Assembly: GCA_020722005.1 (NCBI GenBank)
Contig: DYLP01000009.1
Coordinates: forward strand, 12,227-76,226
Direction: 5' to 3'
DNA from: Melioribacter roseus
GTDB lineage: Bacteria > Bacteroidota > Ignavibacteria > Ignavibacteriales > Melioribacteraceae
DNA: 64,000 nt
Shown here: piece by piece, positions 1 through 64,000 of the stretch
Layout of the letters: every line of letters starts with the position of its first letter
How positions within the stretch are numbered: position 1 is the stretch's first letter
Position numbers and translations under genes: made by a program
The notes under the pieces: generated by a model
Database searches by the model: none
What the model was told of the DNA's origin: nothing
What the model saw: the letters and a program-made list of their open reading frames with translations, nothing else

Positions 1-676
1 TGCATTACTCAAAATTGACAGAAATATTTCTTTACGTCAGGATGCTACATTTCAAATAATGATGCTCGATTTGATGGGTGGTAAAAAGGTAGAAATATTC
101 CCCGGCAATTCGAATAATCCTCTCGACCCAGATAAAATTCATAATGGCTTGTTCCTCGGCGATATTTCGACTACAATGGCTCTGCTTGGCAATTTACAGT
201 CTGATTTGATTCATTTAATTAAAGAAGTTAATCTTACTCTCACCAAATTGAATAATACTCTTCTCGACGACCGCTTTACGGAGGAAATAACTGCTTTAGT
301 GAAAAATCTGAATTTTACGGTTGATAATCTCAATTCCTTTGTTTCACGTAACGACTCAAATATTGCGAAATTAATCTCCAATACAGTCAAAATTACTGAG
401 AATGTTGATAGCCTTATTTCAGAAAACAGAGATACTGTAAAAGTGTTCCTTAAAAATATGAATTTGACTTTGAATGAATCAAAGAAACTCTTAAATGAAC
501 TTAATTCAATGATACTTGAAACACGTCGCAGCGAAAATAATCTCGGTAAATTATTGTATGACGATAAATTCATGGAAGATATAAAAAATACGATGACAAA
601 ACTCAATAAACTCGTGGAAATTTTAGAGGAGCAAATGCGCGGCAAAGGTATCAAAGTGGACGTAAATATTTTCTGA
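1..676 (+). CDS. MlaD/MCE-family protein, 5'-truncated by the window edge
   Basis: Frame is open from position 2 (ALLKIDRNISLRQDATFQIMMLDLMGGKKVEIFPG), resembling the end of an MCE domain followed by a long heptad-rich helical region. Confidence 0.7.
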   Translation, partial: ALLKIDRNISLRQDATFQIMMLDLMGGKKVEIFPGNSNNPLDPDKIHNGLFLGDISTTMALLGNLQSDLIHLIKEVNLTLTKLNNTLLDDRFTEEITALVKNLNFTVDNLNSFVSRNDSNIAKLISNTVKITENVDSLISENRDTVKVFLKNMNLTLNESKKLLNELNSMILETRRSENNLGKLLYDDKFMEDIKNTMTKLNKLVEILEEQMRGKGIKVDVNIF

Positions 677-688
677 AAGAGGAGATTT

Positions 689-1066
689 ATGGTAATTGGA
701 CTAGGTATTGATATAATTGAGATCGACAGAATAAAGCAAAGTGTAGATAATTACGGCAAACGTTTTTTGGAAAAAATATTTACGGGTTCCGAATTGGAGT
801 ATTGCTTAAATAAAAAAAATAAATATCAGCATCTTGCAGCTCGCTTTGCGGCAAAAGAAGCAATAACCAAAGCTCTCTCTTCAGTTAATGTTATACCAGG
901 ATGGAAAGATATTGAAATCAGCAATCTTTCGAATGGGATGCCCGTTGTAATTCTGAGGAAAAATGAGATTAAAGAATTTCTCGGGGACAACAAAAAATTA
1001 TTGATATCAATGAGCCATTCCGACAATTATGTAACATGCGTTGCAATACTCACCACTACCTCCTGA
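689..1066 (+). CDS. acpS: Holo-[acyl-carrier-protein] synthase
   Basis: GLGIDIIEIDRI, AARFAAKEA and ISMSHS motifs; AGGAGA RBS. Confidence 0.96.
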   Translation: MVIGLGIDIIEIDRIKQSVDNYGKRFLEKIFTGSELEYCLNKKNKYQHLAARFAAKEAITKALSSVNVIPGWKDIEISNLSNGMPVVILRKNEIKEFLGDNKKLLISMSHSDNYVTCVAILTTTS

Positions 1067-1123
1067 AATTAGAACTTATTTCCTATATTTACCGTTTCAA
1101 TTGTAGATTTTTTAGAAAGGAAA

Positions 1124-2215
1124 ATGATGAACAAAAATCGTGTAATCGTTGCCATGAGCGGTGGTGTCGATTCTTCTGTTGCCGCTGCAATTTTGAAAAA
1201 GGAAGGCTACGATGTAATTGGAATTACAATGAAAACATGGGGCTTTATGGAAGTTGGAGGGGCTCCCAAACACGAGTCGGGTTGCTGCTCGCTCGATGCA
1301 ATTTTTGACGCTAAAAGTGTTGCTGAATTAATCGGTATTCCACATTATACAGTCGACTTCACAAAAGCTTTCGAAAAAGCAGTAATCGACGATTTCATCA
1401 ATGAATATCTCTCCGGTAGAACTCCGAACCCGTGTGTAGTTTGCAATCGCAAAATTAAGTGGGAAGAATTACTGAAAAAAGCTGATTCGCTCGATGCACA
1501 ATATGTGGCAACAGGACATTATGCATCGGTAGAAAAAATTAACAATAGATTTACATTGAAATATTCAAAAGACCATAAGAAGGACCAGACTTATGCTCTA
1601 TGGGGGCTTACGCAGGAAAGCTTATCACGCACATTATTCCCGCTCGGTAAATATACAAAAGAAGAAGTGCGATCAATTGCGGCTGATTTTGGATTGAAAA
1701 CAGCAAGTAAACCTGATAGCCAGGAAATTTGTTTTGTGGCTGATAATAATTACGAACGCTTCTTACGCGAAAGAATTCCCGAAGTGGTCAACGAAATTCA
1801 GGAAGGTAATCTGGTATATCATGGTCAGATAGTGGGTAAACACAAAGGTTTTCCATTCTATACAATTGGTCAACGACGTGGACTTGGAATTTCATTCGGT
1901 AAGCCTGTCTACGTGAAAAATATCGACAATGAAACAAATGCAATTGAAATTGGCGATAAAGACGAACTGCTAAAAAAGTACGTTAAAGCTTCGGATATAA
2001 ATTACGTAAGTCGACCTTCATTAAATGAAGGCGATAGAGTATTTGGAAAAATAAGGTATTCAGATACTGCCACAGAAGCGGTTGTCTTAAAATCGTCTCA
2101 AGATGCCATTGAAATTGAATTTTTAGAACCTAAAAACGCAATAACTCCAGGACAATCTCTCGTTCTTTATGACAGTGATGGTTACCTTCTGGCTGGAGGA
2201 ATAATTGATAAGTGA
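1124..2215 (+). CDS. mnmA: tRNA 2-thiouridine synthase
   Basis: AMSGGVDSSV, TPNPCVVCN, ATGHYA, KDQTY, SQEICF and TIGQRRGL motifs. Confidence 0.97.
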   Translation: MMNKNRVIVAMSGGVDSSVAAAILKKEGYDVIGITMKTWGFMEVGGAPKHESGCCSLDAIFDAKSVAELIGIPHYTVDFTKAFEKAVIDDFINEYLSGRTPNPCVVCNRKIKWEELLKKADSLDAQYVATGHYASVEKINNRFTLKYSKDHKKDQTYALWGLTQESLSRTLFPLGKYTKEEVRSIAADFGLKTASKPDSQEICFVADNNYERFLRERIPEVVNEIQEGNLVYHGQIVGKHKGFPFYTIGQRRGLGISFGKPVYVKNIDNETNAIEIGDKDELLKKYVKASDINYVSRPSLNEGDRVFGKIRYSDTATEAVVLKSSQDAIEIEFLEPKNAITPGQSLVLYDSDGYLLAGGIIDK

Positions 2216-2279
2216 TAGGATGGCATCTTTCATAATTAATCTATTTTTTGCATATTGCACACCGAATTATAACATATTG

Positions 2280-2300
2280 TATAATTTTGAACGAAGGAGG
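2280..2300 (+). promoter_or_regulatory. Candidate -10 box (TATAAT, 2280-2285) and Shine-Dalgarno (AAGGAGG, 2294-2300) for the HNH gene
   Basis: Consensus matches in the mnmA-HNH intergenic region; a possible -35 TTGCAC at 2255-2260 has long (19-nt) spacing. Confidence 0.4.
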
Positions 2301-2302
2301 TC

Positions 2303-2836
2303 ATCTTCGAACGTAAGTTCGGGTCAAACGGAGCGCTTAATGCGAGGGTTCTACTACTTAATCAGAGTTACGAACCCCTTACAATTTGTAACGTTAAAAA
2401 AGCAATTATATTACTGCTGATGGGTAAAGCAGAATTAGTTGCAAAAAATAGCGCTCGACAAATTAGAACCGTGAGTAAATCTTATCCCTGGCCAAGCGTG
2501 ATTAAGTTGAAGGATTATATTCGAATTCCTTATAAAAAAATTATTCTCACCAGAAAAAATATACTCAAACGGGACGGTCATCGATGTGCTTACTGCGGAA
2601 GAGGGGATTTACCATTGACAGTCGACCATGTTATTCCGAAATCAAGGGGAGGAACCGATACTTGGGAAAATCTGGTGGCAGCGTGTTTGCCGTGTAATAA
2701 TAGAAAAGGGGACAGAACTCCTGAAGAAGCGGGTATGAAACTTAGAATCAAACCATATACACCCAATCACATACTTTTTATCAAGTCGGCTGCTGGCAGA
2801 ATCGATAAGGCATGGAAACCTTTCCTCTTCGATTAA
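2303..2836 (+). CDS. HNH endonuclease (McrA/HNH_5-like); true start probably upstream of ATG 2420
   Basis: RDGHRCAYCG...TVDHVIPKSRGG...NLVAACLPCNNRKG. The in-frame upstream segment encodes the family-typical VLLLNQSYEPL motif. Start position uncertain. Confidence 0.85.
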   Translation: MFERKFGSNGALNARVLLLNQSYEPLTICNVKKAIILLLMGKAELVAKNSARQIRTVSKSYPWPSVIKLKDYIRIPYKKIILTRKNILKRDGHRCAYCGRGDLPLTVDHVIPKSRGGTDTWENLVAACLPCNNRKGDRTPEEAGMKLRIKPYTPNHILFIKSAAGRIDKAWKPFLFD

Positions 2837-2901
2837 AAGTAAATTTCCTTTTTTTTCTTTATTTTTGTGCTCTATATTCATTAATTTATTCTAACTAAAT
2901 T

Positions 2902-3882
2902 ATGGCTAATAAAAGAATTCTAAGCGGTATGCGCCCTACAGGTAAATTGCACCTTGGACATTATGTAGGCGCACTGGAAAACTGGATTAAATTGCAAAAT
3001 CAGTACGAAAGTTATCACCTCATCGCCGATTATCACGTTTTGACTACGGATTTATCCACTGAACATATTTATGACAATACAATTGAAATGGTTATAGATT
3101 GGCTATCGTCGGGGCTCGATCCGGATAAAAGTCCTTTCTTTCGTCAATCCCAGATTAAAGAACATGCAGAACTTTATTTAATTTTTTCAATGCTAATTAC
3201 AAAAGCTCGTCTGGAAAGAAATCCCACATTAAAAGAGCAGATTCGTGATTTGAATATCGAAAACGTTGTATACGGACACCTCGGTTATCCTGTATTGCAG
3301 GCTGCCGATATTTTATTATATAAAGGCGAACTGGTGCCTGTAGGAGAGGATCAGGTTCCGCATATCGAAATCACACGTGAAATTGCCAGAAAATTTAATA
3401 ATCAATACAAGCAAGTTTTTCCTGAACCGGAGCCTCTTCTTACAAGTTTTTCGCGTTTACCTGGTCTTGATGGCAATGCTAAAATGTCGAAATCGATTGG
3501 GAATGCAATTCTTTTGTCCGACGAGCCAGAGACGGTCAATGCAAAATTAAGAAAAGCCGTAACCGATACTTTAAAAGTACGGAAAAACGATCCGGGACGT
3601 CCAGAAATTTGTCTGGTATTTACATATCACAAAAGATTTAATCCTGAGGAAACAGAAAGTATCGATGCCGATTGCCGTAGCGGCGCTCTCGGATGTGTGG
3701 AATGTAAATCGAGGTGCGCAGCTAAAATTAATGAATTTCTCGAACCAATTATCGAAAAACGAAAATATTACGAACAGAATATTAACCTGGTAAAAGATAT
3801 ATTGCACGAAGGTGAAGCTAAGGCAAAAGTTGTAGCACAACAGACGATGGACGAAGTTCATTCAAGTATGAAATTCGGATAA
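2902..3882 (+). CDS. trpS: Tryptophanyl-tRNA synthetase
   Basis: SGMRPTGKLHLGH (HIGH), YPVLQAADIL, VPVGEDQ and KMSKS. Confidence 0.97.
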   Translation: MANKRILSGMRPTGKLHLGHYVGALENWIKLQNQYESYHLIADYHVLTTDLSTEHIYDNTIEMVIDWLSSGLDPDKSPFFRQSQIKEHAELYLIFSMLITKARLERNPTLKEQIRDLNIENVVYGHLGYPVLQAADILLYKGELVPVGEDQVPHIEITREIARKFNNQYKQVFPEPEPLLTSFSRLPGLDGNAKMSKSIGNAILLSDEPETVNAKLRKAVTDTLKVRKNDPGRPEICLVFTYHKRFNPEETESIDADCRSGALGCVECKSRCAAKINEFLEPIIEKRKYYEQNINLVKDILHEGEAKAKVVAQQTMDEVHSSMKFG

Positions 3883-4601
3883 TGTATAAAATCAAACTTA
3901 CACAATTCGAAGGACCGCTCGACCTTCTGCTTTTTTTTATTAAACGGGACGAGCTTAATATTTACGATATCCCAATATCGAAAATTACCAAAGACTTCAT
4001 GGACTATCTTAAAATGCTACAGCAACTCGACCTCGAGATTGCCGGTGATTTTATTTTGATGGCTGCCACTTTAATGCAGATAAAAGTTAAAATGCTCCTC
4101 CCGAAAGAAGTGGACGAAAAAGGTGAAGAAATCGATCCGAGAGCCGACCTCGTAAAAGCACTACTGGAGTATAAAAGATATAAAGAAATGACCGAAGAAT
4201 TTAGCTTTATGGAATCGAATATGAGAAATTACAGCTTCCGTAGTAATTTCGAATACGACGAGAAAGAAAAATCCGCCAACTTAGATATCTTGTTGAAAAA
4301 TATTTCCATCTACGACCTTATCAAAGCTTTCAAAAAAGTAATTGAATCGAAAAAGGATGAACCCGTTCACCAAATTAAAAAATGGAATGTTACAATTGAA
4401 GAACAGATGGATTATATTGACAAAAAAGTGAAATTGAACAAGAGAATTACATTCAATGAATTGATGAAAGAGATGATAAACAAAATTAAGATTGTTGTTA
4501 CGTTTATTGCCATTTTGGAGATGGTTAAATCGGGTAAAATCGGTATCGAAGAATCTCCAAATTTTAATGACTTTATAATCTACGGGCTATCTGATGGATA
4601 A
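3882..4601 (+). CDS. scpA: Segregation/condensation protein A (kleisin)
   Basis: FEGPLDLLL, IYDIPI and C-terminal TFIAILEM. Confidence 0.95.
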   Translation: MYKIKLTQFEGPLDLLLFFIKRDELNIYDIPISKITKDFMDYLKMLQQLDLEIAGDFILMAATLMQIKVKMLLPKEVDEKGEEIDPRADLVKALLEYKRYKEMTEEFSFMESNMRNYSFRSNFEYDEKEKSANLDILLKNISIYDLIKAFKKVIESKKDEPVHQIKKWNVTIEEQMDYIDKKVKLNKRITFNELMKEMINKIKIVVTFIAILEMVKSGKIGIEESPNFNDFIIYGLSDG

Positions 4602-5250
4602 TATTTATTATTCGGTTATTGAAGCGTTGATTTTTGCTTCTGACGAACCTTTGCCAGCTAAAGAAATTGTCAACGCCATTAAAGAAATCGATGGTGCGGA
4701 TATCGATATCTCGGTCGAAGAAATCGACGCGGCAGTTAATTTGCTTAATGAAAAATATGACGAAAACGGACATGCATTTAAGATACTCAGAATCGCTAAT
4801 GGTTATATTTATGCTACAAAAGCAGACCATGCAAAATATGTCGGATTCCTTTCAACCGAAAAGAGTAAACGTCGACTGAGTCAAGCTGCTCTCGAAACTT
4901 TAGCAATTATAGCTTACAAACAACCAATTACAAAGCCAGAACTTGAAACAATACGTGGTGTGAATTCCGATTATACTTTGAATACTTTGCTCGAAAAGAA
5001 TTTGATTACTATCAAAGGTAGAGCAGATACCATAGGGCGTCCGCTTCTTTACGGCACTACGGACGAATTTTTAAAATACTTTGGATTGAATAATATTTCC
5101 GATTTGCCTAAACCACGTGAAATCGAAGAGATTATGAAAGACGAGGATTTTCAGGAACAAAAACGAAGAATAATGATGAATAAAATCGAAGAAGAACTTG
5201 AAAATGAAATTAACGACGAAGGCGCAAATGATGAAGATACGATTGAATAA
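4594..5250 (+). CDS. scpB: Segregation/condensation protein B
   Basis: IEALIFAS, LSQAALETLAIIAYKQPIT, IRGV and GRPLLYGTT. Confidence 0.96.
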   Translation: MDNIYYSVIEALIFASDEPLPAKEIVNAIKEIDGADIDISVEEIDAAVNLLNEKYDENGHAFKILRIANGYIYATKADHAKYVGFLSTEKSKRRLSQAALETLAIIAYKQPITKPELETIRGVNSDYTLNTLLEKNLITIKGRADTIGRPLLYGTTDEFLKYFGLNNISDLPKPREIEEIMKDEDFQEQKRRIMMNKIEEELENEINDEGANDEDTIE

Positions 5251-5944
5251 ATTTCTTTCGGAATGTGGGATCTCCTCTAGAAGAAAATCGGAAGAATACA
5301 TTAAAATGGGAAGAGTTTCCGTAAATGGTAATATCATCACCGATTTCAGTTTTTATGTCGATCCTGCGAACGATATTGTTTATCTCGACGGAGAAAAACT
5401 TAGGCCTGAAAAAAAAGTTTATTTTCTCCTCAATAAACCCAGAGGTTTTATTACAACGACAAGTGACGAAAAGAATCGGAAAAAAGTTACTGATCTGATT
5501 AAAACTAAATACAAGATATTTCCTGTCGGTAGACTCGATTACAATACAACGGGCGTGCTTATATTGACAAACGACGGAAATTTTTCGAATTTCTTGACGC
5601 ATCCGAGCAAAAAAATACCGCGCGTTTATCACGCCACGCTCGATAAACCACTGTCTAAAGAAGATGCAGATAAATTGTTGAAAGGAATTTATCTCGATGG
5701 TAGAAAAAGCAAATTTGAAGAAATTAAAATCATCAACTACAAAAACAAAAGAACAATGAAAGTTACAACCATAGAAGGCAGAAATCATTTTGTGAAGAGA
5801 ATGTTTGGACAGCTTGGTTATTTTGTAAAATCTTTAGAACGAGTCAGCTTCGGAATATTTAATGTCGAAAAGCTTCCATATGGATCTTATAGAGAAATTA
5901 CGATTAACGAAATTGAAAAAGTTTATAAAATCTATGATAATTAG
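5228..5944 (+). CDS. rluB: rRNA pseudouridine synthase (RluB/RsuA family)
   Basis: S4 domain RLNKFLSECGISSRR and catalytic PVGRLD. Follows scpAB. Start at ATG 5228 or 5231 rather than 5198. Confidence 0.85.
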   Translation: MMKIRLNKFLSECGISSRRKSEEYIKMGRVSVNGNIITDFSFYVDPANDIVYLDGEKLRPEKKVYFLLNKPRGFITTTSDEKNRKKVTDLIKTKYKIFPVGRLDYNTTGVLILTNDGNFSNFLTHPSKKIPRVYHATLDKPLSKEDADKLLKGIYLDGRKSKFEEIKIINYKNKRTMKVTTIEGRNHFVKRMFGQLGYFVKSLERVSFGIFNVEKLPYGSYREITINEIEKVYKIYDN

Positions 5945-7403
5945 ATTTATCCCGATATTACTCCTATCTTGCTTTGTCTATGCTCAGAACGATACGTTGA
6001 AGGAGCAATATTCAATTAAAGAATTAAGAGAACAACTCGACGATTCTTTTAACGACCCGTCATTAAATAATGCTTTTGTAGGAGTTTTTATTAGGTCATT
6101 AAAGTCTGGAGAAACAATTTACAAAAAAAATCCGGACAAGTTATTCATACCAGCTTCGACAGTTAAACTCTTTACAACATCCGCAGCGCTATTTATATTG
6201 GGACCAAATTTTACGTACGAAACTACAATTTATACCGACGGCGAAATTACGAACGGCATTTTGAAAGGAGATTTGATGATATCCGGGTCGGGTGACCCAT
6301 CGATTTCCAATCGATTTTACAACGGAGCACCAACGGTAATTTTCGAAGAGTGGGCTCAACAGCTGATAAACAAAGGTATCAATAAAATTGAAGGCAATCT
6401 TTATTTCGATGACCATGCATTCGACGATATATCACTGGGAGAAGGATGGGCATGGGATAACGAAAGTTATTGGTTTGCTGCACCCTCTGGTGCTCTCAGT
6501 TTTAATGATAACTCCATTGAAATTACAATCAGTCCAGCCGGTTTAAAATTTCCTGCTAAGTATAAAATTTCTCCAAATACAAATTACGTTAAAGTCATTA
6601 ACAGAGCAGTCACTACTGATGACGAGACAGAAATCGACGTAACAAGAGAAAGAGGCTCTAATGTAATTTATATTACCGGTTCGATTAATATTAAATCCGA
6701 ACCAATAGTAAAAAATATTTCAATTAGCGGACCTGCATCCTATTTTATGACAGTATTTAAAGAAACTTTGAATGCTCGAGGTATTCAGGTGGAAGGAAAA
6801 ATTCTCGATTACAACATTACAGATAAATTTATTATAAAAGACGAGATGACTGCTTTGCTGATTCATCGATCGGTTCCATTGTACAGAATAATTAACGAAA
6901 CAAATAAAAACAGCAATAATTTTTATTCAGAGCAACTTCTAAAAACAATAGGACTTGAAGTTTACGGGTATGGCTCGGCTGAGAATGGTCTGGACGCCTG
7001 CAGAAAACTTTTTAATGAAATCGGTATTAATGTTGATAATCTCAATCTTGTAGACGGTTCCGGTTTGTCGAGGATGAATCTTGTGACACCGCGTCAAACT
7101 GTCAATCTGTTGACTTATCTCTTTAAATCGGAAATGTCGGACTATTTTTATAATTCTTTGCCAATTGCAGGCTTCGATGGAACTCTTGCAAATCGAATGA
7201 AAAATACTCATGCCAGAAATAATTTAAGAGCAAAACCGGGTTACAGCCCCGATATATCAACTCTTGCAGGTTATGTTAGAACTATTTCCGGCGAAATTTT
7301 GGCATTCTCTATATTTATTAATAACTATTTGTCATCATCTAATTTGGTAAATTATATAATTGATAATGCCTGCAACAAATTAGTCAATTTTGTCAGAAAT
7401 TAA
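5934..7403 (+). CDS. dacB: D-Ala-D-Ala carboxypeptidase/endopeptidase (PBP4, peptidase S13)
   Basis: Signal peptide from ATG 5934; PASTVK (SxxK), GSGDP, SNN (SxN) and DGSGLSR. The KTG motif reads KPG. Confidence 0.9.
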   Translation: MIIRFIPILLLSCFVYAQNDTLKEQYSIKELREQLDDSFNDPSLNNAFVGVFIRSLKSGETIYKKNPDKLFIPASTVKLFTTSAALFILGPNFTYETTIYTDGEITNGILKGDLMISGSGDPSISNRFYNGAPTVIFEEWAQQLINKGINKIEGNLYFDDHAFDDISLGEGWAWDNESYWFAAPSGALSFNDNSIEITISPAGLKFPAKYKISPNTNYVKVINRAVTTDDETEIDVTRERGSNVIYITGSINIKSEPIVKNISISGPASYFMTVFKETLNARGIQVEGKILDYNITDKFIIKDEMTALLIHRSVPLYRIINETNKNSNNFYSEQLLKTIGLEVYGYGSAENGLDACRKLFNEIGINVDNLNLVDGSGLSRMNLVTPRQTVNLLTYLFKSEMSDYFYNSLPIAGFDGTLANRMKNTHARNNLRAKPGYSPDISTLAGYVRTISGEILAFSIFINNYLSSSNLVNYIIDNACNKLVNFVRN

Positions 7404-7415
7404 TACGGAGGAAAA

Positions 7416-8924
7416 GTGGAAAACCATAATCTCGAAACAGAATATAATTCATTGATAAAAAGAAGAAGAGAAGAATTCGAGGAATTAATTAAACGAGGCA
7501 TTCTCCCTTATGCATATAGCTATGATGTCGACTGCAATTCGATCGGTATAAAACAAAATTATGAGAAATACGAAGGCAAAGATGTAAAAGTTGCGGGACG
7601 CATTATGGCATTGAGACGCATGGGAAAAGCTACATTCGCTCATATTCAGGATAGTAAAGGTAGAATCCAGATTTATCTGAAAAAAGATGATCTGGGGGAT
7701 ATGTACGATATTTTTAAACTACTCGATATTGGAGATATTATCGGAGTGGAAGGATTTGTTTTCAAAACTAAAACGGGTGAGATTTCGGTACACTCAAAAT
7801 CGTATCAACTACTTGCCAAATCCTTAAGGCCTATTCCGATTGCCAAGGAAGTTATTGATGAAAACGGAAATAAAATTATTTATGACCAGTTTGCAGATAA
7901 AGAGTTAAGATACAGGCAAAGATATGTAGACCTGATTGTTAACCCTGAAGTTAAAGATGTTTTTATCAAAAGAGCACAAATAATTTCGCAGATTAGAAAA
8001 TACCTGGACGATAACGGATTGCTCGAAGTAGAGACTCCAATCCTGCAACCTTTATACGGAGGCGCTGCTGCTCGTCCTTTCATTACTCATCATAACGCTC
8101 TTGATATCGATTTATATTTAAGAATTGCTGACGAGCTCTACTTAAAACGTTTGATAGTAGGTGGTTTCGATGGCGTTTACGAGATATCAAAAGACTTTAG
8201 AAACGAAGGAATGGACAAAACGCATAATCCGGAATTTACTATGCTCGAGCTTTATGTGGCTTATAAAGATTACGAATGGATGATGGGATTCGTCGAAAAA
8301 ATGGTGCTGGAACTGTGCAATAAGGTATTCGGCAAAACGCAATTTGAAATCGAATGTACGGAAATTAATTTCAATCCTCCCTGGAAGCGAATATCAATGG
8401 TTGATGAATTGCTTAAGGTTACTGGAATCGACGTGCTGAATGCTAATTATAACGATCTGGTAAAAGCTCTTAAAGAAAGAGGCATAGAACCGAAGGGAGG
8501 TGAATCGAAAGGCAAGTTGATTGATGAGTTGTTCGAAGCTACAATACAACCTTCCTTGATACAACCTACATTTGTTATTGATTATCCATTAGAACTTTCG
8601 CCGCTTGCCAAAAAGCACAGAGCAAAAGAAGGATTGGTAGAAAGATTTGAAGGTTTTGTGCTCGGCAGGGAAATATGTAACGCCTTTAGCGAATTGGATG
8701 ACCCGATCGACCAGAAAAAACGTTTCGAACAACAGGCAAAAATGCGAGAAGAAGGCGATGAAGAAGCTCATCAGATTGACGAAGATTTCGTAAGAGCACT
8801 CGAATATGGTATGCCTCCTACAGCTGGTTTGGGAGTTGGTATCGACCGACTTGTCATGTTACTTACAAATCAGCCTTCGATCAGGGACGTTATCTTATTC
8901 CCGCAAATGAAACCGGAAAATTAA
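7416..8924 (+). CDS. lysS: Lysyl-tRNA synthetase (class II)
   Basis: [21 protein letters not shown] and [13 protein letters not shown]; GTG start after GGAGG. Confidence 0.98.
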
Positions 8925-8926
8925 GA

Positions 8927-10522
8927 ATGAAGAAAATTATTTCTGCGATAATCATTTCGATACTTCTCGGATTTTTCCTGGGTGTAAAACTCGACGATTT
9001 ATTATTCCCTTTAAAAGACGTTCAACTCGATAAGTTCGAAAAAGCTTACAGGTATACTTCTTATTTCTATGTCGATTCGCTCAATGAGGAAGAGTTGATG
9101 GACAATGCAATCGAAGGTATGCTTAAAAATCTCGATCCACATTCTGTTTATATAACCCCTGAAGAATTCTCGTTCGAAGAAGAAGAGATGCGAGGTAATT
9201 TCGAGGGTATCGGCATTGAATTTCAAATACTGAAAGATACAATTGTTGTAGTCTCTCCAATAACCGGCGGCCCGAGCGAATCAGTTGGTATTTTAGCTGG
9301 CGACCGAATTATTAAAATTGAAGGCAAGGACGCAACTGGACTAACGAATGAAGATGTAATAAAATTGTTGAGAGGTAAAAAAGGATCTACCGTGAATGTT
9401 ACGGTATTAAGACCATCCTCAAATTCAACAATTGATTTTACTATTGTAAGAGATAGAATTAATTTAAACTCCGTTGACGTTGCTTTGTTATATAACAGTA
9501 ATATTGGATATCTCAATTTGACACGCTTTTCGGAAACTTCAACCAACGAAGTTATTGAAGCACTCAATCGACTTCGTAAAGAGGGGATGCAAAAACTTGT
9601 GCTTGATTTGAGAAATAATCCGGGAGGACTTCTCACACAAGCATTTAACATTGCTGATTTATTTATCGACAGCACAAAGATGATTGTCTACACAAAGGGA
9701 AGATATGCTGAATTTGACGAGGAATTCCGCGCTCGTCGTAATTATCCATTCGAAAAATTACCATTGATAATTCTAGTAAATCGCGGCTCAGCTTCAGCCA
9801 GTGAAATTGTCGCCGGTGCAATTCAGGACTGGGACCGTGGTTTGATTGTTGGCGAAACAACTTTCGGGAAAGGCCTGGTTCAGAGACAATTTGTTCTCCC
9901 GGATAATTCAGCCTTGCGAATTACTGTCTCAAAATACTATACTCCATCAGGCAGAGAGATACAGAGAAATTACAAGAATCGAGAAGAGTATTACAATCAA
10001 ATTAACTACAGAGAGGAAACCGATTCAATTAATATCGACCATAATTATGAAGATAGCTCTGCTGTAATTTTTTATACTAAACACGGGCGTAAAGTTTTTG
10101 GAGGCGGGGGCATTACTCCCGACATCATTATCGACGCCGAAAGGAGTTCTGACTTTCTGGTTGATTTACGAAAAAATAATATTTATTATCAATTTGTAAG
10201 AAATTATCTCGATAAGAACGGACAAAAACTGAGAAACCTTTACTCTTCAGACATGAATTACTTCTTGCACAATTTCGACTTCGACTCGAAAGAGGTCAAT
10301 GAATTCTTGCGGTTTGCTAAAAACAATAATATTAAATTTTCATCTAAAGATTTTCAAGGCAGCAAAAAATATGTGCTCGGTATATTAAAAGCGTTTATTG
10401 CGCGCGAACTTTTTAAAGAGAAAGGATGGTATTCTGTACTTTTGAATATCGACAGACAATTTCAGAATGCACTACAGTATTTTGAAGAAGCGACTAAATT
10501 ACCGGGATTTTATGGAAACTAA
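8927..10522 (+). CDS. ctpA: S41 C-terminal processing protease (PDZ + S41)
   Basis: LDPHS, FEGIGI, DLRNNPGG, SASASEI and TFGKG. Confidence 0.9.
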   Translation: MKKIISAIIISILLGFFLGVKLDDLLFPLKDVQLDKFEKAYRYTSYFYVDSLNEEELMDNAIEGMLKNLDPHSVYITPEEFSFEEEEMRGNFEGIGIEFQILKDTIVVVSPITGGPSESVGILAGDRIIKIEGKDATGLTNEDVIKLLRGKKGSTVNVTVLRPSSNSTIDFTIVRDRINLNSVDVALLYNSNIGYLNLTRFSETSTNEVIEALNRLRKEGMQKLVLDLRNNPGGLLTQAFNIADLFIDSTKMIVYTKGRYAEFDEEFRARRNYPFEKLPLIILVNRGSASASEIVAGAIQDWDRGLIVGETTFGKGLVQRQFVLPDNSALRITVSKYYTPSGREIQRNYKNREEYYNQINYREETDSINIDHNYEDSSAVIFYTKHGRKVFGGGGITPDIIIDAERSSDFLVDLRKNNIYYQFVRNYLDKNGQKLRNLYSSDMNYFLHNFDFDSKEVNEFLRFAKNNNIKFSSKDFQGSKKYVLGILKAFIARELFKEKGWYSVLLNIDRQFQNALQYFEEATKLPGFYGN

Positions 10523-11042
10523 ACTCTATCCTTATAAAGAAAAATATCCGATTATTGCTCCAGATGTTTTTGTTGCTCCAGGTGCTAAAATTATTGGTGA
10601 CGTCGAGATATTGGCAGGTTCTTCTGTGTGGTACAATGTCGTAATTCGCGGCGATGTCAATTACGTTAGAATTGGAAAGAATACAAATATTCAGGACGGT
10701 TCGGTTCTTCACGTTACTAATCAAAAATTTCCGCTGATTATTGAAGATAACGTAACTGTCGGACATGCTGCGGTTCTCCACGGAGCAATTCTTAAGAGGA
10801 ATTGTTTCGTCGGTATGGGGGCAATTTTACTCGATGGAGTCGTCGTCGAAACAAATTCTATGGTAGCTGCCGGTTCTCTGGTTAAACAGGGATTTGTTGT
10901 ACCATCAGGAAAACTCGTTGCTGGCGTTCCGGCGAAAATTATTAGAGATCTGACCCGTGAAGAAATCGAGATGATCTATCAATCTGCTCTTAATTATACG
11001 GAGTATGCCAGAATATCAGCAGAATCTTTAAATCATGTTTAG
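10512..11042 (+). CDS. Gamma-carbonic anhydrase family hexapeptide-repeat protein (YrdA-like)
   Basis: IRGDVNYVRIG, NIQDGSVLH and VGHAAVLHG; start at ATG 10512. Confidence 0.9.
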   Translation: METKLYPYKEKYPIIAPDVFVAPGAKIIGDVEILAGSSVWYNVVIRGDVNYVRIGKNTNIQDGSVLHVTNQKFPLIIEDNVTVGHAAVLHGAILKRNCFVGMGAILLDGVVVETNSMVAAGSLVKQGFVVPSGKLVAGVPAKIIRDLTREEIEMIYQSALNYTEYARISAESLNHV

Positions 11043-11050
11043 GTGTAAAA

Positions 11051-11488
11051 TTGCTCAGAAATGTAAACGTCTACACTCCTTATAAAATTTCAAAAAAAGT
11101 TATTCATAGAATTATTAAATTATTAAAAGACGATAATCATCTAAAAATAATTAACCTTGAAATAAACATAGTGGATATTAATTCAATTGTTGAATTAAAT
11201 AAAAAATATCTGAACCATAATTATGCTACCGACGTTATTTCTTTAAATTATTCGGGAAGTAGTTCTATTATTGACGGAGAAATATTTATTTCTTATAATG
11301 TTGCCGAAGAAAATGCCAAAAAATATCGTGTTACATTTGATGATGAATTAAAAAGGCTTATTATTCACGGTGTTTTGCATTTAATTGGATATGAAGATGG
11401 AACACCAGAATTGCGCAAAAAAATGAAACTTAAAGAAGATTTTTATGTTAAAAAGACAAAAATTTTAGGAAATTTGCTTTATGGATAA
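11051..11488 (+). CDS. ybeY: rRNA maturation endoribonuclease
   Basis: TDVISL, GEIFIS and HGVLHLIGYED. Confidence 0.92.
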   Translation: MLRNVNVYTPYKISKKVIHRIIKLLKDDNHLKIINLEINIVDINSIVELNKKYLNHNYATDVISLNYSGSSSIIDGEIFISYNVAEENAKKYRVTFDDELKRLIIHGVLHLIGYEDGTPELRKKMKLKEDFYVKKTKILGNLLYG

Positions 11489-11960
11489 TATGAAACCCGA
11501 AGTAGTTGAAATTATATCTAAAATCCTGGACGGACTTGGTAAAGGAAAATCGCTCGAAGAATTGAATAAATATTTTACCGAAAAGAAAAAGTACGACAAA
11601 CAGACTCTCAATATAGCCTTCAGTCTCATTTATGATAAAATAATTCTCCAAAATAGCTTTCAAATGCTCGAAGAAAAAGCAGGGGTTAATAAATTTAGAA
11701 AGAGCTTCAGATTTCTTACTGAAGAAGAAAAAGATGCCTTGGGTGTGGAGAATTATAATTATCTTATGCATTTAATAAACGTAGGGTTAATAACTCCTAC
11801 TACTCTCGAAGATATTCTCGAACAGATTTCGATGTTTCCGGAAAATAAAATAAGTAGAAACGAATTGAACTGGATTGTTCTTCTATCTCTTGTCGATTTC
11901 GAATCCGACGTTCTACCCGGCAGTCGAATTCTGCTTTATACTTCCGACTACATCAATTAA
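11481..11960 (+). CDS. DUF494/Smg-like protein
   Basis: FRFLTEEE...L....YLMHL...GLI pattern; lies directly upstream of topA, as smg does in other phyla. Confidence 0.65.
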   Translation: MDNMKPEVVEIISKILDGLGKGKSLEELNKYFTEKKKYDKQTLNIAFSLIYDKIILQNSFQMLEEKAGVNKFRKSFRFLTEEEKDALGVENYNYLMHLINVGLITPTTLEDILEQISMFPENKISRNELNWIVLLSLVDFESDVLPGSRILLYTSDYIN

Positions 11961-11971
11961 GGTGAAAAATT

Positions 11972-14182
11972 ATGAGCAAAGATCTTATTCTTGTTGAATC
12001 CCCTTCAAAAGCCAAGACGATTAATAAATATGTAGGGAATAAATATATTGTCGAAGCAACGGTAGGACATATTAAAAATTTGCCAAAGAGTAAACTGGGT
12101 ATCGATGTAGAAAACCAATTTAAAACAAAATTTGTGACGATTCGCGGTAAAAGTGATATAATTAAGAAAATTAAGAATTTAGCGTCGAAGTCTAGAAATA
12201 TTTATGTTGCAACTGACCCTGACCGCGAAGGTGAAGCAATAGCTCAGGATTTAGTCGATATTTTAAACGATGAGGACAGAGCCAAAGTGCGGCGCGTATT
12301 ATTCAACGAAATAACGAAAAATGCCGTAAATAAAGCTCTTGAGAATCCACTTCAGATTGACGATAAATTGGTCAGTTCACAGAGAGCCCGCCGTGTTATG
12401 GATCGCATTATCGGTTATCAGGTAAGCCCGTTCCTCTGGAAAGCTGTTATTGACCAATATGGAAGTTCTCTTTCGGCTGGGAGGGTCCAATCGGTGGCGC
12501 TACGATTAATCTGCGAGCGGGAAGAAGAAATTGGTAAGTTTATACCGACCGAATACTGGTCGATTATAGCCATTTTTAAAACAGAGAGGGGAGAAGAATT
12601 TTCGGCAAAACTTTTTGAAATTGAAGGCAAGCAATTAAAAATTCAACCCAAACCTGAAATGACGGATAAAGAATGGGAAGAATTTTTAAAGAAAAACTTT
12701 GCCATTAATTCCAGAGAAATAGCAGATAAAATTATTTCGGAAATCAAAAACGTGAGGGTATTTAAGATTTCCGACATTAATAAACGTCAGACAAAAAGGA
12801 ATCCGTCGCCTCCGTTTATCACGAGTACTTTGCAAGTCGAAGCATCGAAGCGGCTCGGCTTTCGACCCCGACGTACGATGATGCTGGCACAGCAACTTTA
12901 CGAAGGAGTGTCGATTGGCAATGAAGGTCTTACAGGTCTAATTACATATATGAGAACCGACTCAACGCGCATGAGCGAAGAAATTTTAAACGATGCACGT
13001 CATTATATCAAAACTCAATATGGCGACGAATTTTTACCCGACTCTCCAAGAACTTATCAATCTAAAAATAAAAATGTGCAGGATGCTCACGAAGCTATTC
13101 GCCCAACTTTACTTAAATATTCACCTGAGTATGTTAAACCTTATCTAGATTCTTCACAGTACAAACTTTATGAATTAATCTGGAATCGCTTCATAGCCTC
13201 ACAGATGGAGCCTGCGTTATTCGAAAATACTACTGTATCAGTTACTGGCGATAAATTTGTTTTTAAAGCTACTGGTTCAACTTTATTATTCGACGGTTTT
13301 CTTAAAGTATACGACGATTCAAATGGCAATGAAGAAAACAATGATACAGAAGACCTGAAAAATATAAAAATACCTGCAGGACTCAACAGTAACCAAATCC
13401 TTGCTCTGGTAGATTTAAAATCGAATCAGCATTTTACAAAACCACCAGCTCGTTATACAGAAAGTAGTTTAATAAAGGAATTGGAAAGTAAAGGCATCGG
13501 CCGACCGAGTACATACGCTCTAATTGTCGGCACAATACTCGACAGAAAATATGTCGAAAGTGTAGACCGTAAATTAGTGCCAACGGAACTCGGCAAAAAA
13601 GTAAACGATATTTTAGTTAAGAATTTTCCGAACATTTTCGATGTCGGATTTACAGCAAAGATGGAAGATGAACTTGACTCGATTGCCGAAGGCGAAAATG
13701 ATTATGTACAGGTACTGACGGATTTTTATCAGCCTTTTTCTGAAACGCTTGCAAAAGTGGAATCGACACTCGAAAAAATTAAGTGCGAAAAATGCGGCTC
13801 TGACATGGAAGTAAAAATTGGCAGGTACGGTAAATTCCTTGCATGTACAAATTATCCCGAATGTAAAAACATTAAATCTCTCAAAGAAATTAGCAATTCA
13901 AATAACGAACCCGAATATACAGGCAATACATGTCCCAAATGTGGAGGTAGAACTCTCTATCGCGAAAGCAAATTTGGCAGGTTTATCGGTTGCGAAAACT
14001 ACCCTGAGTGCGATTATACAGAACAAATTACAACTGGTATTAAATGTCCAGAATGTGGTGTAGGGGAATTGATCCCCAAAAGGACTAAACGTGGCAGAAT
14101 TTTTTACAGCTGTAGTAGATATCCCGATTGCCAGTATGCAACATGGAAGCTTCCTAAAGAGGAAGAGGTCGATAACGACTAA
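11972..14182 (+). CDS. topA: DNA topoisomerase I
   Basis: LILVESPSKAKTI, ATDPDREGE, SAGRVQS, LITYMRTDS and C-terminal C4 zinc ribbons. Confidence 0.98.
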   Translation: MSKDLILVESPSKAKTINKYVGNKYIVEATVGHIKNLPKSKLGIDVENQFKTKFVTIRGKSDIIKKIKNLASKSRNIYVATDPDREGEAIAQDLVDILNDEDRAKVRRVLFNEITKNAVNKALENPLQIDDKLVSSQRARRVMDRIIGYQVSPFLWKAVIDQYGSSLSAGRVQSVALRLICEREEEIGKFIPTEYWSIIAIFKTERGEEFSAKLFEIEGKQLKIQPKPEMTDKEWEEFLKKNFAINSREIADKIISEIKNVRVFKISDINKRQTKRNPSPPFITSTLQVEASKRLGFRPRRTMMLAQQLYEGVSIGNEGLTGLITYMRTDSTRMSEEILNDARHYIKTQYGDEFLPDSPRTYQSKNKNVQDAHEAIRPTLLKYSPEYVKPYLDSSQYKLYELIWNRFIASQMEPALFENTTVSVTGDKFVFKATGSTLLFDGFLKVYDDSNGNEENNDTEDLKNIKIPAGLNSNQILALVDLKSNQHFTKPPARYTESSLIKELESKGIGRPSTYALIVGTILDRKYVESVDRKLVPTELGKKVNDILVKNFPNIFDVGFTAKMEDELDSIAEGENDYVQVLTDFYQPFSETLAKVESTLEKIKCEKCGSDMEVKIGRYGKFLACTNYPECKNIKSLKEISNSNNEPEYTGNTCPKCGGRTLYRESKFGRFIGCENYPECDYTEQITTGIKCPECGVGELIPKRTKRGRIFYSCSRYPDCQYATWKLPKEEEVDND

Positions 14183-14193
14183 CTCATAATTTT

Positions 14194-15099
14194 ATGTCCT
14201 ATGAAAAAATAAATAATATCGTTGGCAAATTGCTCTCTGAAATGTCGGGAGTCAATCGTGTATCTCAAAATACCATCGATGCATATTCTACTGACTTAAA
14301 TCAATTTGTCGACTACTGCGATGAAATAGGCGTTAAGTCTCTCGATAAAATTACTGGAAGACATCTTCGTAATTACCTTGTCAGATTAAATGAAAAGGGA
14401 ATTGGCAAAACATCGGTTGCCCGAAAGCTATCGGCATTACGCAAACTTTTTCAATTTGCTTTAAAAAATAATCTGATAGCAACTAATCCGGTAAAAAAAA
14501 TTTCCAATCCGAAAGTCAAAAGAAAACTGCCCGAAACAATTAGCGCCTCATTTTATGAAGATATTATTTCCAAAATTGATACCGAAGTAGAAGAGAAGAC
14601 AAGAAGGACGTATAAAATAATAGTTGAACTTTTATATGGATGTGCTCTTAGGGTCTCTGAACTGATATCGTTAAAACTGAAAGATGTCGACCTCAGAAAT
14701 AAAACTATTAAAGTATTTGGTAAAGGTTCCAAAGCAAGGTACGTCCCGATCGGCGCAAAAACATATCAAATTTTGAAAGAATACATCGATAACATAGAAT
14801 CAAAAAACAGTAATGATTTTTTGATTACATTAAATGGTAAGTCGTTGGACAGATTTTATGTTTACCGCCTCGTTAGAAAATTATTGAGTGGTTACGAATT
14901 AAAACGCAAAAGTCCACATATTTTCAGGCATAGCTCAGCTACTCATATGCTCGACAATGATGCTGGCCTTCTTGCTGTTAAAGAATTTCTCGGGCACGAA
15001 AATCTTTCTACCACTCAAATTTATACGCATGTTAGTATTGAGAGGATAAAAAAAATTTATAAACAAGCTCACCCAAAATCAAAAAAGGAGTCGTTATGA
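14194..15099 (+). CDS. xerC: Chromosome-dimer tyrosine recombinase (XerC/XerD family)
   Basis: N-terminal SAM-like domain; R-K-H-R-H-Y residues (LRVSEL, GKGSK, HIFRH, GH, TTQIY). The C versus D call rests on context. Confidence 0.85.
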   Translation: MSYEKINNIVGKLLSEMSGVNRVSQNTIDAYSTDLNQFVDYCDEIGVKSLDKITGRHLRNYLVRLNEKGIGKTSVARKLSALRKLFQFALKNNLIATNPVKKISNPKVKRKLPETISASFYEDIISKIDTEVEEKTRRTYKIIVELLYGCALRVSELISLKLKDVDLRNKTIKVFGKGSKARYVPIGAKTYQILKEYIDNIESKNSNDFLITLNGKSLDRFYVYRLVRKLLSGYELKRKSPHIFRHSSATHMLDNDAGLLAVKEFLGHENLSTTQIYTHVSIERIKKIYKQAHPKSKKESL

Positions 15100-15398
15100 A
15101 TATTAAAATCACATCCCGTAAGTTCAGAGCAAAAGATTCCTTGAAGAATTTCATCACAGAGGAAATCAAGTCGGCAGAAAAATTTTACGATGATATCCTA
15201 GACGTCGACGTCATATTGAGCTATACAAAACCGGAGGACAGTATCAAAACTGCTGAAATCATTGCACAAATACCGGGGAAAACATTGTCGGTAACACATT
15301 CCAGTGACGGCTTTGAAAAATCGGTATCCGCTGCAGTTGAAAAATTGATTCGTCAACTCAAAAAAATAAAGACACAAAGGAACGCAAGGAAAAAATAA
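15096..15398 (+). CDS. hpf: Ribosome hibernation factor HPF/RaiA (short form)
   Basis: MNIKITSRKF...KTAEI...AAVEKLIRQLKK pattern. Confidence 0.85.
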   Translation: MNIKITSRKFRAKDSLKNFITEEIKSAEKFYDDILDVDVILSYTKPEDSIKTAEIIAQIPGKTLSVTHSSDGFEKSVSAAVEKLIRQLKKIKTQRNARKK

Positions 15399-16408
15399 TG
15401 AAACTTGACGATAGAAATATCTCAAGAAAAGAATATATAACCGTCGATTTCTTTTTTAAAAAGGCAAAAGAAAAATTCAAATTACGATTGCTCAACGACC
15501 GGGTCGGTTTTGAAAGAAAAATCAAAGACCAGAATCTCCATCGTCCAGGGTTACCACTTGCTGGTTTTTTAGACTTGTTTGCTTATAGCCGAATTCAGGT
15601 CTTTGGTAATACGGAAATGAGCTATCTCCACAGTTTATCGAAAGAAGAAAGGAGAGAATCGTTAAACCGCATTTTCAAATTCGAAATTCCCTGTATAATA
15701 ATTACAAATAGCAATCTTCCTTCGCCGGAAATGATTGAGCTTGCGAACAAATTTAGCATACCCATTTTTGGCTCGGATTATACAACAACGAAATTAATTT
15801 ATTTACTTGGAGATTTCCTCGACGACCAATTTGCACCGCGCATTACAGTACACGGTTCACTAGTCGATGTCTACGGCGTCGGTATTTTGTTCACTGGTAA
15901 ATCGGGTATCGGGAAAAGCGAAGTTGCACTCGACCTTGTCGAAAGGGGACACAGACTTGTTGCCGATGATGTCGTAATTTTAACGAAAAAAGGGGAAGGA
16001 ATTTTGATGGCTTCAGGGACCGACCTGGTTAAACATTTTATGGAATTAAGAGGTATCGGAATTATCGATATTCGAAGTATGTTTGGCGTACGAGCTATTC
16101 GATATCAAAAACGTCTTGAGGTGGTAGTAGAGCTCGAAATATGGGACGATGAAGTCGATTATACGCGCACGGGACTTGAGGATTCGTTCATAAAAATTCT
16201 CGATATCGAAATACCGTACATAAAACTTCCCATAATTCCTGGTAAGAATATTACCGTGATTTCAGAAATTATTGCAATTAATTATTTACTGAAGCATTAT
16301 GGCTACGATGCAGCTAAAGTCTTACAAAAAAGAATAGAAGAGCAAATTCGTAAAAAAGGCGAAGATTACGACCGCACGGTCGACTATTTCGAGCACGATT
16401 TTGAATAG
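15398..16408 (+). CDS. hprK: HPr kinase/phosphorylase
   Basis: HRPGL, HGSLVDVYGVG, GKSGIGKSEVAL and LVADD. Confidence 0.96.
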   Translation: MKLDDRNISRKEYITVDFFFKKAKEKFKLRLLNDRVGFERKIKDQNLHRPGLPLAGFLDLFAYSRIQVFGNTEMSYLHSLSKEERRESLNRIFKFEIPCIIITNSNLPSPEMIELANKFSIPIFGSDYTTTKLIYLLGDFLDDQFAPRITVHGSLVDVYGVGILFTGKSGIGKSEVALDLVERGHRLVADDVVILTKKGEGILMASGTDLVKHFMELRGIGIIDIRSMFGVRAIRYQKRLEVVVELEIWDDEVDYTRTGLEDSFIKILDIEIPYIKLPIIPGKNITVISEIIAINYLLKHYGYDAAKVLQKRIEEQIRKKGEDYDRTVDYFEHDFE

Positions 16409-16418
16409 CCTTTTCTAC

Positions 16419-16447
16419 TTGACACCCGACAATGGTTTTATTATTTT
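16419..16447 (+). promoter_or_regulatory. Sigma70-type promoter upstream of the M23 peptidase gene
   Basis: TTGACA (16419-16424), 17-nt spacer, TATTTT (16442-16447), 20 nt before the ATG. Confidence 0.5.
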
Positions 16448-16467
16448 CGTCACACAAATAAATTACT

Positions 16468-17382
16468 ATGAAAAAATTTTACTACTTTTCAAAATCTAAT
16501 CTTAAGTTTGTAGAAGTCGAAAACTTCTACAAAAAGTTCATGTTTTTAGTGACCTTCTTAGCGGTCGTAATATCTTTCTTTATTTTTGGAACTTACCTTG
16601 TTATTAACGAGTTTATTAATCCAGATTCTGAAATAAGGAAATTGAAAAAAGACAATGCATTGTTGCGGTCAAAACTTGAAATGATGACAGAAAAATACGT
16701 AGAACTTGATAAAAGAGTTAAAGAACTGAAGGATTTAAGCTATTCATTGCGATTAACTGCTAACCTTGAAGTTGACAGTAGTCTATTTGGCACAGGAGGA
16801 GCGACATTTTCTCCAGTGACAACTAACGATCCTGCGTCAATAACAAGTTTCATTAAAAATCTTGATAAACTGGTCAATAAAATTGAAAACAACCTAAATT
16901 CAGAGCGTGATAATTACAATGAAATTGTAAAAAAATTAAAAGAAAACGAAGTATTGTTTGCCTCGATACCCGCTGTCAAACCGTGTTCGGGAACTATTGC
17001 AGATGATTTTGGTTTAAGGATGCATCCGATTTTAAAGATTAAAAGGATGCATACTGGCGTAGATATAATTACAGACATTGGTACAAAAATTTATGCAACT
17101 GGTGGTGGTACTGTAATTTTTGAAGGGAATCGAGGTAGTTATGGACTTACGCTCGAAATTGACCACGGGTTCGGTTATAAAACAATTTATGCTCATTTAA
17201 TGAAGACTAAAGTTAAAATAGGTCAAAAGGTAAAAAGAGGCGACCTGGTTGCCTTATCGGGTAACTCAGGGTTATCAACAGGTCCTCATTTACATTACGA
17301 AGTTAGACATAATGACGTTCCTTTAAATCCATTGAATTTTATTTACGAAGACCTGGATTTATTTGAATTTGTAAAAAAATAG
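16468..17382 (+). CDS. M23 family murein peptidase with N-terminal TM and coiled coil
   Basis: MHTGVDI (HxxxD), YAHL and STGPHLHYEV (HxH). Confidence 0.93.
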   Translation: MKKFYYFSKSNLKFVEVENFYKKFMFLVTFLAVVISFFIFGTYLVINEFINPDSEIRKLKKDNALLRSKLEMMTEKYVELDKRVKELKDLSYSLRLTANLEVDSSLFGTGGATFSPVTTNDPASITSFIKNLDKLVNKIENNLNSERDNYNEIVKKLKENEVLFASIPAVKPCSGTIADDFGLRMHPILKIKRMHTGVDIITDIGTKIYATGGGTVIFEGNRGSYGLTLEIDHGFGYKTIYAHLMKTKVKIGQKVKRGDLVALSGNSGLSTGPHLHYEVRHNDVPLNPLNFIYEDLDLFEFVKK

Positions 17383-17395
17383 AGGAGATAGCTAT

Positions 17396-17626
17396 ATGAT
17401 ATGGACCATTGAATTAGCATCATACTTAGACGATGCTCCGTGGCCCGCTACGAAAGAGGAGCTAATAGATTATGCCGAGCGTATTGGTGCTCCAATTGAA
17501 GTTATTGAGAACCTGCAGGAACTAGAAGATACAGAAGAACCATACGAGTCAATTGAAGATATATGGCCCGACTATCCGACAGATGAGGACTTCTTTTATA
17601 ATGACGATGAAGAATATAAATCCTGA
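17396..17626 (+). CDS. DUF2795 family small acidic protein
   Basis: WTIELASYLDDAPWPATKEELIDYA pattern; AGGAGA RBS. Confidence 0.8.
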   Translation: MIWTIELASYLDDAPWPATKEELIDYAERIGAPIEVIENLQELEDTEEPYESIEDIWPDYPTDEDFFYNDDEEYKS

Positions 17627-17630
17627 TAAC

Positions 17631-18731
17631 ATGTGGGGGGAGGTTTACGAACAAACCAGAGCCAAAGAAATATTAACAAGATTTATTAAATCAAGGCGTG
17701 TACCACACGCCTTGATTTTTTATGGCTCCGAAGGTGTAGGTAAGTTTAATATAGCATTAAATTTTGCCGGGGCAATTTACAATGAATTTACTTCCGAGCA
17801 TCACCACTTAGAAAAAATACTTAAACTGAGAGAACCGTATATTAAGTTGATAACACCTCTTCCGAGGGGCAAAGGGGAAAACCCAGACGATTCTCCTACT
17901 GCCAAGCTTACTCAAAACCAAATTGAAAATTTGCAATCGGAAATTGAAAAACTAACTGAAAATCCGTACTACAAGTTAAAAATAGAAGGCGCAAATACAA
18001 TTAAAATAAATAGTATACGAGACATAAAAAAATTTATAAGCGTTGATTATCATGATATTCCTTACAGATTTATTTTTATTCTGGATGCTCACTTAATGAA
18101 TGAGCAAGCTCAGAATGCACTTTTGAAAAGTCTAGAAGAACCTCCAGAAGGACTTGTGTTTATTCTTATTACTAATAACGTCGATTTATTGTTACCGACT
18201 ATTCAATCCCGATGCTGGCAAATTAAATTCCAGCCATTGAGTGAAAAAAGTGTGGTAGATATACTAAAAAGTAAATTTGGCATCGAAGATGAAAATGCTC
18301 GTCGAGCCGCACATTTTTCAGGCGGTTCTATTCAGGCAGCACTAAAACTAATTGAGTACGATATCGAATTCCTACTTGAAACAGTAATATCGATTTTACG
18401 ATATTCAATATCACGTAAATATTACACAACTATCGAATATATCAATAAAATTGTCAGCTCTAAAAATGTGGAAGAATTGACACTTGTAATTTCACTTGTA
18501 AAAGTCTGGCTCAACGATTTAATTCGCAATCGCTATTCGTACCATGATTATTACTTTGAAGAATTTCGTGATACCTTGATTAAATTCAATGAAAAGTTTC
18601 CGGAAGCTCAGGTAGAAAAGGTATTTGAAAATTTAACCGAATATGAAAAAGGACTATCTAGAAATTTGAACTTGAATGTGATAACTCTTAATCTTATATT
18701 TGAATTAGCTTCATTGTCGATGAGGAATTAA
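17631..18731 (+). CDS. holB: DNA polymerase III delta-prime subunit
   Basis: HALIFYGSEGVGK, NALLKSLEEPP and LLPTIQSRC; start at ATG 17631. Confidence 0.88.
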   Translation: MWGEVYEQTRAKEILTRFIKSRRVPHALIFYGSEGVGKFNIALNFAGAIYNEFTSEHHHLEKILKLREPYIKLITPLPRGKGENPDDSPTAKLTQNQIENLQSEIEKLTENPYYKLKIEGANTIKINSIRDIKKFISVDYHDIPYRFIFILDAHLMNEQAQNALLKSLEEPPEGLVFILITNNVDLLLPTIQSRCWQIKFQPLSEKSVVDILKSKFGIEDENARRAAHFSGGSIQAALKLIEYDIEFLLETVISILRYSISRKYYTTIEYINKIVSSKNVEELTLVISLVKVWLNDLIRNRYSYHDYYFEEFRDTLIKFNEKFPEAQVEKVFENLTEYEKGLSRNLNLNVITLNLIFELASLSMRN

Positions 18732-18733
18732 AA

Positions 18734-19558
18734 TTGATATATATAAATCGTTCCGGCAATTCAGAGTTAAATGAGCCTGATAAATTAAGCCCATCCAACG
18801 GAAATATTCCATTTTACCAATCAATTGTCATAAATAAATTTCATTCCTGTACGTATCATAGTTGCTTCAATTGCAAAACAGAGTTTTACTCCAGAGCACC
18901 GCTCGATAATCGCAATATTGTGGAAATCGATTGCGACGGTTTACTTAATTGTGAATATTGCGTTGTCGAAAATGGTCAGCAGCTATATCCATATGACTTC
19001 GTTATTGTAAGGCAAAGTGACGAACTTGAAGTTGCTCAAGTTAAAGCAATTGGAGAAATTGTTCGTATCAAACGGAGTTCTATTGGGCTTTACGGTGAGG
19101 ACTTACCTGTTGTAATACGAAAAATGAATGATGAAGATGTACAAAAACTCAATCGAAATCTAAAAGACGAAGAAAAGGCGGTCGGATTTTTTAAAAAAGC
19201 AGTTGCACAGCATAACCTTGAAATGAAACTCGTTAAAATCCATTACCAGTTTGACAGAAAAAAGCTCTATTTTTTCTATACTGCCGACGGAAGAGTAGAC
19301 TTCAGAGAATTGGCAAAAACTCTGGCAGCTGAATTTAAAACACGAATAGAATTACGTCAAATTGGCGTTAGAGACGAAGCCAGGGAACTCGGAGGAATTG
19401 GTACGTGCGGCAGGGAATTCTGTTGCACTTCGTTTTTGAGTAATTTTAGAAAAATTACAACCCAGCTTGCCACCGAACAAAATTTAATGTCAAGCTTAGG
19501 AAAATTGAGTGGTCCGTGCGGTAAACTCAAGTGCTGTCTCTCTTTTGAGGTAGAATAA
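18734..19558 (+). CDS. ricT: PSP1-C/RicT (YaaT) family Fe-S protein
   Basis: FFYTADGRVDFRELAK, RIELRQIGVRDE, CGREFCC and CGKLKCCL. Confidence 0.88.
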   Translation: MIYINRSGNSELNEPDKLSPSNGNIPFYQSIVINKFHSCTYHSCFNCKTEFYSRAPLDNRNIVEIDCDGLLNCEYCVVENGQQLYPYDFVIVRQSDELEVAQVKAIGEIVRIKRSSIGLYGEDLPVVIRKMNDEDVQKLNRNLKDEEKAVGFFKKAVAQHNLEMKLVKIHYQFDRKKLYFFYTADGRVDFRELAKTLAAEFKTRIELRQIGVRDEARELGGIGTCGREFCCTSFLSNFRKITTQLATEQNLMSSLGKLSGPCGKLKCCLSFEVE

Positions 19559-19574
19559 TCAACTGGAGATAAAT

Positions 19575-20426
19575 ATGTCCTTAAAATTAACGGCAGTAGT
19601 TGGTGCTGGAACTATGGGCTCAGGAATAGCACATGTTTTAGCATTAAGTGGATATAGAGTCCAATTATGCGATATCAATTACACTATATTGGATAAGGCA
19701 ATTAATGCTATCTCAAAAAATATTGATCGACAGATTAAAAAGAATCTAATTGATGAAAAAGAGAAAAATGAAGCTCTGAAAAGAATTAGCACTATCGATA
19801 AAATTGATAAAATTGATTCTGCAACGGAAATAATTATTGAAGCAGTGGTAGAAAATTATGATATTAAGATTAATATTTACAAGCAGTTAACAAATATTCT
19901 CAAAAGTGATGCAATAATTGCCACCAACACTTCATCTATTTCAATCACAGCATTAGCACCCAAAGATCGAGCAGCTAATTTTATTGGTATGCATTTTATG
20001 AATCCAGTTCCAGTCATGAAGCTCGTCGAGGTTGTCAGAGGATATGAAACTTCGGATGAAACGGCAAAAAATGTCATCGATTTAGCAAAAAATCTGGGTA
20101 AAATACCAGTTGAGGTCAACGATTATCCCGGTTTTATTAGTAATCGAGTATTAATACCGATGATAAACGAGGCAATTTTCGCTCTTTATGAAGGTGTAGC
20201 AACAGCTCAAAATATCGATTCGATAATGAAATTAGGAATGAACCATCCGATGGGACCACTGGAGTTAGCAGATTTTATTGGTTTGGATGTATGTCTTTCG
20301 ATAATGGAAGTTTTATATGAAGGATATAACGATTCAAAGTATAGACCGTGTCCGTTACTCAAGAAAATGGTTGCAGCCGGTAAATTAGGACGAAAATCAG
20401 GCGTTGGATTTTATAAATACGAATAA
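19575..20426 (+). CDS. hbd: 3-hydroxybutyryl-CoA dehydrogenase
   Basis: GAGTMGSG, NTSSISIT, GMHFMNP and HPMGPL. Confidence 0.92.
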   Translation: MSLKLTAVVGAGTMGSGIAHVLALSGYRVQLCDINYTILDKAINAISKNIDRQIKKNLIDEKEKNEALKRISTIDKIDKIDSATEIIIEAVVENYDIKINIYKQLTNILKSDAIIATNTSSISITALAPKDRAANFIGMHFMNPVPVMKLVEVVRGYETSDETAKNVIDLAKNLGKIPVEVNDYPGFISNRVLIPMINEAIFALYEGVATAQNIDSIMKLGMNHPMGPLELADFIGLDVCLSIMEVLYEGYNDSKYRPCPLLKKMVAAGKLGRKSGVGFYKYE

Positions 20427-20451
20427 GCACATAATGTATATTATGTAAACT
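20424..20451. other. dif: dif site (XerC/XerD chromosome dimer resolution site)
   Basis: TAAGCACATAA-TGTATA-TTATGTAAACT. The central 17 nt equal E. coli dif as recalled, and the right arm equals the B. subtilis dif arm as recalled. It lies between convergent genes at the strand-bias switch. Confidence 0.88.
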
Positions 20452-20456
20452 AAGTT

Positions 20457-20672
20457 TTATAGATTACTGAATCGATAATATAAATAGATAACTAATATTA
20501 ATAATACCAGCCAGATTAAAGGACTTCGCCCCTTCTTTTTAAATTTTCTAGTTCTGTTAAAGCCGAGTTGTTTTCTTAAACGTTCCTCGCGGTCTTCTTC
20601 GGGTTTATAAAACCGCGGTATATACTCAAAATCCTTATGTTTGGGCTTTTTAATTAACATACCAACTCTCAA
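20457..20672 (-). CDS. Small hypothetical protein with C-terminal TM helix
   Basis: Basic N-terminus (FEYIPRFYKPE) and a hydrophobic C-terminal helix; 4-nt overlap with the upstream gene. Confidence 0.7.
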   Translation of the reverse strand: MRVGMLIKKPKHKDFEYIPRFYKPEEDREERLRKQLGFNRTRKFKKKGRSPLIWLVLLILVIYLYYRFSNL

Positions 20673-21583
20673 TTTGAGATAATTCTAAGTTTGTTTTTTA
20701 ATATTGTAACATTAATTTCTGATGCTCGTTCCGATATAATCTCGCCGTCTGCATGTACATAATACGGTTCCTTGAGTTTGATATTGACCTTTTCTGAATT
20801 AAAGAAAACTGCTTCTTTTGCCGATTCAAGTTTGTTCATCACTGCCAAGGGAAGTTTAAGAAGTATTCTTAGCCTCGACATATGCTCAATAATACAGATA
20901 TCGAGTAAATTGTCGTCAATTTTCGCCTTTGGGGTCAAATAGAATCCACCTCCAGAAGTCTGACCATTGCCAATGGTTATTAATAATTTTTTACCATTGA
21001 TTTGTCCTGAATCCGATTTTAATTCTACATCCAGTGGTTGATAATTCATTAAACCGACTACAACTGCAAAAATATAAGAAATAATACCATTTAGGCGTTT
21101 CGACCTCTGGTTTAATTTTGCTACTAATGCATCAAAACCAATACCCAAACTGTTGATAAATCGGAAATTTATTTCTCTGTCATCTTCTTTAATTTTTACA
21201 TTACCGATATCAAAATTTTTTACAGTTGTAGAGTTAAAAATTAGATTTAGATTTCTATTAATATTTTTATCTAATCTTAAATTTCGTGCGAAGTCATTAC
21301 CTGTACCAAGCGGCAGGACACCTAAGGAAAGATTTAATTCTGGATTGATGCCGTTAATTACTTCATTAAGTGTTCCATCACCGCCAACGGAGATTAGATG
21401 TGTGAAATTTTTCGATAATTTTTCTACAAGGCTTATAATATGTCCTGGAAATTCAGATATCTCGATATGATGTTCAACCTTTTTTCGAAAGAGAAACTCT
21501 TTTATCTTTACGAGTGAATCTAAGGCTTTTCCCTTACCAGCAACAGGATTAATAATAAACAAATATTGACGCTTGTTATTCAT
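20669..21583 (-). CDS. Diacylglycerol/lipid kinase family (YegS/DagK-like)
   Basis: NPVAGKG, GGDGTLNEV, LPLGTGNDFA and HADGE. Confidence 0.92.
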   Translation of the reverse strand: MNNKRQYLFIINPVAGKGKALDSLVKIKEFLFRKKVEHHIEISEFPGHIISLVEKLSKNFTHLISVGGDGTLNEVINGINPELNLSLGVLPLGTGNDFARNLRLDKNINRNLNLIFNSTTVKNFDIGNVKIKEDDREINFRFINSLGIGFDALVAKLNQRSKRLNGIISYIFAVVVGLMNYQPLDVELKSDSGQINGKKLLITIGNGQTSGGGFYLTPKAKIDDNLLDICIIEHMSRLRILLKLPLAVMNKLESAKEAVFFNSEKVNIKLKEPYYVHADGEIISERASEINVTILKNKLRIISN

Positions 21584-22513
21584 TTAATTACCAAACATCG
21601 CTTCAATGAATTCTTGAGGCGAGAAATCCTGTAAATCTTCAATCCCCTCTCCTACACCGATATATTTAACTGGAATTTGTTTCTCCGCTATTATTCTGAA
21701 AATGACTCCACCTTTGGCTGTTCCGTCGAGTTTAGTTATAATTATTCCAGTAGGTTTTGTATATTTTTCAAATTCTTCAACTTGACGAACTGCATTTTGT
21801 CCAGCGGTGCCATCAAGAACCATCAATACTTCGTTGGGAGCATATGGAAGCAGATTGTTAATTACACGATGAATTTTGTTAAGTTCATCCATTAAATTTT
21901 TATGTGTATGTAATCTACCTGCTGTATCAATTATAACAACGTCTGTACCATCTTTTTGAGCAGATTTAATTGTATCAAATGCAACTGCGGAAGGTTCCTT
22001 AGAATTTGTACTAATAATATCAACTCCAGCTTTCTTTGCCCATACTTCGAGTTGGTCATTAGCGGCAGCTCTGAAAGTATCAGCCGAACCAATTTTAACT
22101 CTCAAACCTGATTTCTTAAAATTATAAGCTAATTTACCTACAGTAGTTGTTTTGCCTGAACCATTAACACCAATTATAACAATAACATAAGGTTTTTTAG
22201 ATAAATCAATTTCTCCATTGTTATTTACCTGATTTAACAATGATTCAAGTTCTTCTTTTATTATTTTCCGAAAGTTTTCAACAGATCGGTCAGTTTCTTT
22301 TTTAAAGAGTGCCCTTGCTTTTTCGATTATTTCTTCGGCAATTTGAGAACCGATATCGCTTGTAATCAATATTTCTTCGAGTTCTTCGAGCGTTTCCTCG
22401 TCAACTTTTGCCTTGCCACTAATGGTTTCCGATATTTTATTGAACAAATTTTCGCGTGTTTTTGACAAACCCTCTTTTAGTTTACTGAAATTTATGTTTT
22501 TAAATAGTTTCAT
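21584..22513 (-). CDS. ftsY: Signal recognition particle receptor
   Basis: GVNGSGKTTT, DTFRAAA, DTAGR and TKLDGTAKGG; probable start ATG 22513. Confidence 0.96.
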   Translation of the reverse strand: MKLFKNINFSKLKEGLSKTRENLFNKISETISGKAKVDEETLEELEEILITSDIGSQIAEEIIEKARALFKKETDRSVENFRKIIKEELESLLNQVNNNGEIDLSKKPYVIVIIGVNGSGKTTTVGKLAYNFKKSGLRVKIGSADTFRAAANDQLEVWAKKAGVDIISTNSKEPSAVAFDTIKSAQKDGTDVVIIDTAGRLHTHKNLMDELNKIHRVINNLLPYAPNEVLMVLDGTAGQNAVRQVEEFEKYTKPTGIIITKLDGTAKGGVIFRIIAEKQIPVKYIGVGEGIEDLQDFSPQEFIEAMFGN

Positions 22514-23081
22514 TTTTTTTGTACCATTTAATTGATTCATATGCTCTAACAGAATAACCTATTAATGAGAGATAACAAAGTAAAAGACTTAAATAAAATA
22601 CGATTTTATAAAAAAAGGTAATTTCACATCCAGTGATAACCAGGAGCAAGTATAAGCCAATCGAGAAGGCTGTAATTTTACCCAAAAGATTAGATGGAAG
22701 TACTTTTTTAATTATTTGGGAAACAATTATTCCTCCCGAAAAAATAAGCAGATCGCGTAAAATTACAGTCCAGAAATAAAGTGGTACTATATATTCGTGA
22801 CGATAAAGTTGTAAAATTATGACAAATATCACAATTTTATCGGCAAGAGGATCAATAATCTTTCCAAATTCACTTATTTTATTGTATTTCCGAGCAATGT
22901 ATCCATCCAGTACATCAGTAAAGAAATCAATAAAAATTAAAAGTAGAACGTAATATCGATTTGTTGTTGCTTCTATATCTGATAATAATATGTATAATGG
23001 TATAGCCGTAAGTAAACGTACAAAACTAAATAAATTTGGTAATGTAAAAATATTTAATTTATTGCCTATATTATTGTTCAT
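22500..23081 (-). CDS. pgsA: CDP-alcohol phosphatidyltransferase
   Basis: TLPNLFS and DVLDGYIARK...FGKIIDPLAD signature. Confidence 0.85.
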   Translation of the reverse strand: MNNNIGNKLNIFTLPNLFSFVRLLTAIPLYILLSDIEATTNRYYVLLLIFIDFFTDVLDGYIARKYNKISEFGKIIDPLADKIVIFVIILQLYRHEYIVPLYFWTVILRDLLIFSGGIIVSQIIKKVLPSNLLGKITAFSIGLYLLLVITGCEITFFYKIVFYLSLLLCYLSLIGYSVRAYESIKWYKKNETI

Positions 23082-23101
23082 AGAATTTATATAAGTAATT
23101 A

Positions 23102-24607
23102 TTATACTAAATCATATTCTTCTTTACTTAAACCCATTTCTACATGAACAGGATATACTCCGGTAAAACAGGCTGTACAGAAGTCGGATGGTTTATGGTC
23201 AACCATTGATTCGAGCATTTCGTCTACTGTCATATATTCGAGTGAATCGACTTCTAGGTATTTTCTTATTTCTTCAACGTTACTTTTGTATTTGTATGCA
23301 ATCAGTTCTGATTGCGACGGGAAATCCATACCATAGTAGCACGGGCTGACAATTGGAGGCGAAGAAATTCTTAAATGGATTGATTTCGGATTTGCTTCGC
23401 GGAGCAAGTGTACTAATTGTTTTGAAGTGGTGCCCCTCACAATCGAATCGTCGACAAGGACAATAGTTCTATTTTCAAGAACACCTTTTACAGTATTGAA
23501 CTTAATTTTCACACCAATTTCGCGGGCTTTTTTTCCTGGGAGTATAAAAGTTCGTCCAACATAATGACTGCGGATCAGTCCTATTTCTAATCTTGAAGGA
23601 ATTCCCATTTTTACTAATTGACTTTGATAACCAATCGCGGCGGTATTTGAACTATCAGGAACGCTAATTACAATTACTTTTTCTCCATCCGGGTCTTTGA
23701 CAGGGTGTTTTTCAGCCAATATTTTGCCCAACTTTCGTCTTATTTTGTCGACATTTGTACCGAATATTTTGCTATCCGGACGCGAGAAATAGATGTATTC
23801 GAAGACACAATGTTTTTTTGAATTTTTTTCGGGAAAGATCGAAAAGGATTTAAAGGTTCCCTTTTCCAAAGTTTCTTTGTCAATTACCAGAATTTCGTTT
23901 GGTTCAACATCTCGTATATATTCAGAGGAATTTATATCGAGTGCACAAGTTTCAGATGCGATTATGAAAGCATTGTCTTTTTTTCCAACTGCCAATGGTC
24001 TGAATCCGTGAGGATCACGAGCTGCAATCAGTTTGTCGTCCGTCATAATGACTAAACTGTATGCTCCTTTAATTTGTTGTAGTGCATCTCGAATTTGCTC
24101 TATCTGGTCGTCGTATTTGCTCCTTGCTATTAAATGAAGAATCACTTCTGTGTCACTTGTAGTCTGGAAAATAGCCCCCTCGGATACTAACTTTTGTCTT
24201 AATTCTTTTGCATTTGTAAGATTGCCATTATGAGCTACGGCTAAATTACCTGAACGGTAATTGACTACAAAGGGTTGAATATTTTTTTTTGAATCTGCCG
24301 AACCTGTGGTCGAATATCGATTGTGCCCGATAGCACATGTTCCGGTCAATACATTTTCAAATAAATTCTGGTCATTAAAAACTTCGGATACTAATCCAAA
24401 ATTTTTATGATAACGAAATACTTTTTGCCCTTTTTGATTTTGTGTTGATGTTACAATACCTGCGCCTTCCTGTCCCCTATGTTGCAAAGCATGCAGTCCA
24501 TAATAAGTTTTAACTGCTGCGTCTTTACATCCGTAAATTCCGAAAACACCGCAATGACATTGTGGCTTATCGTGCGACGTATTAATCTCAATATATCTAT
24601 CCTGCAT
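23102..24607 (-). CDS. purF: Amidophosphoribosyltransferase
   Basis: Propeptide then CGVFG; LQHRGQE, HNRYST, AHNGNL, VDDSIVRGTT and Fe-S cysteines. Confidence 0.97.
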   Translation of the reverse strand: MQDRYIEINTSHDKPQCHCGVFGIYGCKDAAVKTYYGLHALQHRGQEGAGIVTSTQNQKGQKVFRYHKNFGLVSEVFNDQNLFENVLTGTCAIGHNRYSTTGSADSKKNIQPFVVNYRSGNLAVAHNGNLTNAKELRQKLVSEGAIFQTTSDTEVILHLIARSKYDDQIEQIRDALQQIKGAYSLVIMTDDKLIAARDPHGFRPLAVGKKDNAFIIASETCALDINSSEYIRDVEPNEILVIDKETLEKGTFKSFSIFPEKNSKKHCVFEYIYFSRPDSKIFGTNVDKIRRKLGKILAEKHPVKDPDGEKVIVISVPDSSNTAAIGYQSQLVKMGIPSRLEIGLIRSHYVGRTFILPGKKAREIGVKIKFNTVKGVLENRTIVLVDDSIVRGTTSKQLVHLLREANPKSIHLRISSPPIVSPCYYGMDFPSQSELIAYKYKSNVEEIRKYLEVDSLEYMTVDEMLESMVDHKPSDFCTACFTGVYPVHVEMGLSKEEYDLV

Positions 24608-24883
24608 TTTTTCTTATCTTCTTTAATAAATTTGTGATACAAAATATAACACATACTTAACACATAATAAAGATAACCAGAATGGACTTCTTTGAAAATC
24701 AATAGCTGTCAATGCAAAAAATAATGGTGATAATTGTTGCTTTATAGTTTTTCTTGAAAATATTGCTTTTTAATTTTAGTTTATAATTCACAATTACAGA
24801 TAATTTAATATGTTTGCACATACTCACGTTTTTGATGTAAATTTTAGACTATAATAAAATTTTCAAATAAATTCGATGAAGTC

Positions 24884-25795
24884 ATGAATTATGAATTAAT
24901 TAATTCCATAAATGAGCTTGCACAGAGTTACAAAAAGAGCAAAGACGAAAAACTTTTACAGGAAATTGATCGATTGCTTCGATTGCTCGAATATCAATCC
25001 TGGTACTTAAAAGCACAACTCGGAATTATCGACAATAGAAATAACGATTTTATAGAAGACGAAGAAGTTAAGAAATATGAAGAACTGTTCAGTTATAGCA
25101 ATGCATACTCTAAATTTCATCTTATAATTCCCCTGCTGATGTTTTTATTCAAAAATTACAATTACTACATGAGTGCACTGGATCTAAGTATTTCATTTAT
25201 GAAAGAATTAAAAGATTATTTGAGACCGGGTGATTATGCCAAGACAAGAACAGGCGCTCAACGTTTTATTACAAATACAAGATTTGCTTCGAATGAGTTG
25301 AGAAGATTGGGAATGCTTCGCTCTGATAAAGAACATTTTTATCATACCTGGAAATTGTCGCCTTACGGAGTGCTCATTGCCGGAAGTCTTTATATTGATT
25401 TTGTAAAGCATGATTTAAATAAATTTCTCGATTATAAATTATTACAAGAAAATGCTTACATAGATGCCCTCAATTTAATATCTTTAACAGCCACTGAGAT
25501 AGTTGAGAAGAATAAATTTATCACGATACTTGATTTTATTTTAGAGGAAGAAATAGTTTATCAAATGATGAAACTATATGAATATTCATTCAGGGAGTTT
25601 GTAATAATAATAGACGATTTTATAAAAACATGTAGAAATGAAAATAAGCGAAAAGCGGATAACGTATTAGGTAAATTTCTAAACAAACTTAAAGCAGATA
25701 GAGAAATTTCAAGACTTGCCGATTCAATAAAACTAAGAAAGGAGATTGATTACAATATAAAACAATTTTACGCAATTATAAATAATATGAAATAA
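24884..25795 (+). CDS. Hypothetical protein with central Mrr_N-like winged-helix segment
   Basis: LIIPLL...L...GD...TRTG..RF.TN.RFA...LRRLGML.S.....W.LS..G resembles the Mrr N-terminal domain by eye; no nuclease motif found. Confidence 0.6.
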   Translation: MNYELINSINELAQSYKKSKDEKLLQEIDRLLRLLEYQSWYLKAQLGIIDNRNNDFIEDEEVKKYEELFSYSNAYSKFHLIIPLLMFLFKNYNYYMSALDLSISFMKELKDYLRPGDYAKTRTGAQRFITNTRFASNELRRLGMLRSDKEHFYHTWKLSPYGVLIAGSLYIDFVKHDLNKFLDYKLLQENAYIDALNLISLTATEIVEKNKFITILDFILEEEIVYQMMKLYEYSFREFVIIIDDFIKTCRNENKRKADNVLGKFLNKLKADREISRLADSIKLRKEIDYNIKQFYAIINNMK

Positions 25796-25809
25796 GTACA
25801 AAAAAACGA

Positions 25810-25839
25810 AAAAGCCCTGTAAATGATTACAAGGCTTTT
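25810..25839. terminator. Intrinsic terminator hairpin, likely bidirectional, between tRNA-Pro and the convergent orphan gene
   Basis: AAAAGCC-C-TGTAA-atga-TTACA-A-GGCTTTT. Fully paired on the minus strand (one G-U pair) and followed by T-runs. Confidence 0.75.
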
Positions 25840-25843
25840 GGTG

Positions 25844-25917
25844 TCGGAACGGCGGGATTTGAACCCGCGACCCCTTGAACCCCATTCAAGTGCGCTACCG
25901 GGCTGCGCTACGTTCCG
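25844..25917 (-). tRNA. tRNA-Pro (anticodon GGG), CCA not encoded
   Basis: Acceptor stem CGGAACG/CGTTCCG, anticodon arm CTTGA-ATGGGGT-TCAAG and T-arm GCGGG-TTCAAAT-CCCGC. Confidence 0.97.
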
Positions 25918-26292
25918 TTACAATTTTTCTTTCAACTCTATTAAAAATTTTTTAACTGCTTCCAGATCTTCTTTTAAGTCCCGTCTGTCATGCTTTTGGG
26001 AAATAGCATCATTTTGAATTGCAAAGTTATCTTTTTCGTGTGATTTATTCAAACCAGAAAGAATTTTTTTTGCTCCTTCGATCGTATATTTTTCTTCGCG
26101 GAGTAATTTTTTTATTTCTAATATTAATTTTATGTCCTTATTTGTATAAATACGGTTGCCTGCCCTGTTCTTGCTCGGTTTAAGTTGTTCAAATTCAGTT
26201 TCCCAGTACCTAAGAATATATTGCTCTAAACCGGTTATTTTACTTACTTCACTAATAGAATAGTATAACTTTTTTAGACCGAAATCTTTCAT
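25918..26292 (-). CDS. MerR-family transcriptional regulator (ihfA-associated type)
   Basis: YYSISEVSKITGLEQYILRYWETEF...NRAGNRIYT...KYTIEGAK. Confidence 0.9.
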   Translation of the reverse strand: MKDFGLKKLYYSISEVSKITGLEQYILRYWETEFEQLKPSKNRAGNRIYTNKDIKLILEIKKLLREEKYTIEGAKKILSGLNKSHEKDNFAIQNDAISQKHDRRDLKEDLEAVKKFLIELKEKL

Positions 26293-26356
26293 GCATTTAC
26301 CTTTTTACATGCTTGAAGTAAAATAATGTAAATACATAAAATTAGCAAGATTAAAT

Positions 26357-26782
26357 TTATTTCTTGAGTAAATCTATCAGAGCGTAAACTCCCAATAAAT
26401 AACTTAGTGTTTTAAATCCACTTATATAACCGTCGCAAACTGCTGCAGTTAATGATACTTTTCTGAATGTTTCGCGACTCTGGATATTCGATAAATGGAC
26501 TTCTACCTTAGGCAGTTTACAAATTTCAAGAGCATCCCGTATCGCAACGCTTGTATGCGAATAGCCCCCAGGATTAATCAGCAAACCGTCGAAGTCAATG
26601 GTATTATTGATTTTATTAACAATACTCGATTCGTCGGGCGATTGAAAAAATTCGAATTCTATTTCAGGGAAACGATTGCGAAGCGTGCTCTCGATTGATG
26701 GCAAATCGTTATTGCCGTAATAATCTGGATTGCGAAACTTCAAAAGGTTAAGATTTGGACCATTAATTACAAGTATTTTCAT
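26357..26782 (-). CDS. aroQ: Type II 3-dehydroquinate dehydratase
   Basis: INGPNLNLL, INPGGYSHTSVAIRDA and EVHLSN. Confidence 0.95.
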   Translation of the reverse strand: MKILVINGPNLNLLKFRNPDYYGNNDLPSIESTLRNRFPEIEFEFFQSPDESSIVNKINNTIDFDGLLINPGGYSHTSVAIRDALEICKLPKVEVHLSNIQSRETFRKVSLTAAVCDGYISGFKTLSYLLGVYALIDLLKK

Positions 26783-27051
26783 GTGTTATCACTCAATTCT
26801 TCAATTATTTCTCTAATTCTGGGTGTGAGATAAACTTCATCTATGCCCAGCTCTTTTAATGCATTCGAAAGGATGAGTATTTTTTTTTGTAACGATGAAA
26901 GCTTATTAATTACAATTATTTTGTCTTCTTTCATTATGCAATAACCACCTTTAAAGTCCCCTCTTTCGAAACGTACTTTTGCTCCCATTTGAAGAGCTAT
27001 TTGTTTTAAATCCTGTAGAATGTTCTCAAATTCTTTCTCTTTTATTTTCAT
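26779..27051 (-). CDS. Conserved hypothetical protein
   Basis: Well-formed 90-aa ORF with 4-nt overlaps on both sides. Confidence 0.7.
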   Translation of the reverse strand: MKIKEKEFENILQDLKQIALQMGAKVRFERGDFKGGYCIMKEDKIIVINKLSSLQKKILILSNALKELGIDEVYLTPRIREIIEELSDNT

Positions 27052-27545
27052 GTGGTCTTTTGTAACGGTTTTAAAATTGCGAGAAATAATATTGCTAAAT
27101 TTACAAATAGATTAATTAATGGAAATCCCCCAAGTATAATAAATCGTTCTCTCAAATGAGCAATTGTTTCACTTGCAGGATTTAAATTTAGTATTTCCAT
27201 TAAAAGGTTGTAATCTTTGTATAATAAGTAAATGTTGAAGGGAGCAGTTATTATAACTAATAACAAAACCATCAACAACCAGCCTTCTTTTTTCAATTTT
27301 GGTTTCAAGAAAAGTAAGTAGAGAATTATTGATATAACTAAAAAAAGATAGCCTATTAATTTCAAAGAGATTGCGGGTGTAAGCAAAAGTAAACCTGCAG
27401 ATAAGTCGGTTCGACTAAATACTTCTTTTAATACGAGTCCCTTCGCTTCGAATAGCTGGAAGGAAATTAATAAGTCTGCTATCACTCCACACATCCATAA
27501 AAGATAAAAGAGAGCTACAATTGAAGAAAAAATTTTTATTTTCAT
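27048..27545 (-). CDS. Hypothetical multi-pass membrane protein
   Basis: About four hydrophobic segments; operonic with aroQ. Confidence 0.7.
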   Translation of the reverse strand: MKIKIFSSIVALFYLLWMCGVIADLLISFQLFEAKGLVLKEVFSRTDLSAGLLLLTPAISLKLIGYLFLVISIILYLLFLKPKLKKEGWLLMVLLLVIITAPFNIYLLYKDYNLLMEILNLNPASETIAHLRERFIILGGFPLINLFVNLAILFLAILKPLQKTT

Positions 27546-27601
27546 CGATGTAATCCGGAAAAAATTTATCTATTTTTCGGACTAAAAAATAAGAAAAAAA
27601 A

Positions 27602-28540
27602 GTGACTATTGCTTCAATCGATTTAGGCTCGAATACAGTACTTCTATTAATTGCTGAAGTAACCAATTCCGAAGTTAAAACAATTAAAAATTTTTATCGT
27701 GCTCCACGTATTTCAAAAAATTTGAAAAAAGGTGATTTTTTCCCGAAAGAAAATATAGATAGATTAATTTCAGTTTTAGATGAATACAAAAAAATAATTG
27801 AGGGACATAACTGTAAAGTTGTCATTGCAGCTGCTACGAATGCTTTCAGATTAGCTGCTAATGGATTCGCAGTTGCTGAAGAAATTAAAAAAAAATTCGG
27901 ATGGGAACTGAGTATCATAAGTGGCGAAGAAGAAGCCAAACTATCATTCCTTGGTTCGGCATATCCATTTGAAAATGTTAATTCAAAATCACTTATCGAT
28001 ATCGGAGGGGGAAGCACTGAAATTATATATGGGAATAAAAAAGAAATTTCCTACAAAAAAAGTTATCCCATCGGAGTGGTTTACTTGACTGAAAAATATT
28101 TGAAGCATAATCCACCACTTGATTCTGAATTGTACGATATGGAATCTGAAGTAAAAGCACACTTTGACGAACTGAAAAATATTTCTGGCTTAGGGGAATA
28201 TGCAATTACGATTGCTGGTACTCCAACTACACTTGCCTGTATCAAAAATAACATAAAAGTCTATGATGAAGAAATAGTAGATAAAACATTGCTTAATTTT
28301 AATGATATCAATGACTTATACAACCGTTTTAAGAGAATGAAAAGCATGAATATCTTAGAAAATTTTGGACAGGTAGTAGAAGGACGTGAAGATTTAATAA
28401 CTGCTGGCACAGGCATTCTAAAAATCTTTATGGAGTTTGCAGAAATTAAAGAATTGCACGTCAATAGTCGAGGATTAAGATATGGGCTTATATGGGATTA
28501 TTTAATAAATAAGCAGAATAAATTGGAATCCCTAACGTAA
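27602..28540 (+). CDS. Ppx/GppA exopolyphosphatase family
   Basis: ASIDLGSNT, AATNAFR, ISGEEEA, DIGGGSTE and GLRYG. Confidence 0.92.
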   Translation: MTIASIDLGSNTVLLLIAEVTNSEVKTIKNFYRAPRISKNLKKGDFFPKENIDRLISVLDEYKKIIEGHNCKVVIAAATNAFRLAANGFAVAEEIKKKFGWELSIISGEEEAKLSFLGSAYPFENVNSKSLIDIGGGSTEIIYGNKKEISYKKSYPIGVVYLTEKYLKHNPPLDSELYDMESEVKAHFDELKNISGLGEYAITIAGTPTTLACIKNNIKVYDEEIVDKTLLNFNDINDLYNRFKRMKSMNILENFGQVVEGREDLITAGTGILKIFMEFAEIKELHVNSRGLRYGLIWDYLINKQNKLESLT

Positions 28541-29201
28541 CTGTAATAAATAGAACACCAAATATAATTGAAAAAAGTAAGCTCCTCGACTGAGCAAATG
28601 TAGCACATATTGCGAGGAATAAACTCCAAACGAAAAATATTCCTTCAATTATCGATAGTAATAATGAGGGGATATATTTGAATGCAAAGGGAGGCGGGTT
28701 AAATGTAAACCAATATTGACCAAACAGTGCATATTCAACAGGTGTAAGTATAAACAACGTAAATACAACTGGAATGAATGAATAAGTATAAATAACCAAA
28801 TTATCTTTGTAACGACTTTTGATACCGGCAATCTTTAGCAAAATTGTTATTATAAAAGCCCAGACAAGCATTAATATTATAAAGATGATTGGCAGAGAAC
28901 TTAAAGTTAAATAGATGCTTTGTAAACTTCCCTTTCCTTCCGAAAAAACATTGGAAAGAATTCCTGCCGTTAATGAAATTTTGATTGCAGCAAGAATAAT
29001 TATTGATATTAAAAAATTCTTATGGTCGGCATAAATTAAAAGTTCGGCTGCTTTTACAGGTGATTCAAATAATTTTGAGGTTAACATCCAGAAATCGATA
29101 TTTGGTACTTTGCTTCGAAGATACGCTTTACAATTAATACAGTTCAGTTGATAAAACGGATTTTCGGTCATGCAGTTATTGCACTTAATGCTGTTTTTCA
29201 T
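28488..29201 (-). CDS. Zinc-ribbon + Yip1-like multi-pass membrane protein
   Basis: CxxC...CxxC at the N-terminus followed by about five TM helices. Confidence 0.6.
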   Translation of the reverse strand: MKNSIKCNNCMTENPFYQLNCINCKAYLRSKVPNIDFWMLTSKLFESPVKAAELLIYADHKNFLISIIILAAIKISLTAGILSNVFSEGKGSLQSIYLTLSSLPIIFIILMLVWAFIITILLKIAGIKSRYKDNLVIYTYSFIPVVFTLFILTPVEYALFGQYWFTFNPPPFAFKYIPSLLLSIIEGIFFVWSLFLAICATFAQSRSLLFSIIFGVLFITVTLGIPIYSAYLLNNPI

Positions 29202-29203
29202 TT

Positions 29204-29710
29204 TTAGAATCTTATTTTGAGTGACATTATCAAACTATTTGTTTTAGCCGAAACGTCAAAATCGTATAAATGTGCGTCGACATATGCGTCGAGAATATTT
29301 ATCAGATAAGTTAGACCTATAAAAACAGCGGTTAAATCACGCTGGTCTCTATAAAATTCTCTCTGGTCATAATACCGTGAATTACCATTAGGATTATTTT
29401 CGTTTATACTCTGGACGTATAGATCTCTGAAATGTTTGTATTGATCATTGTTGTCGACCCAGAAATATCCAAGAACACCTAGTGCTCCCCAGATGATCGG
29501 CGCTTTCCAGTAAGATTCGTTATAAATTTGTCCCCAACCAGGAATAATAGCACTTCTAAAAACAGCGCCCATAGGTGATTTGTGCATTATAAATTTTACT
29601 GTATCAACAGATGATGAATCGGTTTCTTGTCCAAATAAATTATTGTTTAAACCTGTGAATAGAATTATAAAACTAATTGTAATTACTATTGATAATTTCA
29701 AAGAGTTCAA
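29204..29710 (-). CDS. DUF5683 family protein
   Basis: SAIIPGWGQIYN..YWKAPIIW and ILDAYVDAHL; follows parB. Start uncertain (TTG 29710 or 29701). Confidence 0.8.
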   Translation of the reverse strand: MNSLKLSIVITISFIILFTGLNNNLFGQETDSSSVDTVKFIMHKSPMGAVFRSAIIPGWGQIYNESYWKAPIIWGALGVLGYFWVDNNDQYKHFRDLYVQSINENNPNGNSRYYDQREFYRDQRDLTAVFIGLTYLINILDAYVDAHLYDFDVSAKTNSLIMSLKIRF

Positions 29711-30614
29711 ATAATCTTTCCAGTTCATCATTTGAATAGAATTCGATAACAATTTGTCCAGCTCCATTCTTTTTTACATTGCAGTGAACTTTTGTGCCGA
29801 GTATTCTCTGCAGGCGTTCTTCAATATTCTTTTGTGATGCCGATTCTGTTGTTAAGGAGGTATTCGAATTATCCTTCGGTGTTGTATTGCTTTTAGAGTC
29901 ATTTAATTTTCGCACAAGCTCTTCTACTTTGCGTACAGAGAGATTTTGCTTTAATATTTTTTCGTGGATTTGTAATTGAAATTTAGGATTAGATAAATTA
30001 ATTAAAGCCCTTGCGTGACCGGTGGATATCTTATTGTTAATTAAACTTTGTTGAATAGATTCGGGCAATTTTAAAAGACGAATAAAATTTGTGATTGTTG
30101 TCCTATCTTTGCCAACACGTTCTGCTATCTCTTCGTGCGATAGATTACACTCATCCCTCAAACGTTTATATGCCACTGCAATTTCAATTGGATTTAATTT
30201 TTCTCTTTGGATATTTTCGATTAAAGAGAGTGCCAGCATTGCTTCTTTTGTGTCAACTTTAATGATGTAAGCGGGGATCTCTTTTAATCCAATTTCCTTG
30301 CACGCTCTTAATCTTCTTTCACCAGAAATTAATTCATATTTATCCTTGTCGATTCTGCGAACAGTCACAGGTTGAATAAGTCCATTTTGAAGGATCGATA
30401 ATTTAAGTTCTTCGAGAGCCTGGGGTTCAAAATTTGTTCTCGGTTGATACGGATTCGGATAAATTTGACTTACTGAAATTTTGGCGAGTATATCGTACGA
30501 TTTGCCGTCATCTTTCGGAATATCTTTACCTGATACTGTTACCGGAGTGTCCAATTTATCTTTTAACTGGGGATTTATCAATGCGTCCAATCCCCTTCCT
30601 AAAGCTGATTTCAT
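29673..30614 (-). CDS. parB: Chromosome partitioning CTPase ParB/Spo0J
   Basis: LGRGLDAL, NPYQPR, GERRLRA, LIENIQRE and an HTH. Confidence 0.96.
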   Translation of the reverse strand: MKSALGRGLDALINPQLKDKLDTPVTVSGKDIPKDDGKSYDILAKISVSQIYPNPYQPRTNFEPQALEELKLSILQNGLIQPVTVRRIDKDKYELISGERRLRACKEIGLKEIPAYIIKVDTKEAMLALSLIENIQREKLNPIEIAVAYKRLRDECNLSHEEIAERVGKDRTTITNFIRLLKLPESIQQSLINNKISTGHARALINLSNPKFQLQIHEKILKQNLSVRKVEELVRKLNDSKSNTTPKDNSNTSLTTESASQKNIEERLQRILGTKVHCNVKKNGAGQIVIEFYSNDELERLFELFEIINSNYN

Positions 30615-30617
30615 AAT

Positions 30618-31409
30618 CTATTGCTCCTTTTCCTTTACGGCATTGAGTTTTAAATTATTTCGTTCTAATAATTCATACGCCATTGACATATAGTTTTGAG
30701 CTCCTATCGATGTTGCATCGTACAAAATAACTGGTTTAGCATAACTTGGGGCTTCCGAAAGTTTGACATTTCTATTGATCACGGTTTCGAAGACTTTTTC
30801 ACCAAAATATTTTTTGACCTCTTCTACTACCTGCTGGCTCAATCGTAAACGTTTATCGAACATAGTAAGCAAAACGCCTTCTATAGAAAGTTCCGGGTTG
30901 AAATTTTTTTTAACAATGTTAATCGTATTGAGCAATTGCCCCAGTCCTTCAAGCGCAAAATACTCACATTGGACGGGAATAAGGACAGAATCTGCTGCCA
31001 CTAGTGCATTCAAAGTAAGAAGACCAAGAGAAGGTGGACAATCAATAAAAATGAAATCGTATTTTCCATCGACCTCCTGAAGAGCATTTTTTAAAAGGTA
31101 CTCTCTGTTTTCAACGGAAACTAATTCAACCTCGGCGCCCACGAGATTAATATTTGAAGGAAGAATATCAAGAAAAGGCATATAAGAATTTATAATCGAA
31201 TCTTTTGCGGTATTTAGTCCAACCAGAACATTATATATTGTCTTTTCAAATTTATCGATACCAATGCCGGAGGTGGAATTTGCCTGCGGATCAATGTCGA
31301 TTAAAAGTGTCCGGAATTCAGCTGCAGCTACTGAGGCGGAGAGATTGATTGCAGTAGTGGTTTTACCTACTCCGCCTTTTTGATTTGCTATGACGATCTT
31401 TTTTGCCAT
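30618..31409 (-). CDS. parA: Chromosome partitioning ATPase ParA/Soj
   Basis: [26 protein letters not shown] and [11 protein letters not shown]. Confidence 0.96.
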
Positions 31410-31410
31410 G

Positions 31411-32088
31411 TTAAAGTTTTATTTCTTCTCCATAATTAAGTACTATTGCTTTTTTGCCGAGTGCTTCAACTTTCGACATGAATTCGTACGGATCAGCTTT
31501 AATTACTGGGAAAGTATTGTAATGCATCGGAATGGCTACTTTGGGATTTGCAAGCTCGACTGCTTTTACGGCGTCGTTTATTCCCATTGTAAAATTATCT
31601 CCTATCGGAACAAGCATATAATCCAGAGGTGTTAGTTCACCAATTAATTTCATATCATAAAAAAGTCCAGTATCCCCAGTATGATATAAGTTCTTCCCAT
31701 CGATTGAAAGAATTACTCCGGAGGGTTCACCTGCATAATAATTATCGGGTGTCATGGAGCCATGGTGAGCAATTGTAAATTTGACTCTGCCAAAATCGAA
31801 ATTATAAGCGCCGCCAATGTGCATATTATGAGCTTTGAATCCTTCCCTCGCGCAATAATTTGCCAATTCATTGACACAAATAAATGTTGAATTGCACTTT
31901 TTTGCAATGGTAAAAGAATCGCCCAGATGGTCACCATGGCCATGCGTAAGAATTATATAATCAGCAGTCACTTCATCGACTTTTACAGGAGCCGTCGGGT
32001 TACCTGTCAGAAACGGATCGATTAAAATTTTAATACCTTTTTCGGTTGTAATCTGAAATGCAGAATGAGAAAAATATCTTAATTTCAT
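31411..32088 (-). CDS. UPF0173 metal-dependent hydrolase (metallo-beta-lactamase fold)
   Basis: [22 protein letters not shown] and PMHYNTF. Confidence 0.9.
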
Positions 32089-32159
32089 CGTCCCCTCCCG
32101 TTATTATTTTTTGACTTCTAATAATAACTAATTGTAGATTTCTGACAAAATAATAAAGG

Positions 32160-32978
32160 TTATTTTTTTCTGCGTAAAATTTTCCATATCGAAGTAATTT
32201 TTCGTTCTTTGCCGGCTCGTAAATTGTTTACGAGGTAACTGCGCAATTGATCTCTTGAAATTCCTCGAATAAGCTTACCTCTGTCGGCAATTGATATGCT
32301 GGCTGTTTCTTCAGAAACAATTACACAAATTACATCAGCCTGCTCAGATATGCCCAGTCCTGCACGATGACGCATCCCGAGTGGATTCCCATCAAGGCTG
32401 GTTATGTTTGATAGTGGCAGTGTGCATCTTGCAGCTTCAATCAAATCATTGTGGATAACAACAGCTCCGTCGTGAAGAGGTGAACGCGGAAAAAAGATAG
32501 AACGTATCAAGTTTTTAGATACTTTTGCGTTGATTATCTCGCCAGTTTCGACAACACTTTTAATGCCAACCGTTCTAACGATTACAATCAATGCACCGTG
32601 TTGATGTTGGGCAAGCTCAAATGCACTCTCGGTAATTATTTCCGCAACATTGCTTTCGTCGGTTCTAATGAATATTTTCAAGAGCGGGCTTCTGCCAAGC
32701 ATCACCAGTATTCTTCGAATTTCAGGTTGAAACAAGATAATAAAGGCGATTACCCATATATCAGAGAGCAATTTCAATAACCAGCCTAATGCTTTGAAAT
32801 TTGCCGCCTGTGCTATAAATGAAAGAAATAATACAATGAGCAAGCCATAGAAAATTTGCGCCGCTATAGTTCCTCTAATTGCAGAATAAAGTTGGTAGAA
32901 AATAAACGAAACTAAAGCAATGTCGATAATATCGATTAAAGTTACTGTAATAAATCCGATTTTAAATAACTCAATCAT
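32160..32978 (-). CDS. cdaA: Membrane diadenylate cyclase CdaA/DacA
   Basis: Three TMs, then PLHDGA and GMRHRAGLG, VSEETA. Confidence 0.93.
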   Translation of the reverse strand: MIELFKIGFITVTLIDIIDIALVSFIFYQLYSAIRGTIAAQIFYGLLIVLFLSFIAQAANFKALGWLLKLLSDIWVIAFIILFQPEIRRILVMLGRSPLLKIFIRTDESNVAEIITESAFELAQHQHGALIVIVRTVGIKSVVETGEIINAKVSKNLIRSIFFPRSPLHDGAVVIHNDLIEAARCTLPLSNITSLDGNPLGMRHRAGLGISEQADVICVIVSEETASISIADRGKLIRGISRDQLRSYLVNNLRAGKERKITSIWKILRRKK

Positions 32979-34152
32979 TTATCAGCAATTCCGGATTCTC
33001 GATAAAATTGTTAATTAAAATAGCAAACCTGCCGTTGCTAACGTTATGAGTTCTAATAAAGCGTGCTCCATTTTTTACTGCAAGCGTTTCTGCCACTAAA
33101 GTGGGAGCGTCTCTCAATTCAACCGGTAAATTGAGCGCTTTTCCTAAAAAAGATTTTCTGGATAATCCTACTAAAATTGGGTATCCAATACCTTTGAACT
33201 CGTCGAGTCGGTTCAACAATTCATAGTTGTGGTGTACCTTTTTCCCGAATCCAATGCCAGGGTCGATAATTAATTTTTTTATACCGAATTTTTCGGCCTT
33301 ATTACACGTTTCTATAAAATAATCGTATATATCATTTACCACGTCTTTGTATTCTGGATTATTTTGCATCGATTTGGGTGTGCCTTTCATATGCATCAGT
33401 ATTGCAGCGGCGTCGTACTTTTTAATAACAACCGGCATTTCAGGGTCGAAAGCGAATGAACTGATGTCGTTGATTATTTGGGCTCCAGCTTTCAATGCTT
33501 CTTCGGCAACTTTAGATTTGGTCGTATCGACGGAGATTAAAATCTCAGGATTGGATTTTATTATCTCTTCGATTACTGGTAAAACCCGGTTCATTTCTTC
33601 ATCGGTCGGAACAGGATCGGCGCCCGGTCGGGAAGATTCGCCTCCGATGTCAAGAATATCAGCTCCGTGTTCGATCAGCTCAAATGCGTGTTCCACTGCT
33701 TTATTCTTTTCAAAAAATTTTCCTCCGTCCGAAAATGAATTGGGCGTTACATTTAATATTCCTACCACATAAGCACGCGACATATTAAATTCTTTATTAC
33801 CGATCCGAATCTTGAATTTATCATAGCTCATTAAATTGTGCAACAATCTCGAAAATTTCAATCCGATGTCTTCGTCTCCGATTGCAATAATTTCTTTGGC
33901 AAGTTCTTTAAAAAATGATAGAGAACCGATTGAGAGAACGTCGTAATATTCATTGTCTGAAATTTGAGTAACATAACATATTTCATTGTTCGCCAGAACA
34001 ATTTTTTTTATTCGATGTGCTAATTTCTTTTCGACTGAACGGAATTCTATTGCCAGCAGATCTTTTTCATAGAGGTCACGGAAAATATTATATTTACTGC
34101 CATACCTTCTGAATACGTATGGATAGTAAATGTCAATAAGTTGAATGTTCAA
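32971..34152 (-). CDS. folP: Dihydropteroate synthase with ~120-aa N-terminal extension
   Basis: GILNVTPNSFSDGG, DIGGESSRPG, DPGIGFGK, GLSRKSF and IRTHNV. Confidence 0.93.
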   Translation of the reverse strand: MNIQLIDIYYPYVFRRYGSKYNIFRDLYEKDLLAIEFRSVEKKLAHRIKKIVLANNEICYVTQISDNEYYDVLSIGSLSFFKELAKEIIAIGDEDIGLKFSRLLHNLMSYDKFKIRIGNKEFNMSRAYVVGILNVTPNSFSDGGKFFEKNKAVEHAFELIEHGADILDIGGESSRPGADPVPTDEEMNRVLPVIEEIIKSNPEILISVDTTKSKVAEEALKAGAQIINDISSFAFDPEMPVVIKKYDAAAILMHMKGTPKSMQNNPEYKDVVNDIYDYFIETCNKAEKFGIKKLIIDPGIGFGKKVHHNYELLNRLDEFKGIGYPILVGLSRKSFLGKALNLPVELRDAPTLVAETLAVKNGARFIRTHNVSNGRFAILINNFIENPELLIND

Positions 34153-34164
34153 TAGAAAGCTCCG

Positions 34165-34833
34165 CTAATTTTTAATCAGATTTTTCAATTCAACCGCAGC
34201 TGCAGTAATGTTGTCACTGCCGAATATGGTCGAACCAGCCACAAACACATTGCATCCGGCTTTTGAAATTCTTTCGATATTGCCGTTATAAATTCCGCCA
34301 TCAACTTCAATCAGAAAATCATAATTTTTCTCTTTTCTTATTCGGTCGAGTGCTGCAATTTTATAGATTGACCTTTCGATAAATTTCTGACCCCCAAAAC
34401 CTGGATTTACAGACATTACCAGCACCATATCTAAATATTCCAGCACTTCCTCTAAAGTATCTACTGGGGTTGATGGATTGAGTGCCACTCCCGCTTTAAT
34501 TCCCTTGCTCTTAATATATTCAATAGTTCTATGAAGATGCACTACTTCTTCTTGATGAACGGTAATATAATCTGCACCTGCTTCAATAAATTTGTCTATT
34601 AAATTATCTGGATTTTTTACCATTAAATGAACATCTATCGGTAAGTTTGTAATACGATTTACTGCTTCGACAACCATCGGTCCGAACGTAAAATTGGGAA
34701 CAAAATGACCATCCATTATATCGCAATGAATAATATCTACATTTGCCAACTCGACGTATCGTATTTGCTGAGATAAATTTGTAAAATCAGCCGATAAGAT
34801 AGAAGGTGCCAGTAATTTTTTTTTAGCATTCAT
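34165..34833 (-). CDS. rpe: Ribulose-phosphate 3-epimerase
   Basis: APSILSADF, HCDIMDGHFVPN and MSVNPGFGGQKF. Confidence 0.97.
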   Translation of the reverse strand: MNAKKKLLAPSILSADFTNLSQQIRYVELANVDIIHCDIMDGHFVPNFTFGPMVVEAVNRITNLPIDVHLMVKNPDNLIDKFIEAGADYITVHQEEVVHLHRTIEYIKSKGIKAGVALNPSTPVDTLEEVLEYLDMVLVMSVNPGFGGQKFIERSIYKIAALDRIRKEKNYDFLIEVDGGIYNGNIERISKAGCNVFVAGSTIFGSDNITAAAVELKNLIKN

Positions 34834-34844
34834 AATTTTCTCTA

Positions 34845-35570
34845 TTAATTTTGAATCAATACTACATTAACACTATCCCCTACGCTAACGAGGCTATTTT
34901 CCGATGGCTGTTGGTCAACAACAGTATTCGGCAAATAGTTAGATGAATGGATGTATGTTTTAAAACCTATTCTTAGTGAATTTCGTTTTAATATTGCTTC
35001 GGCTTCCGATAAAGATTTACCGATCAATCTCGGAACCCGAACTTTGCCGATTTGAGGACCGATACTTACTTTCAATTTAATTTTTGTACCTACAGGAATC
35101 GATTCCCCTTCTGTATATTCCTGTCCGGCAATCGTACCGACGGGTAGTTCTGATTCAACTTCAATTAGTGTATCGACCTGTAGACCCATTCTTTCGAGTG
35201 TTATACGTGCGTCACGAACAGACTTATTGATTAAGAATGGCATTTGCACTTTCTGTAGTCCTCCGCTAACCGTCAGGTAAATTTTCCGTCCAGCCTTAAC
35301 AGCAGTATTTGGCCTTGGATTTTGAAAAATGACGTGATCTTTGGGGTACAACTCGTCATACCTTGAACGGCTTATAATCGGTTCCAATTTGCTATTTTTA
35401 ATTATTTCGACCGCTTCATTTTTATGCAATCCAACAACGTTGGGAACCTGATACTCGTCGGCGCTTACGATGTATGGCATTATAATCTTGTCGACAACGA
35501 AAAATAATACTGTAAATACCAATATTATAGTTAATAATTTAATAAGTAAACTTTTCATCCAATTTTTCAT
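34845..35570 (-). CDS. Membrane-anchored triple PASTA-domain protein
   Basis: N-terminal TM and three VP.(V/L).G repeats ending in V.L.VS. Confidence 0.88.
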   Translation of the reverse strand: MKNWMKSLLIKLLTIILVFTVLFFVVDKIIMPYIVSADEYQVPNVVGLHKNEAVEIIKNSKLEPIISRSRYDELYPKDHVIFQNPRPNTAVKAGRKIYLTVSGGLQKVQMPFLINKSVRDARITLERMGLQVDTLIEVESELPVGTIAGQEYTEGESIPVGTKIKLKVSIGPQIGKVRVPRLIGKSLSEAEAILKRNSLRIGFKTYIHSSNYLPNTVVDQQPSENSLVSVGDSVNVVLIQN

Positions 35571-35680
35571 ATGATTTATCTATTTTAGAAACAAAAATAA
35601 TAAACTTTGGATTGATTTAGCTTCCTCTTTTTGAAGATTAGAGCAAAAATTCATAAGTTTTTTTAAACTAAGGAATTACT

Positions 35681-36931
35681 ATGAAAAAGATAATTTTAAT
35701 ATTTGAAGATACTGGTTTTCGGGATTTATTACCAATTTCATATTTAAAGCCAGTTTACGAGCTACGATCCGGTATTTTAAGTTTGCTCTCTAAAATAGAG
35801 TACGCTTTTGACGAAAGTGAAATTTATTTATTCTGCCGTAAGTATCTGGAAGAAAACTACAGGGAAAAAAAGAAGAACTATCGCATAAACTTACTACCCA
35901 AAACTGGTGAAGTAGTATTGTTGAATGGGCGAGTTTTGATGAATAGAAAACTTCAACAAGAAATCGGCAAATTACAAGTCGGCGAAGCCTTAATGTCCAG
36001 TGAAGATTTAATTGCTGCCGCTATCGATGCAGGTAATATTAAAAATATTTTTGACGAAGAATTCCTACCTCATTTCGATAATGCGAAGTTTAAGTTTAAG
36101 ACTATAGAAACGGAAATTATCAAACATCCGTGGGATCTTATAAATAATAATGGAAAGGAAATAGAGAACGATTTCAAATTGATTCAAAAGCGCGCGAAGA
36201 AAGTCAGGGCTACCGTACACCCTAAGTTCAAAAAAGTCGAATTACAAAACAAGAAATTAATTCATATCGATAAAGGAGTCAAAATCGAGCCGTTTGTTTT
36301 CATCGATGCATCAGAGGGTCCTGTTTTTATCGACGAAAATGTTCACATAATGTCGAACAGCGTTATCAAAGGACCAGTTTTCATCGGAAGAAATTCAATC
36401 ATAAAAGCCAATAGTACCATATACCAGGCAACATCGATCGGACAATATTCAAAAGTGGGCGGTGAAGTTATAGAATCAATCATTCATTCCTATTCAAATA
36501 AGCAGCACGGCGGTTTCCTCGGACATTCTTATCTGGGAAGCTGGGTTAATCTCGGCGCCGGAACCAATAACAGCGACCTGAAAAATAATTATGGTAATAT
36601 TACCGTAACGTTGAAAAATAAAAAAGTCGATACAGGACTTCGCTTCCTCGGTCTAATAATGGGTGACCATTCAAAAAGCGCAATCGGTACTAAATTCAAT
36701 ACCGGCACAATATGTGGCGTAATGTGTAATGTATTCGGATACGGATTTCCGCCGAAATTCATACCCTCATTTACGTGGGGATGCATAAACGAGATGACTA
36801 CCTTCGATATCGATAAATCGATCGAAATTGCACGAATTGTAACTGCGCGACGTAATATTGAATTTACCGAAAGTGACGAAAAATTATTAAGACAAGTTTT
36901 CGAACTTTCGAAAGAAGAACGTAAATATTAA
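35681..36931 (+). CDS. GlmU-like putative sugar nucleotidyltransferase/acetyltransferase (hexapeptide repeats)
   Basis: LLP..Y.KPV.ELR.GI N-terminus; KVGGEV, NKQHGGFLGHSYLG and NLGAGTNNSDLKN. Confidence 0.75.
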   Translation: MKKIILIFEDTGFRDLLPISYLKPVYELRSGILSLLSKIEYAFDESEIYLFCRKYLEENYREKKKNYRINLLPKTGEVVLLNGRVLMNRKLQQEIGKLQVGEALMSSEDLIAAAIDAGNIKNIFDEEFLPHFDNAKFKFKTIETEIIKHPWDLINNNGKEIENDFKLIQKRAKKVRATVHPKFKKVELQNKKLIHIDKGVKIEPFVFIDASEGPVFIDENVHIMSNSVIKGPVFIGRNSIIKANSTIYQATSIGQYSKVGGEVIESIIHSYSNKQHGGFLGHSYLGSWVNLGAGTNNSDLKNNYGNITVTLKNKKVDTGLRFLGLIMGDHSKSAIGTKFNTGTICGVMCNVFGYGFPPKFIPSFTWGCINEMTTFDIDKSIEIARIVTARRNIEFTESDEKLLRQVFELSKEERKY

Positions 36932-36935
36932 TGCC

Positions 36936-38513
36936 ATGTTCAAAAACTATCTCTACTTGTTACGAGCGGTTATAGAACTCAATGAATTGATTAAAGACCA
37001 TTCGATAAGAGAAATCTATACTCAGGAAAAAGATAAATTATTTATCTCAATTCCCGACTTCGTTTTCGACAAAAGACATTTAGTTATTTCAGCCAATCCT
37101 CAAATGCCTTATTTAGTTGTCAGAGACAATCACTCGAAAGCAAAGAAAAATTACAAAAATTTCTTTGAAGAATTTTTACCGTCTAAAATTAATTTAGTCG
37201 AAATTGCCGACAACGATCGGATAATTAGATTCTCGTGCAATAATTTTTATATCTATTTTCTGGTCAGGGGTGCAAATACGAATATCATTCTTAAGGACTT
37301 AAATAACAACCTCTTCCCTTTTAAGAAAACCGATCAAGATAATTTGGAAATCATCAGTGAAGAATTTCAAAAGTGTCATTTTGTTTCATCATACGACCAT
37401 ATTTTAAAAAATCTACAGGTAATGAACGACGAGGAATTATTGAAAACATATAAGTTTATCGACAGGAAAATTAAAACAGAATTTTTAACTAAAGGTGTTG
37501 AATTAAAAGCAATCATCACTGATTTTCTATTTAATGAAATTATTGTTGCTCGAGATAATTCAAAGGACTTAATAATTTTCCAACCTTATGTTGTTGATAA
37601 TGCAGAATTAATAGGTAAATATGATACGTATCAGGATGCGGTAAATGCTTATTTGTCCAATTATTATTCACTTTCAAAAGAGAAAGTATTAAAAGCAAAC
37701 TTACAAAAATTTGTTAATAACGAACTGGAAAGGCTCACTTCAAGATTGAATAACCTGAAAGCTCGCATCGAGATTGGTTCGAGAGAGGATGAATATGCAA
37801 ATTATGGCAATCTGCTTTTAATTAATATTTCTGTACTTAAAAAGGGGCTCGATAAAATTGAAGTCAAAAACTATGAAGGTAAAGACGTAACAATCAAACT
37901 GGAGCCAAAATTGACACCCCAAAAGAATATCGAAAGATATTTTAAAAAAGCCAAATCAGAAGAAATCGAATACGAAAAATCGATAGAGCTCTACAACGAG
38001 TTGAAGAATAAATTTGACTATCTTAAAAATATCGACAGAAAACTCGATACCGATCTTTCATGGGTTGAACTGGAAAAAATCGAAAAACAACTCGGGATTA
38101 AAAAGAAGATGGAAATGCAGGATAAATCGAAACCGAATTTCAGACATTTTATTATCGACGGCAAATATCATGTTTATGTAGGAAAGGATAGTAAGAATAA
38201 TGACGAGCTTACGCTACGGTTTGCAAAACAAAATGATTACTGGTTCCATGCAAGGTCTGTTTCAGGTTCACATGTGGTGTTGCGTATTGATAATCCGAAA
38301 GAACCCGTTCCAAAATTGGTTTTGAAAAAAGTTGCATCGATAGCGGCATTCTACAGCAAATCAAAAACTGCGAGCTTGACGCCTGTCAGTTATACTTTCA
38401 AGAAATATGTGGTAAAGAAAAAAGGGATGGAAGCTGGCAAAGTGGCTTTGTTAAAAGAAGAGGTATTTCTGGTAAAACCGGAAATACCTCCCGGATGCGA
38501 GATTGTTGATTAA
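36936..38513 (+). CDS. rqcH: Ribosome quality-control NEMF/NFACT protein (FbpA family)
   Basis: TPQKNIERYFKKAK, VGKDSKNND, WFHAR...GSHVV and AAFYSK. Confidence 0.85.
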   Translation: MFKNYLYLLRAVIELNELIKDHSIREIYTQEKDKLFISIPDFVFDKRHLVISANPQMPYLVVRDNHSKAKKNYKNFFEEFLPSKINLVEIADNDRIIRFSCNNFYIYFLVRGANTNIILKDLNNNLFPFKKTDQDNLEIISEEFQKCHFVSSYDHILKNLQVMNDEELLKTYKFIDRKIKTEFLTKGVELKAIITDFLFNEIIVARDNSKDLIIFQPYVVDNAELIGKYDTYQDAVNAYLSNYYSLSKEKVLKANLQKFVNNELERLTSRLNNLKARIEIGSREDEYANYGNLLLINISVLKKGLDKIEVKNYEGKDVTIKLEPKLTPQKNIERYFKKAKSEEIEYEKSIELYNELKNKFDYLKNIDRKLDTDLSWVELEKIEKQLGIKKKMEMQDKSKPNFRHFIIDGKYHVYVGKDSKNNDELTLRFAKQNDYWFHARSVSGSHVVLRIDNPKEPVPKLVLKKVASIAAFYSKSKTASLTPVSYTFKKYVVKKKGMEAGKVALLKEEVFLVKPEIPPGCEIVD

Positions 38514-40672
38514 TGCCATTTGGGACGAATTCCAGGTGCATACGGGAATTCAAGACTTTGATAATATTCGAGCGTTTTATCTGGCTTTTCGTAACCTTCC
38601 GGTAGTGGTAACTTTGAGAATGTTTGAAAATACAATACGCAGGCATTCCGCCACCAGACTGCCTCCTCTTCTTGAATTTTCATTAACATAGCAACATGAT
38701 TAAATCGTTCATTGTCTATCATACCTTCGAGTTTATTCCATTTTTTTCGCATTGACCTTACAGAATCGATTCCGGAATAGTAATGATTGCATAATTCTTC
38801 CCATAGAGTTTTCCCGGACTTCATTTTATAATTCCAGGGAACATGATGAAACCAGAGTAAATATTTTTCCGGACATTTTTCAAGTGAATTAAAAATTTCA
38901 GAAACTGGGGAATGATACTGATTTACTGCATTTGTGCCGTTTACTGCCCTTTCGGAACCAATTCCGGTACTGTCGGCGCGGTGGTAATAAACTGAAGTCC
39001 AATCAGCACGAGGTTTATCTTTTATCCAGGGAGCTGGTCCATAATGATGATCCCATCCCATAATATGATGCAGACCAAGTGGCGTCATATAATTAACTGT
39101 GTTTTCACGTGACTGCATCATAATTTCTTTAATTGAATGAACAATCTCATTGTTATTATTAAATGAAAGACGGATCCATTCCTCTGCAATCTGTTCCGAC
39201 GTTAGATTATGATTCCATGCAATTCTTCCGAAAGCATACCAGTTAGCCTGTCCGAATAAATGTCCTGTCCAGTTTCTATCGTTCCCGATGTTGGAAACGC
39301 CTGCAATTCCAGTTAAGTTTTGGTTATCTAAAGAACCATCGATAACTTTTGCAACAGTTGAACCGGCGCCTTTAGCGTAGGTATCCGATTCGAGGCATTC
39401 TTTGAAAAGAGGTGCCAGATAAACAAGATGCGTACCCTGTCCTAAATATTCTTGAGTTATCTGAAATTCCATCATAATAGGAGTTTTGGGCATTGCGCCG
39501 AAAAGCGGATGAAAAGGTTCGCGCGGCTGAAAATCAATTGGTCCGTTTTTAACTTGTACCAATACATTCTTTTTGAATTTTCCATCGAGAGGTTTAAATT
39601 CGTTATATGCTTGTTTAGCGCGGTCTTCGGGCACGTTATTATCGTAAACGAAGGCTCGCCACATTACAACGCCACCGTATGGTTCCACCGCTTCTGCTAG
39701 CATGTTCGCTCCGTCTGAGTGCGACCTGCCATAATTCTGGGGACCGGGCTGCCCTTCGGAATTTGCTTTGACAAGGAAGCCGCCGAAATCGGGTATTAAT
39801 TCATATATTTTTTTAGCTTTTTCTTTCCACCATTTTCTAACGTCGGGATTTAACGGGTCTGCAGTCGATAAATTTCCTATTTCAATCGGCGCGCTGAAAC
39901 GGGCTGTCAAATATACTTTAATTCCGTATGGTCTGAATATGTTTGCCAGTGCCGCTACTTTTTTCAAGTATTGTTCTGTAAGCACCCACGAGTTTGCATT
40001 CACGTTTGTTAATACTGTCCCGTTAATGCCAACCGAAGCGTTTGCTCTGGCATAATCTTTATATTGCGTATCAATATAATCGGGCAGAAGATGCCAGTTC
40101 CAGATAGAGAACCCTGCATAGCCTCTTTCAACTGTTCTGTCCAGATTATCCCAATGATTTAAGAGTCTAAGTTTTATTAATGGTGTTTCCACAATGTTGA
40201 GGTTGTCGATTTTGCTATGCGTCTGTAAAAGACGAATCAAGTGAAATGTTCCATATAACACACCTATATCTTCATTGGCTGTTATTAAAATTATTTTCTT
40301 CCCTTCGATTTCGGTTGTCTTAATAATATATCCTTCTTTGCCCAATTTTTTTAATTTAGTACTAACTTCATAAGGCAACTTGATGTTGAGCTCATTAAAA
40401 TTGCCGGCAATTATTATATTGGAGCACGGTTTATTGACCGACTGTATTTCATTTCCCAGTAATCCTTTCAAAGCAATTTTTAATTCTTCTTCTGCAGTTT
40501 TAATGCTCTCTGAATCGCCTTTTAACAAATATCCTTTGATTTGTTGCAAGTATTCTTCAAGTAATGCTGGGTTATCTATTTTATTATATCTGAGCCAGAG
40601 ATTATAACCATCTTCAGCATAAGTAATATTAAATGAAAAAATAATTAGCAGTAACGTGAAAAAATATTTCAT
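38510..40672 (-). CDS. aguA: Alpha-glucuronidase (GH67), secreted
   Basis: Signal peptide; EDGYNLWLRY, NHWDNL, VERGYAG, KANSEGQPGP and KNGPIDFQPREP. Confidence 0.94.
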   Translation of the reverse strand: MKYFFTLLLIIFSFNITYAEDGYNLWLRYNKIDNPALLEEYLQQIKGYLLKGDSESIKTAEEELKIALKGLLGNEIQSVNKPCSNIIIAGNFNELNIKLPYEVSTKLKKLGKEGYIIKTTEIEGKKIILITANEDIGVLYGTFHLIRLLQTHSKIDNLNIVETPLIKLRLLNHWDNLDRTVERGYAGFSIWNWHLLPDYIDTQYKDYARANASVGINGTVLTNVNANSWVLTEQYLKKVAALANIFRPYGIKVYLTARFSAPIEIGNLSTADPLNPDVRKWWKEKAKKIYELIPDFGGFLVKANSEGQPGPQNYGRSHSDGANMLAEAVEPYGGVVMWRAFVYDNNVPEDRAKQAYNEFKPLDGKFKKNVLVQVKNGPIDFQPREPFHPLFGAMPKTPIMMEFQITQEYLGQGTHLVYLAPLFKECLESDTYAKGAGSTVAKVIDGSLDNQNLTGIAGVSNIGNDRNWTGHLFGQANWYAFGRIAWNHNLTSEQIAEEWIRLSFNNNNEIVHSIKEIMMQSRENTVNYMTPLGLHHIMGWDHHYGPAPWIKDKPRADWTSVYYHRADSTGIGSERAVNGTNAVNQYHSPVSEIFNSLEKCPEKYLLWFHHVPWNYKMKSGKTLWEELCNHYYSGIDSVRSMRKKWNKLEGMIDNERFNHVAMLMKIQEEEAVWWRNACVLYFQTFSKLPLPEGYEKPDKTLEYYQSLEFPYAPGIRPKWH

Positions 40673-40683
40673 TCGTTAGTCCT

Positions 40684-41802
40684 CTATTTCATTTCGTTTA
40701 CGATTTTAATGACTGCATCAAAGGCAGGTTTGGGTTTAAGGTTCCTGTCGAACAAAAGCGGATATGAAGTTCTTCCGAAAATGGGCCAGTTATTAAGCCA
40801 CGAATGTCCGTCGTCAATTCCCCAGAATGTCACACGTGTTATTGAGTCGTTGTATTTTAGAAAAGTTCTGAAAATTTCAGCATATCTATTAGCAAGGACA
40901 GTTTGCATTGAATCCGGTAAACCATCTGGATAAGGATTGTATTTTTTTTGTAGTTCAAAACTCTTTGTTATTTCGGCACCTGTGTAGTTATCGGGCGTAG
41001 GAAGAATATTTATGTCGAGTTCGGTAATCATTATTTTCAAACCAGTTGCAGAGTATTCTTTCAAACTTTCATCGAGTTCGTCCAGACCAGGATAGTCTAG
41101 ACCCCAATGTCCCTGCAGACCAATACCATGAATTTTAATTCCCTTATCGAGCAACTTTTTAATCAATTTAATTATTCCGTCTCTTTTGGCTTTATGCCAC
41201 GTGTTGTAATCGTTATAATAAAGTTCAGCATCCGGATCGGCTTCGTGTGCAAATTCGAATGCTTTTTCGATAAAATCTTCTCCAATAATTTCGAGCCATT
41301 TACTTTTTCGTAAACTGCCGTCTTCGTCTACAGCTTCGTTTACAACATCCCACCCTTTAATTTTTCCTTTGTATCTACCAACGACAGTAGAAATATGTTC
41401 TTTTAATCTTACAAGCAGTTCATCCCTCGTGAGATAATTACCTTTGTCGTCTTTAAAAACCCAATCGGGAGTTTGATGATGCCAGACTAATGTATGTCCT
41501 ACAATAAACATCCCATTCTTTTGACCGAATTCCACAAATTTATCAGGAAGGTCGAAGTTATATTTGTTTGGATCGGGGTGAACACGTTCCCATTTAAGCA
41601 TATTTTCCGGAGTAATTGTATTGAACTGTTTTGCTGCGAGTTCCATAGCTTTCGGTTCTTTACCTGCCGCCTGGAAATCGCTGATTGCGGCTCCGATTAA
41701 GAAATAATCTTTGTACGCATCTTTAAGTGTTTGGGAATTAAGCTCTGCGGGAATTGCAGTTAATAATAAAGAAAATAAAATTGAAGCTGTTAATAATTTC
41801 AT
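40684..41802 (-). CDS. Endo-1,4-beta-xylanase (GH10), secreted
   Basis: Signal peptide; TPENMLKW, GHTLVWH, WDVVNEA (acid/base Glu) and ITELD (nucleophile Glu). Confidence 0.95.
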   Translation of the reverse strand: MKLLTASILFSLLLTAIPAELNSQTLKDAYKDYFLIGAAISDFQAAGKEPKAMELAAKQFNTITPENMLKWERVHPDPNKYNFDLPDKFVEFGQKNGMFIVGHTLVWHHQTPDWVFKDDKGNYLTRDELLVRLKEHISTVVGRYKGKIKGWDVVNEAVDEDGSLRKSKWLEIIGEDFIEKAFEFAHEADPDAELYYNDYNTWHKAKRDGIIKLIKKLLDKGIKIHGIGLQGHWGLDYPGLDELDESLKEYSATGLKIMITELDINILPTPDNYTGAEITKSFELQKKYNPYPDGLPDSMQTVLANRYAEIFRTFLKYNDSITRVTFWGIDDGHSWLNNWPIFGRTSYPLLFDRNLKPKPAFDAVIKIVNEMK

Positions 41803-41947
41803 TAGTCCCCCACATTATTTTTATAAATTTGTTGTCTCAAGATTAAGAAAATTTTTTAAAATATATTCAAAAAAAGGTAATTCAAATACGGTTTCCTCGT
41901 GTGAGCTTTTTTTCCTATTTTTGAAATAATTTAATACGAGAAGTGCA

Positions 41948-42976
41948 TTGACCGATAAAGCTATTAAAAAAATACTCATTATAAAATTACGTGGTATTGG
42001 CGACGTTGTTTTGTCAACTGTGGTACTCGACGATCTATTGAATTTTTTTCCCGAAGCTAAAATCGATTATTTGACTGACAGACCTTCTGCAAACTGGCTG
42101 AAAGGACTTCCGCAGGTTAATGCCGTATTGACTTATCCGAAATCGGGGATACTTAATAAACTTAAATTGATAGCTGAGATACGTAGAAAAAAATATGATA
42201 TCATTTTCGATTTTTATTCTAATCCATCCACAGCTCAAATTACATTTTTAAGTGGTGCTCAATACAGAATTGGATTCCCGTATCGAGGCAGAAAATACGC
42301 TTATAACCTTTACGGTCCGTATGAACGAGGTAAATACCATGCCGCAGAGCTCCATCTCGAAGCGCTTAAATCGGTCGGTATACCCGTAAATAATAATTCC
42401 AGTCTCCATTTTTATTTCAGCAAAGAAGACGAACGATTCGCAGAAGAATTTCTGGAACGGAATAATTTGATAGGTAAAATATTTGCAGGTATATCTCCTA
42501 CCGGCGGATGGCAGTCGAAAAGGTGTCCACCCGAAAAATTAGCCGAACTTGCTAAATCACTGAACAAAAGATATAACATTCCATTGTTGATCTTTTGGGG
42601 TCCGTCGGAATACGAGGATGCAATAAAAATTAAAGAGATAGTTGGAGATAGTGCCTATCTATCACCACCTACAACAATCGAACAAATGGCTGCATTGATG
42701 GGCAAATGCACTTTTATAGTTGCTAATGACAGCGGTCCGATGCATATTTCAACAGCAATCGGAACTCCTGTACTCTCGCTGCATGGACCGACAAACCCTT
42801 TGCATCAGGGACCTTATGGCAGCAAACATGAATATCTTGTGCTAAACGAACTAGAATGCATAATGTGTAATCTACTCGAATGTCCAAAAAATCAGGAATG
42901 CTTTAGAGATATAAGCGAAAAGTTATTCCTTACTAAAATTGAAATCCTCCTCAATAAAAACAGTATACGGATTTAA
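41948..42976 (+). CDS. GT9 ADP-heptose:LPS heptosyltransferase-like
   Basis: LRGIGDVVL, NDSGPMH and LHGPT. Confidence 0.88.
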   Translation: MTDKAIKKILIIKLRGIGDVVLSTVVLDDLLNFFPEAKIDYLTDRPSANWLKGLPQVNAVLTYPKSGILNKLKLIAEIRRKKYDIIFDFYSNPSTAQITFLSGAQYRIGFPYRGRKYAYNLYGPYERGKYHAAELHLEALKSVGIPVNNNSSLHFYFSKEDERFAEEFLERNNLIGKIFAGISPTGGWQSKRCPPEKLAELAKSLNKRYNIPLLIFWGPSEYEDAIKIKEIVGDSAYLSPPTTIEQMAALMGKCTFIVANDSGPMHISTAIGTPVLSLHGPTNPLHQGPYGSKHEYLVLNELECIMCNLLECPKNQECFRDISEKLFLTKIEILLNKNSIRI

Positions 42977-44048
42977 GTTGAAAAAGATAGAGATATTGCT
43001 AAGGAAATTGCTTCTTAAACTATTTTTATTGCTGAGGCAAAAAGAAAGAGTGACAAAAGCACCGCATCTGACCGATAAATCGAGAATAGTTATCATAAGA
43101 TTGAACCGAATTGGAGATGCCCTTACTTCAACGCCTTTTATTAAACTGTTGAAAAAGAATTATAATTGTAATCTTACGCTTGTATGTTCTAAATCAAACC
43201 ATTTTATATTCCGTCAAAAAGGATTGGTAGATAATCTAATTGTCTATGATAAAAAACAAAATAATCTAACCAAAATTATCCGTATGATTTCGGAAATCAA
43301 TCCTGACCTTTTAATTGATTTGCACGACGATGTATCGTTTACGGTTAGTATGATCATTGCATTTTCGTCGTCAAGATGTAAAATGGGTTTTTATAAACAA
43401 AATCATAAACTGTTTAATTTACCGATACCAAGACCTGACTCAAAAGTTCACCATATTGTCGATCGTAATCTTGCTTTTGCAGATGCACTCGGAATTCTTT
43501 ACAAGAAAGACGAAATTAATATTATTTATAAACCAGATTTAAATTCTATTTCTACTGTCGAAAATTTCTTAAAAAAGAATAACCTCATGAATAAATTTCT
43601 TGCAGGTGTTAATATTTCAGCAGGCAGCGAGGCACGATTTTGGGGCGTCGAACGTTACCGGAAATTAATCGATTATTTAAGTAATTACGACACTAATATT
43701 CTACTACTTACAGATAAAAAAGATTTGGGAAAAGCTGAATCGATTTCGAATGGTAAATGGATTATTTTTCATGACGACAGTTTCGATGTATTTGCAGCAA
43801 TGGTCGGTTCTCTCGATTTTTTATTTACTCCCGATACGTCGATAGTGCACATTGCTTCAGCTTTTGAAATTCCTCTTTTCGGTCTTTACGTTAAGTACAA
43901 AACCGAAGACATAATCTGGTATCCTTATAAATCGAAATACGAAATTGTAATAACAGAAAATGCAAATTTAAGTTCTGTCGATTTTGAAACTGTAATAGAC
44001 AAATTAAAACCTTTTTTCGAGAGAATTTACTATGAAAAAAATTCCTGA
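42939..44048 (+). CDS. GT9 glycosyltransferase
   Basis: LNRIGDAL and TPDTSIVHIASA; start uncertain. Confidence 0.85.
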   Translation: MKSSSIKTVYGFKLKKIEILLRKLLLKLFLLLRQKERVTKAPHLTDKSRIVIIRLNRIGDALTSTPFIKLLKKNYNCNLTLVCSKSNHFIFRQKGLVDNLIVYDKKQNNLTKIIRMISEINPDLLIDLHDDVSFTVSMIIAFSSSRCKMGFYKQNHKLFNLPIPRPDSKVHHIVDRNLAFADALGILYKKDEINIIYKPDLNSISTVENFLKKNNLMNKFLAGVNISAGSEARFWGVERYRKLIDYLSNYDTNILLLTDKKDLGKAESISNGKWIIFHDDSFDVFAAMVGSLDFLFTPDTSIVHIASAFEIPLFGLYVKYKTEDIIWYPYKSKYEIVITENANLSSVDFETVIDKLKPFFERIYYEKNS

Positions 44049-45153
44049 TTGCAAAAACTTTACCGGATATAAACCGTGTTTCCCCTATCACAATTGTCTC
44101 GAAGACGGATGTAAAGAGGAACGGAAATTTGGGAAAAAAATATTGATAATAAATCTCGACGCAATGGGCGATGTTTTAATGACAACAGCGCAACTACCAG
44201 CTATTAAAAGAAAATATCCTATTTCAACAATCTACTGGATTACGCTGAAAAACGCCGTAAGAATACTCGACAACAATCCTTATATCGACCGTGTTTTCCC
44301 GTTCGACTTTGAAAGCATTCTGATTCTCAACGAAATGGAATTCGACGTAATAATGAACGCAGATAAGTCGATGCGGTCGGGCGCACTTGCAATGCAACTT
44401 AAAGCAAAAGAAAAACTGGGATTCGGCATAAATGGAAACGGACAAATCATTCCTTTAAACAAAGGTGCAGAATATAATTATATGCTCGGTCTCGACGACA
44501 ATCTTAAATTCAAAATTAATCAAAGAACCGGACAGGAATATCTGGCTGAAACTTTCGAACTCGACTATCAGCGCGATGAATATGTCTTTAATTTTAACGA
44601 CGAAGAACTACAGTTCATAGAAAATTATAAATATCAAATCGGCATTAAACCAGACGATGAAATCATCGGCTTCAATACCGGCTGCTCACTCCTCTTTCCG
44701 AATAAAAAAATGACAATTGAACAACATATTATTTTGATTGAGAAATTTTTATCGTTTGACAGATTTAAAATTATGCTTCTTGGGGGACCGGAGGATACGG
44801 AAAGGAACCAAACAATCGCTGAGTATTTCAAGGGTAAGATAATAAATACTCTCACTACTGAAGGTTTACGTCGCGGAGCTTGTTACGAAAGCATTCCTCA
44901 AGTTATAATCACCGGCGATTCATTCGGAATGCATCTGGCAATAGCGCTTAAGAAATATGTTATAGCTTGGTTCGGATTGAGCTGCTGGACTGAAATCGAT
45001 CTTTACGACAGAGGTGTAAAGCTTTATCCGGAAGGACTTTTTTGCGCTCCCTGCTGGAAAAAAGAATGTCCCTATAATCTCGAATGTATTCAAATGATTG
45101 ACCTTGAAAGAATTGTAAAAGAAACGGTAGCATACTTCGACGGGAAAAAATGA
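44032..45153 (+). CDS. GT9 glycosyltransferase with Cys-rich termini
   Basis: LDAMGDVL, GDSFGMHLA and C-terminal CAPCWKKEC. Confidence 0.85.
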   Translation: MKKIPDCKNFTGYKPCFPYHNCLEDGCKEERKFGKKILIINLDAMGDVLMTTAQLPAIKRKYPISTIYWITLKNAVRILDNNPYIDRVFPFDFESILILNEMEFDVIMNADKSMRSGALAMQLKAKEKLGFGINGNGQIIPLNKGAEYNYMLGLDDNLKFKINQRTGQEYLAETFELDYQRDEYVFNFNDEELQFIENYKYQIGIKPDDEIIGFNTGCSLLFPNKKMTIEQHIILIEKFLSFDRFKIMLLGGPEDTERNQTIAEYFKGKIINTLTTEGLRRGACYESIPQVIITGDSFGMHLAIALKKYVIAWFGLSCWTEIDLYDRGVKLYPEGLFCAPCWKKECPYNLECIQMIDLERIVKETVAYFDGKK

Positions 45154-46034
45154 AACGCCTAGATATTTTCGAATTACGACAAGTAAAAAAAATTTTAATT
45201 CTCGACGGAGCAATGGGAAGTTTATTGCAGCAATACGGAGCGGCAGGCGATAAATATTTATGGTCTGCAATAGCAAATCTGAGGAATCCCGATATCGTTC
45301 AAAAAATTCACAGGGAATATATCGATTCGGGAGCGGATATAATTACAACAAATACTTTCAGGACAAATCCAGCAAGCGTTAAATTATCTGGTCATTCTAT
45401 TTCGGTCGATGAACTTGTAAGGATAAGTGTGAATCTGGCAATTGAAGCAAGAGAAGATAGAAATGTTATTATTGCAGGATCTAATGCACCTGCAGAAGAT
45501 TGTTATCAGAAAGAACGTACTCTGTCGAAGGATGAACTGGAATACAATCACAAAAAACATATCGAATTACTCTGGGAAAGCGGAGCCGATATTATCTGGA
45601 ACGAAACTCATAGCCATCTCGACGAAATTGAAATTATATGTAGTTTCTGTCACAGTCAAAAACTGCCTTATGTAATAAATTTATTTTTTGACGAGAAAAT
45701 GAATTTGCTTAGCGGCGGAAGCCTTTGGGAAGCCGTTAAAATTACAACTTCATTTAATCCGATTGCCGTCGGATTCAATTGTATCAAACCGGAATATTTT
45801 GTAAAAAAAATCAAGACGGATTTATTAGTTAAAGAATGGGGGTTCTACTTGAATTGCGGCAGCGGAGATTATACAGATGAATCTATTTCGTGCGGTATTA
45901 GTCCGGAATATTATATTGATTTAATCAAACCTTTACTTGAGCTGAAGCCGTTATACGCGGGTTCTTGCTGCGGATCAACTCCAGCCCACACAAAAGCAAT
46001 AAAGGATTATATAGATGAAGTATATCGAAATTAA
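45150..46034 (+). CDS. Stand-alone homocysteine S-methyltransferase family protein
   Basis: LDGAMG, GADIITTNTF, GFNC and GSCCGSTP. Confidence 0.85.
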   Translation: MKRLDIFELRQVKKILILDGAMGSLLQQYGAAGDKYLWSAIANLRNPDIVQKIHREYIDSGADIITTNTFRTNPASVKLSGHSISVDELVRISVNLAIEAREDRNVIIAGSNAPAEDCYQKERTLSKDELEYNHKKHIELLWESGADIIWNETHSHLDEIEIICSFCHSQKLPYVINLFFDEKMNLLSGGSLWEAVKITTSFNPIAVGFNCIKPEYFVKKIKTDLLVKEWGFYLNCGSGDYTDESISCGISPEYYIDLIKPLLELKPLYAGSCCGSTPAHTKAIKDYIDEVYRN

Positions 46035-46851
46035 AGCTCCCGCAAAAATAAATGTCGGTCTGAGAATCCTTCATAAAAGGAGCGACGGTTATCACAATTT
46101 GCATACGCTCTTTTATCCCGTTAATGATCTTTATGATGAAATTACTATTGAACGACAGGAAGAATTCGAATTTTATACAGATAACGAAGAACTGAATACA
46201 GCAGATAATCTAATCGTAAAAGCTGTTGAATTGCTCGGCGATTACTCGAAGAAAAAAATCGGAGCTAAAATTAAATTAAAGAAAAAAATACCCATGGGAG
46301 CAGGACTCGGCGGCGGCAGCTCGGATGCAGCGGCTGCTTTGATTTCTCTGAATGAAATGTTTGCGCTCAATCTTAGTTATAATGAACTAATTGAACTTGC
46401 TCTTAGATTGGGTTCGGATGTCCCGTTCTTCATAAAAGCAAAACCAGCCATTGGATATTCGAGAGGCGAAGTTCTGAAGCATGTCGATTTTGAAATTGAT
46501 AAACCGATATTAATAGTTAATCCAGGCATTCATATTCCGACAAAAGAAGCTTTTGGAAATATTGTCCCCGTAGATAAGGAACTTGATTATACAAAAGTTA
46601 TTGTTGAGGGTAAACCGAATTACGAAGCGATGAACAGCCTCGTCAACGATTTCGAAGATTATGCATTCAATCGATATCCTGAAATAAAAGAATTAAAAGA
46701 AAAATTTTATCATTATGGCTCTCTGTTTGCGCAGATGTCCGGAAGCGGTTCGACAGTCTACGGTATATTCGCAAGTGAATACGACGCCAAGAAAGTTATT
46801 CGAGATATTTCTCCAGATTACTTTTATCATTTATGTAATTATCCGGACTGA
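46015..46851 (+). CDS. ispE: 4-diphosphocytidyl-2-C-methyl-D-erythritol kinase
   Basis: PAKINVGL, PMGAGLGGGSSDAA, GSDVPFF and MSGSGS. Confidence 0.95.
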   Translation: MKYIEIKAPAKINVGLRILHKRSDGYHNLHTLFYPVNDLYDEITIERQEEFEFYTDNEELNTADNLIVKAVELLGDYSKKKIGAKIKLKKKIPMGAGLGGGSSDAAAALISLNEMFALNLSYNELIELALRLGSDVPFFIKAKPAIGYSRGEVLKHVDFEIDKPILIVNPGIHIPTKEAFGNIVPVDKELDYTKVIVEGKPNYEAMNSLVNDFEDYAFNRYPEIKELKEKFYHYGSLFAQMSGSGSTVYGIFASEYDAKKVIRDISPDYFYHLCNYPD

Positions 46852-48253
46852 TCTGAAAGATATCATAGGACTTCGGCTGGAAATTAAATTCAAGCGAAAC
46901 TTTAAAGCACGTACCGGGCATATCTCCTGCTAATCTTGAAGGGCTTTCTACGAATATATTTCCACCGAGGCGTTCAATAATTTCTTTTACCAATGCCAGA
47001 CCCAGCCCACTTCCTTCGTGTTCGCTCCTTTTTACATTCGAGGCTCTGTAAAACTGTTTAAATATATTAGGCAGGTCTTCTTTCGGAATTCCAATTCCAT
47101 TATCGCATATTTCGACCCATAACTTATCATTACTTTCATTGAGTAGTATTTCAATGATGCCCTCTTTTTTTACGTACTTGACAGAATTTGCAATCAGATT
47201 GGAGAACGCCAGTTCCAAAAGAATAATGTCCGACTTAATAATTTTCTTCTCTTTCCTTAAATCTTTGATTCTCAAATCGATAGCTTTGGCTTTGATTGTT
47301 TCATTTAGCTTGTCAATTAGACCGGAAAGCAATTCCCAAATATCGATTTCTTCTGTAGAGCGGATATCAAGCAATTTTAAACGGGATAATCGTAAAATAT
47401 TATTAAGCATTTGCAAAGTCTCATCCGTTCTTATTTGAGCCCTTTTGAGTTTATCTCTTATTTCGGAATTAATATCTCCAAGGAAGTTATTCAGTATCAA
47501 ATCAATTATTGATTTGATGGCAGTTACAGGAGTTTTGACTTCGTGAATAATTCCAATGGTGTATTTTTGTTTTGCTTTCTCGGCTTCGTCGAGGCGTTGC
47601 AATGTTTCTCGCAATTGCTGCTCACGCTTGTAGAGTTGTCTTACTATATTATTTGCGAGATAGACGCTTATAAAAATCATTGCAGTAAATGTTATTAAAC
47701 TCAGTATATCATAAGCCATCGTATGGGGTATCCTTACGTCGTATAAACCGCTTATTAAATGTGTCTCGATAACACCGAAATTTTGCATTATCGTTAAAAA
47801 GGACAACGTAAAGCATATAATGCATACTATGATATAAACTACGTATGCAGGAAGTATCAAACTCCCGATAATCATATGAAATATGAAAAATAAATAAAGA
47901 GGCGATTCGATGATTCCTGTATAATAAACAAGTACCAATAATGCAATCAGGTCGAGTATCATTTGAATCAAAGAAAGATGGAGACTATTGAAACTCGATA
48001 TATCACATTTAATGTATGCACGTAGTTTATAAAGGATAATATTGTACGAGAAGATTGAAATTGTAACGATAGATATGGCGATTTTCTGAAGTTTACTAAA
48101 TTGGAAGTTCAGTAAAAATTCACCTGCCGTTAGAAAAAGCAGCAGAGAAATTACGGCAAAATAGCGGAGCTTGATAAACCAAAGATTTCGAATACGAATA
48201 GCTCGCCAGAATTCGCCGTAATTCTTAGCCCATTCTGGTATAAGAGCTTTCAT
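46796..48253 (-). CDS. Membrane-bound sensor histidine kinase
   Basis: Multi-TM N-terminus; HEVKTP H-box, NLIANSVKY, DNGIGI and GSGLGL. Confidence 0.9.
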   Translation of the reverse strand: MKALIPEWAKNYGEFWRAIRIRNLWFIKLRYFAVISLLLFLTAGEFLLNFQFSKLQKIAISIVTISIFSYNIILYKLRAYIKCDISSFNSLHLSLIQMILDLIALLVLVYYTGIIESPLYLFFIFHMIIGSLILPAYVVYIIVCIICFTLSFLTIMQNFGVIETHLISGLYDVRIPHTMAYDILSLITFTAMIFISVYLANNIVRQLYKREQQLRETLQRLDEAEKAKQKYTIGIIHEVKTPVTAIKSIIDLILNNFLGDINSEIRDKLKRAQIRTDETLQMLNNILRLSRLKLLDIRSTEEIDIWELLSGLIDKLNETIKAKAIDLRIKDLRKEKKIIKSDIILLELAFSNLIANSVKYVKKEGIIEILLNESNDKLWVEICDNGIGIPKEDLPNIFKQFYRASNVKRSEHEGSGLGLALVKEIIERLGGNIFVESPSRLAGDMPGTCFKVSLEFNFQPKSYDIFQISPDNYINDKSNLEKYLE

Positions 48254-48323
48254 TTTATGCTAATTTAAAGGTTGCATAAAGTTGTAAGTAAAATATTGAA
48301 TTAAACTGAGAATCAAAAGAAAT

Positions 48324-48353
48324 AAAAAGCCCGTCCGATAAAAAAGGACGGGC
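48324..48353 (-). terminator. Rho-independent terminator of the hydrogenase operon
   Basis: 8-bp stem GCCCGTCC/GGACGGGC followed by TTTTT on the minus strand, 8 nt after the hydA stop. Confidence 0.85.
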
Positions 48354-48361
48354 AAATATAA

Positions 48362-50278
48362 TCAAGCAATATATCTTCCCCGCTTTACATAATGAGTATG
48401 GAGTAGTTTATGCGATAAATGGCTGCACGGTCCTTCCCTCAAAAATTCTTTGTAAATCCTTATAACATTTGGATTTTCGTGCGACTTTCTGATTTCGAGG
48501 GATTCGTCTTCTGCATAGATTGCTTCGGCACGCTTCATACGAATTTCTGGAGTTGTTGGAATGGGCTGACCACCGCCGCCGAGACATCCACCCGGACAAG
48601 CCATAAACTCAATAAAATGGCACTCGGAGAATTTACCTCCTGATTTTATGTCTTCCATTATTTTCTTTGCATTTGCAGTTCCGTGTGCTACGGCTACTTT
48701 TAATGTAGCACCTTTCAGCCAGTTCCAATCGGGAATGAAATGTTTTATTAAATCGGGTACTCTTCCCACTTTATCTCCGATCGGAATTTCCATATACTTT
48801 ATGCCTTCAAATCCGCGTAGAGGAATAATGTTTGCTCTTTCGAAAATGTCTTCGGTTTTGTTTCCTGTTACGAATTCAACCACAGATCTTAAAGCCGCTT
48901 CCATTACTCCGCCTGTAGCGCCGAAAATAAGACCAGCGCCCGAAGCTTCGCCGAATGGTGAATCGAAATCGCTCTTAGGCATTTCAGGTAAATTTATTCC
49001 TGCTTCTTTAATCATTCGAGCCATTTCACGCGTCGTCAAACCGTAGTCGACATCTTTGTACCCGCTTGAATTCATTTCCGGTCGATTGCACTCGAACTTT
49101 TTAGCCGAACATGGCATCAATGCTACCGAAACAATATTTGCCGGGTCGATTCCTGCCTGCTGAGCATAAAATGTTTTAATCAATGCACCAAACATTTGCT
49201 GAGGCGACTTTGCCGAGCTTAAATTATCGAGATATTCCGGATAATAATGTTCGATGAATTTAACCCATCCAGGCGAGCAGGATGTAAATTGCGGGAGTGC
49301 AACTTTTCCCTTTTTTACCAGTGCATTGTAAAGACGGAGAATTAATTCAGTACCTTCTTCGATAATCGTGAGGTCTGCTGCAAAGTTAGTATCGAATACT
49401 TTGTCGAACCCAATTCGCCTAAGAGCAGTATTTAATTCTCTGGTCATAGATGTGCCGGCAGGCAGTCCGAATTCTTCGCCAATTGCTGCACGTGGCGACG
49501 GTGCAGTTTGAATGACGACGTGTTTTGTCGGTTCGTCGATTGCTTCCCATATTGCATCCGACGGGTCGTTTGCTCGCAAAGCACCCGTGGGACATCGATT
49601 AATACATTGTCCGCAATTGATACAAATTACATCTGCAAGGGGCTTTTCAAGGAAAGTGCCTATATGAGTTTTATCGCCTCTACCAATAGCTTCTAAAACA
49701 CCGACTTCCTGTAAATCGATACAAGTACGCACGCATCTTTTACAAAGGATGCATTTACTCATATCCCTTACGACTGAATACGATGAATTGTCAACTTCGA
49801 AACGTGGCTTGTCGATGTGTCCGAAAGTATAACTATCAACACCATATTCCTTTGCTAAGTTTTGCAATTCACAATTTCCATTACGAAAACATGTATAGCA
49901 TTCGCCATAATGTTCGCTGAGTAGTAAATCGATAATATGTCGACGGGCTTTGCGTACCATCGGAGATGAAGTTTTGATTTTTATGGGAGTGGTAATCGGA
50001 AAAGAACAGGACGCCTGTAATGTACGCATACCCTCGACTTCTACAACACATATACGACAAACGCCTGCAATACATAAATCATCATGATGACAAAGTGTTG
50101 GTATCGATATCCCGACTTTTTTGCAGGCTTCTAATATTGTAGTACCTAACGGAACGGAAATTTTCTTTTCGTTGATTTCAACTGAAACCGTACCACCAAT
50201 ACCCGTTATGTCCTCTGGTATTGGCACACTGTGTGGCACTTGACTTACGGGTACTCTGAAATCTCCTTTATTTCCCAT
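48362..50278 (-). CDS. hydA: Group A [FeFe]-hydrogenase catalytic subunit, copy 2 (M3 architecture)
   Basis: 2Fe-2S, His-ligated 4Fe-4S and 2x4Fe-4S domains; H-cluster motifs TSCSPGW, MPCSAKKFE and EFMACPGGCLGGGGQP. Start ATG 50278 follows GGAGG. Confidence 0.93.
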   Translation of the reverse strand: MGNKGDFRVPVSQVPHSVPIPEDITGIGGTVSVEINEKKISVPLGTTILEACKKVGISIPTLCHHDDLCIAGVCRICVVEVEGMRTLQASCSFPITTPIKIKTSSPMVRKARRHIIDLLLSEHYGECYTCFRNGNCELQNLAKEYGVDSYTFGHIDKPRFEVDNSSYSVVRDMSKCILCKRCVRTCIDLQEVGVLEAIGRGDKTHIGTFLEKPLADVICINCGQCINRCPTGALRANDPSDAIWEAIDEPTKHVVIQTAPSPRAAIGEEFGLPAGTSMTRELNTALRRIGFDKVFDTNFAADLTIIEEGTELILRLYNALVKKGKVALPQFTSCSPGWVKFIEHYYPEYLDNLSSAKSPQQMFGALIKTFYAQQAGIDPANIVSVALMPCSAKKFECNRPEMNSSGYKDVDYGLTTREMARMIKEAGINLPEMPKSDFDSPFGEASGAGLIFGATGGVMEAALRSVVEFVTGNKTEDIFERANIIPLRGFEGIKYMEIPIGDKVGRVPDLIKHFIPDWNWLKGATLKVAVAHGTANAKKIMEDIKSGGKFSECHFIEFMACPGGCLGGGGQPIPTTPEIRMKRAEAIYAEDESLEIRKSHENPNVIRIYKEFLREGPCSHLSHKLLHTHYVKRGRYIA

Positions 50279-51467
50279 TTCGACCTCCGTTCCCGTTAAA
50301 AATTTCTTCTTTGAAATTTTCCAATATCGATATAAATGCATTGGGACTCGATTGACCAAGACCACACTTAGAAGCTACTTTCATCGTTTGTCCTAATTCT
50401 TTTAATTTATTGATATAGGCAAAAGTATATTCACCTTTTTCTATCATTTCGATCCCTTCTGACAATTTTGTATTGCCTATACGACAAGGTGTGCACTGCC
50501 CGCACGATTCTTCGACGAAAAATTTCATGAAGTTTTTCAATACATGGAGCATATTTCTGTTTTCGCCGAATATCATAATTGATCCGCCTGTAGCTGCATC
50601 TTCATATGCAAGGCTCCGATTGAATTGAGATTTCGGTATACATATGCCGGAGGCTCCACCTACTTGAACGGCTTTAACAGATTTAGCTCCGACTATTTCG
50701 AGCAATTCATTTATTGTCGTTCCCCACGGCAATTCATACACGCCGGGGCGTTCACAATCACCTGATACTGAGAAAAGTTTCGAACCTGTAGATTTGTCGG
50801 TTCCATATTTCTTAAACCATTCTCCTCCTTTCAGAACAATGTGAGGAACAGCTGCAAGAGTTTCGACGTTATTTACAACCGTCGGCTTACCCATGTAACC
50901 AGTATTGACGGGATATGGTGGTCTGTTTCTAGCTTCGCCGCGATTGCCTTCGAGCGATTCAATTAATGCAGTTTCTTCGCCGCAGACATAAGCTCCAGAG
51001 CCAAGTCGGATTGTTATGTCGAAATCAAAGCCATTTTTACCGACTATATTTTTACCGAGTAAGTTATCTTTTCTCATAGCCTCCAGATAATCGTTCAATG
51101 ATTTAAGCATATATTCGTATTCCCCCCGCAGATAAACAATACCCTCTGATGCGCCGATTGTGTAACCTGCTATTACCATGCCGTCAAATACGAGTTCTGG
51201 GTATTCGAGTAATAAAGCCCTATCTTTGAAAGTTCCAGGTTCGCCTTCGTCTGCATTACAGATAATAAATTTTTTATCCGATTTGGCAGCGGCTACCATA
51301 TTCCATTTAGTTGCCGTCGGAAAACCTGCACCGCCCCTGCCTTTTAATTTCGATTCCCTTAGTTCGAAAAGAATTTCTTCGCGCGATTTTTCGAGCGCTT
51401 TTTTAATTGCTTCTCCCCTTTTGTATTCGGAGAAAAGTACTATTCCTTTTCTTTCTTTTTTCTCCAT
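50268..51467 (-). CDS. hydB: Short NuoF-like flavoprotein subunit (HydB, non-bifurcating type)
   Basis: GRGGAGFPT, NADEGEPGTFKDR, GAYVCGEETAL and ESCGQCTPCR; lacks the N-terminal 2Fe-2S and C-terminal 2x4Fe-4S domains. Confidence 0.88.
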   Translation of the reverse strand: MEKKERKGIVLFSEYKRGEAIKKALEKSREEILFELRESKLKGRGGAGFPTATKWNMVAAAKSDKKFIICNADEGEPGTFKDRALLLEYPELVFDGMVIAGYTIGASEGIVYLRGEYEYMLKSLNDYLEAMRKDNLLGKNIVGKNGFDFDITIRLGSGAYVCGEETALIESLEGNRGEARNRPPYPVNTGYMGKPTVVNNVETLAAVPHIVLKGGEWFKKYGTDKSTGSKLFSVSGDCERPGVYELPWGTTINELLEIVGAKSVKAVQVGGASGICIPKSQFNRSLAYEDAATGGSIMIFGENRNMLHVLKNFMKFFVEESCGQCTPCRIGNTKLSEGIEMIEKGEYTFAYINKLKELGQTMKVASKCGLGQSSPNAFISILENFKEEIFNGNGGRNGK

Positions 51468-51475
51468 AGCTCACC

Positions 51476-51949
51476 TCACTTTAATTCGCTTAGTATTTGG
51501 ATAGCTTTCTCAGGTGTCAATTTCGTATATACGTTTTCATTGACAATCATGGCTGGACCCTGGTCGCACATTCCGACGCAATTTGCATATTCAAGTGTAA
51601 ATTTATTGTCTTTTGTAGTTTGCCCGAATTTAATGCCGAGTTCTCTTTCGATGGCTTTTGCAACGGCTTCTTTGCCTTGCATATCGCATGCGATTGTCTG
51701 GCAGAGCCTGACGATATATTTCCCTTTTGGTGTAGTGCTGAGGAATGAATAGAAAGTAATTACACTGTAGATTTCGACGGGATGAATATCGAGTAAACGC
51801 GCTATTTCCTGCTGAGCAAAGTCGGGAATATGCTTATGTTTTCGTTGAATATCCTGTAGTATCGGAAGCAAAGAAGACCTGGAACGACCATATTTTTCGA
51901 CAAGTTGTTCTATCTCTTCGGTCATTGCATTTTTTTCTAAAACCAGCAT
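51476..51949 (-). CDS. hydC: NuoE-like 2Fe-2S subunit (HydC), copy 2
   Basis: CQTIAC...CVGMCDQGP. Confidence 0.88.
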   Translation of the reverse strand: MLVLEKNAMTEEIEQLVEKYGRSRSSLLPILQDIQRKHKHIPDFAQQEIARLLDIHPVEIYSVITFYSFLSTTPKGKYIVRLCQTIACDMQGKEAVAKAIERELGIKFGQTTKDNKFTLEYANCVGMCDQGPAMIVNENVYTKLTPEKAIQILSELK

Positions 51950-51950
51950 T

Positions 51951-52331
51951 TTATTTCACCTCCTTTGCTTTCAACAAATTATTGACCTTATTAATTAGTT
52001 CAGACGGTGAAATCGGTTTTTCCACGAAGTCTTCTACTGGTACCATTTCACTCTTGTCGTATTCCATTCCTGTGGCTTTTGAAACCGAGGTGTACATTAA
52101 AATTGGGGTTTTAATCCCTTCCTTACGAAATTTTTGAGCAAGGTAAAAACCATCATCCGGCTCGTCCATCATAACGTCGAGAATAATCAAATCGGGCTTT
52201 TGTTCTACGACAATTTTGTAGCCGTCGTGAGGATTGTCTGCAGTAACTATGTTATGCCCTTGCGATTTGAGTACAATAGAACTGCTGTCGAGGATGTCCG
52301 GATCATCATCGATGATTGCAATTAGAGCCAT
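51951..52331 (-). CDS. Single-domain response regulator
   Basis: IIDDD, phosphoacceptor ILDVMM, YTS and EKP; no output domain. Confidence 0.9.
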   Translation of the reverse strand: MALIAIIDDDPDILDSSSIVLKSQGHNIVTADNPHDGYKIVVEQKPDLIILDVMMDEPDDGFYLAQKFRKEGIKTPILMYTSVSKATGMEYDKSEMVPVEDFVEKPISPSELINKVNNLLKAKEVK

Positions 52332-52346
52332 ATGTCACTCCTGTAG

Positions 52347-53825
52347 TTATTTTATGTTTATGGGTAAATTGATTATAAATGTAGTCCCTTTACCAAATTC
52401 GGACTCCACTTCAATTTTACCGTGATAAGAGTCGACAATTATTTTGACGATACTCAATCCCAAACCAGTACCGCTTATACCGTGCGTCATTTCATTTTTG
52501 GCTCTGTAAAATTCATTGAAAAGTTTTGTTTTCTCTTCAGGTTTTAATCCGATACCTGTATCACTGATTTTTAGTATAAGGTAATTGTGGGATTTGTATA
52601 GCTCTATCTCAATTTTGCCGTTCGTATTATTGTATTTTATTGCATTACTCAACAGGTTGGTGACAACTCGCGTGATTTCGTTATAATCGGCATTTATTGC
52701 GGGAATGTTTTCATCGAGATGTGTTTCGATCGAGATGTTCTTTTTCTTTATGTCGAGTTCGAAAAACTGGAACGAGTTCTCGATTATCTCGCGAATATCA
52801 ATTTGTTCAATTTCCCTCTGTTTCGTATTTAATTCAATTCTCGAAATATCGAGAAGATCGTTAACAAGGTCGGTCAATCCTTTGAGACGCGTTAGAGAAC
52901 GCTTTAAATAGTCTTCCTGTTTTTCAGGTGATAGTTGTATCGATTTATCAATCATTATATTCAGGTAGCCCTGAACTGCGGCAAGTGGGGCTTTTAGTTC
53001 GTGTGCAACCATCGATACAAACTGCGATTTCAGCAATTCGATTTTTTTGTATTCTGTAATGTTGCTGATAATTAAAACAACACCGGCAAGACTACCGTCA
53101 GAATTTGGAATGGGCGTGGTTGAAAATTCCACTATAAGTTGATTGTTCGGTTTGAGTTCGATTTGCTGTGAATAACTTTTCAAGTGAAATGTTTCTGAGT
53201 AGAAAAGTTTATTTACCGTTTTGACTACTTTCTCCGGAAGAATATTTAGTATTTTACTGCCCAATTCAATTTCTGCGAGGTCGAGAAACTTGAGGGCGGC
53301 ATAGTTATAATAGACAAGCTCGGCATTTTTATTTATTACAAGAATGCCGTCGTTAATCGATTTAATTATTGCATTGAGGCGCGATTTTTCGTTTGCCAAC
53401 TCGAGTAGATTTTCTTCGCGTTCTTTTTTCAGTCTTTCCGATTCAAGTATTAATTTCCGTTGATTGATACCCTGCTCGATTTGATAAATAATTTCCTCAG
53501 GAGAAAAGGGCTTTGGTATATATCCGAAAGCACCCAGGCGTGTCGATTCAATAGCTGTTTCGTAACTTGCAAATGCAGTTGCGATAAAGCATACTGTATT
53601 AGGATGCACGGATTTAATCTCCTTAAGCACGGTTAATCCGTCCACATCCGGCATTTTAAGATCGATTATTGCAACGTCGAATTCTTTGGACTTGCCGAGT
53701 CGTATTCCTTCATTACCATTCGGTGCAGATTCCACGTAATAGCCTTCTTCTTCAAGAAGGCGTTCCGTTCCTAATCGTAATCCGTTTTCGTCGTCAACAA
53801 TTAATATTTTGGATTTTTCATCCAT
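52347..53825 (-). CDS. Cytoplasmic hybrid kinase: REC-PAS-HisKA-HATPase
   Basis: IVDDE/IIDLKMP receiver, PAS-like INDGILVIN...YYN, AHELKAPL, NLLSNAIKY and GTGLGL; no TM. Confidence 0.9.
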   Translation of the reverse strand: MDEKSKILIVDDENGLRLGTERLLEEEGYYVESAPNGNEGIRLGKSKEFDVAIIDLKMPDVDGLTVLKEIKSVHPNTVCFIATAFASYETAIESTRLGAFGYIPKPFSPEEIIYQIEQGINQRKLILESERLKKEREENLLELANEKSRLNAIIKSINDGILVINKNAELVYYNYAALKFLDLAEIELGSKILNILPEKVVKTVNKLFYSETFHLKSYSQQIELKPNNQLIVEFSTTPIPNSDGSLAGVVLIISNITEYKKIELLKSQFVSMVAHELKAPLAAVQGYLNIMIDKSIQLSPEKQEDYLKRSLTRLKGLTDLVNDLLDISRIELNTKQREIEQIDIREIIENSFQFFELDIKKKNISIETHLDENIPAINADYNEITRVVTNLLSNAIKYNNTNGKIEIELYKSHNYLILKISDTGIGLKPEEKTKLFNEFYRAKNEMTHGISGTGLGLSIVKIIVDSYHGKIEVESEFGKGTTFIINLPINIK

Positions 53826-53840
53826 TAAAGAATTTATTCA

Positions 53841-54221
53841 TTACATGTTTTTAAGTTTCGCAATCAATTCATCAATTACAACCGGTTTATTCAAAATCTC
53901 ATCGCACTTCAGCCATTCTTTTTCTTCGTTCGTCGAGGCGCTGAATTTAAATCCCGTTGTATAAGGCGCTGAAGTTATAATAAAAACAGGAACATTTGGA
54001 TTACTCTTTTTAATTCTGTGGCAGAGTATAAAGCCCGAATCCATCTCTTCCATTATCAAGTCGATAATGGCTACATTGGGATTTTCTTTCTGAAAAGCTT
54101 CCCAGCCTTTTGCGCCGTTTTCGGCTGTAATTACTTTATATCCTCTGGATTCTAATAATACTTTGTTCTGTTCGAGTAAATCGATATCGTCATCGACTAA
54201 CAGTATTTTTTTTACGTCCAT
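53841..54221 (-). CDS. Single-domain response regulator
   Basis: LVDDD, IIDLIM, ITS and NKP; no output domain. Confidence 0.9.
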   Translation of the reverse strand: MDVKKILLVDDDIDLLEQNKVLLESRGYKVITAENGAKGWEAFQKENPNVAIIDLIMEEMDSGFILCHRIKKSNPNVPVFIITSAPYTTGFKFSASTNEEKEWLKCDEILNKPVVIDELIAKLKNM

Positions 54222-54237
54222 TTTAACACCATCCTTT

Positions 54238-56220
54238 TTAATTCAATATCATATAATTTTGTTTAATAGGTAAAGTCACTTCAAATATAGAGCCTTCAGT
54301 CAGTTTGCTTTTGACTGTAATATCTCCTCTGTGCATTTTAATTATTCCATAGGTAATTGCGAGTCCTAAACCTGTTCCCTTTCCCATTTTTTTTGTAGTA
54401 AAGAAAGGCGTAAAAATTTTATTGAGATACTCTGGCTTTATTCCACAGCCTGTATCCGTAATGACAACTTTGATTTTGTTATCAGTCCCTGTAATAACAA
54501 CGGAAAGAACTTTATCTTTCGAATTTTCCATCGCTTCGCAAGCATTGATGATAATATTCATAAAGGCTTGTCTGAGCTGGTCGCGATCGCACTGTATTTT
54601 AACACCATTGGTTTTATCTTCAACTTTTAGCTCGATATTTCCAAACTCGCTGCGAATTTTAATCAGCTGAAAAATCGAATCGATAATCGACTTGATTTCA
54701 ATTTCTTCAAGACAAAGGCGTCCCTGTCGCGCGAAGTTCAAAAGGTTCGAAACAATTTTTTTACATCTTTCCGTTTCTTCAATTATTAATTTTAAGTCTT
54801 CGATACTTTGTTTTTCGCCGCCAAATTTTTCTATTTTTTTCTTTAACATGGAAGCATAGATTAATATTGAACCGAGTGGGTTGTTCAGTTCGTGAGCTAC
54901 TCCAGCTGCAAGTTGTCCTATAGAAGCAAGCTTTTCGGCATTAGCAAGTTGCTCCTGCGTTTCCTTTATTTCTTTATTGGCTTGTTCTAATTTGTCGATC
55001 AAATAAGGCAGACACATATCTTCTTCTGCCAGCCCTTTGGCAATTGCAATTGCATATTCCCTGCAAGTTGGATATCCGCAGGCGCCACAGTTGAGTTCAT
55101 CTGACTTGGAAGTTTTATTCGATTTTGCCAATATGAATCGTATTGTTTCTTCCGACGGCGTAGGTCTTCGCTGATTCCTAATTGTAAAATTTCTCGAAAG
55201 GTTAATATCCCGATTGTTGTACAAAGTGCTTTGCCATACTTTTTTGTCGAAAGAATTGATGTCCGATTCGATAAAAGAAATTACTTTTTCTCTGCGGGAG
55301 TAATAATTTAATTCGGAATCGATGGCAGGACCGTTAATGCAGCCTTCGCAAAATAAAATATCGACAAATTTCGATCTGATTTTTCTTCCGGAAATTTCGT
55401 TGAGAATCTCTTCTACTTTATCTTTCCCTTCGACAACAATTATTTCCTTCTCCAGAATGTCGCCGTGAGTGTCGGTAGTTTTCAATAGACCGCCAGTTAA
55501 CGGATAAGCCTTTCCCATGTAAGCATGAGGTGGATCGAAAGACGAACTGTCGAGCGAATTAAGATTTATCTGCTTCCGTTCAAAAATTTGTTTTATCTCT
55601 TTGAATGTAAGTACAGCATCGATTGCGCCTTCAACCTCAGGGTCGAGGTATTCGCTTTTCTTTGCAATGCATGGACCGATAAATACAACTTTAATATGGT
55701 TGCCGTAATTTTTCTTAAGGAATCTTCCCATTGCTATCATCGGAGAAACAACAGTTGCAAGATTATCGGCAATTTCCACAAAGTATTTTGTAATCCAATT
55801 ATAAATTGCCGGACAGGGAGAACTAATTATTGTTTTGCCAGGATTGTTTTCTATGTAAGTTTTATATTTATCACTTATAAGGTCTGCACCGAAAGCTGCT
55901 TCGCTTACATGTTTGAATCCGAGTTGTTTTAGAGCTGTAATGAAATGTTTTTCAACTCCTGGAAACGAAGCCGGAAAAGAAGGTGCTACAATTGCATAAG
56001 TATCGTAAAAAGGAATAAATTCATTCAAAACAATTCCTACATCGTTGAGCACCTGTTTGGCGTTTTGAGAACAAACTTTTACACAATGCCCACAGACAAT
56101 ACATCGTTCTTCAATTACTACTGCCTGTCCGTTAAATACGCGTATTGCTCGAGCAGGACATTCCCTGACGCAGGAATAGCATCTTTTACATCTTTGTCCT
56201 ATGGTTGATACAATTCCCAT
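54238..56220 (-). CDS. Putative sensory [FeFe]-hydrogenase fused to a histidine kinase (group C1-like HydS-HK)
   Basis: 2x4Fe-4S; degenerate H-domain motifs SSPCPA, GPCIAKKSE and LFCEGCINGP; FeS motif NCGACGYPTC...C; then AHELNNPL, NACEA and GTGLGL. Confidence 0.88.
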   Translation of the reverse strand: MGIVSTIGQRCKRCYSCVRECPARAIRVFNGQAVVIEERCIVCGHCVKVCSQNAKQVLNDVGIVLNEFIPFYDTYAIVAPSFPASFPGVEKHFITALKQLGFKHVSEAAFGADLISDKYKTYIENNPGKTIISSPCPAIYNWITKYFVEIADNLATVVSPMIAMGRFLKKNYGNHIKVVFIGPCIAKKSEYLDPEVEGAIDAVLTFKEIKQIFERKQINLNSLDSSSFDPPHAYMGKAYPLTGGLLKTTDTHGDILEKEIIVVEGKDKVEEILNEISGRKIRSKFVDILFCEGCINGPAIDSELNYYSRREKVISFIESDINSFDKKVWQSTLYNNRDINLSRNFTIRNQRRPTPSEETIRFILAKSNKTSKSDELNCGACGYPTCREYAIAIAKGLAEEDMCLPYLIDKLEQANKEIKETQEQLANAEKLASIGQLAAGVAHELNNPLGSILIYASMLKKKIEKFGGEKQSIEDLKLIIEETERCKKIVSNLLNFARQGRLCLEEIEIKSIIDSIFQLIKIRSEFGNIELKVEDKTNGVKIQCDRDQLRQAFMNIIINACEAMENSKDKVLSVVITGTDNKIKVVITDTGCGIKPEYLNKIFTPFFTTKKMGKGTGLGLAITYGIIKMHRGDITVKSKLTEGSIFEVTLPIKQNYMILN

Positions 56221-56224
56221 CAGT

Positions 56225-57955
56225 TCATAATTCTTCTAATATTTTTTTTCTGTTGACGTAAGTAGTATGCAATAACTCGTGTGACAGATGACTATTCGGT
56301 TCTCCTAAAAATTCGTTATAGAGTTTTTTGAGAGATTCATTCTCGTGAGATTTTCTGTGTTTCATTTTTGCATCTATTTCATAGAGAGCGCGGGCGCGTT
56401 TTTCTACTTTTTCTGGTTTTTGATGAATTGGCTGACCGCCACCATTTATGCATCCGCCCGGGCATGCCATTACTTCGATGAAATGATATTTAGATTCGCC
56501 TTTTTCGATTTGCTCTAGAATTCCGCGAACATTTCCGATTCCGTTTACAACCGCAACATTGACAGTTGTGCCGTTAATATCGACTGAATATTCTTTTACT
56601 CCGTCGAAGCCTCGTACGTCTGTCAAATCCACGTTTTCTAATTCTTTACCGGAAAGTTTGAAATATGCAGTTCTCAGAGCCGCTTCCATAACGCCGCCGC
56701 TTGTACCGAAAATTGCGGCTGCCCCGGTCGATTCTCCCAGAGGATCGTCGAACTCGTCGTCCGGTAAATCGTTAAAATCGATGCCCGCAACTTTAAAAAG
56801 ACGAACTAACTCTCTTGTGGTCAGAACGGCATCAACGTCTGGCAATTTTGCTTCGGAAAGTTCTGGTCTGCTGGCTTCGAATTTTTTAACCGTACAAGGC
56901 ATTATCGAAACTACAAAAATGTCTTCCGGATTAAGTCCCATTTTTTTTGCATAATACGATTTAATTATAGCCCCTTCCATTTCATGCGGCGATTTACAGG
57001 TTGAAATATGATCGAGCAAATGCGGATAATTTTGTTCGGCAAATTTAATCCATCCAGGGCAGCAACTTGTGAACATCGGAATAGTTCCGCCATTGCTGAG
57101 TCGATTTATGAGTTCTGTGGCTTCTTCGATAATTGTTAAGTCCGCGCCAAAATTCGTATCAAATACTTTATCGAAACCGAGTCTTCTTAGACCTGTAATT
57201 ATTTTACCAGTCACGTTTGTACCAATTGGAAGATTATATTCTTCACCCAAAGTTGCTCTGACGGCAGGTGCAATCTGAGCAACCGTGAATTTCTTTTTGT
57301 CATTTAATGCGTTTACAACTTCTTTTGCATGGCTTCTTTCACGGAGTGCAGCGGTAGGACAAACAAGTATACATTGCCCACATAGTATACAATCGCTGAC
57401 ATTTAGACCTTTGTTAAATGGAGTTGTTACGTTACTTTTGAAACCTCTGTTTGTAAAATCAATTGCGCCAATTTTCTGAATTTCATTGCATGTTCTTACA
57501 CATCTTCCGCATAGTATACATTTAGCAGGGTCGCGTTCCATCGATGGGCTCGAAATATCGATTGCGTGATTTTTCTTTTCGCCTACGTATCTGTGTTCTC
57601 TAATATTGTAGCGTTCTGATAAGTCCTGGAGTTCGCAATTCTTATTTCTAACACAAATCAGACAATCCTGTGGATGATTTTCAATTAATAGTTCTATAAT
57701 TGTTTTTCTGGCTACTCTTACTCTTGATGAGTTAGTTTGAATTTTCATCCCCTCTTTGACAGGGTAGGCGCAACTCGGAATAAGATTTCTCATTCCATCT
57801 ACTTCTACAACACAAATTCTGCATGCACCGGAAGGGAATAAATCTTTCATATAGCATAAGGTCGGGATATGAATCCCTACGGATTTAGCTGCTTCGAGTA
57901 TAGTCATTCCTTCTTCGGCTTTTACTTTTATATCGTTGATTGTTAATTCTATCAT
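56225..57955 (-). CDS. hydA: Group A3 [FeFe]-hydrogenase catalytic subunit, copy 1
   Basis: M3 Fe-S domains; TSCCPGW, MPCTVKKFE and EVMACPGGCINGGGQP. Confidence 0.95.
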   Translation of the reverse strand: MIELTINDIKVKAEEGMTILEAAKSVGIHIPTLCYMKDLFPSGACRICVVEVDGMRNLIPSCAYPVKEGMKIQTNSSRVRVARKTIIELLIENHPQDCLICVRNKNCELQDLSERYNIREHRYVGEKKNHAIDISSPSMERDPAKCILCGRCVRTCNEIQKIGAIDFTNRGFKSNVTTPFNKGLNVSDCILCGQCILVCPTAALRERSHAKEVVNALNDKKKFTVAQIAPAVRATLGEEYNLPIGTNVTGKIITGLRRLGFDKVFDTNFGADLTIIEEATELINRLSNGGTIPMFTSCCPGWIKFAEQNYPHLLDHISTCKSPHEMEGAIIKSYYAKKMGLNPEDIFVVSIMPCTVKKFEASRPELSEAKLPDVDAVLTTRELVRLFKVAGIDFNDLPDDEFDDPLGESTGAAAIFGTSGGVMEAALRTAYFKLSGKELENVDLTDVRGFDGVKEYSVDINGTTVNVAVVNGIGNVRGILEQIEKGESKYHFIEVMACPGGCINGGGQPIHQKPEKVEKRARALYEIDAKMKHRKSHENESLKKLYNEFLGEPNSHLSHELLHTTYVNRKKILEEL

Positions 57956-57973
57956 ATTAATCTCCGTTAGAAA

Positions 57974-59959
57974 TTAATTTACTTTAATTGCGTCAAAACG
58001 GCACGATTCAAAGCACATACCACATTTGGTACATTTAATCTGAATAATCTGATGCGGTTGTTTCTTTTCGCCTATGATTGCTTCGGCCGGACATTTACGT
58101 AAACAGATACCGCAGCCAGTGCATACTTCGGGATCGATTTCGTATGTTAATAATTCTTTACATACTTTGGCGCGGCACTTCCTTTCAAAAAGATGTTCTT
58201 CGTATTCTTCCCTGAAATAGCGCAAGCCCGACAATACTGGATTAGGTGCACTCTGACCTAATCCGCATAATGACGTATCCTGAATTACTTTAGCGAGTCT
58301 CTGAAGATGAATAATCCCTTTGAAACGCTGAAGTTGTTCGGTTTTATCTCCGTTGGTTCCGTATCGAACAGGAATTCTTTCGATAATTTCGAGCATTCTT
58401 TTTGTCCCTTCACGACATGGAACGCATTTACCGCACGATTCATTTTGAATGAATGTTAGGAAAAATTTTGCTACGTCGACCATACAGGTATCTTCATCCA
58501 TAACAACAAAGCCGCCGGAACCCATCATTGCACCAATTTCCCTTAATGATTCATAATCGACTTCAGTATCGAGGACACAATCAGGTAAACATCCGCCAGA
58601 GGGACCGCCAATTTGAACTGCTTTGAATTTTTTGTTGTTCGGAATACCGCCCCCGATGTCGAAGACTACTTCACGCAGAGTAATTCCCATTGGCACTTCG
58701 ACAAGTCCGCTGTTGACAACTTTACCGCTCAATGCGAAAACTTTTGTGCCTTTGCTTGTCTTTGTGCCAATTGATGCAAACGATGCTGCTCCAATGTTTA
58801 TAATCGAAGGTACATTTGCAAAAGTTTCTACATTGTTGATCACGGTAGGTTTACCCCATAAACCACTATCAACAGGATAAGGAGGTCGGGGACGTGGCAT
58901 ACCTCTTTTCCCTTCGATCGAAGCAATTAATGCAGTTTCTTCGCCACATACAAAAGCGCCTGCCCCTTTCTTAATTTTAAGGTCAAAATCGAAATCGCTA
59001 TTAAGTATATTTTTACCGAGCAGACCGTATTCTCTGCATTTAAGAATTGCCTCTTCAAGTCTTTCAATTGCAAGCGGATATTCTGCACGACAGTAGATAT
59101 ATCCATAAGAAGCACCAATTGCGTAAGCTCCTATAATCATTCCTTCAATAACTCTGTAAGGATCGCTTTCCAGTACAGACCTGTCCATAAAGGCTCCGGG
59201 GTCACCCTCGTCCGCATTACAAATTATATATTTTGTATCCGAATTTTTTTTATGTGCGAGTTCCCACTTAATTCCTGTCGGGAAACCGCCTCCCCCTCTT
59301 CCTCTAAGTCCGCTGGCTTTAATTTCTTCAATTACCTTTTCAGGACTGAGAATTCGAAGTGCTTTATCTAAGGCTTTAAATCCATCGGAAGCTATGTATT
59401 CATCAATAGAATTTGGATTTATAACGCCACAATTTTTGAGAACAACTTTTTTCTGCCTTTTGAAAAAAGGAATTTCATTAATATTTGGAATATGGTCTTT
59501 TGTTTCACCATAGGTACCGAGTAATTTTTTCTTATATATTTTTCTCTCGATTATAGTGGTTTTTATCAGTTCTTTGACGTCTTTGGGTTGAATTTCACAA
59601 TATGAAACCCTGTCTTCACCCGCTAATTTGATATCGACTATTGGTTCTCTGGCACAATATCCAACGCATCCGGTAGGTACAACCAGAGCTTTAATATTTT
59701 CATTGGCGAGTTCTTCTTCGATTGCAGTTTTCACTTTATCTGCACCCGAAGCCAGTCCACAGGTGCCCATACCGATAAATATTACTGGAACTTTTGTTGA
59801 CTCGTAGCGCAGCTTTTCGTTAAGACCTTTATATTTTTCTTTACATTTATCGTCTTTATGACAAAGAGGTCCTTCAAGACAGCAAGCTACAAAAAGCTCG
59901 CATGGTTTACTGGGGGAATGCCAGCACTGGTCACAACATTTTTCAATAAAACTTTTCAT
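57974..59959 (-). CDS. hydB: Long HydB flavoprotein subunit (bifurcating type)
   Basis: Thioredoxin-like 2Fe-2S domain, NADEGDPGAFMDR, GAFVCGEET, ESCGKCVPC and C-terminal 2x4Fe-4S; Cys-rich N-terminal extension. Confidence 0.92.
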   Translation of the reverse strand: MKSFIEKCCDQCWHSPSKPCELFVACCLEGPLCHKDDKCKEKYKGLNEKLRYESTKVPVIFIGMGTCGLASGADKVKTAIEEELANENIKALVVPTGCVGYCAREPIVDIKLAGEDRVSYCEIQPKDVKELIKTTIIERKIYKKKLLGTYGETKDHIPNINEIPFFKRQKKVVLKNCGVINPNSIDEYIASDGFKALDKALRILSPEKVIEEIKASGLRGRGGGGFPTGIKWELAHKKNSDTKYIICNADEGDPGAFMDRSVLESDPYRVIEGMIIGAYAIGASYGYIYCRAEYPLAIERLEEAILKCREYGLLGKNILNSDFDFDLKIKKGAGAFVCGEETALIASIEGKRGMPRPRPPYPVDSGLWGKPTVINNVETFANVPSIINIGAASFASIGTKTSKGTKVFALSGKVVNSGLVEVPMGITLREVVFDIGGGIPNNKKFKAVQIGGPSGGCLPDCVLDTEVDYESLREIGAMMGSGGFVVMDEDTCMVDVAKFFLTFIQNESCGKCVPCREGTKRMLEIIERIPVRYGTNGDKTEQLQRFKGIIHLQRLAKVIQDTSLCGLGQSAPNPVLSGLRYFREEYEEHLFERKCRAKVCKELLTYEIDPEVCTGCGICLRKCPAEAIIGEKKQPHQIIQIKCTKCGMCFESCRFDAIKVN

Positions 59960-60426
59960 TCTATACTCACTGCTTGTTCTTGTTTTTTGTACTTATTGAG
60001 AATTTTAGGTATTTCTTTAACGGTCACTCGTCCATAATAATCGTCGTTAATATTAATAACCGGAGCGATACTACAGGCTCCCATACATGCTACAGTTTCG
60101 AGTGTAAATAATTTATCTCGTGTAGTTTGACCCGCGCAAATGCCCAGTTCGTTTTCTAGTGCTGTTAAAATATTAGCTGAATTTTTAACATGGCACGCTG
60201 TTCCCCGGCAAACTCGAATAATATTCTTGCCAAGTGGTGTTAAACGAAACTGATTGTAAAATGTAGCCACGCCGTAAACGCCGCTCACAGACATTCCGAT
60301 GTGGTCGGCAACCTTACGTATTTCTTCCTCAGGTAAATAGCCATAAACTTCCTGGAGATCCTGAAGCATAGCTATTAAATTACTACGGTCATTTTTGGGA
60401 TATTTCTGAAAAATATTGCCTTCCAT
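59956..60426 (-). CDS. hydC: NuoE-like 2Fe-2S subunit (HydC), copy 1
   Basis: VCRGTACHV...CMGACSIAP. Confidence 0.92.
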   Translation of the reverse strand: MEGNIFQKYPKNDRSNLIAMLQDLQEVYGYLPEEEIRKVADHIGMSVSGVYGVATFYNQFRLTPLGKNIIRVCRGTACHVKNSANILTALENELGICAGQTTRDKLFTLETVACMGACSIAPVININDDYYGRVTVKEIPKILNKYKKQEQAVSIE

Positions 60427-60724
60427 GTTATTTTTCTCTTATTTATTTATGTTATTAATTATACACAGATAATATGCCAGAATTTAAGGACAGGAATAAC
60501 TTATTTAACTGTGAAAAATGAGGTTGGTATCCGTTTTTTTACTTCAAACTTTCCTAAGTGTGAGAAAAGTAAAATATGAATTCTAAATTTATAAAGTATA
60601 TTGAGTCTCTTTATGCTATTACATTTCTTTTATTTTGTGCAAAATAATTATGAGAAATAATAATTTTAAAAAATCGGGTTTAAGTTTCGATCTCTGAGCT
60701 GTGAAATTAAATGTTATGAGAGTT

Positions 60725-61219
60725 TTATTGATTTAGATTCGAGTCTTTTTTAAGAACTTCATCTTCCATCATTTTTTTGTACTGAATAATTTTTTCAGAG
60801 AGATTCGAATCGTAAGTAGCTAAAATCTGGATTGCAAGGAGGGCGGCATTCTTTGTACCATCGATTGCAACTGTGGCTACAGGCACTCCACTGGGCATTT
60901 GAACTATCGATAGTAATGAATCAATTCCCTGTAAAGCACCGCTTTTAAGTGGCACTCCAATAACAGGCAGATGAGTGAATGCAGCAACTACGCCGGGTAA
61001 ATGAGCAGCCAAACCAGCTCCAGCAATTACTACCTTAACACCTCTTGTGCTTAATTTTTCAACATAATCCTTCAAATGATTCGGTACTCTATGAGCTGAT
61101 AATATTCTCATTTCATATGAAATATCGAATTGTTCCAAAATTTCGGCAGCTTTTTTCATTACAGGAAGGTCCGAATCGCTACCCATTAGAATGCTTACCA
61201 AAGGATTTTTAGCCGTCAT
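60725..61219 (-). CDS. purE: N5-carboxyaminoimidazole ribonucleotide mutase
   Basis: MGSDSD, SAHR, AGAGLAAHLPG and QMPSGVPVATV. Confidence 0.97.
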   Translation of the reverse strand: MTAKNPLVSILMGSDSDLPVMKKAAEILEQFDISYEMRILSAHRVPNHLKDYVEKLSTRGVKVVIAGAGLAAHLPGVVAAFTHLPVIGVPLKSGALQGIDSLLSIVQMPSGVPVATVAIDGTKNAALLAIQILATYDSNLSEKIIQYKKMMEDEVLKKDSNLNQ

Positions 61220-61284
61220 ATTTGCCTTTCTATTTTATATGAAGATGCATCGCAAATATATAAAAAGGAAATTGCTTAAGACAA

Positions 61285-61929
61285 TTATTTCCTGCTAATC
61301 GAACCAATTCCTGAAACATTTGTTTTTGTCTTGTCTGGGTCACCATAATAATCAATTGAACCGACACCAGATACTGATGCGTTGAGATATTTTGATGCAT
61401 ATACACTGGCGCCTGCAGCACCACTGACAGTTATATAAACATTTTCGGCTTTCAGGGATTTAGCATCAAAATTTCCAGCTCCAGAAATTTCTGCATGTAA
61501 TGTCTTAACTCTACCATCCAACTCTATACTGCCAGCTCCGCTCAGTTCGACGTCAAAATTTTTCGTATCGACATTATAAACGCGCATATTATTTGCACCG
61601 GAGCATTCGATATAATTTAATTCGGGCACTGTTACTACAATTTTTATTTCTTTTCTTGGCGAAATGCTTCTGCGTGTATTGATGATAAGTCGGTTGTGCG
61701 TTACTTTCGTTTCGATAAGAGGCAGAAGATTTTCTTCGGCAGTGATTTCTATCGATTCTTTTTCGCCGCATTTTATTTTTATGTCGTAAGCTCCCCCAAC
61801 TTCAATTTTATTGAAATTTCCTATCTCTCTGGTTTCTGTCCTTAAACTGCCACTACCCCGTACTCCCCAAACTCCACATCCTGCAATATTTATTGCGAGC
61901 ATAAGTAGAATTATAATCTTAACTTTCAT
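61285..61929 (-). CDS. DUF2807/GIN-domain lipoprotein
   Basis: Lipobox-like IAGC, repeated SGAG/SGVG beta-solenoid motifs and YYGDP. Confidence 0.85.
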   Translation of the reverse strand: MKVKIIILLMLAINIAGCGVWGVRGSGSLRTETREIGNFNKIEVGGAYDIKIKCGEKESIEITAEENLLPLIETKVTHNRLIINTRRSISPRKEIKIVVTVPELNYIECSGANNMRVYNVDTKNFDVELSGAGSIELDGRVKTLHAEISGAGNFDAKSLKAENVYITVSGAAGASVYASKYLNASVSGVGSIDYYGDPDKTKTNVSGIGSISRK

Positions 61930-62066
61930 AATACCTCCGCTTGTTGTCTGTTAAGACGTATATAATCTGCAAGGGTTCTCTATAATAAAAAATTTTTTGA
62001 ATTATAGTAAATCCACTTAACTTTTTATATTTTATTTTACAAAAAATCAATTTATCATACTGCCCT

Positions 62067-64000
62067 ATGATGAACGAAGATTTAAATAATCTTCAAACCG
62101 AAATATACGAACATTTATGGAATGGCAGATATCGTTTAGCGCTTACTGCTGCAGAAAAATTATATTCACTTCGACCGAACGACCCAGAAGCAATTATATC
62201 GTTGTCGTGGGCGTATCTCGAAAATGGTAATCCCACCAAAGCACTCGAATATGCAAATTTAGCCGTTGAACTGGATAGCGACTCACCCAGAATACGCTTT
62301 CACCGGGCTTATCTCCTTTCGCGTATGTGTATTTATGAAGGCGCTCTAGCCGATATCAACAATTCGATTGACAACGAAATAAATTTATTGAAATGGACGC
62401 TGGTTACGAAAATACGTGCCTTAGCAGGGTTAAAGAAATATCGAGATGCTCTCAATTTACTAACTAATTCTCCCCTACTGAAAGTTGAGGAAGATGAAAA
62501 GTTAGATGACTTGAAATCACTTCTCCAACTGGCTATTCAAATCTCCGATGTAAATAAGAATCTTGGTAAAAAAGATTCCGAGAAATTACTGGGACTTGCT
62601 ACCGACGCCTTGAATAAAAAAGAATATTGGTTTGCATTGTTAGTTTCAGAAAAGTTACTCCAGTATTCCGAGTATAATCGTGACGAAACTGAGTTGCTCA
62701 ATATTGAATCGATGTTTTATCTTTTTCAGTACCTCCCAGCTTATCGTAAAGCTGAACAGGTTAAAGTAAAATTTGCTCAAAACAAAAAGTTCAATTTTAT
62801 CTATAATTCCCTGTTAAAATTCAGAGAGAGAGAATCAGACGAAGATGATAAATCGATCTATCGAACTACAGAAAATAAGTTCATTTTGCCTGATTTATCG
62901 AAAACAGACGAAAAGTCATCTCAATTTAAAACTAACACCTTCGTTTACCCCAACGAACATATAAAATTGATATCAATTAAAATTTTCGATCCGGAACGTG
63001 AATCAAAAACCGGAGTACGCGAATACTACAAACAAATCGACAAAAGCTGCAGCTGGATTAGCATGGAAGTAATTTTTGACAATCCTGAATTCAATAAAAA
63101 CGATCGCGAATATAATTGCAAAATTGTAACATATATCGACGATGTTGAAGTTGGTACTACAAATTTTAAATTAAACGTTCCAAAAGAATGGGACTCGGTT
63201 ATATTCACTCAAAATATTGGTTCTGAATTATCAGGTTTCTGGAAGAAAGGTCAGGGCAAATTAGAGCTATACGTAAATGAATTTAAGGTCGGTGAAAAAT
63301 ATTTTGGTATAAACGAATATCGTATAAAAGAAAAGGATGAGAAACACGACGAAAAAAGAATTTTAAAAACCAGAGAATCCCAAAATTACGCTAAACCTCC
63401 TGACAATAAATCCCTCGAGGAATTGCTTGGCGAACTCGATTCTTTTATAGGACTGAAAACAATCAAACAAACCGTTCGTGATTTTGTAACATATCTTGAA
63501 TTTATAAAAGAAAGAAAAAAGTACGGATTAAAATCAGAAGAAAAGATAGCAATTAATGCCATTTTTCTAGGAAATCCAGGCACAGGTAAAACTACAATAG
63601 CTCGTTTAATCGGTAATATCTTAAAAGCGATGGGTATACTACCAGTCGGGCACGTTGTGGAAGTCGATCGAGCTGCATTGGTAGGACAGTATATAGGTGA
63701 AACCGCTCAAAAAACAGAAAAAGTTATTCAAGATGCACTGGGCGGAGTTCTTTTTATCGACGAGGCTTATTCTCTTAGTAAAAAAAGTAGCAGCACTCAG
63801 GATTTCGGACAGGAAGCTATCGATATTTTATTGAAAAGAATGGAAGACAAGAAAGGTGAATTCGTTGTTATCGCAGCAGGATATCCAGAAGAAATGAATA
63901 ATTTCCTCGAATCCAATCCTGGACTCAAATCGAGATTCACACATACTTTTATTTTTGAAGACTATACACCTGACGAACTTGTTGACATTTTCAAAAAATC
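62067..64000 (+). CDS. TPR + beta-rich domain + SpoVK/CbbX/EccA-type AAA+ ATPase, 3'-truncated by the window edge (not in ORF track)
   Basis: Hand translation is open from ATG 62067 through the ATPase motifs: TPR-like helices, FLGNPGTGKTT (Walker A), LFIDEAYSL (Walker B), FGQEAIDILLKRME and NPGLKSRF. Confidence 0.88.
   Translation, partial: MMNEDLNNLQTEIYEHLWNGRYRLALTAAEKLYSLRPNDPEAIISLSWAYLENGNPTKALEYANLAVELDSDSPRIRFHRAYLLSRMCIYEGALADINNSIDNEINLLKWTLVTKIRALAGLKKYRDALNLLTNSPLLKVEEDEKLDDLKSLLQLAIQISDVNKNLGKKDSEKLLGLATDALNKKEYWFALLVSEKLLQYSEYNRDETELLNIESMFYLFQYLPAYRKAEQVKVKFAQNKKFNFIYNSLLKFRERESDEDDKSIYRTTENKFILPDLSKTDEKSSQFKTNTFVYPNEHIKLISIKIFDPERESKTGVREYYKQIDKSCSWISMEVIFDNPEFNKNDREYNCKIVTYIDDVEVGTTNFKLNVPKEWDSVIFTQNIGSELSGFWKKGQGKLELYVNEFKVGEKYFGINEYRIKEKDEKHDEKRILKTRESQNYAKPPDNKSLEELLGELDSFIGLKTIKQTVRDFVTYLEFIKERKKYGLKSEEKIAINAIFLGNPGTGKTTIARLIGNILKAMGILPVGHVVEVDRAALVGQYIGETAQKTEKVIQDALGGVLFIDEAYSLSKKSSSTQDFGQEAIDILLKRMEDKKGEFVVIAAGYPEEMNNFLESNPGLKSRFTHTFIFEDYTPDELVDIFKK

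Follow-up and report, generated by a model that had tools for sequence, protein, structure and literature searches.

The DNA analyzed here, a stretch of 64,000 nt that we call the window, carries ten co-oriented minus-strand genes (60426 to 48362) for two different iron hydrogenases and, lying between them, a hydrogenase-like sensor fused to a kinase. The order is HydC1, long HydB1, HydA1, HydS-histidine kinase (HydS-HK), REC, REC-PAS-kinase, REC, HydC2, short HydB2 and HydA2 (Table 1). The ten genes probably form one transcription unit, with a sigma-54-type promoter at the start and a single terminator at the end. Taken as a whole, the locus is best explained, with fair probability, as one unit of two enzymes and a signalling block under joint, H2-set control, the enzymes working side by side. 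Each component is of a known type; the sigma-54-like promoter and the palindrome upstream of the operon are new in the present analysis.

Table 1. Features of the hydrogenase operon and its flanks (window coordinates)
Feature	Position	Strand	Description
Candidate enhancer (UAS)	60551..60566	-	imperfect 16-bp palindrome TTCTCACACTTAGGAA; for an unlinked activator; conserved
Promoter element	60466..60479	-	sigma-54-type -24/-12 element TGGCATATTATCTG; pattern conserved before hydC1
hydC1	59956..60426	-	NuoE-like [2Fe-2S] subunit, hydrogenase 1; 2Fe-2S_thioredx PF01257, E = 6.8e-53; NuoE family
hydB1	57974..59959	-	long, bifurcating-type flavin subunit, 661 aa
hydA1	56225..57955	-	catalytic [FeFe]-hydrogenase subunit 1; Fe_hyd_lg_C, E = 2.5e-103; NF040763, 907 bits
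hydS-HK	54238..56220	-	sensory-type H-domain, three accessory cluster sites, fused to NtrB/ZraS-type histidine kinase
REC1	53841..54221	-	stand-alone receiver; PF00072
Hybrid kinase	52347..53825	-	REC-PAS-HisKA-HATPase (Pfam domains)
REC2	51951..52331	-	stand-alone receiver; PF00072
hydC2	51476..51949	-	NuoE-like [2Fe-2S] subunit, hydrogenase 2; PF01257, E = 6.1e-52
hydB2	50268..51467	-	short, NuoF-like, non-bifurcating-type flavin subunit, 399 aa
hydA2	48362..50278	-	catalytic [FeFe]-hydrogenase subunit 2; Fe_hyd_lg_C, E = 1.2e-87; NF040763, 807 bits
Intrinsic terminator	48319..48353	-	8-bp G+C-rich stem, 9-nt loop, T-run; read by eye
Membrane histidine kinase	46796..48253	-	HisKA + HATPase_c, hydrophobic N-terminal half; 3' of terminator

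The prediction of a single unit draws on tight junctions, one terminator, and a near-unique sigma-54-like motif and palindrome. The junctions are, in order, -4, 18, 4, 16, 15, 15, 1, 8 and -11 nt. The initial annotation had described a co-oriented ten-gene operon with gaps of at most 18 nt and one terminator, and the ORF coordinates, the Pfam domain architectures of the ten genes and the junctions (-11 to +18 nt) all agreed with that description. The hydA2 start was placed at ATG 50278 rather than GTG 50365, since 22 orthologues share the N-terminal sequence that begins with this ATG. The strong terminator begins 9 nt past the hydA2 stop codon and consists of GCCCGTCC, the loop, GGACGGGC and then TTTTTATTT; it was absent from the output of the automatic scan because the scan's loop limit was 8 nt. 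The membrane kinase gene beyond it is a conserved neighbor in many orthologous loci and a possible associate, outside the operon.

Upstream of hydC1, TGGCAY-N5-NTG was located 44-66 nt 5' of the ATG in 20/20 loci. Across 795 kb of orthologous loci this pattern was matched 28 times, 19 times at the hydC1-upstream site, and that site is the sole minus-strand match in or near the present operon. At the -12 element the TG is kept, with the canonical C in just 6 of the 20 loci. The palindrome lies 74-94 nt 5' of the -24 element in 18/20 orthologous loci. Its pattern, TTCTYA-N4-TARGAA, occurs a single time in the window and once per locus in 17 orthologous loci (twice in L035), and was found at the hydC1-upstream site in every orthologous locus with hydC1 mapped. 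Given the conserved sigma-54-like promoter and palindrome, the operon probably needs an unlinked activator. No activator or rpoN gene was found in the window, nor within 10 kb of the operon in relatives, and Pfam identified no DNA-binding or other output domain among the ten genes. The sensor's kinase core is nearest AtoS and ZraS, whose partners are sigma-54 activators, and in the 65 closest 50%-identity representatives of the sensor module, the module is joined to a kinase in 38 cases and directly to a sigma-54 activator domain in 14. The locus had at first been taken for a self-contained switch, a description that does not suit genes with no output domain of their own and a promoter region that implies an outside activator.

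A cross-genome search for the architecture, as proposed with the initial annotation, found the identical ten-gene order in at least 20 other Melioribacteraceae/Ignavibacteria genomes, with HydS identity down to 58%; the layout is common to the whole family Melioribacteraceae. Given this recurrence, the arrangement is not due to chance. In every genome with the locus, the signalling genes are flanked directly by one enzyme module on each side. Here the REC2 stop codon is 1 nt ahead of hydC2, and over 22 genomes the median spacing of REC2 and hydC2 is 1 nt. In a Bacteroidota version the sensor-REC-hybrid kinase block is the same, but there is one hydrogenase only.

The orthologous locus of Melioribacter roseus P3M-2, Mros2480-2488, has the same gene order (Kadnikov 2013, PMC3534657; Gavrilov 2017, PMC5492636). 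In a proteome comparison of fermentative with aerobic growth, all ten orthologous proteins, along with MROS_2489, the orthologue of the downstream membrane kinase, were found only in fermenting cells. Nine of the ten and MROS_2489 were present in 3/3 fermenting replicates and REC1 in 1/3, while aerobic cells yielded 0/10; the ten were at similar levels in fermenting cells. Others have thus shown that the operon proteins are co-expressed in M. roseus, and it appears that the genes are turned on jointly, not enzyme by enzyme. In the M. roseus papers every hydrogenase is termed bifurcating, and the short HydB, the promoter, the sensor kinase and the receivers go without discussion (PMC3534657, PMC5492636). 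In the M. roseus record, MROS_2483 is named 'sigma-54 dependent transcription regulator', and HydC2 and HydB2 are annotated as a fusion. A third M. roseus hydrogenase, Mros0634-0636, is missing from the present genome, whose three H-domains are all in the operon. The source organism of the window is a hot-spring Melioribacter.

By published sequence criteria, which derive from a handful of characterized enzymes, HydB1 is of the bifurcating type and HydB2 of the non-bifurcating type, with all of the published markers for each type present; both calls rest on sequence. HydB1 comprises a Cys-rich prefix, a thioredoxin-like region, Complex1_51K, SLBB, NADH_4Fe-4S and two Fer4 domains (Pfam), and thus has additional Fe-S domains at the N- and C-terminus. 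Its alignment with solved bifurcating HydB/BfuB chains runs over the full length, and it carries the diagnostic residues A-M-F and GGPSG. HydB2 is limited to 51K, SLBB and NADH_4Fe-4S, matches just the core of the long HydB chains, and has T-K-Y and GGASG. It is 81% identical to Ignavibacterium album YP_005845236 / IALB_0256, which is on a list of non-bifurcating subunits (Losey 2020); Schut 2022 gives the same rule. The long and short HydB signatures first read from the DNA are borne out by these domains, residues and alignments.

HydC1B1A1 is predicted to be a Bfu/HydABC-type hydrogenase that couples NADH and reduced ferredoxin to H2 via electron bifurcation. HydA1 has Fer2_4, NADH-G, Fer4, Fe_hyd_lg_C and small-subunit (SSU) domains (Pfam) and the motifs TSCCPGW, MPCTVKKFE and EVMACPGGCINGGGQP. 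In subunits, cluster-binding domains and diagnostic residues the enzyme is like the HydABC of Thermotoga maritima, Acetobacterium woodii and Thermoanaerobacter kivui (Bfu, group A3), but HydB1 has an extra CCxxC prefix domain (NF040902 matches its first 50 residues) and HydA1, like the I. album HydA subunits (Liu 2012, PMC3362086), is without the additional [2Fe-2S] domain at the C-terminus of T. maritima HydA.

HydC2B2A2 is predicted to be a Syntrophomonas wolfei-type hydrogenase, linking NADH and H2 without ferredoxin. [quoted passage not shown] The present host, in contrast, is a sugar-fermenting facultative anaerobe rather than an obligate syntroph, and its short-HydB enzyme, of predicted function, is co-encoded with a bifurcating enzyme. 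I. album has the same long-HydB/short-HydB pair (IALB_0255-0257 and IALB_0529-0531), and the HydA motif 1 of its short-HydB enzyme has the same Cys-to-Ser change as HydA2 (Liu 2012, PMC3362086). There the two enzymes are at separate loci ~270 genes apart, whereas here a single operon contains both, on either side of the signalling genes.

The Cys-to-Ser change raises the possibility, which we regard as rather unlikely, that HydC2B2A2 mainly oxidizes H2 to NADH, induced by the sensor when H2 is available and not serving fermentation, in parallel with the Ralstonia eutropha soluble hydrogenase regulon. TSCSPGW is the form of motif 1 in 23/23 sequences, all of the orthologues included; the I. album genome paper passes on a hypothesis by which the change biases the enzyme to H2 oxidation (PMC3362086), and A. 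woodii HydA1, which is H2-oxidizing in vivo, has TSCSPGW too. An NADH-only enzyme would moreover run to uptake at H2 above a few tens of Pa, and the predicted sigma-54 and H2-sensor-kinase layout parallels HoxJ/HoxA. Against this, the M. roseus orthologues are made only by fermenting cells, alongside an H2-evolving enzyme, and are absent aerobically, and the S. wolfei type of enzyme evolves H2 in vivo.

HydS-HK, first read as a sensory-type H-domain fused to a kinase, keeps that assignment. It has two Fer4 domains, Fe_hyd_lg_C, an FeS domain (PF04060), HisKA and HATPase_c (Pfam), and the conserved motifs SSPCPA, GPCIAKKSE, LFCEGC, Cx2Cx4Cx16C and an AHELNNP H-box. In the structural model a single helix spans C403 to H443, and the fold matches were ZraS and [FeFe]-hydrogenases. 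Of the four H-cluster cysteines, C184 and C291 are invariant among 124 relatives, as is the C-terminal four-Cys site, and C136 and C294 are conserved in at least 90%. Kinase-linked sensory [FeFe]-hydrogenases have been catalogued since 2016 as HydDB class C1, 'histidine kinase-linked (putative)'. In the literature they are biochemically uncharacterized, as the initial annotation had supposed, but the PAS-linked TmHydS and the M2e enzyme TamHydS have been characterized spectroscopically and bind an H-cluster reactive with H2 (PMC8163306, PMC13104023). Common to class C1, TmHydS, TamHydS and HydS-HK are two N-terminal [4Fe-4S] sites, an H-domain without the proton-relay Cys (Pro in HydS-HK), the C-terminal Cx2Cx4Cx16C site and a neighboring bifurcating hydrogenase; as in TmHydS, Met353 is also replaced by Gly in HydS-HK. 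HydS-HK differs from TmHydS and TamHydS in having no PAS domain, its kinase being directly fused, and in having Pro at position 299, Leu at 497 and Cx2C as motif 3.

It is unlikely, in our judgment, that HydS-HK reports cellular redox state (e.g., the ferredoxin or NADH pool, or oxygen damage to its Fe-S clusters) instead of H2 itself, with the H-domain mainly a cluster scaffold. Three accessory [4Fe-4S] sites beyond the H-cluster site would suit such a role, as would the production of the operon proteins by M. roseus anaerobically and not aerobically, and related modules adjoin non-hydrogenase genes too, e.g., a GAF-PtsP homologue in Desulfuromonadales. Further, the 2026 TamHydS study found that H2 does not reduce the C-terminal cluster (PMC13104023), which makes a simple redox relay via that cluster doubtful. 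However, the four H-cluster cysteines, Lys358 and Glu361 (CpI numbering) are invariant or nearly so in the 124 relatives, TmHydS and TamHydS carry an H2-reactive H-cluster, and the sensor gene adjoins hydrogenases in most genomes. The maturases also argue against a mere scaffold role: hydEFG are absent from the window, as first reported, but the genome has hydG and hydE on contig C29 and hydF on contig C18.

On the joint-control reading, the signalling block would comprise four genes, for a slow sensory-type [FeFe]-hydrogenase module-kinase, a receiver, a receiver-PAS-PhoR-type kinase and a second receiver, the hydrogenase module being joined through one continuous helix to the NtrB/ZraS-type kinase. 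H2 at the HydS H-cluster would alter kinase autophosphorylation, and phosphoryl groups would be handed to REC1, to the hybrid kinase's receiver or to both; the hybrid kinase, with its PAS domain as a second input, would phosphorylate REC2. REC1 has the Asp, Thr/Ser and Lys all present and, by NCBIfam, most resembles receivers of the NtrC family, e.g., GlrR; the hybrid kinase core is PnpS/PhoR/WalK-like, and REC2 is most like OmpR-family receivers. The final output would lie outside the ten genes and would most likely be an enhancer-binding protein of the NtrC family that acts at the conserved palindrome. In that case, H2 and the redox or oxygen state would set the whole operon, both enzymes jointly. 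The outline is like that of HoxBC-HoxJ-HoxA of R. eutropha and HupUV-HupT-HupR of Rhodobacter capsulatus ([NiFe] group 2b), in which a histidine kinase that controls hydrogenase operons receives the H2 signal from a slow hydrogenase; the present version is a proposal. HoxA is an NtrC-family activator acting at sigma-54 promoters. The metal site and protein family are unrelated, and here one polypeptide comprises sensor and kinase, additional receivers and a second kinase are present, and we infer the activator outside the operon.

The initial annotation had instead proposed that the cascade senses H2 and selects one of the enzymes, the bifurcating one being used when H2 is high and the NADH-only one when it is low. 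Such selection would need post-transcriptional action to fit the data, e.g., phosphorylated stand-alone receivers that bind to one of the complexes or direct it to inactivation or proteolysis, like DivK- or CpdR-type receivers. The invariable position of the signalling genes between the enzyme modules, the two single-domain receivers with their weak likeness to the DivK and CpdR families, and the lack of a DNA-binding output in the operon are consistent with it; thermodynamically, the NADH-only enzyme would be useful for H2 evolution only at low H2. A precedent is Ruminococcus albus, for which an H2-dependent choice between hydrogenases has been proposed (PMC6776011). R. albus also has bifurcating and non-bifurcating enzymes, used according to H2 level, and a putative [FeFe] H2 sensor co-transcribed with a hydrogenase (HydS/HydA2/HydABC; Zheng 2014; Greening 2019, PMC6776011), but there the sensor is PAS- and phosphatase-linked, the non-bifurcating enzyme is monomeric and ferredoxin-only, and the two enzymes are in separate, differentially regulated units. 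Selection is decidedly improbable for the present operon, given its single promoter, single terminator and tightly coupled junctions, the co-occurrence of all ten proteins at similar levels in fermenting M. roseus, no known receiver-hydrogenase contact, and the Bacteroidota version, whose single hydrogenase means that the signalling block needs no pair of enzymes to choose between. Nor is the system undescribed, as had been suggested: besides the R. albus proposal and class C1, the locus is in the published M. roseus genome (Kadnikov 2013, PMC3534657), and the long/short HydB pair of I. album was discussed in 2012 (Liu 2012, PMC3362086).

Under joint control, the two enzymes would be active side by side, not in alternation. 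The bifurcating enzyme would drain NADH and reduced ferredoxin 1:1, and the NADH-only enzyme would trim the NADH pool, by H2 evolution at low H2 pressure and uptake at high. On this side-by-side reading, both enzymes jointly could handle any NADH-to-ferredoxin ratio. The operon is a good system for testing hydrogen sensing.

The ten genes of the operon lie on the minus strand between 60426 and 48362 in the order hydC1-hydB1-hydA1-HydS-HK-REC1-hybrid kinase-REC2-hydC2-hydB2-hydA2, and their ORFs and Pfam architectures agreed with the gene and domain list of the initial annotation. The nine junctions measured, in order, -4, 18, 4, 16, 15, 15, 1, 8 and -11 nt. HydA2 was assigned the ATG at 50278 rather than an upstream GTG because the N-terminus from that ATG is kept in 22 orthologues. 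A terminator was read from the sequence 9 nt past the hydA2 stop codon, with an 8-bp G+C-rich hairpin, a 9-nt loop and a T-run; the automatic terminator scan had overlooked this hairpin because of the length of the loop. A scan for sigma-70-type promoters and terminators returned fewer sites than it did in shuffled sequence and was uninformative, no Rfam family matched within 46000-62500, and the sequencing runs found with operon sequence were DNA metagenomes (biofilm, hot-spring), with no RNA runs among them. The gene directly past the terminator encodes a membrane histidine kinase, a conserved neighbour in many Melioribacteraceae, which may belong to the operon's signalling network.

Features of the hydrogenase operon and its flanks (window coordinates)
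Feature	Position	Strand	Length	Description
Palindrome	60566-60551	minus	16 bp	imperfect, TTCTCAC-N3-TTAGGAA
Candidate sigma-54 promoter element	60479-60466	minus		TGGCAY-N5-NTG, upstream of hydC1
hydC1		minus		NuoE-like subunit (PF01257)
HydB1		minus	661 aa	Cys-rich prefix, thioredoxin-like region, NuoF core, two C-terminal ferredoxin-type sites
HydA1		minus		catalytic [FeFe]-hydrogenase subunit 1
HydS-HK	54238-56220	minus	660 aa	two Fer4, [FeFe] H-domain, PF04060 Fe-S motif, HisKA, HATPase_c
REC1	53841-54221	minus		stand-alone receiver
Hybrid kinase		minus		receiver-PAS-HisKA-HATPase
REC2	51951-52331	minus		second stand-alone receiver
HydC2		minus		between REC2 and HydB2
HydB2		minus	399 aa	NuoF core alone: 51K, SLBB, NADH_4Fe-4S
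HydA2	48362-50278	minus		catalytic [FeFe]-hydrogenase subunit 2
Terminator	48353-48319	minus		hairpin and T-run
Membrane histidine kinase	46796-48253	minus		directly past the terminator

The cluster search proposed in the initial annotation was done by mapping the operon's ten proteins onto fetched loci, and the full ten-gene order was found in at least 20 Melioribacteraceae/Ignavibacteria genomes, with HydS identity down to 58%. Among them are Rosettibacter primus and two MAGs, one labelled M. roseus and one of Stygiobacter; the nearest relatives by sensor kinase identity are Melioribacter sp. OK-6-Me (93%) and Ez-97 (90%). The tight packing is conserved as well, the REC2-hydC2 gap having a median of 1 nt (range -2 to 10) across the fetched orthologous loci, and hydB2 and hydA2 overlapping by 7 to 11 nt in 21/21 loci measured. 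The genome (2.66 Mb in 79 contigs, 99% complete) contains only three H-domains, all within the operon. The maturase genes are missing from the window, as initially annotated, yet the genome carries all three, hydG and hydE together on contig C29 and hydF on contig C18, all over the NCBIfam cut-offs. The lack of hydEFG that the initial annotation named as a ground for refutation is therefore not found.

Four criteria have been used to split bifurcating from NADH-only beta subunits (Losey 2020, PMC7311640): extra Fe-S domains, the presence or absence of GGPSG, Phe367 versus Tyr367, and positions 232 and 234 (T. maritima numbering), which are Ala/Glu232 with Met234 in bifurcating subunits and Thr/Ser232 with Lys/Ser/Ala234 in NADH-only ones. 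The same rule is given by Schut 2022. Beyond its NuoF core, HydB1 has by Pfam an N-terminal [2Fe-2S] domain and two C-terminal [4Fe-4S] sites, and it aligned end to end with the solved bifurcating chains 7q4v_B, 7t2r_B, 7p5h_B and 8a6t_B. The diagnostic residues are present in GDPGAFMDR, GAGAFVCGEE and GGPSG, as they are in 22-24 of 24 orthologues, and a 661-aa subunit of M. roseus is listed as bifurcating in Losey 2020 Table S1. The H-cluster motifs of HydA1, TSCCPGW, MPCTVKKFE and EVMACPGGCINGGGQP, are intact. HydC1B1A1 is predicted to be an electron-bifurcating HydABC/Bfu enzyme of group A3 using NADH and reduced ferredoxin. The Cys/His-rich extension formed by HydB1 residues 1-50 (59810-59959) matched NF040902 at 63.6 bits (cut-off 45), a catalogued but uncharacterised 'CCxxC motif-containing NuoF prefix domain'.

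HydB2, in contrast to the long HydB1, has the length of NuoF, lacks the extra Fe-S domains, and matched only residues ~140-525 of the long HydB chains. Its motifs are GEPGTFKDR (24/24 sequences), GxGAY[VI]CGEE (23/24; GSGAYVCGEE here) and GGASG (23/24), with no GGPSG. HydB2 is 81% identical to I. album YP_005845236, a 409-aa subunit scored T/K/Y/GGASG and predicted to be non-bifurcating in Losey 2020 Table S1. By these criteria and the alignments to structural chains, the earlier assignment of one bifurcating and one non-bifurcating enzyme stands as a sequence-based prediction: HydC2B2A2 is predicted to be of the non-bifurcating, NADH-dependent type, resembling S. wolfei Hyd1ABC, and to be independent of ferredoxin. 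HydA1 and HydA2 each satisfy the NCBIfam model of multimeric NADH-dependent [FeFe]-hydrogenases. In 23/23 HydA2 sequences motif 1 reads TSCSPGW rather than TSCCPGW, which places Ser at the position of the cluster ligand Cys300 (residue ~334). The change was seen in I. album IALB_0257 in 2012, when a suggested bias toward H2 oxidation was relayed (PMC3362086). It is no sign of a dead enzyme, since the solved, active HydA1 of 7q4v carries the identical motif. Other features of HydA2 are an N-terminal extension of 28 residues, which is conserved, and inserts near residues 322-328 and 503-520. A recent duplication as the origin of the two enzyme sets was rejected, given identities of 47% for A1/A2, 43% for B1/B2 and 35% for C1/C2.

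Between the two enzymes lies the signalling block, headed by HydS-HK, a sensory-type H-domain in the same polypeptide as HisKA and HATPase_c domains. In motif 1 (SSPCPA; CpI numbering for the three motifs) the proton-relay Cys299 is replaced by Pro and the cluster ligand Cys300 is retained; in motif 2 (GPCIAKKSE) Met353 is replaced by Gly, as in the characterised sensory hydrogenase TmHydS; motif 3 (LFCEGC) has Leu for Met497 and Cx2C spacing. Two N-terminal [4Fe-4S] sites (Fer4) and a C-terminal Cx2Cx4Cx16C site (PF04060) flank the H-domain, the latter fitting the description of the M2e and M2f classes (PMC8163306). Among 124 relatives taken from a search of 1.84 billion representatives, each of the H-cluster residues C136, C184, C291 and C294 is either invariant or conserved in at least 90%, and the C-terminal C378, C381, C386 and C403 are invariant. 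HydS-HK is a putative sensory [FeFe]-hydrogenase of HydDB group C1 (histidine kinase-linked), the subclass label being uncertain because, in one published account, best hits to HydDB C3 include kinase-domain proteins. The initial annotation had called kinase-linked group C enzymes predicted H2 sensors only, and the literature indeed yielded no assayed kinase-linked member. The family is abundant in metagenomes, with 4809 clusters at E <= 1e-10 among the 8000 candidates scored, and generic names in current annotation conceal it.

An AlphaFold model of HydS-HK (mean pLDDT 72) gave confident predictions for both the H-domain and the catalytic ATP-binding domain. Foldseek matched the ~420 N-terminal residues to T. 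kivui HydA, CbA5H and CpI, and the C-terminal part to ZraS and HK853. In the model one helix, residues 404-445, is predicted at low confidence to join the last cluster ligand, C403, to the phospho-accepting His443 of the H-box; low confidence in this helix is expected of a monomer model for a dimeric kinase. By sequence the kinase core is nearest to AtoS and ZraS, whose partners are sigma-54 activators, and the core of the hybrid kinase is PnpS/PhoR-like. REC1 best resembles NtrC-family receivers and REC2 OmpR-family receivers, likenesses that agree with HydS-HK/REC1 and hybrid kinase/REC2 as neighbouring pairs. The acceptor Asp, the Thr/Ser and the Lys are retained in all three receivers. REC1 and REC2 are ~30% identical and have in common an unusual D-x-[IM]-M-[DE]-E-x-D-x-G-F stretch past the acceptor Asp, and an insertion past the conserved Thr/Ser that the hybrid kinase's receiver lacks.

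Alignment of 20 loci revealed two conserved elements in the otherwise diverged sequence upstream of hydC1. The first, TGGCAY-N5-NTG, lies 44 to 66 nt before the hydC1 ATG in 20/20 loci. In all 20 its TGGCA and TG are unchanged and correctly spaced, the -12 C is present in only 6/20, and a MAG labelled M. roseus (locus L029) has the complete canonical TGGCAC-N5-TTGC. There are 28 matches to the element in 795 kb of orthologous loci, 19 of them at the hydC1-upstream site, and in the window this site is the sole minus-strand match in or near the operon, with no internal sigma-54 sites on that strand. In form and spacing the element matches a sigma-54 -24/-12 promoter, for which it is a candidate. 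The second element, the palindrome, lies 74-94 nt further upstream in 18/20 loci, which agrees with the distance expected of an upstream activator site (~70-150 bp). Its consensus TTCTYA-N4-TARGAA has one match in the 64-kb window and one in each of 17 orthologous loci (two in L035), and a match sits at the hydC1-upstream site in every orthologous locus with hydC1 mapped. Such an arrangement of promoter and palindrome is the usual enhancer layout for an NtrC-type activator. Neither the window nor the 10-kb flanks of relatives yielded a GAFTGA protein or an RpoN box, and neither the promoter motif nor the palindrome was found at hydG, hydE or hydF in the short loci examined.

A census of sensor-module fusions provided independent comparative support for a link to sigma-54. 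Pfam architectures were covered for 66 sequences, and among the 65 nearest 50%-identity representatives there were 38 kinase fusions and 14 direct fusions to a sigma-54 activator domain, while 8 carried PAS, 3 GGDEF and 3 an MCP domain. The activator fusions include those of two Desulfuromonadales MAGs (L045:9986-12295 and L046:8492-10879), in which the sensor module of two Fer4, an H-domain and the PF04060 Fe-S site is joined straight to Sigma54_activat and HTH_8 to give a putative one-component activator sensing H2 or redox. The L045 fusion adjoins no hydrogenase; its neighbours are a GAF-PtsP homologue and oligopeptide ABC ATPases.

In two Bacteroidota loci the arrangement is shorter: HydCBA, HydS-HK, REC and a REC-kinase lacking PAS, and then rex and an FAD synthetase gene (L041:7899-9458, L042:13493-15089), with the second hydrogenase absent. 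The sensor-receiver-hybrid kinase unit, which occurs there with a single hydrogenase, therefore predates the second hydrogenase, a Melioribacteraceae addition. Unlike the Bacteroidota variants, the Melioribacteraceae operon has neither rex nor an FAD synthetase gene and no Rex box. Close to the kinase-linked system of the Bacteroidales MAG L042, a second sensor of the PAS type (640 aa), with a SpoIIE-family phosphatase (L042:2395-5501, minus strand), adjoins another HydA and HydC, so that two different putative H2-sensing systems share one neighbourhood.

Expression in M. roseus was examined in the proteome of Gavrilov 2017 (PMC5492636), where MROS_2480 to MROS_2489 correspond to the ten orthologues and the downstream membrane kinase. 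The supplement gives values of 0.2 to 0.67 for three fermentation replicates and zero for 3/3 aerobic ones, the conditions being identified from the main text; the REC1 orthologue appeared in one replicate only. Both hydrogenases and the whole cascade are therefore co-present in fermenting cells. The membrane kinase orthologue, MROS_2489, was likewise found in fermentation only. The supplement annotates the sensor kinase orthologue, MROS_2483, as a 'sigma-54 dependent transcription regulator'; in the orthologues of it that we examined, kinase domains are present and an AAA+ domain is absent. MROS_2487 is annotated as a single fusion of HydC2 and HydB2; here, as in the MAG labelled M. roseus, each of the two has its own ORF.

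We favour a reading in which an H2-responsive, multi-kinase pathway, ending in an unlinked sigma-54 activator, controls the operon as a whole. Both enzymes would run in parallel, the bifurcating enzyme consuming NADH and reduced ferredoxin at 1:1 and the NADH-only enzyme equilibrating NADH with H2, and summed they could dispose of any donor ratio. The initial annotation had instead proposed a self-contained switch in which H2 sensing selects between two H2-metabolising modes. Such a switch does not fit an operon that contains no output domain and has one candidate promoter, one terminator and translationally coupled junctions, nor does it fit the co-expression of its proteins in M. roseus, or a signalling block that in Bacteroidota occurs with a single hydrogenase. 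The sole form of switch that still fits one promoter and co-expression is post-translational. Here the stand-alone receivers, phosphorylated in response to H2, would be the real outputs, binding the hydrogenase complexes or a protease adaptor and shifting electron flow between the bifurcating and NADH-only enzymes. We regard this as quite improbable; if true, it would be the first two-component system controlling electron bifurcation directly at the enzyme level. Control by Rex was rejected, there being no Rex box (TTGTGAA-N4-TTCACAA) upstream; the 9 window matches at 3 mismatches are at chance level, with none in the promoter region.

The suggestion that the system is undescribed must be narrowed, as its parts were already known. 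The class "C1, histidine kinase-linked (putative)" has been in HydDB since 2016, a C1 enzyme adjoining a bifurcating hydrogenase has been noted in Petrimonas mucosa, and kinase-fused group C enzymes have been noted in Elusimicrobia and Hydrogenedentota. The pairing of long and short HydB was described in I. album (PMC3362086), some genomes are known to encode both HydB types (Losey 2020, PMC7311640), and H2-dependent choice between hydrogenases was proposed for R. albus (PMC6776011). The M. roseus genome paper (PMC3534657) lists the hydrogenases of the locus as bifurcating and leaves the sensor unmentioned. Our literature search found no paper on the ten-gene arrangement, the short HydB of Melioribacter, or the promoter.

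Whether group C/D [FeFe]-hydrogenases do sense H2, and how their signal would be relayed, is a question that the operon addresses, and the 2026 study of the characterised sensory enzyme TamHydS (PMC13104023) closes by asking for interaction partners. Here the sensor module is linked to its kinase via a single predicted helix, the likely first partners are encoded adjacent to it, a target promoter and an enhancer can be proposed, and all ten proteins are readily detected in fermenting cells of a cultivable relative, M. roseus P3M-2. H2-dependent autophosphorylation, phosphotransfer and promoter activation are thus each directly assayable. The locus also offers a natural test of the rules by which HydB sequences are sorted into bifurcating and non-bifurcating, because one cell makes both types from one predicted transcript. 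In sum, the finding is chiefly of value because it offers a tractable system in which to test H2 sensing by [FeFe]-type sensors.

What the first reader, a model, noticed from the sequence alone, without database searches (positions are those of the whole stretch)
50268..51467. Diagnostic residues separate the two HydB subunits (T-K-Y versus A-M-F)
Seen: the short HydB has GEPGTFKDR and GAYVCGEE (399 aa, one 4Fe-4S motif). The long HydB has GDPGAFMDR and GAFVCGEE plus extra Fe-S domains (661 aa). Knowledge: comparative work on syntroph hydrogenases associated Ala/Met/Phe plus extra clusters with bifurcation and NuoF-like residues with non-bifurcating enzymes (recalled). Inference: a non-bifurcating NADH-dependent [FeFe]-hydrogenase in a polysaccharide degrader outside the classical syntrophs.
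Basis: partly seen in the sequence, partly recalled or inferred. Interest (0 to 1): 0.65.

Follow-up and report, generated by a model that had tools for sequence, protein, structure and literature searches.

The report
Non-bifurcating-type HydB hydrogenase flavoprotein subunit
A Melioribacter-like bacterium carries, beside a standard ferredoxin-plus-NADH (bifurcating) iron hydrogenase, a second one whose NADH-binding subunit has every published sequence hallmark of the NADH-only type; the call is sound, but the same prediction was already published for its 81%-identical counterpart in Ignavibacterium album, so it is ordinary.

Summary
The 399-aa ORF at 50268-51467 (-) is a bare NuoF-like flavoprotein with T79/K81/Y160, GGASG and one [4Fe-4S] motif. 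The 661-aa paralogue at 57974-59959 (-) has A256/M258/F336, GGPSG, an N-terminal Cys-rich/[2Fe-2S] part and a C-terminal 2x[4Fe-4S] domain.

These are the criteria of Losey et al. 2020 (PMC7311640), and the short protein meets all of them. It also lacks the Zn-hinge ligands and the ferredoxin-docking C-terminal domain that cryo-EM work ties to bifurcation.

It sits in a hydC2-hydB2-hydA2 unit. That order recurs in 26 of 28 relatives with at least 54% identity, across several phyla. In a 148-sequence tree it lies outside the A/M/F clade that holds Thermotoga HydB and the long paralogue.

The most likely function is a ferredoxin-independent, reversible NADH:H+ oxidoreductase. This is predicted, not shown.

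The idea is not new. Losey's Table S1 lists the 81.5%-identical Ignavibacterium album protein as non-bifurcating and notes such enzymes in non-syntrophs that also hold bifurcating ones.

Two side observations are more interesting. A receiver-only response regulator gene lies directly upstream of hydC in 21 of 43 syntenic loci. The partner HydA almost always carries TSCSPGW, the serine variant seen in Acetobacterium woodii HydA1.

The parts
50268..51467 (-). hydB2: short (399 aa) NuoF-like FMN/NADH flavoprotein with one [4Fe-4S] (N3-type) motif; T79, K81, Y160, GGASG 270-274; no N- or C-terminal Fe-S domains
   Evidence: 81.5% identical to I. album YP_005845236
51476..51949 (-). hydC2: NuoE-like thioredoxin-like [2Fe-2S] subunit (157 aa; Cys 83, 88, 124, 128). 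It ends with TGA 8 nt before the hydB2 ATG, so the two are not fused here
48362..50278 (-). hydA2: catalytic [FeFe]-hydrogenase subunit (638 aa from ATG 50278; the open frame runs up to GTG 50365). It has a NuoG-like N-terminal F-domain plus an H-domain, with L1 TSCSPGW (Ser335), L2 MPCSAKKFE and L3 MACPGGCLGGGGQP. It overlaps hydB2 by 11 nt
   Evidence: best solved relative is A. woodii HydA1 (7q4v_A)
51951..52331 (-). Receiver-only response regulator (126 aa), 1 nt upstream of hydC2. A homologous receiver-only gene sits in the same place in 21 of 43 syntenic loci from several phyla
57974..59959 (-). hydB1: long (661 aa) bifurcating-type flavoprotein used for comparison. A256, M258, F336, GGPSG 451-455; putative Zn-hinge ligands (C492 in DTCMVD; H589, C595, C600, my inference from the alignment); C-terminal 2x[4Fe-4S]; N-terminal Cys-rich leader plus [2Fe-2S] domain
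59956..60426 (-). hydC1: NuoE-like subunit of the bifurcating-type set
56225..57955 (-). hydA1: catalytic subunit of the bifurcating-type set (576 aa, L1 TSCCPGW)
52347..56220 (-). Signalling block between the two hydrogenase sets: HydS-like H-domain fused to a histidine kinase (54238-56220), a receiver (53841-54221) and a receiver-PAS-kinase (52347-53825)
46796..48253 (-). Membrane histidine kinase 108 nt downstream of hydA2. A homologue follows hydA2 in 13 of 43 syntenic loci

Best explanation
hydC2-hydB2-hydA2 most likely encodes a cytoplasmic heterotrimeric [FeFe]-hydrogenase of the non-bifurcating, NAD(H)-linked type, like Syntrophomonas wolfei Hyd1ABC.

Proposed mechanism (inferred): NADH gives a hydride to the FMN of HydB2. 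Electrons then pass one at a time through the single [4Fe-4S] of HydB2 and the F-clusters of HydA2 to the H-cluster, where protons are reduced. There is no second branch to ferredoxin, because HydB2 lacks the C-terminal 2x[4Fe-4S] domain on which ferredoxin docks, the Zn hinge and the N-terminal [2Fe-2S] domain.

The reaction should be reversible. By analogy with the characterised enzymes, it should run towards H2 only at a few to a few tens of Pa of H2. At higher H2 it would run towards NADH.

The neighbouring hydC1-hydB1-hydA1 set is a canonical bifurcating/confurcating HydABC.

Shown here: domain content, diagnostic residues, gene linkage, tree position, and the presence of maturases, Rnf, 2-oxoacid:ferredoxin oxidoreductases and a separate NuoEF in the genome. 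Inferred: cofactor specificity, independence from ferredoxin, and physiological direction.
For: - All four residue criteria and the domain criterion of Losey et al. 2020 are met: T79, K81, Y160, GGASG, and no extra Fe-S domains.
- The protein is 81.5% identical to I. album YP_005845236, which that paper lists as non-bifurcating.
- The alignment with T. maritima HydB shows the Cys/His positions that I infer to be the Zn-site ligands, and the whole C-terminal ferredoxin domain, are absent. Furlan 2022 states that this domain is present in all characterised bifurcating [FeFe]-hydrogenases and absent in non-bifurcating ones. Katsyv 2023 place ferredoxin docking on it and report low bifurcation activity after its deletion. 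Schut 2022 state that non-bifurcating homologues lack clusters B2-B5 and the F/A/M residues.
- FastTree of 148 cores: a 35-leaf clade (support 0.92) holds all 30 A/M/F sequences, T. maritima HydB and the long HydB1. The short HydB2 lies in a 96-leaf, mostly T/K/Y clade (support 0.87) with Syntrophothermus lipocalidus HydB.
- The hydC-hydB(short)-hydA order is kept in 43 of 80 related loci, and in 26 of 28 with at least 54% identity.
- HydA2 has intact L1-L3 motifs. HydG and HydF are present in the genome above their family cut-offs.
- In M. roseus the orthologous proteins MROS_2487/2488 were detected only under fermentation (PMC5492636).
Against: - No enzyme of this subclade has been assayed. 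Only S. wolfei, S. aciditrophicus and Caecomyces churrovis enzymes define the type.
- HydB2 is not sister to the Syntrophomonadaceae sequence in the tree. The T/K/Y assemblage also holds flavoproteins whose downstream neighbour lacks an H-domain (probably formate dehydrogenase or another NAD-linked enzyme; 37 of 80 loci). T/K/Y therefore marks 'ordinary NADH site', not 'hydrogenase'.
- By raw score, the core of HydB2 is slightly closer to solved bifurcating-type beta subunits (339-351 bits) than to Aquifex NuoF (315 bits).
- HydA2's closest solved relative is the bifurcating A. woodii HydA1.
- Both hydrogenase sets lie in one tightly packed co-oriented gene run. The simple idea of separate transcriptional switching is therefore not supported here.
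- NADH versus NADPH specificity was not tested.
Confidence: 0.77

Rival explanations
1. The enzyme type is as above, but the physiological role is H2 uptake. In this reading HydA2B2C2 works mainly as an NAD+-reducing hydrogenase that feeds NADH to the respiratory chain, or recycles H2, in this facultative anaerobe, rather than disposing of NADH as H2.
For: The characterised non-bifurcating enzymes are reversible (abstract of PMC7311640). The genome has a complex I with its own NuoEF. Melioribacter respires with several acceptors (PMC3534657). NADH-driven H2 evolution needs very low H2, 2-40 Pa.
Against: In M. roseus the orthologues were detected only in fermenting cells, not in aerobic ones. 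H2 is a fermentation product of M. roseus. No data on direction exist.
Confidence: 0.2
2. HydA2B2C2 still couples ferredoxin and NADH (bifurcation/confurcation) by a non-canonical route. One possibility is ferredoxin binding at the distal F-clusters of HydA2. Another is mixed assembly with the long HydB1 encoded in the same gene run.
For: HydA2 belongs to the same HydA subfamily as the bifurcating A. woodii HydA1, including the serine in L1. Both sets are apparently co-transcribed. Non-canonical bifurcating [FeFe]-hydrogenases have been proposed in other phyla (title and abstract of PMC11406978).
Against: HydB2 lacks every element that structures and mutagenesis tie to the ferredoxin branch: the C-terminal domain, the Zn site and the A/M/F residues. 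The three assayed enzymes with this architecture are ferredoxin-independent. The hydC2-hydB2-hydA2 unit also occurs on its own in many genomes.
Confidence: 0.07
3. HydC2/HydB2 is a NuoEF-type NADH module that serves another enzyme (complex I, formate dehydrogenase), and its position next to hydA2 is incidental.
For: More distant homologues (54% identity or less) are followed by a NuoG-like gene without an H-domain (37 of 80 loci). One close relative (L027, 62% identity) has no H-domain hit downstream.
Against: hydA2 overlaps hydB2 by 11 nt. 26 of 28 relatives with at least 54% identity keep a HydA directly downstream. The genome has a separate NuoE/NuoF in a nuoABCDEF cluster on contig C17.
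Confidence: 0.03

Closest known systems
Ignavibacterium album JCM 16511 YP_005845236 (409 aa), predicted non-bifurcating HydB in Table S1 of Losey et al. 2020
   Same: 81.5% identity over 389 aa. Same T/K/Y and GGASG, same length class, same phylum. Together with representative P0121 they form a clade with support 1.0.
   Different: 10 fewer N-terminal residues here. Neither protein has been characterised.
Syntrophomonas wolfei Hyd1ABC (Losey 2017) and its Syntrophothermus lipocalidus homologue Slip_0124
   Same: Trimeric alpha-beta-gamma layout. Beta subunit of about 400 aa with T/K/Y, no GGPSG and no extra Fe-S domains. Both lie in the same broad T/K/Y clade outside the bifurcating clade.
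   Different: Different subclade, with roughly 45% identity expected. I could only use the S. lipocalidus sequence as a stand-in for S. wolfei. The host is a fermenting/respiring polysaccharide degrader that also has a bifurcating HydABC, Rnf and ferredoxin-reducing oxidoreductases.
Syntrophus aciditrophicus HydAB (Losey 2020)
   Same: Non-bifurcating type. Many of the nearest representatives of HydB2, and locus L023, carry the same gamma-beta fusion. The M. roseus orthologue was annotated as fused.
   Different: Here hydC2 and hydB2 are separate genes, with a TGA stop and an 8-nt spacer.
Electron-bifurcating HydABC of Thermotoga maritima, Acetobacterium woodii and Thermoanaerobacter kivui (7P5H, 7Q4V, 8A6T)
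   Same: Homologous alpha, beta and gamma subunits. The HydB2 core scores 335-339 bits against these HydB chains. HydA2 is most similar to A. woodii HydA1 and shares its Ser in TSCSPGW.
   Different: HydB2 lacks the N-terminal [2Fe-2S] domain, the inferred Zn-hinge ligands, the C-terminal B3/B4 ferredoxin domain and the A/M/F residues. The long HydB1 in the same window has all of them.
Respiratory complex I NuoF/Nqo1 with NuoE/Nqo2
   Same: Same domain set (Complex1_51K, SLBB, NADH_4Fe-4S). Ser/Thr-Lys-Tyr at the NADH/FMN sites.
   Different: Not in a nuo operon. The genome's own NuoF (442 aa, contig C17) is a distinct paralogue.
Caecomyces churrovis hydrogenosomal Hyd-NuoEF (mBio 2026, PMC13556243)
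   Same: [quoted passage not shown]
   Different: Eukaryotic. Its NuoF is of mitochondrial complex I origin and is not related by descent to bacterial HydB.

Membership tests
Non-bifurcating NADH-dependent [FeFe]-hydrogenase beta subunit (criteria of Losey et al. 2020) | Thr or Ser at TmHydB position 232 | tested here: met
   T79 aligns with Tm A232
Non-bifurcating NADH-dependent [FeFe]-hydrogenase beta subunit (criteria of Losey et al. 2020) | Lys, Ser or Ala at TmHydB position 234 | tested here: met
   K81 aligns with Tm M234
Non-bifurcating NADH-dependent [FeFe]-hydrogenase beta subunit (criteria of Losey et al. 2020) | Tyr instead of Phe at the FMN site (TmHydB 312) | tested here: met
   Y160 aligns with Tm F312
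Non-bifurcating NADH-dependent [FeFe]-hydrogenase beta subunit (criteria of Losey et al. 2020) | No GGPSG in the SLBB region (TmHydB 427-431) | tested here: met
   GGASG at 270-274. This criterion is weaker than the others, because 14 T/K/Y representatives do carry GGPSG
Non-bifurcating NADH-dependent [FeFe]-hydrogenase beta subunit (criteria of Losey et al. 2020) | No additional Fe-S domains on the beta subunit | tested here: met
   Pfam finds only Complex1_51K, SLBB and NADH_4Fe-4S. There are 18 residues before and 2 after the aligned core, with no Cys in either
Non-bifurcating NADH-dependent [FeFe]-hydrogenase beta subunit (criteria of Losey et al. 2020) | Encoded with a NuoE-like gamma subunit and an H-cluster alpha subunit | tested here: met
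   hydC2 is 8 nt upstream and hydA2 overlaps by 11 nt. The order is conserved in 43 of 80 related loci
Non-bifurcating NADH-dependent [FeFe]-hydrogenase beta subunit (criteria of Losey et al. 2020) | Branches outside the clade of bifurcating beta subunits | tested here: met
   It is excluded from the 35-leaf A/M/F clade (support 0.92) and lies inside a 96-leaf, mostly T/K/Y clade with S. lipocalidus HydB (support 0.87). The S. wolfei and S. aciditrophicus sequences themselves were not available
Non-bifurcating NADH-dependent [FeFe]-hydrogenase beta subunit (criteria of Losey et al. 2020) | Ferredoxin-independent H2:NAD+ / NADH:H+ activity | not testable with these tools
   Needs the purified enzyme
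Bfu / HydABC electron-bifurcating family (BfuB core; Schut 2022, Furlan 2022, Katsyv 2023) | [quoted passage not shown] | tested here: not met
   The short HydB ends 2 residues after the core. The long HydB1 has CTGCGICLRKCP and CTKCGMCFESC
Bfu / HydABC electron-bifurcating family (BfuB core; Schut 2022, Furlan 2022, Katsyv 2023) | Zn (or B2) site with three Cys and one His at the hinge | tested here: not met
   The short HydB has NRNMLH where the long one has DTCMVD, and it has no H...C...C tail. Which residues are the ligands is my inference from the alignment, not taken from the structure files
Bfu / HydABC electron-bifurcating family (BfuB core; Schut 2022, Furlan 2022, Katsyv 2023) | N-terminal thioredoxin-like [2Fe-2S] domain on the beta subunit | tested here: not met
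   Only 18 residues precede the core
Bfu / HydABC electron-bifurcating family (BfuB core; Schut 2022, Furlan 2022, Katsyv 2023) | Conserved Ala/Met/Phe at the NADH and FMN sites | tested here: not met
   T/K/Y instead
Respiratory complex I NuoF | Encoded within a nuo gene cluster and partnered with NuoG | tested here: not met
   It is flanked by hydC2 and hydA2. A separate NuoF lies in nuoABCDEF on contig C17

The most novel reading that the evidence does not exclude
The short-type hydrogenase may be controlled at the protein level by a phosphorelay. A receiver-only response regulator gene lies directly upstream of hydC in this window. The same is true in 21 of 43 syntenic loci from Ignavibacteriota, Kapabacteria, Chlorobi-like, Acidobacteriota, Myxococcota, Planctomycetota and Actinomycetota. 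Here that gene ends a HydS-kinase / receiver / receiver-PAS-kinase / receiver chain that has no DNA-binding output, inside one gene run that also encodes the bifurcating enzyme.

The phosphorylated receiver could bind HydC2B2A2 and gate NADH-linked H2 turnover according to the sensed H2. The cell would then switch between bifurcating and non-bifurcating H2 metabolism without changing transcription.
Probability: 0.1. Interest if true: 0.7.

Novelty: new member of a known kind. Interest (0 to 1): 0.22.

Why it matters
The finding corrects a detail of Melioribacter physiology. The 2013 genome paper treated all its [FeFe]-hydrogenases as bifurcating, whereas one of them is of the NADH-only type.

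An organism with both types, plus Rnf, could send NADH straight to H2 when H2 consumers keep H2 very low, and keep reduced ferredoxin for Rnf-linked energy conservation. This bears on H2 budgets and on loose syntrophy of polysaccharide degraders in subsurface and mat communities. The principle was already stated by Losey et al. 2020, so the gain is one more annotated example, not a new concept.

Tried and rejected
- I first read the Ser in HydA2's TSCSPGW as loss of the proton-relay cysteine. That was wrong. It replaces the second Cys, a ligand of the [4Fe-4S] part of the H-cluster. The active A. woodii HydA1 has the same Ser301 with no effect on the H-cluster infrared signature.
- The genome-contig scan returned 80 loci but none from Syntrophomonas or Syntrophus. 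I used sequences copied from Losey's supplementary alignment instead (I. album, S. lipocalidus, D. mccartyi, S. glycolicus, D. dehalogenans, R. papyrosolvens, T. maritima). Their lengths matched the published ones.
- The listing of cluster members named only a few neighbours, all MAGs (Marinimicrobia, Glassbacteria, Bacteroidales), and gave no functional anchor.
- The sigma-70 promoter and terminator scan found fewer sites than the shuffles. It says nothing about internal promoters in this phylum.
- The single-polypeptide PFOR model (TIGR02176) gave no hit above its cut-off. Two POR_N-containing oxidoreductase genes are present.
- I did not run structure prediction, because domain content and ligand positions were already clear from the sequence.
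Full report
**What is there.** The minus strand between 48362 and 60426 carries ten closely packed genes:
- hydC1 (59956-60426)
- hydB1 (57974-59959, 661 aa)
- hydA1 (56225-57955, 576 aa)
- a HydS-like H-domain fused to a histidine kinase (54238-56220)
- a receiver (53841-54221)
- a receiver-PAS-kinase (52347-53825)
- a receiver (51951-52331)
- hydC2 (51476-51949, 157 aa)
- hydB2 (50268-51467, 399 aa)
- hydA2 (48362-50278, 638 aa)

A membrane histidine kinase follows after 108 nt (46796-48253). The finding concerns hydB2.

The organism is a Melioribacter-like member of the Ignavibacteriota. The closest named proteins, at 95-96% identity, are from Melioribacter sp. Ez-97 and OK-6-Me. The assembly is 2.66 Mb and 99% complete.

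**Check of the observation.** All quoted strings are present.
- HydB2 has GEPGTFKDR (T79, K81), GAYVCGEE (Y160), GGASG (270-274) and one cluster motif (C322, C325, C328, C368).
- HydB1 has GDPGAFMDR (A256, M258), GAFVCGEE (F336) and GGPSG (451-455). It also has an N-terminal extension of about 190 aa with 13 Cys and a C-terminal pair of CxxCxxCxxxCP-type motifs.
- Pfam sees Complex1_51K, SLBB and NADH_4Fe-4S in both proteins, and Fer4 dicluster domains only in HydB1.

**The recalled knowledge is real.** Losey et al. 2020 (PMC7311640) set out the criteria, using T. maritima HydB numbering. Bifurcating beta subunits have Ala/Glu at 232, Met at 234, Phe at the FMN site, GGPSG at 427-431 and extra Fe-S domains. 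Non-bifurcating ones have Thr/Ser, Lys/Ser/Ala, Tyr, no GGPSG and fewer clusters.

I copied T. maritima HydB from their supplementary alignment (626 aa, as published) and aligned it. A232, M234, F312 and GGPSG 427-431 line up with T79, K81, Y160 and GGASG in HydB2, and with A256, M258, F336 and GGPSG in HydB1.

**Is the pairing more than chance?** I searched HydB2 against 1.84 billion cluster representatives. I aligned the hits of at least 370 aa among the best 150, together with named anchors. Among these 151 sequences:
- 24 of 30 A/M/F proteins have a C-terminal extension with at least 8 Cys.
- 87 of 91 T/K/Y proteins have no Cys-bearing C-terminal extension, and only one has 8 or more Cys.
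- GGPSG is the weakest criterion, since 14 T/K/Y proteins carry it.

**Independent structural criteria.**
- Furlan et al. [quoted passage not shown] They state that this domain, with clusters B3/B4, is present in all characterised bifurcating [FeFe]-hydrogenases and absent from the non-bifurcating NAD-dependent ones.
- Katsyv et al. 2023 place ferredoxin docking on this domain and report low bifurcation activity when it is deleted.
- Schut et al. 2022 state that non-bifurcating homologues lack clusters B2-B5 and the conserved F/A/M residues.

In my alignment HydB1 has DTCMVD and EEHLFERKCRAKVC followed by the two ferredoxin motifs. HydB2 has NRNMLH at the first place and simply ends after the four-helix bundle. 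HydB2 therefore fails every tested membership feature of the bifurcating family and meets every sequence feature of the non-bifurcating type.

**Phylogeny.** I built a FastTree (LG+gamma) on 380 core columns of 148 sequences, rooted on the genome's own NuoF.
- All 30 A/M/F sequences, T. maritima HydB and HydB1 fall in one 35-leaf clade (support 0.92).
- HydB2 groups with I. album YP_005845236 and representative P0121 (support 1.0).
- That group lies inside a 96-leaf, mostly T/K/Y clade (support 0.87). This clade also holds Syntrophothermus lipocalidus HydB, my stand-in for the characterised S. wolfei Hyd1B, and Syntrophobotulus glycolicus.

HydB2 is not sister to the Syntrophomonadaceae sequence. 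Many of its nearest non-Ignavibacteriota neighbours are NuoE-NuoF fusions, like S. aciditrophicus HydB.

**Partner and context.** A scan of one genome per species returned 80 related loci.
- 43 have a HydA with an H-domain directly downstream of the short HydB, including 26 of the 28 with at least 54% identity. They come from Ignavibacteriota, Kapabacteria, Chlorobi-like, Acidobacteriota, Myxococcota, Planctomycetota, Actinomycetota, Fusobacteriota and Bacteroidales.
- The other 37 include most of the more distant loci. In 33 of them the downstream gene is NuoG-like but has no H-domain, probably formate dehydrogenase or another NAD-linked enzyme. In the other four nothing NuoG-like was detected, and three of those contigs end soon after hydB.

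T/K/Y alone therefore marks an ordinary NADH site. It is the conserved link to HydA that makes this a hydrogenase subunit.

The genome inventory is as follows:
- Only three H-domain genes, all in this window.
- Five Complex1_51K genes: HydB1, HydB2, a true NuoF inside nuoABCDEF on contig C17, RnfC, and a PduS/RnfC-like protein.
- HydG and HydF maturases.
- Two POR_N oxidoreductase genes.

**Function.** The best-supported reading is a ferredoxin-independent, reversible NADH:H+ oxidoreductase. The purified S. aciditrophicus enzyme gave 2.2-40.2 Pa H2 at NADH/NAD+ ratios of 1-5. NADH-driven H2 evolution here would therefore need H2 scavenging, and at higher H2 the enzyme would reduce NAD+.

In M. 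roseus the orthologues MROS_2487/2488 were detected only in fermenting cells. That fits a role in fermentative redox balance but does not fix the direction. I put 0.77 on the non-bifurcating NAD(H)-linked reading. None of this is biochemical evidence for this protein.

**Novelty.** Low.
- Losey's Table S1 lists I. album YP_005845236 (409 aa, T/K/Y, GGASG) as non-bifurcating, and the 661-aa proteins of I. album and M. roseus as bifurcating. HydB2 is 81.5% identical to that I. album protein.
- Their Discussion names Ignavibacterium among non-syntrophs with such enzymes. It notes genomes with both types and suggests use according to H2 level.
- What is added here is small. The Melioribacter lineage has the type too, although the M. 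roseus genome paper called all three of its hydrogenases bifurcating, and this genome has only two catalytic hydrogenases.
- Two earlier follow-up notes of this scan on related genomes reached the same verdict. They are not independent evidence.

**Side observations.**
1. HydA2 carries TSCSPGW (Ser335) where HydA1 has TSCCPGW. Across the related loci I found 42 TSCSPGW motifs, at least 40 of them in the HydA just downstream of the short HydB. Two such partners (L019, L021) have TSCCPGW. The same serine (Ser301) occurs in the active bifurcating A. woodii HydA1, where it replaces a Cys ligand of the [4Fe-4S] part of the H-cluster without changing its infrared signature. It is a subfamily trait, not a defect.
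2. A receiver-only gene of 121-137 aa sits directly upstream of hydC in 21 of the 43 syntenic loci, all within the subclade of at least 54% identity, across several phyla. It occurs in only 1 of 37 non-syntenic loci.
3. No gene in the signalling block has a DNA-binding domain.

Noticed in passing
window 51951-52331 (-); loci L009-L035: A receiver-only response regulator gene (121-137 aa) lies directly upstream of hydC in 21 of 43 loci with hydC-hydB(short)-hydA synteny. These come from Ignavibacteriota, Kapabacteria, Chlorobi-like, Acidobacteriota, Myxococcota, Planctomycetota and Actinomycetota. It occurs in only 1 of 37 loci where the short NuoF-like gene is not followed by a HydA.
   Followed up: partly
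window 49274-49276 (Ser335 codon of hydA2, motif TSCSPGW); loci L009-L086: In the related loci TSCSPGW occurs 42 times, at least 40 of them in the HydA just downstream of the short HydB; two such partners have TSCCPGW. The bifurcating-set HydA1 has TSCCPGW. The serine replaces a Cys ligand of the [4Fe-4S] part of the H-cluster and is also found in the active A. woodii HydA1 (Ser301).
   Followed up: partly
window 48362-50278 (-): Relative to HydA1, HydA2 has a 29-residue N-terminal extension, a 6-residue insert before L1 and a 21-residue insert (GDKVGRVPDLIKHFIPDWNWL) before L3. The open frame also extends 29 codons further upstream to a GTG at 50365.
   Followed up: no
window 59800-59959 (-): The long HydB1 begins with a leader of about 45 residues rich in Cys and His, ahead of its [2Fe-2S] domain. 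T. maritima HydB has no such leader in the alignment.
   Followed up: no
window 52347-56220 (-): The signalling block between the two hydrogenase sets (HydS-like H-domain fused to a kinase, a receiver, a receiver-PAS-kinase) has no DNA-binding output domain in any gene.
   Followed up: no
whole genome G000: This 99%-complete genome has only two catalytic [FeFe]-hydrogenase genes plus the sensor, all in this window. M. roseus P3M-2 is reported to have three sets, so the MROS_0634-0636 set has no counterpart here.
   Followed up: partly
locus L023:5476-7179; representatives P0122-P0128: In many close relatives hydC and hydB are fused into one polypeptide of about 570-610 aa, as in Syntrophus aciditrophicus HydB. 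The M. roseus orthologue MROS_2487 was also annotated as fused, whereas here a TGA stop and 8 nt separate the two genes.
   Followed up: partly
locus L027 (Thermoanaerobaculum aquaticum MAG): This relative is 62% identical and also has the upstream receiver gene. It has no H-domain hit in the 5.8 kb of contig downstream of hydB, and the gene that follows matches only the NuoG-like N-terminal part of HydA2 (43% identity). The same NADH module and receiver may serve a different catalytic partner there.
   Followed up: no

What the first reader, a model, noticed from the sequence alone, without database searches (positions are those of the whole stretch)
54238..56220. Sensory [FeFe]-hydrogenase domain fused directly to an NtrB-type kinase, with no PAS domain and a shortened third motif
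Seen: motif 1 is SSPCPA (Pro at the proton-transfer Cys position), motif 2 is GPCIAKKSE (Met to Gly) and motif 3 is LFCEGC (CxxC rather than CxxxC). These are followed by a 4-Cys FeS domain, a coiled coil and HisKA/HATPase; there is no TM. Knowledge: such substitutions typify low-activity group C sensors such as Thermotoga HydS, which has a PAS domain but no kinase. Inference: the H-cluster redox state directly gates autophosphorylation. The CxxC spacing leaves open that it binds only [4Fe-4S] and senses redox or O2 rather than H2.
Basis: partly seen in the sequence, partly recalled or inferred. Interest (0 to 1): 0.8.

Follow-up and report, generated by a model that had tools for sequence, protein, structure and literature searches.

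The report
Hydrogenase-domain sensor kinase, known uncharacterised family
This gene encodes a soluble signalling kinase whose sensor part is a modified iron-iron hydrogenase; it sits between two hydrogenase gene sets, belongs to a widespread family already catalogued but never tested, and could show directly whether such proteins sense hydrogen.

Summary
Window 54238..56220 (- strand) encodes a 660-aa soluble protein. Its domains run 2x[4Fe-4S] ferredoxin, [FeFe]-hydrogenase H-domain (P1 SSPCPA, P2 GPCIAKKSE, P3 LFCEGC), Cx2Cx4Cx16C FeS domain, helical linker, then HisKA/HATPase_c. It has no PAS domain and no TM segment.

It is not unusual. The organism is a Melioribacter relative (Ignavibacteriota). 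At least 579 species genomes encode a relative. In 48 of the 80 best loci the same ten-gene layout recurs: HydCBA, sensor kinase, REC, REC-HK, REC, HydCBA. Direct H-domain-to-kinase fusions also occur in MAGs labelled as other phyla, and the literature already notes them (HydDB group C1; Elusimicrobia and Hydrogenedentota surveys). None has been studied biochemically in the papers I could search.

Three points are, as far as I could find, not in print:
- The one-residue-shorter P3 (CxGC) marks a clade. All 79 short-P3 representatives fall in one 86-row clade that also holds the kinase and sigma54-activator fusions.
- The H-cluster framework residues are as conserved there as in the PAS-type clade.
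- The spacing from the last FeS cysteine to the phospho-histidine is 33, 40, 47, 54 or 68 residues (29 of 31 equal 5 mod 7). That implies a phase-locked coiled coil.

H2 sensing remains inferred. Verdict: new member of a known kind, moderate interest.

The parts
54238..56220 (-). Whole gene: HydS-like sensor histidine kinase, 660 aa
   Evidence: ORF; domain hits; 93% and 90% identical to proteins of Melioribacter sp. OK-6-Me and Ez-97
56059..56199 (-). N-terminal 2x[4Fe-4S] ferredoxin-like domain (C11/14/17/21 and C40/43/46/50)
   Evidence: Pfam Fer4_10, Fer4_9 and Fer4_7; all eight Cys invariant in 147 homologues
55327..56001 (-). [FeFe]-hydrogenase H-domain (PF02906), residues 74-298
   Evidence: E 8e-53 over the full profile; AF2 pLDDT about 80-95; Foldseek matches T. 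kivui HydA, CpI, CbA5H and TmHydABC
55807..55824 (-). P1 motif SSPCPA: C136 is the [4Fe-4S]H ligand, P135 sits at the proton-relay Cys position
   Evidence: C136 invariant; position 135 is P, A or S in close homologues
55651..55677 (-). P2 motif GPCIAKKSE: G182 replaces Met353; C184, K187 and E190 are kept
55339..55356 (-). P3 motif LFCEGC: C291 and C294 spaced CxxC, one residue shorter than the canonical CxxGC
   Evidence: marks a clade
55006..55095 (-). C-terminal FeS domain (PF04060), Cx2Cx4Cx16C (C378/381/386/403)
   Evidence: all four Cys invariant; same motif as in HydS of groups C and D (PMC8163306)
54895..55014 (-). Helical linker from C403 to H443 (40 residues), proposed signalling coiled coil
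   Evidence: AF2 helices 403-424 and 430-465; across representatives the spacing is 33, 40, 47, 54 or 68, and 29 of 31 equal 5 mod 7
54724..54918 (-). HisKA (DHp) domain with phospho-acceptor H443 in HELNNP
   Evidence: H443, E444, N446, N447 and P448 are present in 146 of 147 homologues, the one exception being a gap; best structural match is ZraS 9jfj
54262..54588 (-). HATPase_c catalytic domain; conserved residues at the expected N, G1 and G2 box positions
   Evidence: invariant N555, N559, D589, G591, G593, G613, G615, T616, G617, L618, G619
56225..60426 (-). Upstream hydC1-hydB1(661 aa)-hydA1, a group A trimeric [FeFe] hydrogenase
   Evidence: gaps of -4, 18 and 4 nt
51951..54221 (-). Downstream REC (126 aa), REC-PAS-HisKA-HATPase (492 aa), REC (126 aa)
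   Evidence: gaps of 15-16 nt; wherever the contig extends far enough, the locus has REC1 directly after the sensor (78 of 80)
48362..51949 (-). Second hydC2-hydB2(399 aa)-hydA2 set; HydA2 has P1 TSCSPGW

Best explanation
The gene encodes a cytoplasmic, probably dimeric, sensor histidine kinase. Its input module is a HydS-type (group C-like) [FeFe]-hydrogenase: two N-terminal [4Fe-4S] clusters, an H-domain that lacks the fast proton-relay residues, and a C-terminal [4Fe-4S] domain. Shown: the domain order, the conserved cluster ligands, a kinase core with all expected conserved residues, and operon membership between two HydABC hydrogenases. Inferred: the H-domain carries a complete H-cluster and reacts slowly with H2. 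The resulting change in the H-domain/F-domain/C-terminal-domain assembly passes mechanically from the C-terminal FeS domain through a phase-locked coiled coil into the DHp helix that carries H443, and switches the kinase/phosphatase balance. The phosphoryl group then goes to the adjacent single-domain receiver, and possibly to the REC-PAS-kinase and the second receiver. These adjust expression or activity of the two flanking hydrogenases according to H2 level.
For: Architecture and motifs. All 16 cluster cysteines, the H-box and the ATP-binding residues are invariant in close homologues. Residues that frame the H-cluster in CpI (my mapping from knowledge: P231, S232, C300, P301, S323, P324, P354, C355, K358, E361, C499, G502, C503) are as conserved in the short-P3 clade as in the PAS-size-tail CxxxC clade, where I place TmHydS by architecture only. 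TmHydS binds a full H-cluster according to Chongdar 2018, which I know only as cited in PMC8163306. Genes in the cluster are 18 nt apart or less. The ten-gene order is intact in 48 of 80 Ignavibacteriota loci, and REC1 directly follows the sensor wherever the contig extends. The linker is helical in AF2. The Cys-to-His spacing is quantised in heptads, 29 of 31 equal to 5 mod 7 across at least five length classes. AF2 homodimers of TamHydS lie parallel along the C-terminal helix (PMC13104023). Group C genes sit next to group A3 genes in other phyla as well (PMC11406978; 10.1101/765248).
Against: No experiment exists for any kinase-fused member in the papers I could search. The P3 spacing differs from every characterised H-cluster site, so [2Fe] binding is unproven. 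In TamHydS the C-terminal cluster does not change redox state under H2 (PMC13104023), so any signal must be conformational or come by another route. The operon has no DNA-binding output, and no sigma54 or Rex site lies upstream of hydC1, so what is regulated is unknown. The AF2 linker and Fer4 regions have pLDDT below 50.
Confidence: 0.6

Rival explanations
1. It is a redox-pool sensor with no [2Fe] subcluster. The H-domain holds only a [4Fe-4S] cubane on C136, C184, C291 and C294. Together with the three other cubanes it reports the reduction state of ferredoxin or the hydrogenase electron chain to the kinase.
For: The CxxC P3 spacing is typical of plain [4Fe-4S] sites and differs from every characterised H-cluster. 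A survey of Hydrogenedentota could hardly find canonical P1-P3 motifs in group C1 proteins and doubted H2 sensing (PMC11406978). From my own knowledge, eukaryotic Nar1/NARFL proteins keep the H-domain cysteines without a 2Fe site.
Against: Residues whose known role is to hold the 2Fe ligands (the K358, P231/S232 and S323/P324 equivalents) stay as conserved as in the PAS-type clade. The full Pfam H-domain profile is matched. The gene always sits next to true hydrogenases, whose maturases would be on hand.
Confidence: 0.22
2. It is an oxygen or oxidant sensor. O2-labile clusters in the H-domain or F-domain break down on exposure to air and switch the kinase, shutting off the O2-sensitive hydrogenases in this facultative anaerobe, in the manner of NreB or FNR.
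For: Melioribacter roseus grows both aerobically and anaerobically (PMC3534657), and [FeFe] hydrogenases are O2-sensitive. TamHydS reacts quickly with O2 to a defined Hair state (PMC8163306).
Against: The family is found in MAGs labelled Bacteroidota, Armatimonadota, Deltaproteobacteria and Bacillota, and in named Proteinivorax species. I read most of these as anaerobic lineages, from my own knowledge, not a test. Nothing in the sequence points specifically to O2. Conservation of the whole H-cluster framework is more than a labile cubane would need.
Confidence: 0.1
3. It is mainly a catalytic or structural fourth subunit of the neighbouring HydABC complex, and the kinase part is secondary or inactive.
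For: The gene starts 4 nt after hydA1. Group C3 proteins were treated as a 'T subunit' of BfuABC clusters in PMC11406978.
Against: The H-box His and the conserved ATP-binding residues are intact. A receiver gene directly follows wherever the contig extends. The proton-relay residues are replaced (C299 to P, E279 to Y, E282 to Y), which in TmHydS and TamHydS goes with low turnover (PMC8163306).
Confidence: 0.05

Closest known systems
Thermotoga maritima HydS (group C, M2f putative sensory [FeFe] hydrogenase)
   Same: N-terminal 2x[4Fe-4S]; H-domain with the proton-relay Cys lost and Met353 changed to Gly; C-terminal Cx2Cx4Cx16C cluster; encoded beside a trimeric group A hydrogenase (PMC8163306)
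   Different: HydS ends in a PAS domain and has no kinase. Representatives with a PAS-size tail have a CxxxC P3, and this protein has CxxC. The Met497 position is Leu here and Ser in TmHydS.
Thermoanaerobacter mathranii TamHydS (group D, M2e)
   Same: No PAS domain; same F-domain, H-domain and C-terminal cluster layout; Leu at the Met497 position; a kinase-like ATPase gene nearby (PMC8163306, PMC13104023)
   Different: TamHydS has no fused output domain and has Ser/Thr at the Met353 position. Here the kinase is fused and that position is Gly.
Kinase-fused group C [FeFe] hydrogenases noted in Elusimicrobia and Hydrogenedentota genome surveys; HydDB group C1 'histidine kinase-linked'
   Same: An H-domain fused to, or adjacent to, a HisKA/HATPase kinase in place of PAS, next to trimeric group A hydrogenases. 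The Elusimicrobia paper says theirs are related to those of Ignavibacterium album (10.1101/765248; PMC11406978; PMC5037454).
   Different: None in kind; this is the Melioribacter member. Those papers do not describe the P3 shortening as a clade marker or the heptad-locked linker. I could not run the HydDB classifier.
[NiFe] regulatory hydrogenase HoxBC with the kinase HoxJ (Ralstonia eutropha), HydDB [NiFe] group 2b
   Same: The same logic: a slow hydrogenase used as an H2 sensor that drives a two-component system controlling hydrogenase genes (PMC5037454, PMC5665086)
   Different: An unrelated metal site and fold. Sensor and kinase are separate proteins joined through a PAS-like domain of HoxJ, and the output is a DNA-binding regulator.
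ZraS / AtoS-type HisKA kinases
   Same: Best sequence and structure matches for residues about 415-655 (32% identity to ZraS 9jfj)
   Different: Those are membrane sensors paired with NtrC-type regulators. This one is soluble and is followed by a single-domain receiver. All NCBIfam scores are far below the equivalog cut-offs.

Membership tests
[FeFe]-hydrogenase H-domain (Pfam PF02906) | Profile match above the gathering score over the whole domain | tested here: met
   180 bits against a cut-off of 22.1, profile positions 3-245 of 245
[FeFe]-hydrogenase H-domain (Pfam PF02906) | Four H-cluster cysteines (CpI C300, C355, C499, C503) | tested here: met
   C136, C184, C291 and C294; invariant in 147 close homologues. 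Across the 150 representatives C291 is invariant and the other three are at least 90% conserved.
[FeFe]-hydrogenase H-domain (Pfam PF02906) | Canonical signatures TSCCPxW, MPCxxKxxE and ExMxCxxGCxxG | tested here: not met
   SSPCPA, GPCIAKKSE and DILFCEGCINGP: the relay Cys is lost, Met is Gly, and P3 is one residue shorter
[FeFe]-hydrogenase H-domain (Pfam PF02906) | Binds the [2Fe] subcluster and turns over H2 | not testable with these tools
   Needs maturation, FTIR/EPR and activity assays
Group C (M2f) putative sensory [FeFe] hydrogenase, HydS type | N-terminal 2x[4Fe-4S], loss of C299, C-terminal Cx2Cx4Cx16C cluster | tested here: met
   definition from PMC8163306
Group C (M2f) putative sensory [FeFe] hydrogenase, HydS type | C-terminal PAS domain | tested here: not met
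   No PAS hit at E <= 0.01; residues 299-505 are all helical in the AF2 model
HydDB [FeFe] group C1 'histidine kinase-linked' | Assignment by the HydDB classifier | not testable with these tools
   HydDB is not available here. The kinase link itself is met, by fusion.
Group D (M2e) [FeFe] hydrogenase, TamHydS type | No PAS; Ser/Thr at the Met353 position; no fused output domain | tested here: not met
   PAS is absent, but position 182 is Gly (77 of 81 in the short-P3 clade) and a kinase is fused
HisKA-family sensor histidine kinase | HisKA and HATPase_c above the gathering scores; H-box His; conserved ATP-binding residues | tested here: met
   52.5 bits against 26.9 and 86.3 against 26.4; H443 in HELNNP; invariant N555, N559, D589, G591, G593, G613, G615, T616, G617, L618, G619 at the expected N, G1 and G2 box positions
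NtrB (NR-II) equivalog | NCBIfam NF008293 score at or above 240 | tested here: not met
   96.4 bits. AtoS (217 against 646) and ZraS (187 against 479) score higher but also fall below their cut-offs.

The most novel reading that the evidence does not exclude
The effector-fused, short-P3 (CxGC) proteins form a mechanistically distinct sensor class. The one-residue deletion between the two P3 cysteines would reshape the cubane/[2Fe] junction, or abolish [2Fe] binding. The domain would then report something other than H2 turnover, for example ferredoxin-pool potential or O2. It would pass that signal by rigid-body motion of the C-terminal FeS domain through a heptad-locked coiled coil straight into kinases or sigma54 activators. 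If so, the 'H2 sensor' label now applied to this part of group C would be wrong.
Probability: 0.2. Interest if true: 0.75.

Novelty: new member of a known kind. Interest (0 to 1): 0.45.

Why it matters
Whether group C and D [FeFe] hydrogenases really sense H2, and how the signal leaves the protein, is still open. Papers from 2020 to 2026 still call them 'putative sensory', and they found the C-terminal cluster unresponsive to H2. In PAS-only HydS proteins there is no activity to read out. In this protein the presumed sensor is wired directly to a kinase, so autophosphorylation and transfer to the adjacent receiver give a simple biochemical read-out. Its closest relatives are cultivated, moderately thermophilic Melioribacter strains. 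The heptad-locked linker gives a specific hypothesis that can be tested by mutation. Knowing how bacteria measure H2 bears on fermentation, syntrophy and engineered H2 production.

Tried and rejected
- MAFFT on the sensor and the two HydA proteins aligned P3 wrongly, pairing the PF04060 cysteines with MACPGGC. I corrected this from the end of the Pfam match and from the family alignments.
- My first regex put 'CCxGC' sequences in the CxxxC class. I reclassified them.
With the closer alignment A5 it returned only Ignavibacteriota among the best 80, so spread across phyla rests on the unnamed representatives and ten cluster look-ups.
- The Greening 2016 ISME J paper is not held.
- Literature searches for an experiment on a kinase-fused [FeFe] sensor found none.
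- A hidden PAS domain is ruled out, and so is a TM segment.
- I looked for a sigma54 promoter or a Rex box upstream of hydC1. Counts across the window are at chance level and no hit lies in 60427-60724.
- The PDB holds no HydS structure.
- AF2 coordinates cannot be read, so I could not measure the Cys geometry.
- Co-occurrence with HydEFG and extra copies in the genome: the genome search and the fetch from genomes were shut (note).
Full report
**1. What is there.**
The minus strand of 54238..56220 holds a 660-aa ORF. It starts at an ATG 4 nt after the stop of an upstream hydA gene. Pfam finds these domains:
- a two-cluster ferredoxin domain at residues 8-54;
- the [FeFe]-hydrogenase H-domain at 74-298 (E 8e-53, the whole 245-position profile);
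- the small PF04060 FeS domain at 376-405;
- HisKA at 435-499;
- HATPase_c at 545-653.

No PAS family is hit. The cysteines fall into four groups:
- C11/14/17/21 and C40/43/46/50, two ferredoxin-type sites;
- C136, C184, C291 and C294, the H-cluster positions;
- C378/381/386/403, spaced Cx2Cx4Cx16C, the motif reported for the C-terminal cluster of HydS proteins (PMC8163306).

The neighbouring catalytic HydA1 has TSCCPGW, MPCTVKK and MACPGGC.

The most hydrophobic 19-residue window averages 1.23, so there is no membrane segment. The AF2 model is confident for the H-domain (pLDDT about 80-95). It shows only helices from residue 299 to 505 (403-424, 430-465 with H443, 470-499), followed by the ATP-binding domain. 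A PAS fold cannot be hidden there. Foldseek matches the two halves to ZraS-type kinases and to HydA, CpI and CbA5H.

'NtrB-type' is only loosely right. AtoS and ZraS models score best, and all are far below their curated cut-offs.

**2. Context.**
Ten co-oriented genes lie 18 nt apart or less:
- hydC1, hydB1 (661 aa, with an extra ferredoxin domain) and hydA1;
- this gene;
- a REC of 126 aa, a REC-PAS-HisKA-HATPase protein of 492 aa, and a second REC of 126 aa;
- hydC2, hydB2 (399 aa) and hydA2.

The closest named relatives are in Melioribacter sp. OK-6-Me (93%) and Ez-97 (90%). The best 80 are essentially all Ignavibacteriota; a few bins carry other labels, probably from mis-binning. In 48 of the 80 loci the full ten-gene order is intact. 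Most of the rest are cut by contig ends or have the second hyd set elsewhere. Wherever the contig extends far enough, REC1 directly follows the sensor (78 of 80 loci).

The M. roseus genome paper lists the two flanking hydrogenases (Mros2480-2482, Mros2487-2488). It does not mention the four signalling genes between them (PMC3534657).

**3. How common the architecture is.**
An exhaustive search with residues 1-410 found 4887 50%-identity representatives at E <= 1e-3 and 973 at E <= 1e-30. I classified the best 150 representatives by P3 motif:
- 72 have CxGC.
- 9 have CCxGC.
- 67 have CxGGC (CxxxC).
- 2 fit none of these.

Pfam scans were run on an earlier split of the same set, in which the CCxGC rows were counted with CxxxC. 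In the 72-row CxxC group there are 39 HATPase_c, 38 HisKA, 13 sigma54-interaction domains with HTH_8, and about 10 PAS. In the 76-row group there are about 42 PAS, 5 kinases and 2 sigma54 domains. In the final classification five of the six kinase-fused rows of that group are CCxGC.

I built a tree from H-domain columns with the P3 columns removed. It puts all 79 short-P3 rows in one 86-row clade (SH-like support 90), with five apparent reversions. The other 62 rows are all CxxxC, nearly all with a PAS-size tail. On this tree P3 length changes 5-7 times and the output domain 34 times. The shortened third motif is therefore an old clade marker tied to direct effector fusions, not a quirk of this protein.

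Ten cluster look-ups show direct kinase fusions in MAGs labelled Bacteroidota, Armatimonadota and Deltaproteobacteria. They show sigma54 fusions in Bacillota, for example in Proteinivorax.

**4. What the literature already says.**
- HydDB defines [FeFe] group C1 as 'histidine kinase-linked (putative)' (PMC5037454).
- A Hydrogenedentota survey found HATPase_c in group C1 proteins. It could hardly recognise P1-P3 with the standard signatures and so doubted H2 sensing (PMC11406978).
- Only the PAS-type TmHydS and the output-less TamHydS have been characterised. The field still writes 'putative sensory' (PMC8163306, PMC8924675, PMC13104023).
- My searches found no experiment on a kinase-fused member.

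**5. Does it hold an H-cluster?**
This cannot be decided here, but the sequence leans towards yes. Mapped to CpI from my own knowledge of the family, the framework residues are P231, S232, C300, P301, S323, P324, P354, C355, K358, E361, C499, G502 and C503. They are as conserved in the short-P3 clade as in the CxxxC clade. TmHydS, which I place in the CxxxC clade by architecture only, is reported to bind a complete H-cluster (Chongdar 2018, known to me only as cited in PMC8163306).

The proton-relay residues are gone: C299 to P, E279 to Y, E282 to Y. The C299 position varies freely, with P 97, A 43 and S 7 among close homologues. That fits a slow, non-catalytic site.

A caveat from my own knowledge: eukaryotic Nar1-type proteins also keep the cysteines and the lysine without a 2Fe site. 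Conservation is therefore supportive, not decisive.

**6. How the signal could travel.**
In the direct kinase fusions I measured the number of residues from the last FeS-domain cysteine to the phospho-histidine:

| Spacing (residues) | Representatives |
|---|---|
| 33 | 3 |
| 40 (this protein) | 6 |
| 47 | 15 |
| 54 | 4 |
| 68 | 1 |
| 48 and 49 (outliers) | 1 each |

So 29 of 31 equal 5 mod 7, and the length classes are scattered over the tree. Fusions with an inserted PAS have spacings of 141-396. Length changes in whole heptads are what a continuous coiled coil with a fixed register requires. The segment is helical in the AF2 model. Published AF2 dimers of TamHydS lie parallel along the C-terminal helix (PMC13104023).

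I therefore propose that the C-terminal FeS domain is the mechanical hinge that couples the hydrogenase module to the DHp helices. Since that cluster's redox state does not respond to H2 in TamHydS (PMC13104023), the signal is more likely conformational than a redox change of that cluster.

The H-box reads H-E-L-N-N-P. It contains the H-E-x-x-N pattern linked with phosphatase activity in HisKA kinases (my knowledge), so the protein may act as both kinase and phosphatase.

**7. Output.**
The operon contains no DNA-binding protein. No sigma54 promoter or Rex box lies upstream of hydC1 at the thresholds I used. What the receivers act on is unknown. The conserved position between two hydrogenase sets makes control of those enzymes the obvious guess.

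**8. Verdict.**
This is the Melioribacter member of a large family that is already catalogued and biochemically untouched.
- Its value is practical: a cultivated source and a built-in kinase read-out for an open question.
- The clade-wide P3 deletion, the equal conservation of the H-cluster framework and the heptad-locked linker are, as far as I could find, not in print.

**Limits.** I therefore could not check co-transcription, maturase co-occurrence or extra copies in the genome.

Noticed in passing
window 48362-50278 (- strand), HydA2: The second catalytic subunit has P1 TSCSPGW instead of TSCCPGW. Ser sits at the position of the [4Fe-4S]H ligand Cys (CpI C300 by my mapping), while the proton-relay Cys is kept. 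Of 78 related loci with a P1 match, 58 carry TSCSPGW. PMC11406978 notes Ser at this position in several Hydrogenedentota BfuA subtypes, without biochemistry. The likely true start is the ATG at 50278 (638 aa), overlapping hydB2 by 11 nt as in L002.
   Followed up: partly
representatives P0177, P0183, P0200 and others (not in the window): About 14 of the 150 representatives fuse the same F-domain, H-domain and FeS-domain sensor directly to a sigma54 AAA+ activator with an HTH_8 domain. No separate receiver domain showed among the commonest Pfam hits, though I did not scan these proteins one by one. One example is Proteinivorax tanatarense WP_350343312.1. This would be a one-component version of the same sensor.
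   Followed up: partly
window 51951-54221 (- strand): The signalling genes after the sensor are a REC, a REC-PAS-kinase and a second REC, with no HPt and no DNA-binding domain. The set is conserved in order across Ignavibacteriota loci. The output is unknown.
   Followed up: partly
window 50268-51467 and 57974-59959 (- strand): The two HydB subunits differ. The 661-aa one has an N-terminal extension and a C-terminal two-cluster ferredoxin domain. The 399-aa one has only the Nuo51 FMN and 4Fe-4S regions. The two hydrogenases may therefore differ in whether they bifurcate electrons.
   Followed up: no
window 46796-48253 (- strand): A further HisKA/HATPase kinase (485 aa, with about 230 N-terminal residues that match no Pfam family) lies just downstream of hydA2. 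It is not at that position in loci L001 or L002.
   Followed up: no
loci L052 and L060 (and L047): Contigs labelled Acidobacteriota, Syntrophomonadaceae and Chloroflexia carry the same operon. In L060 (same contig as L002) even the same flanking genes are present (AIRC, DUF2807, AAA-TPR), as in the Melioribacter window. This suggests mis-binned Ignavibacteriota contigs.
   Followed up: no
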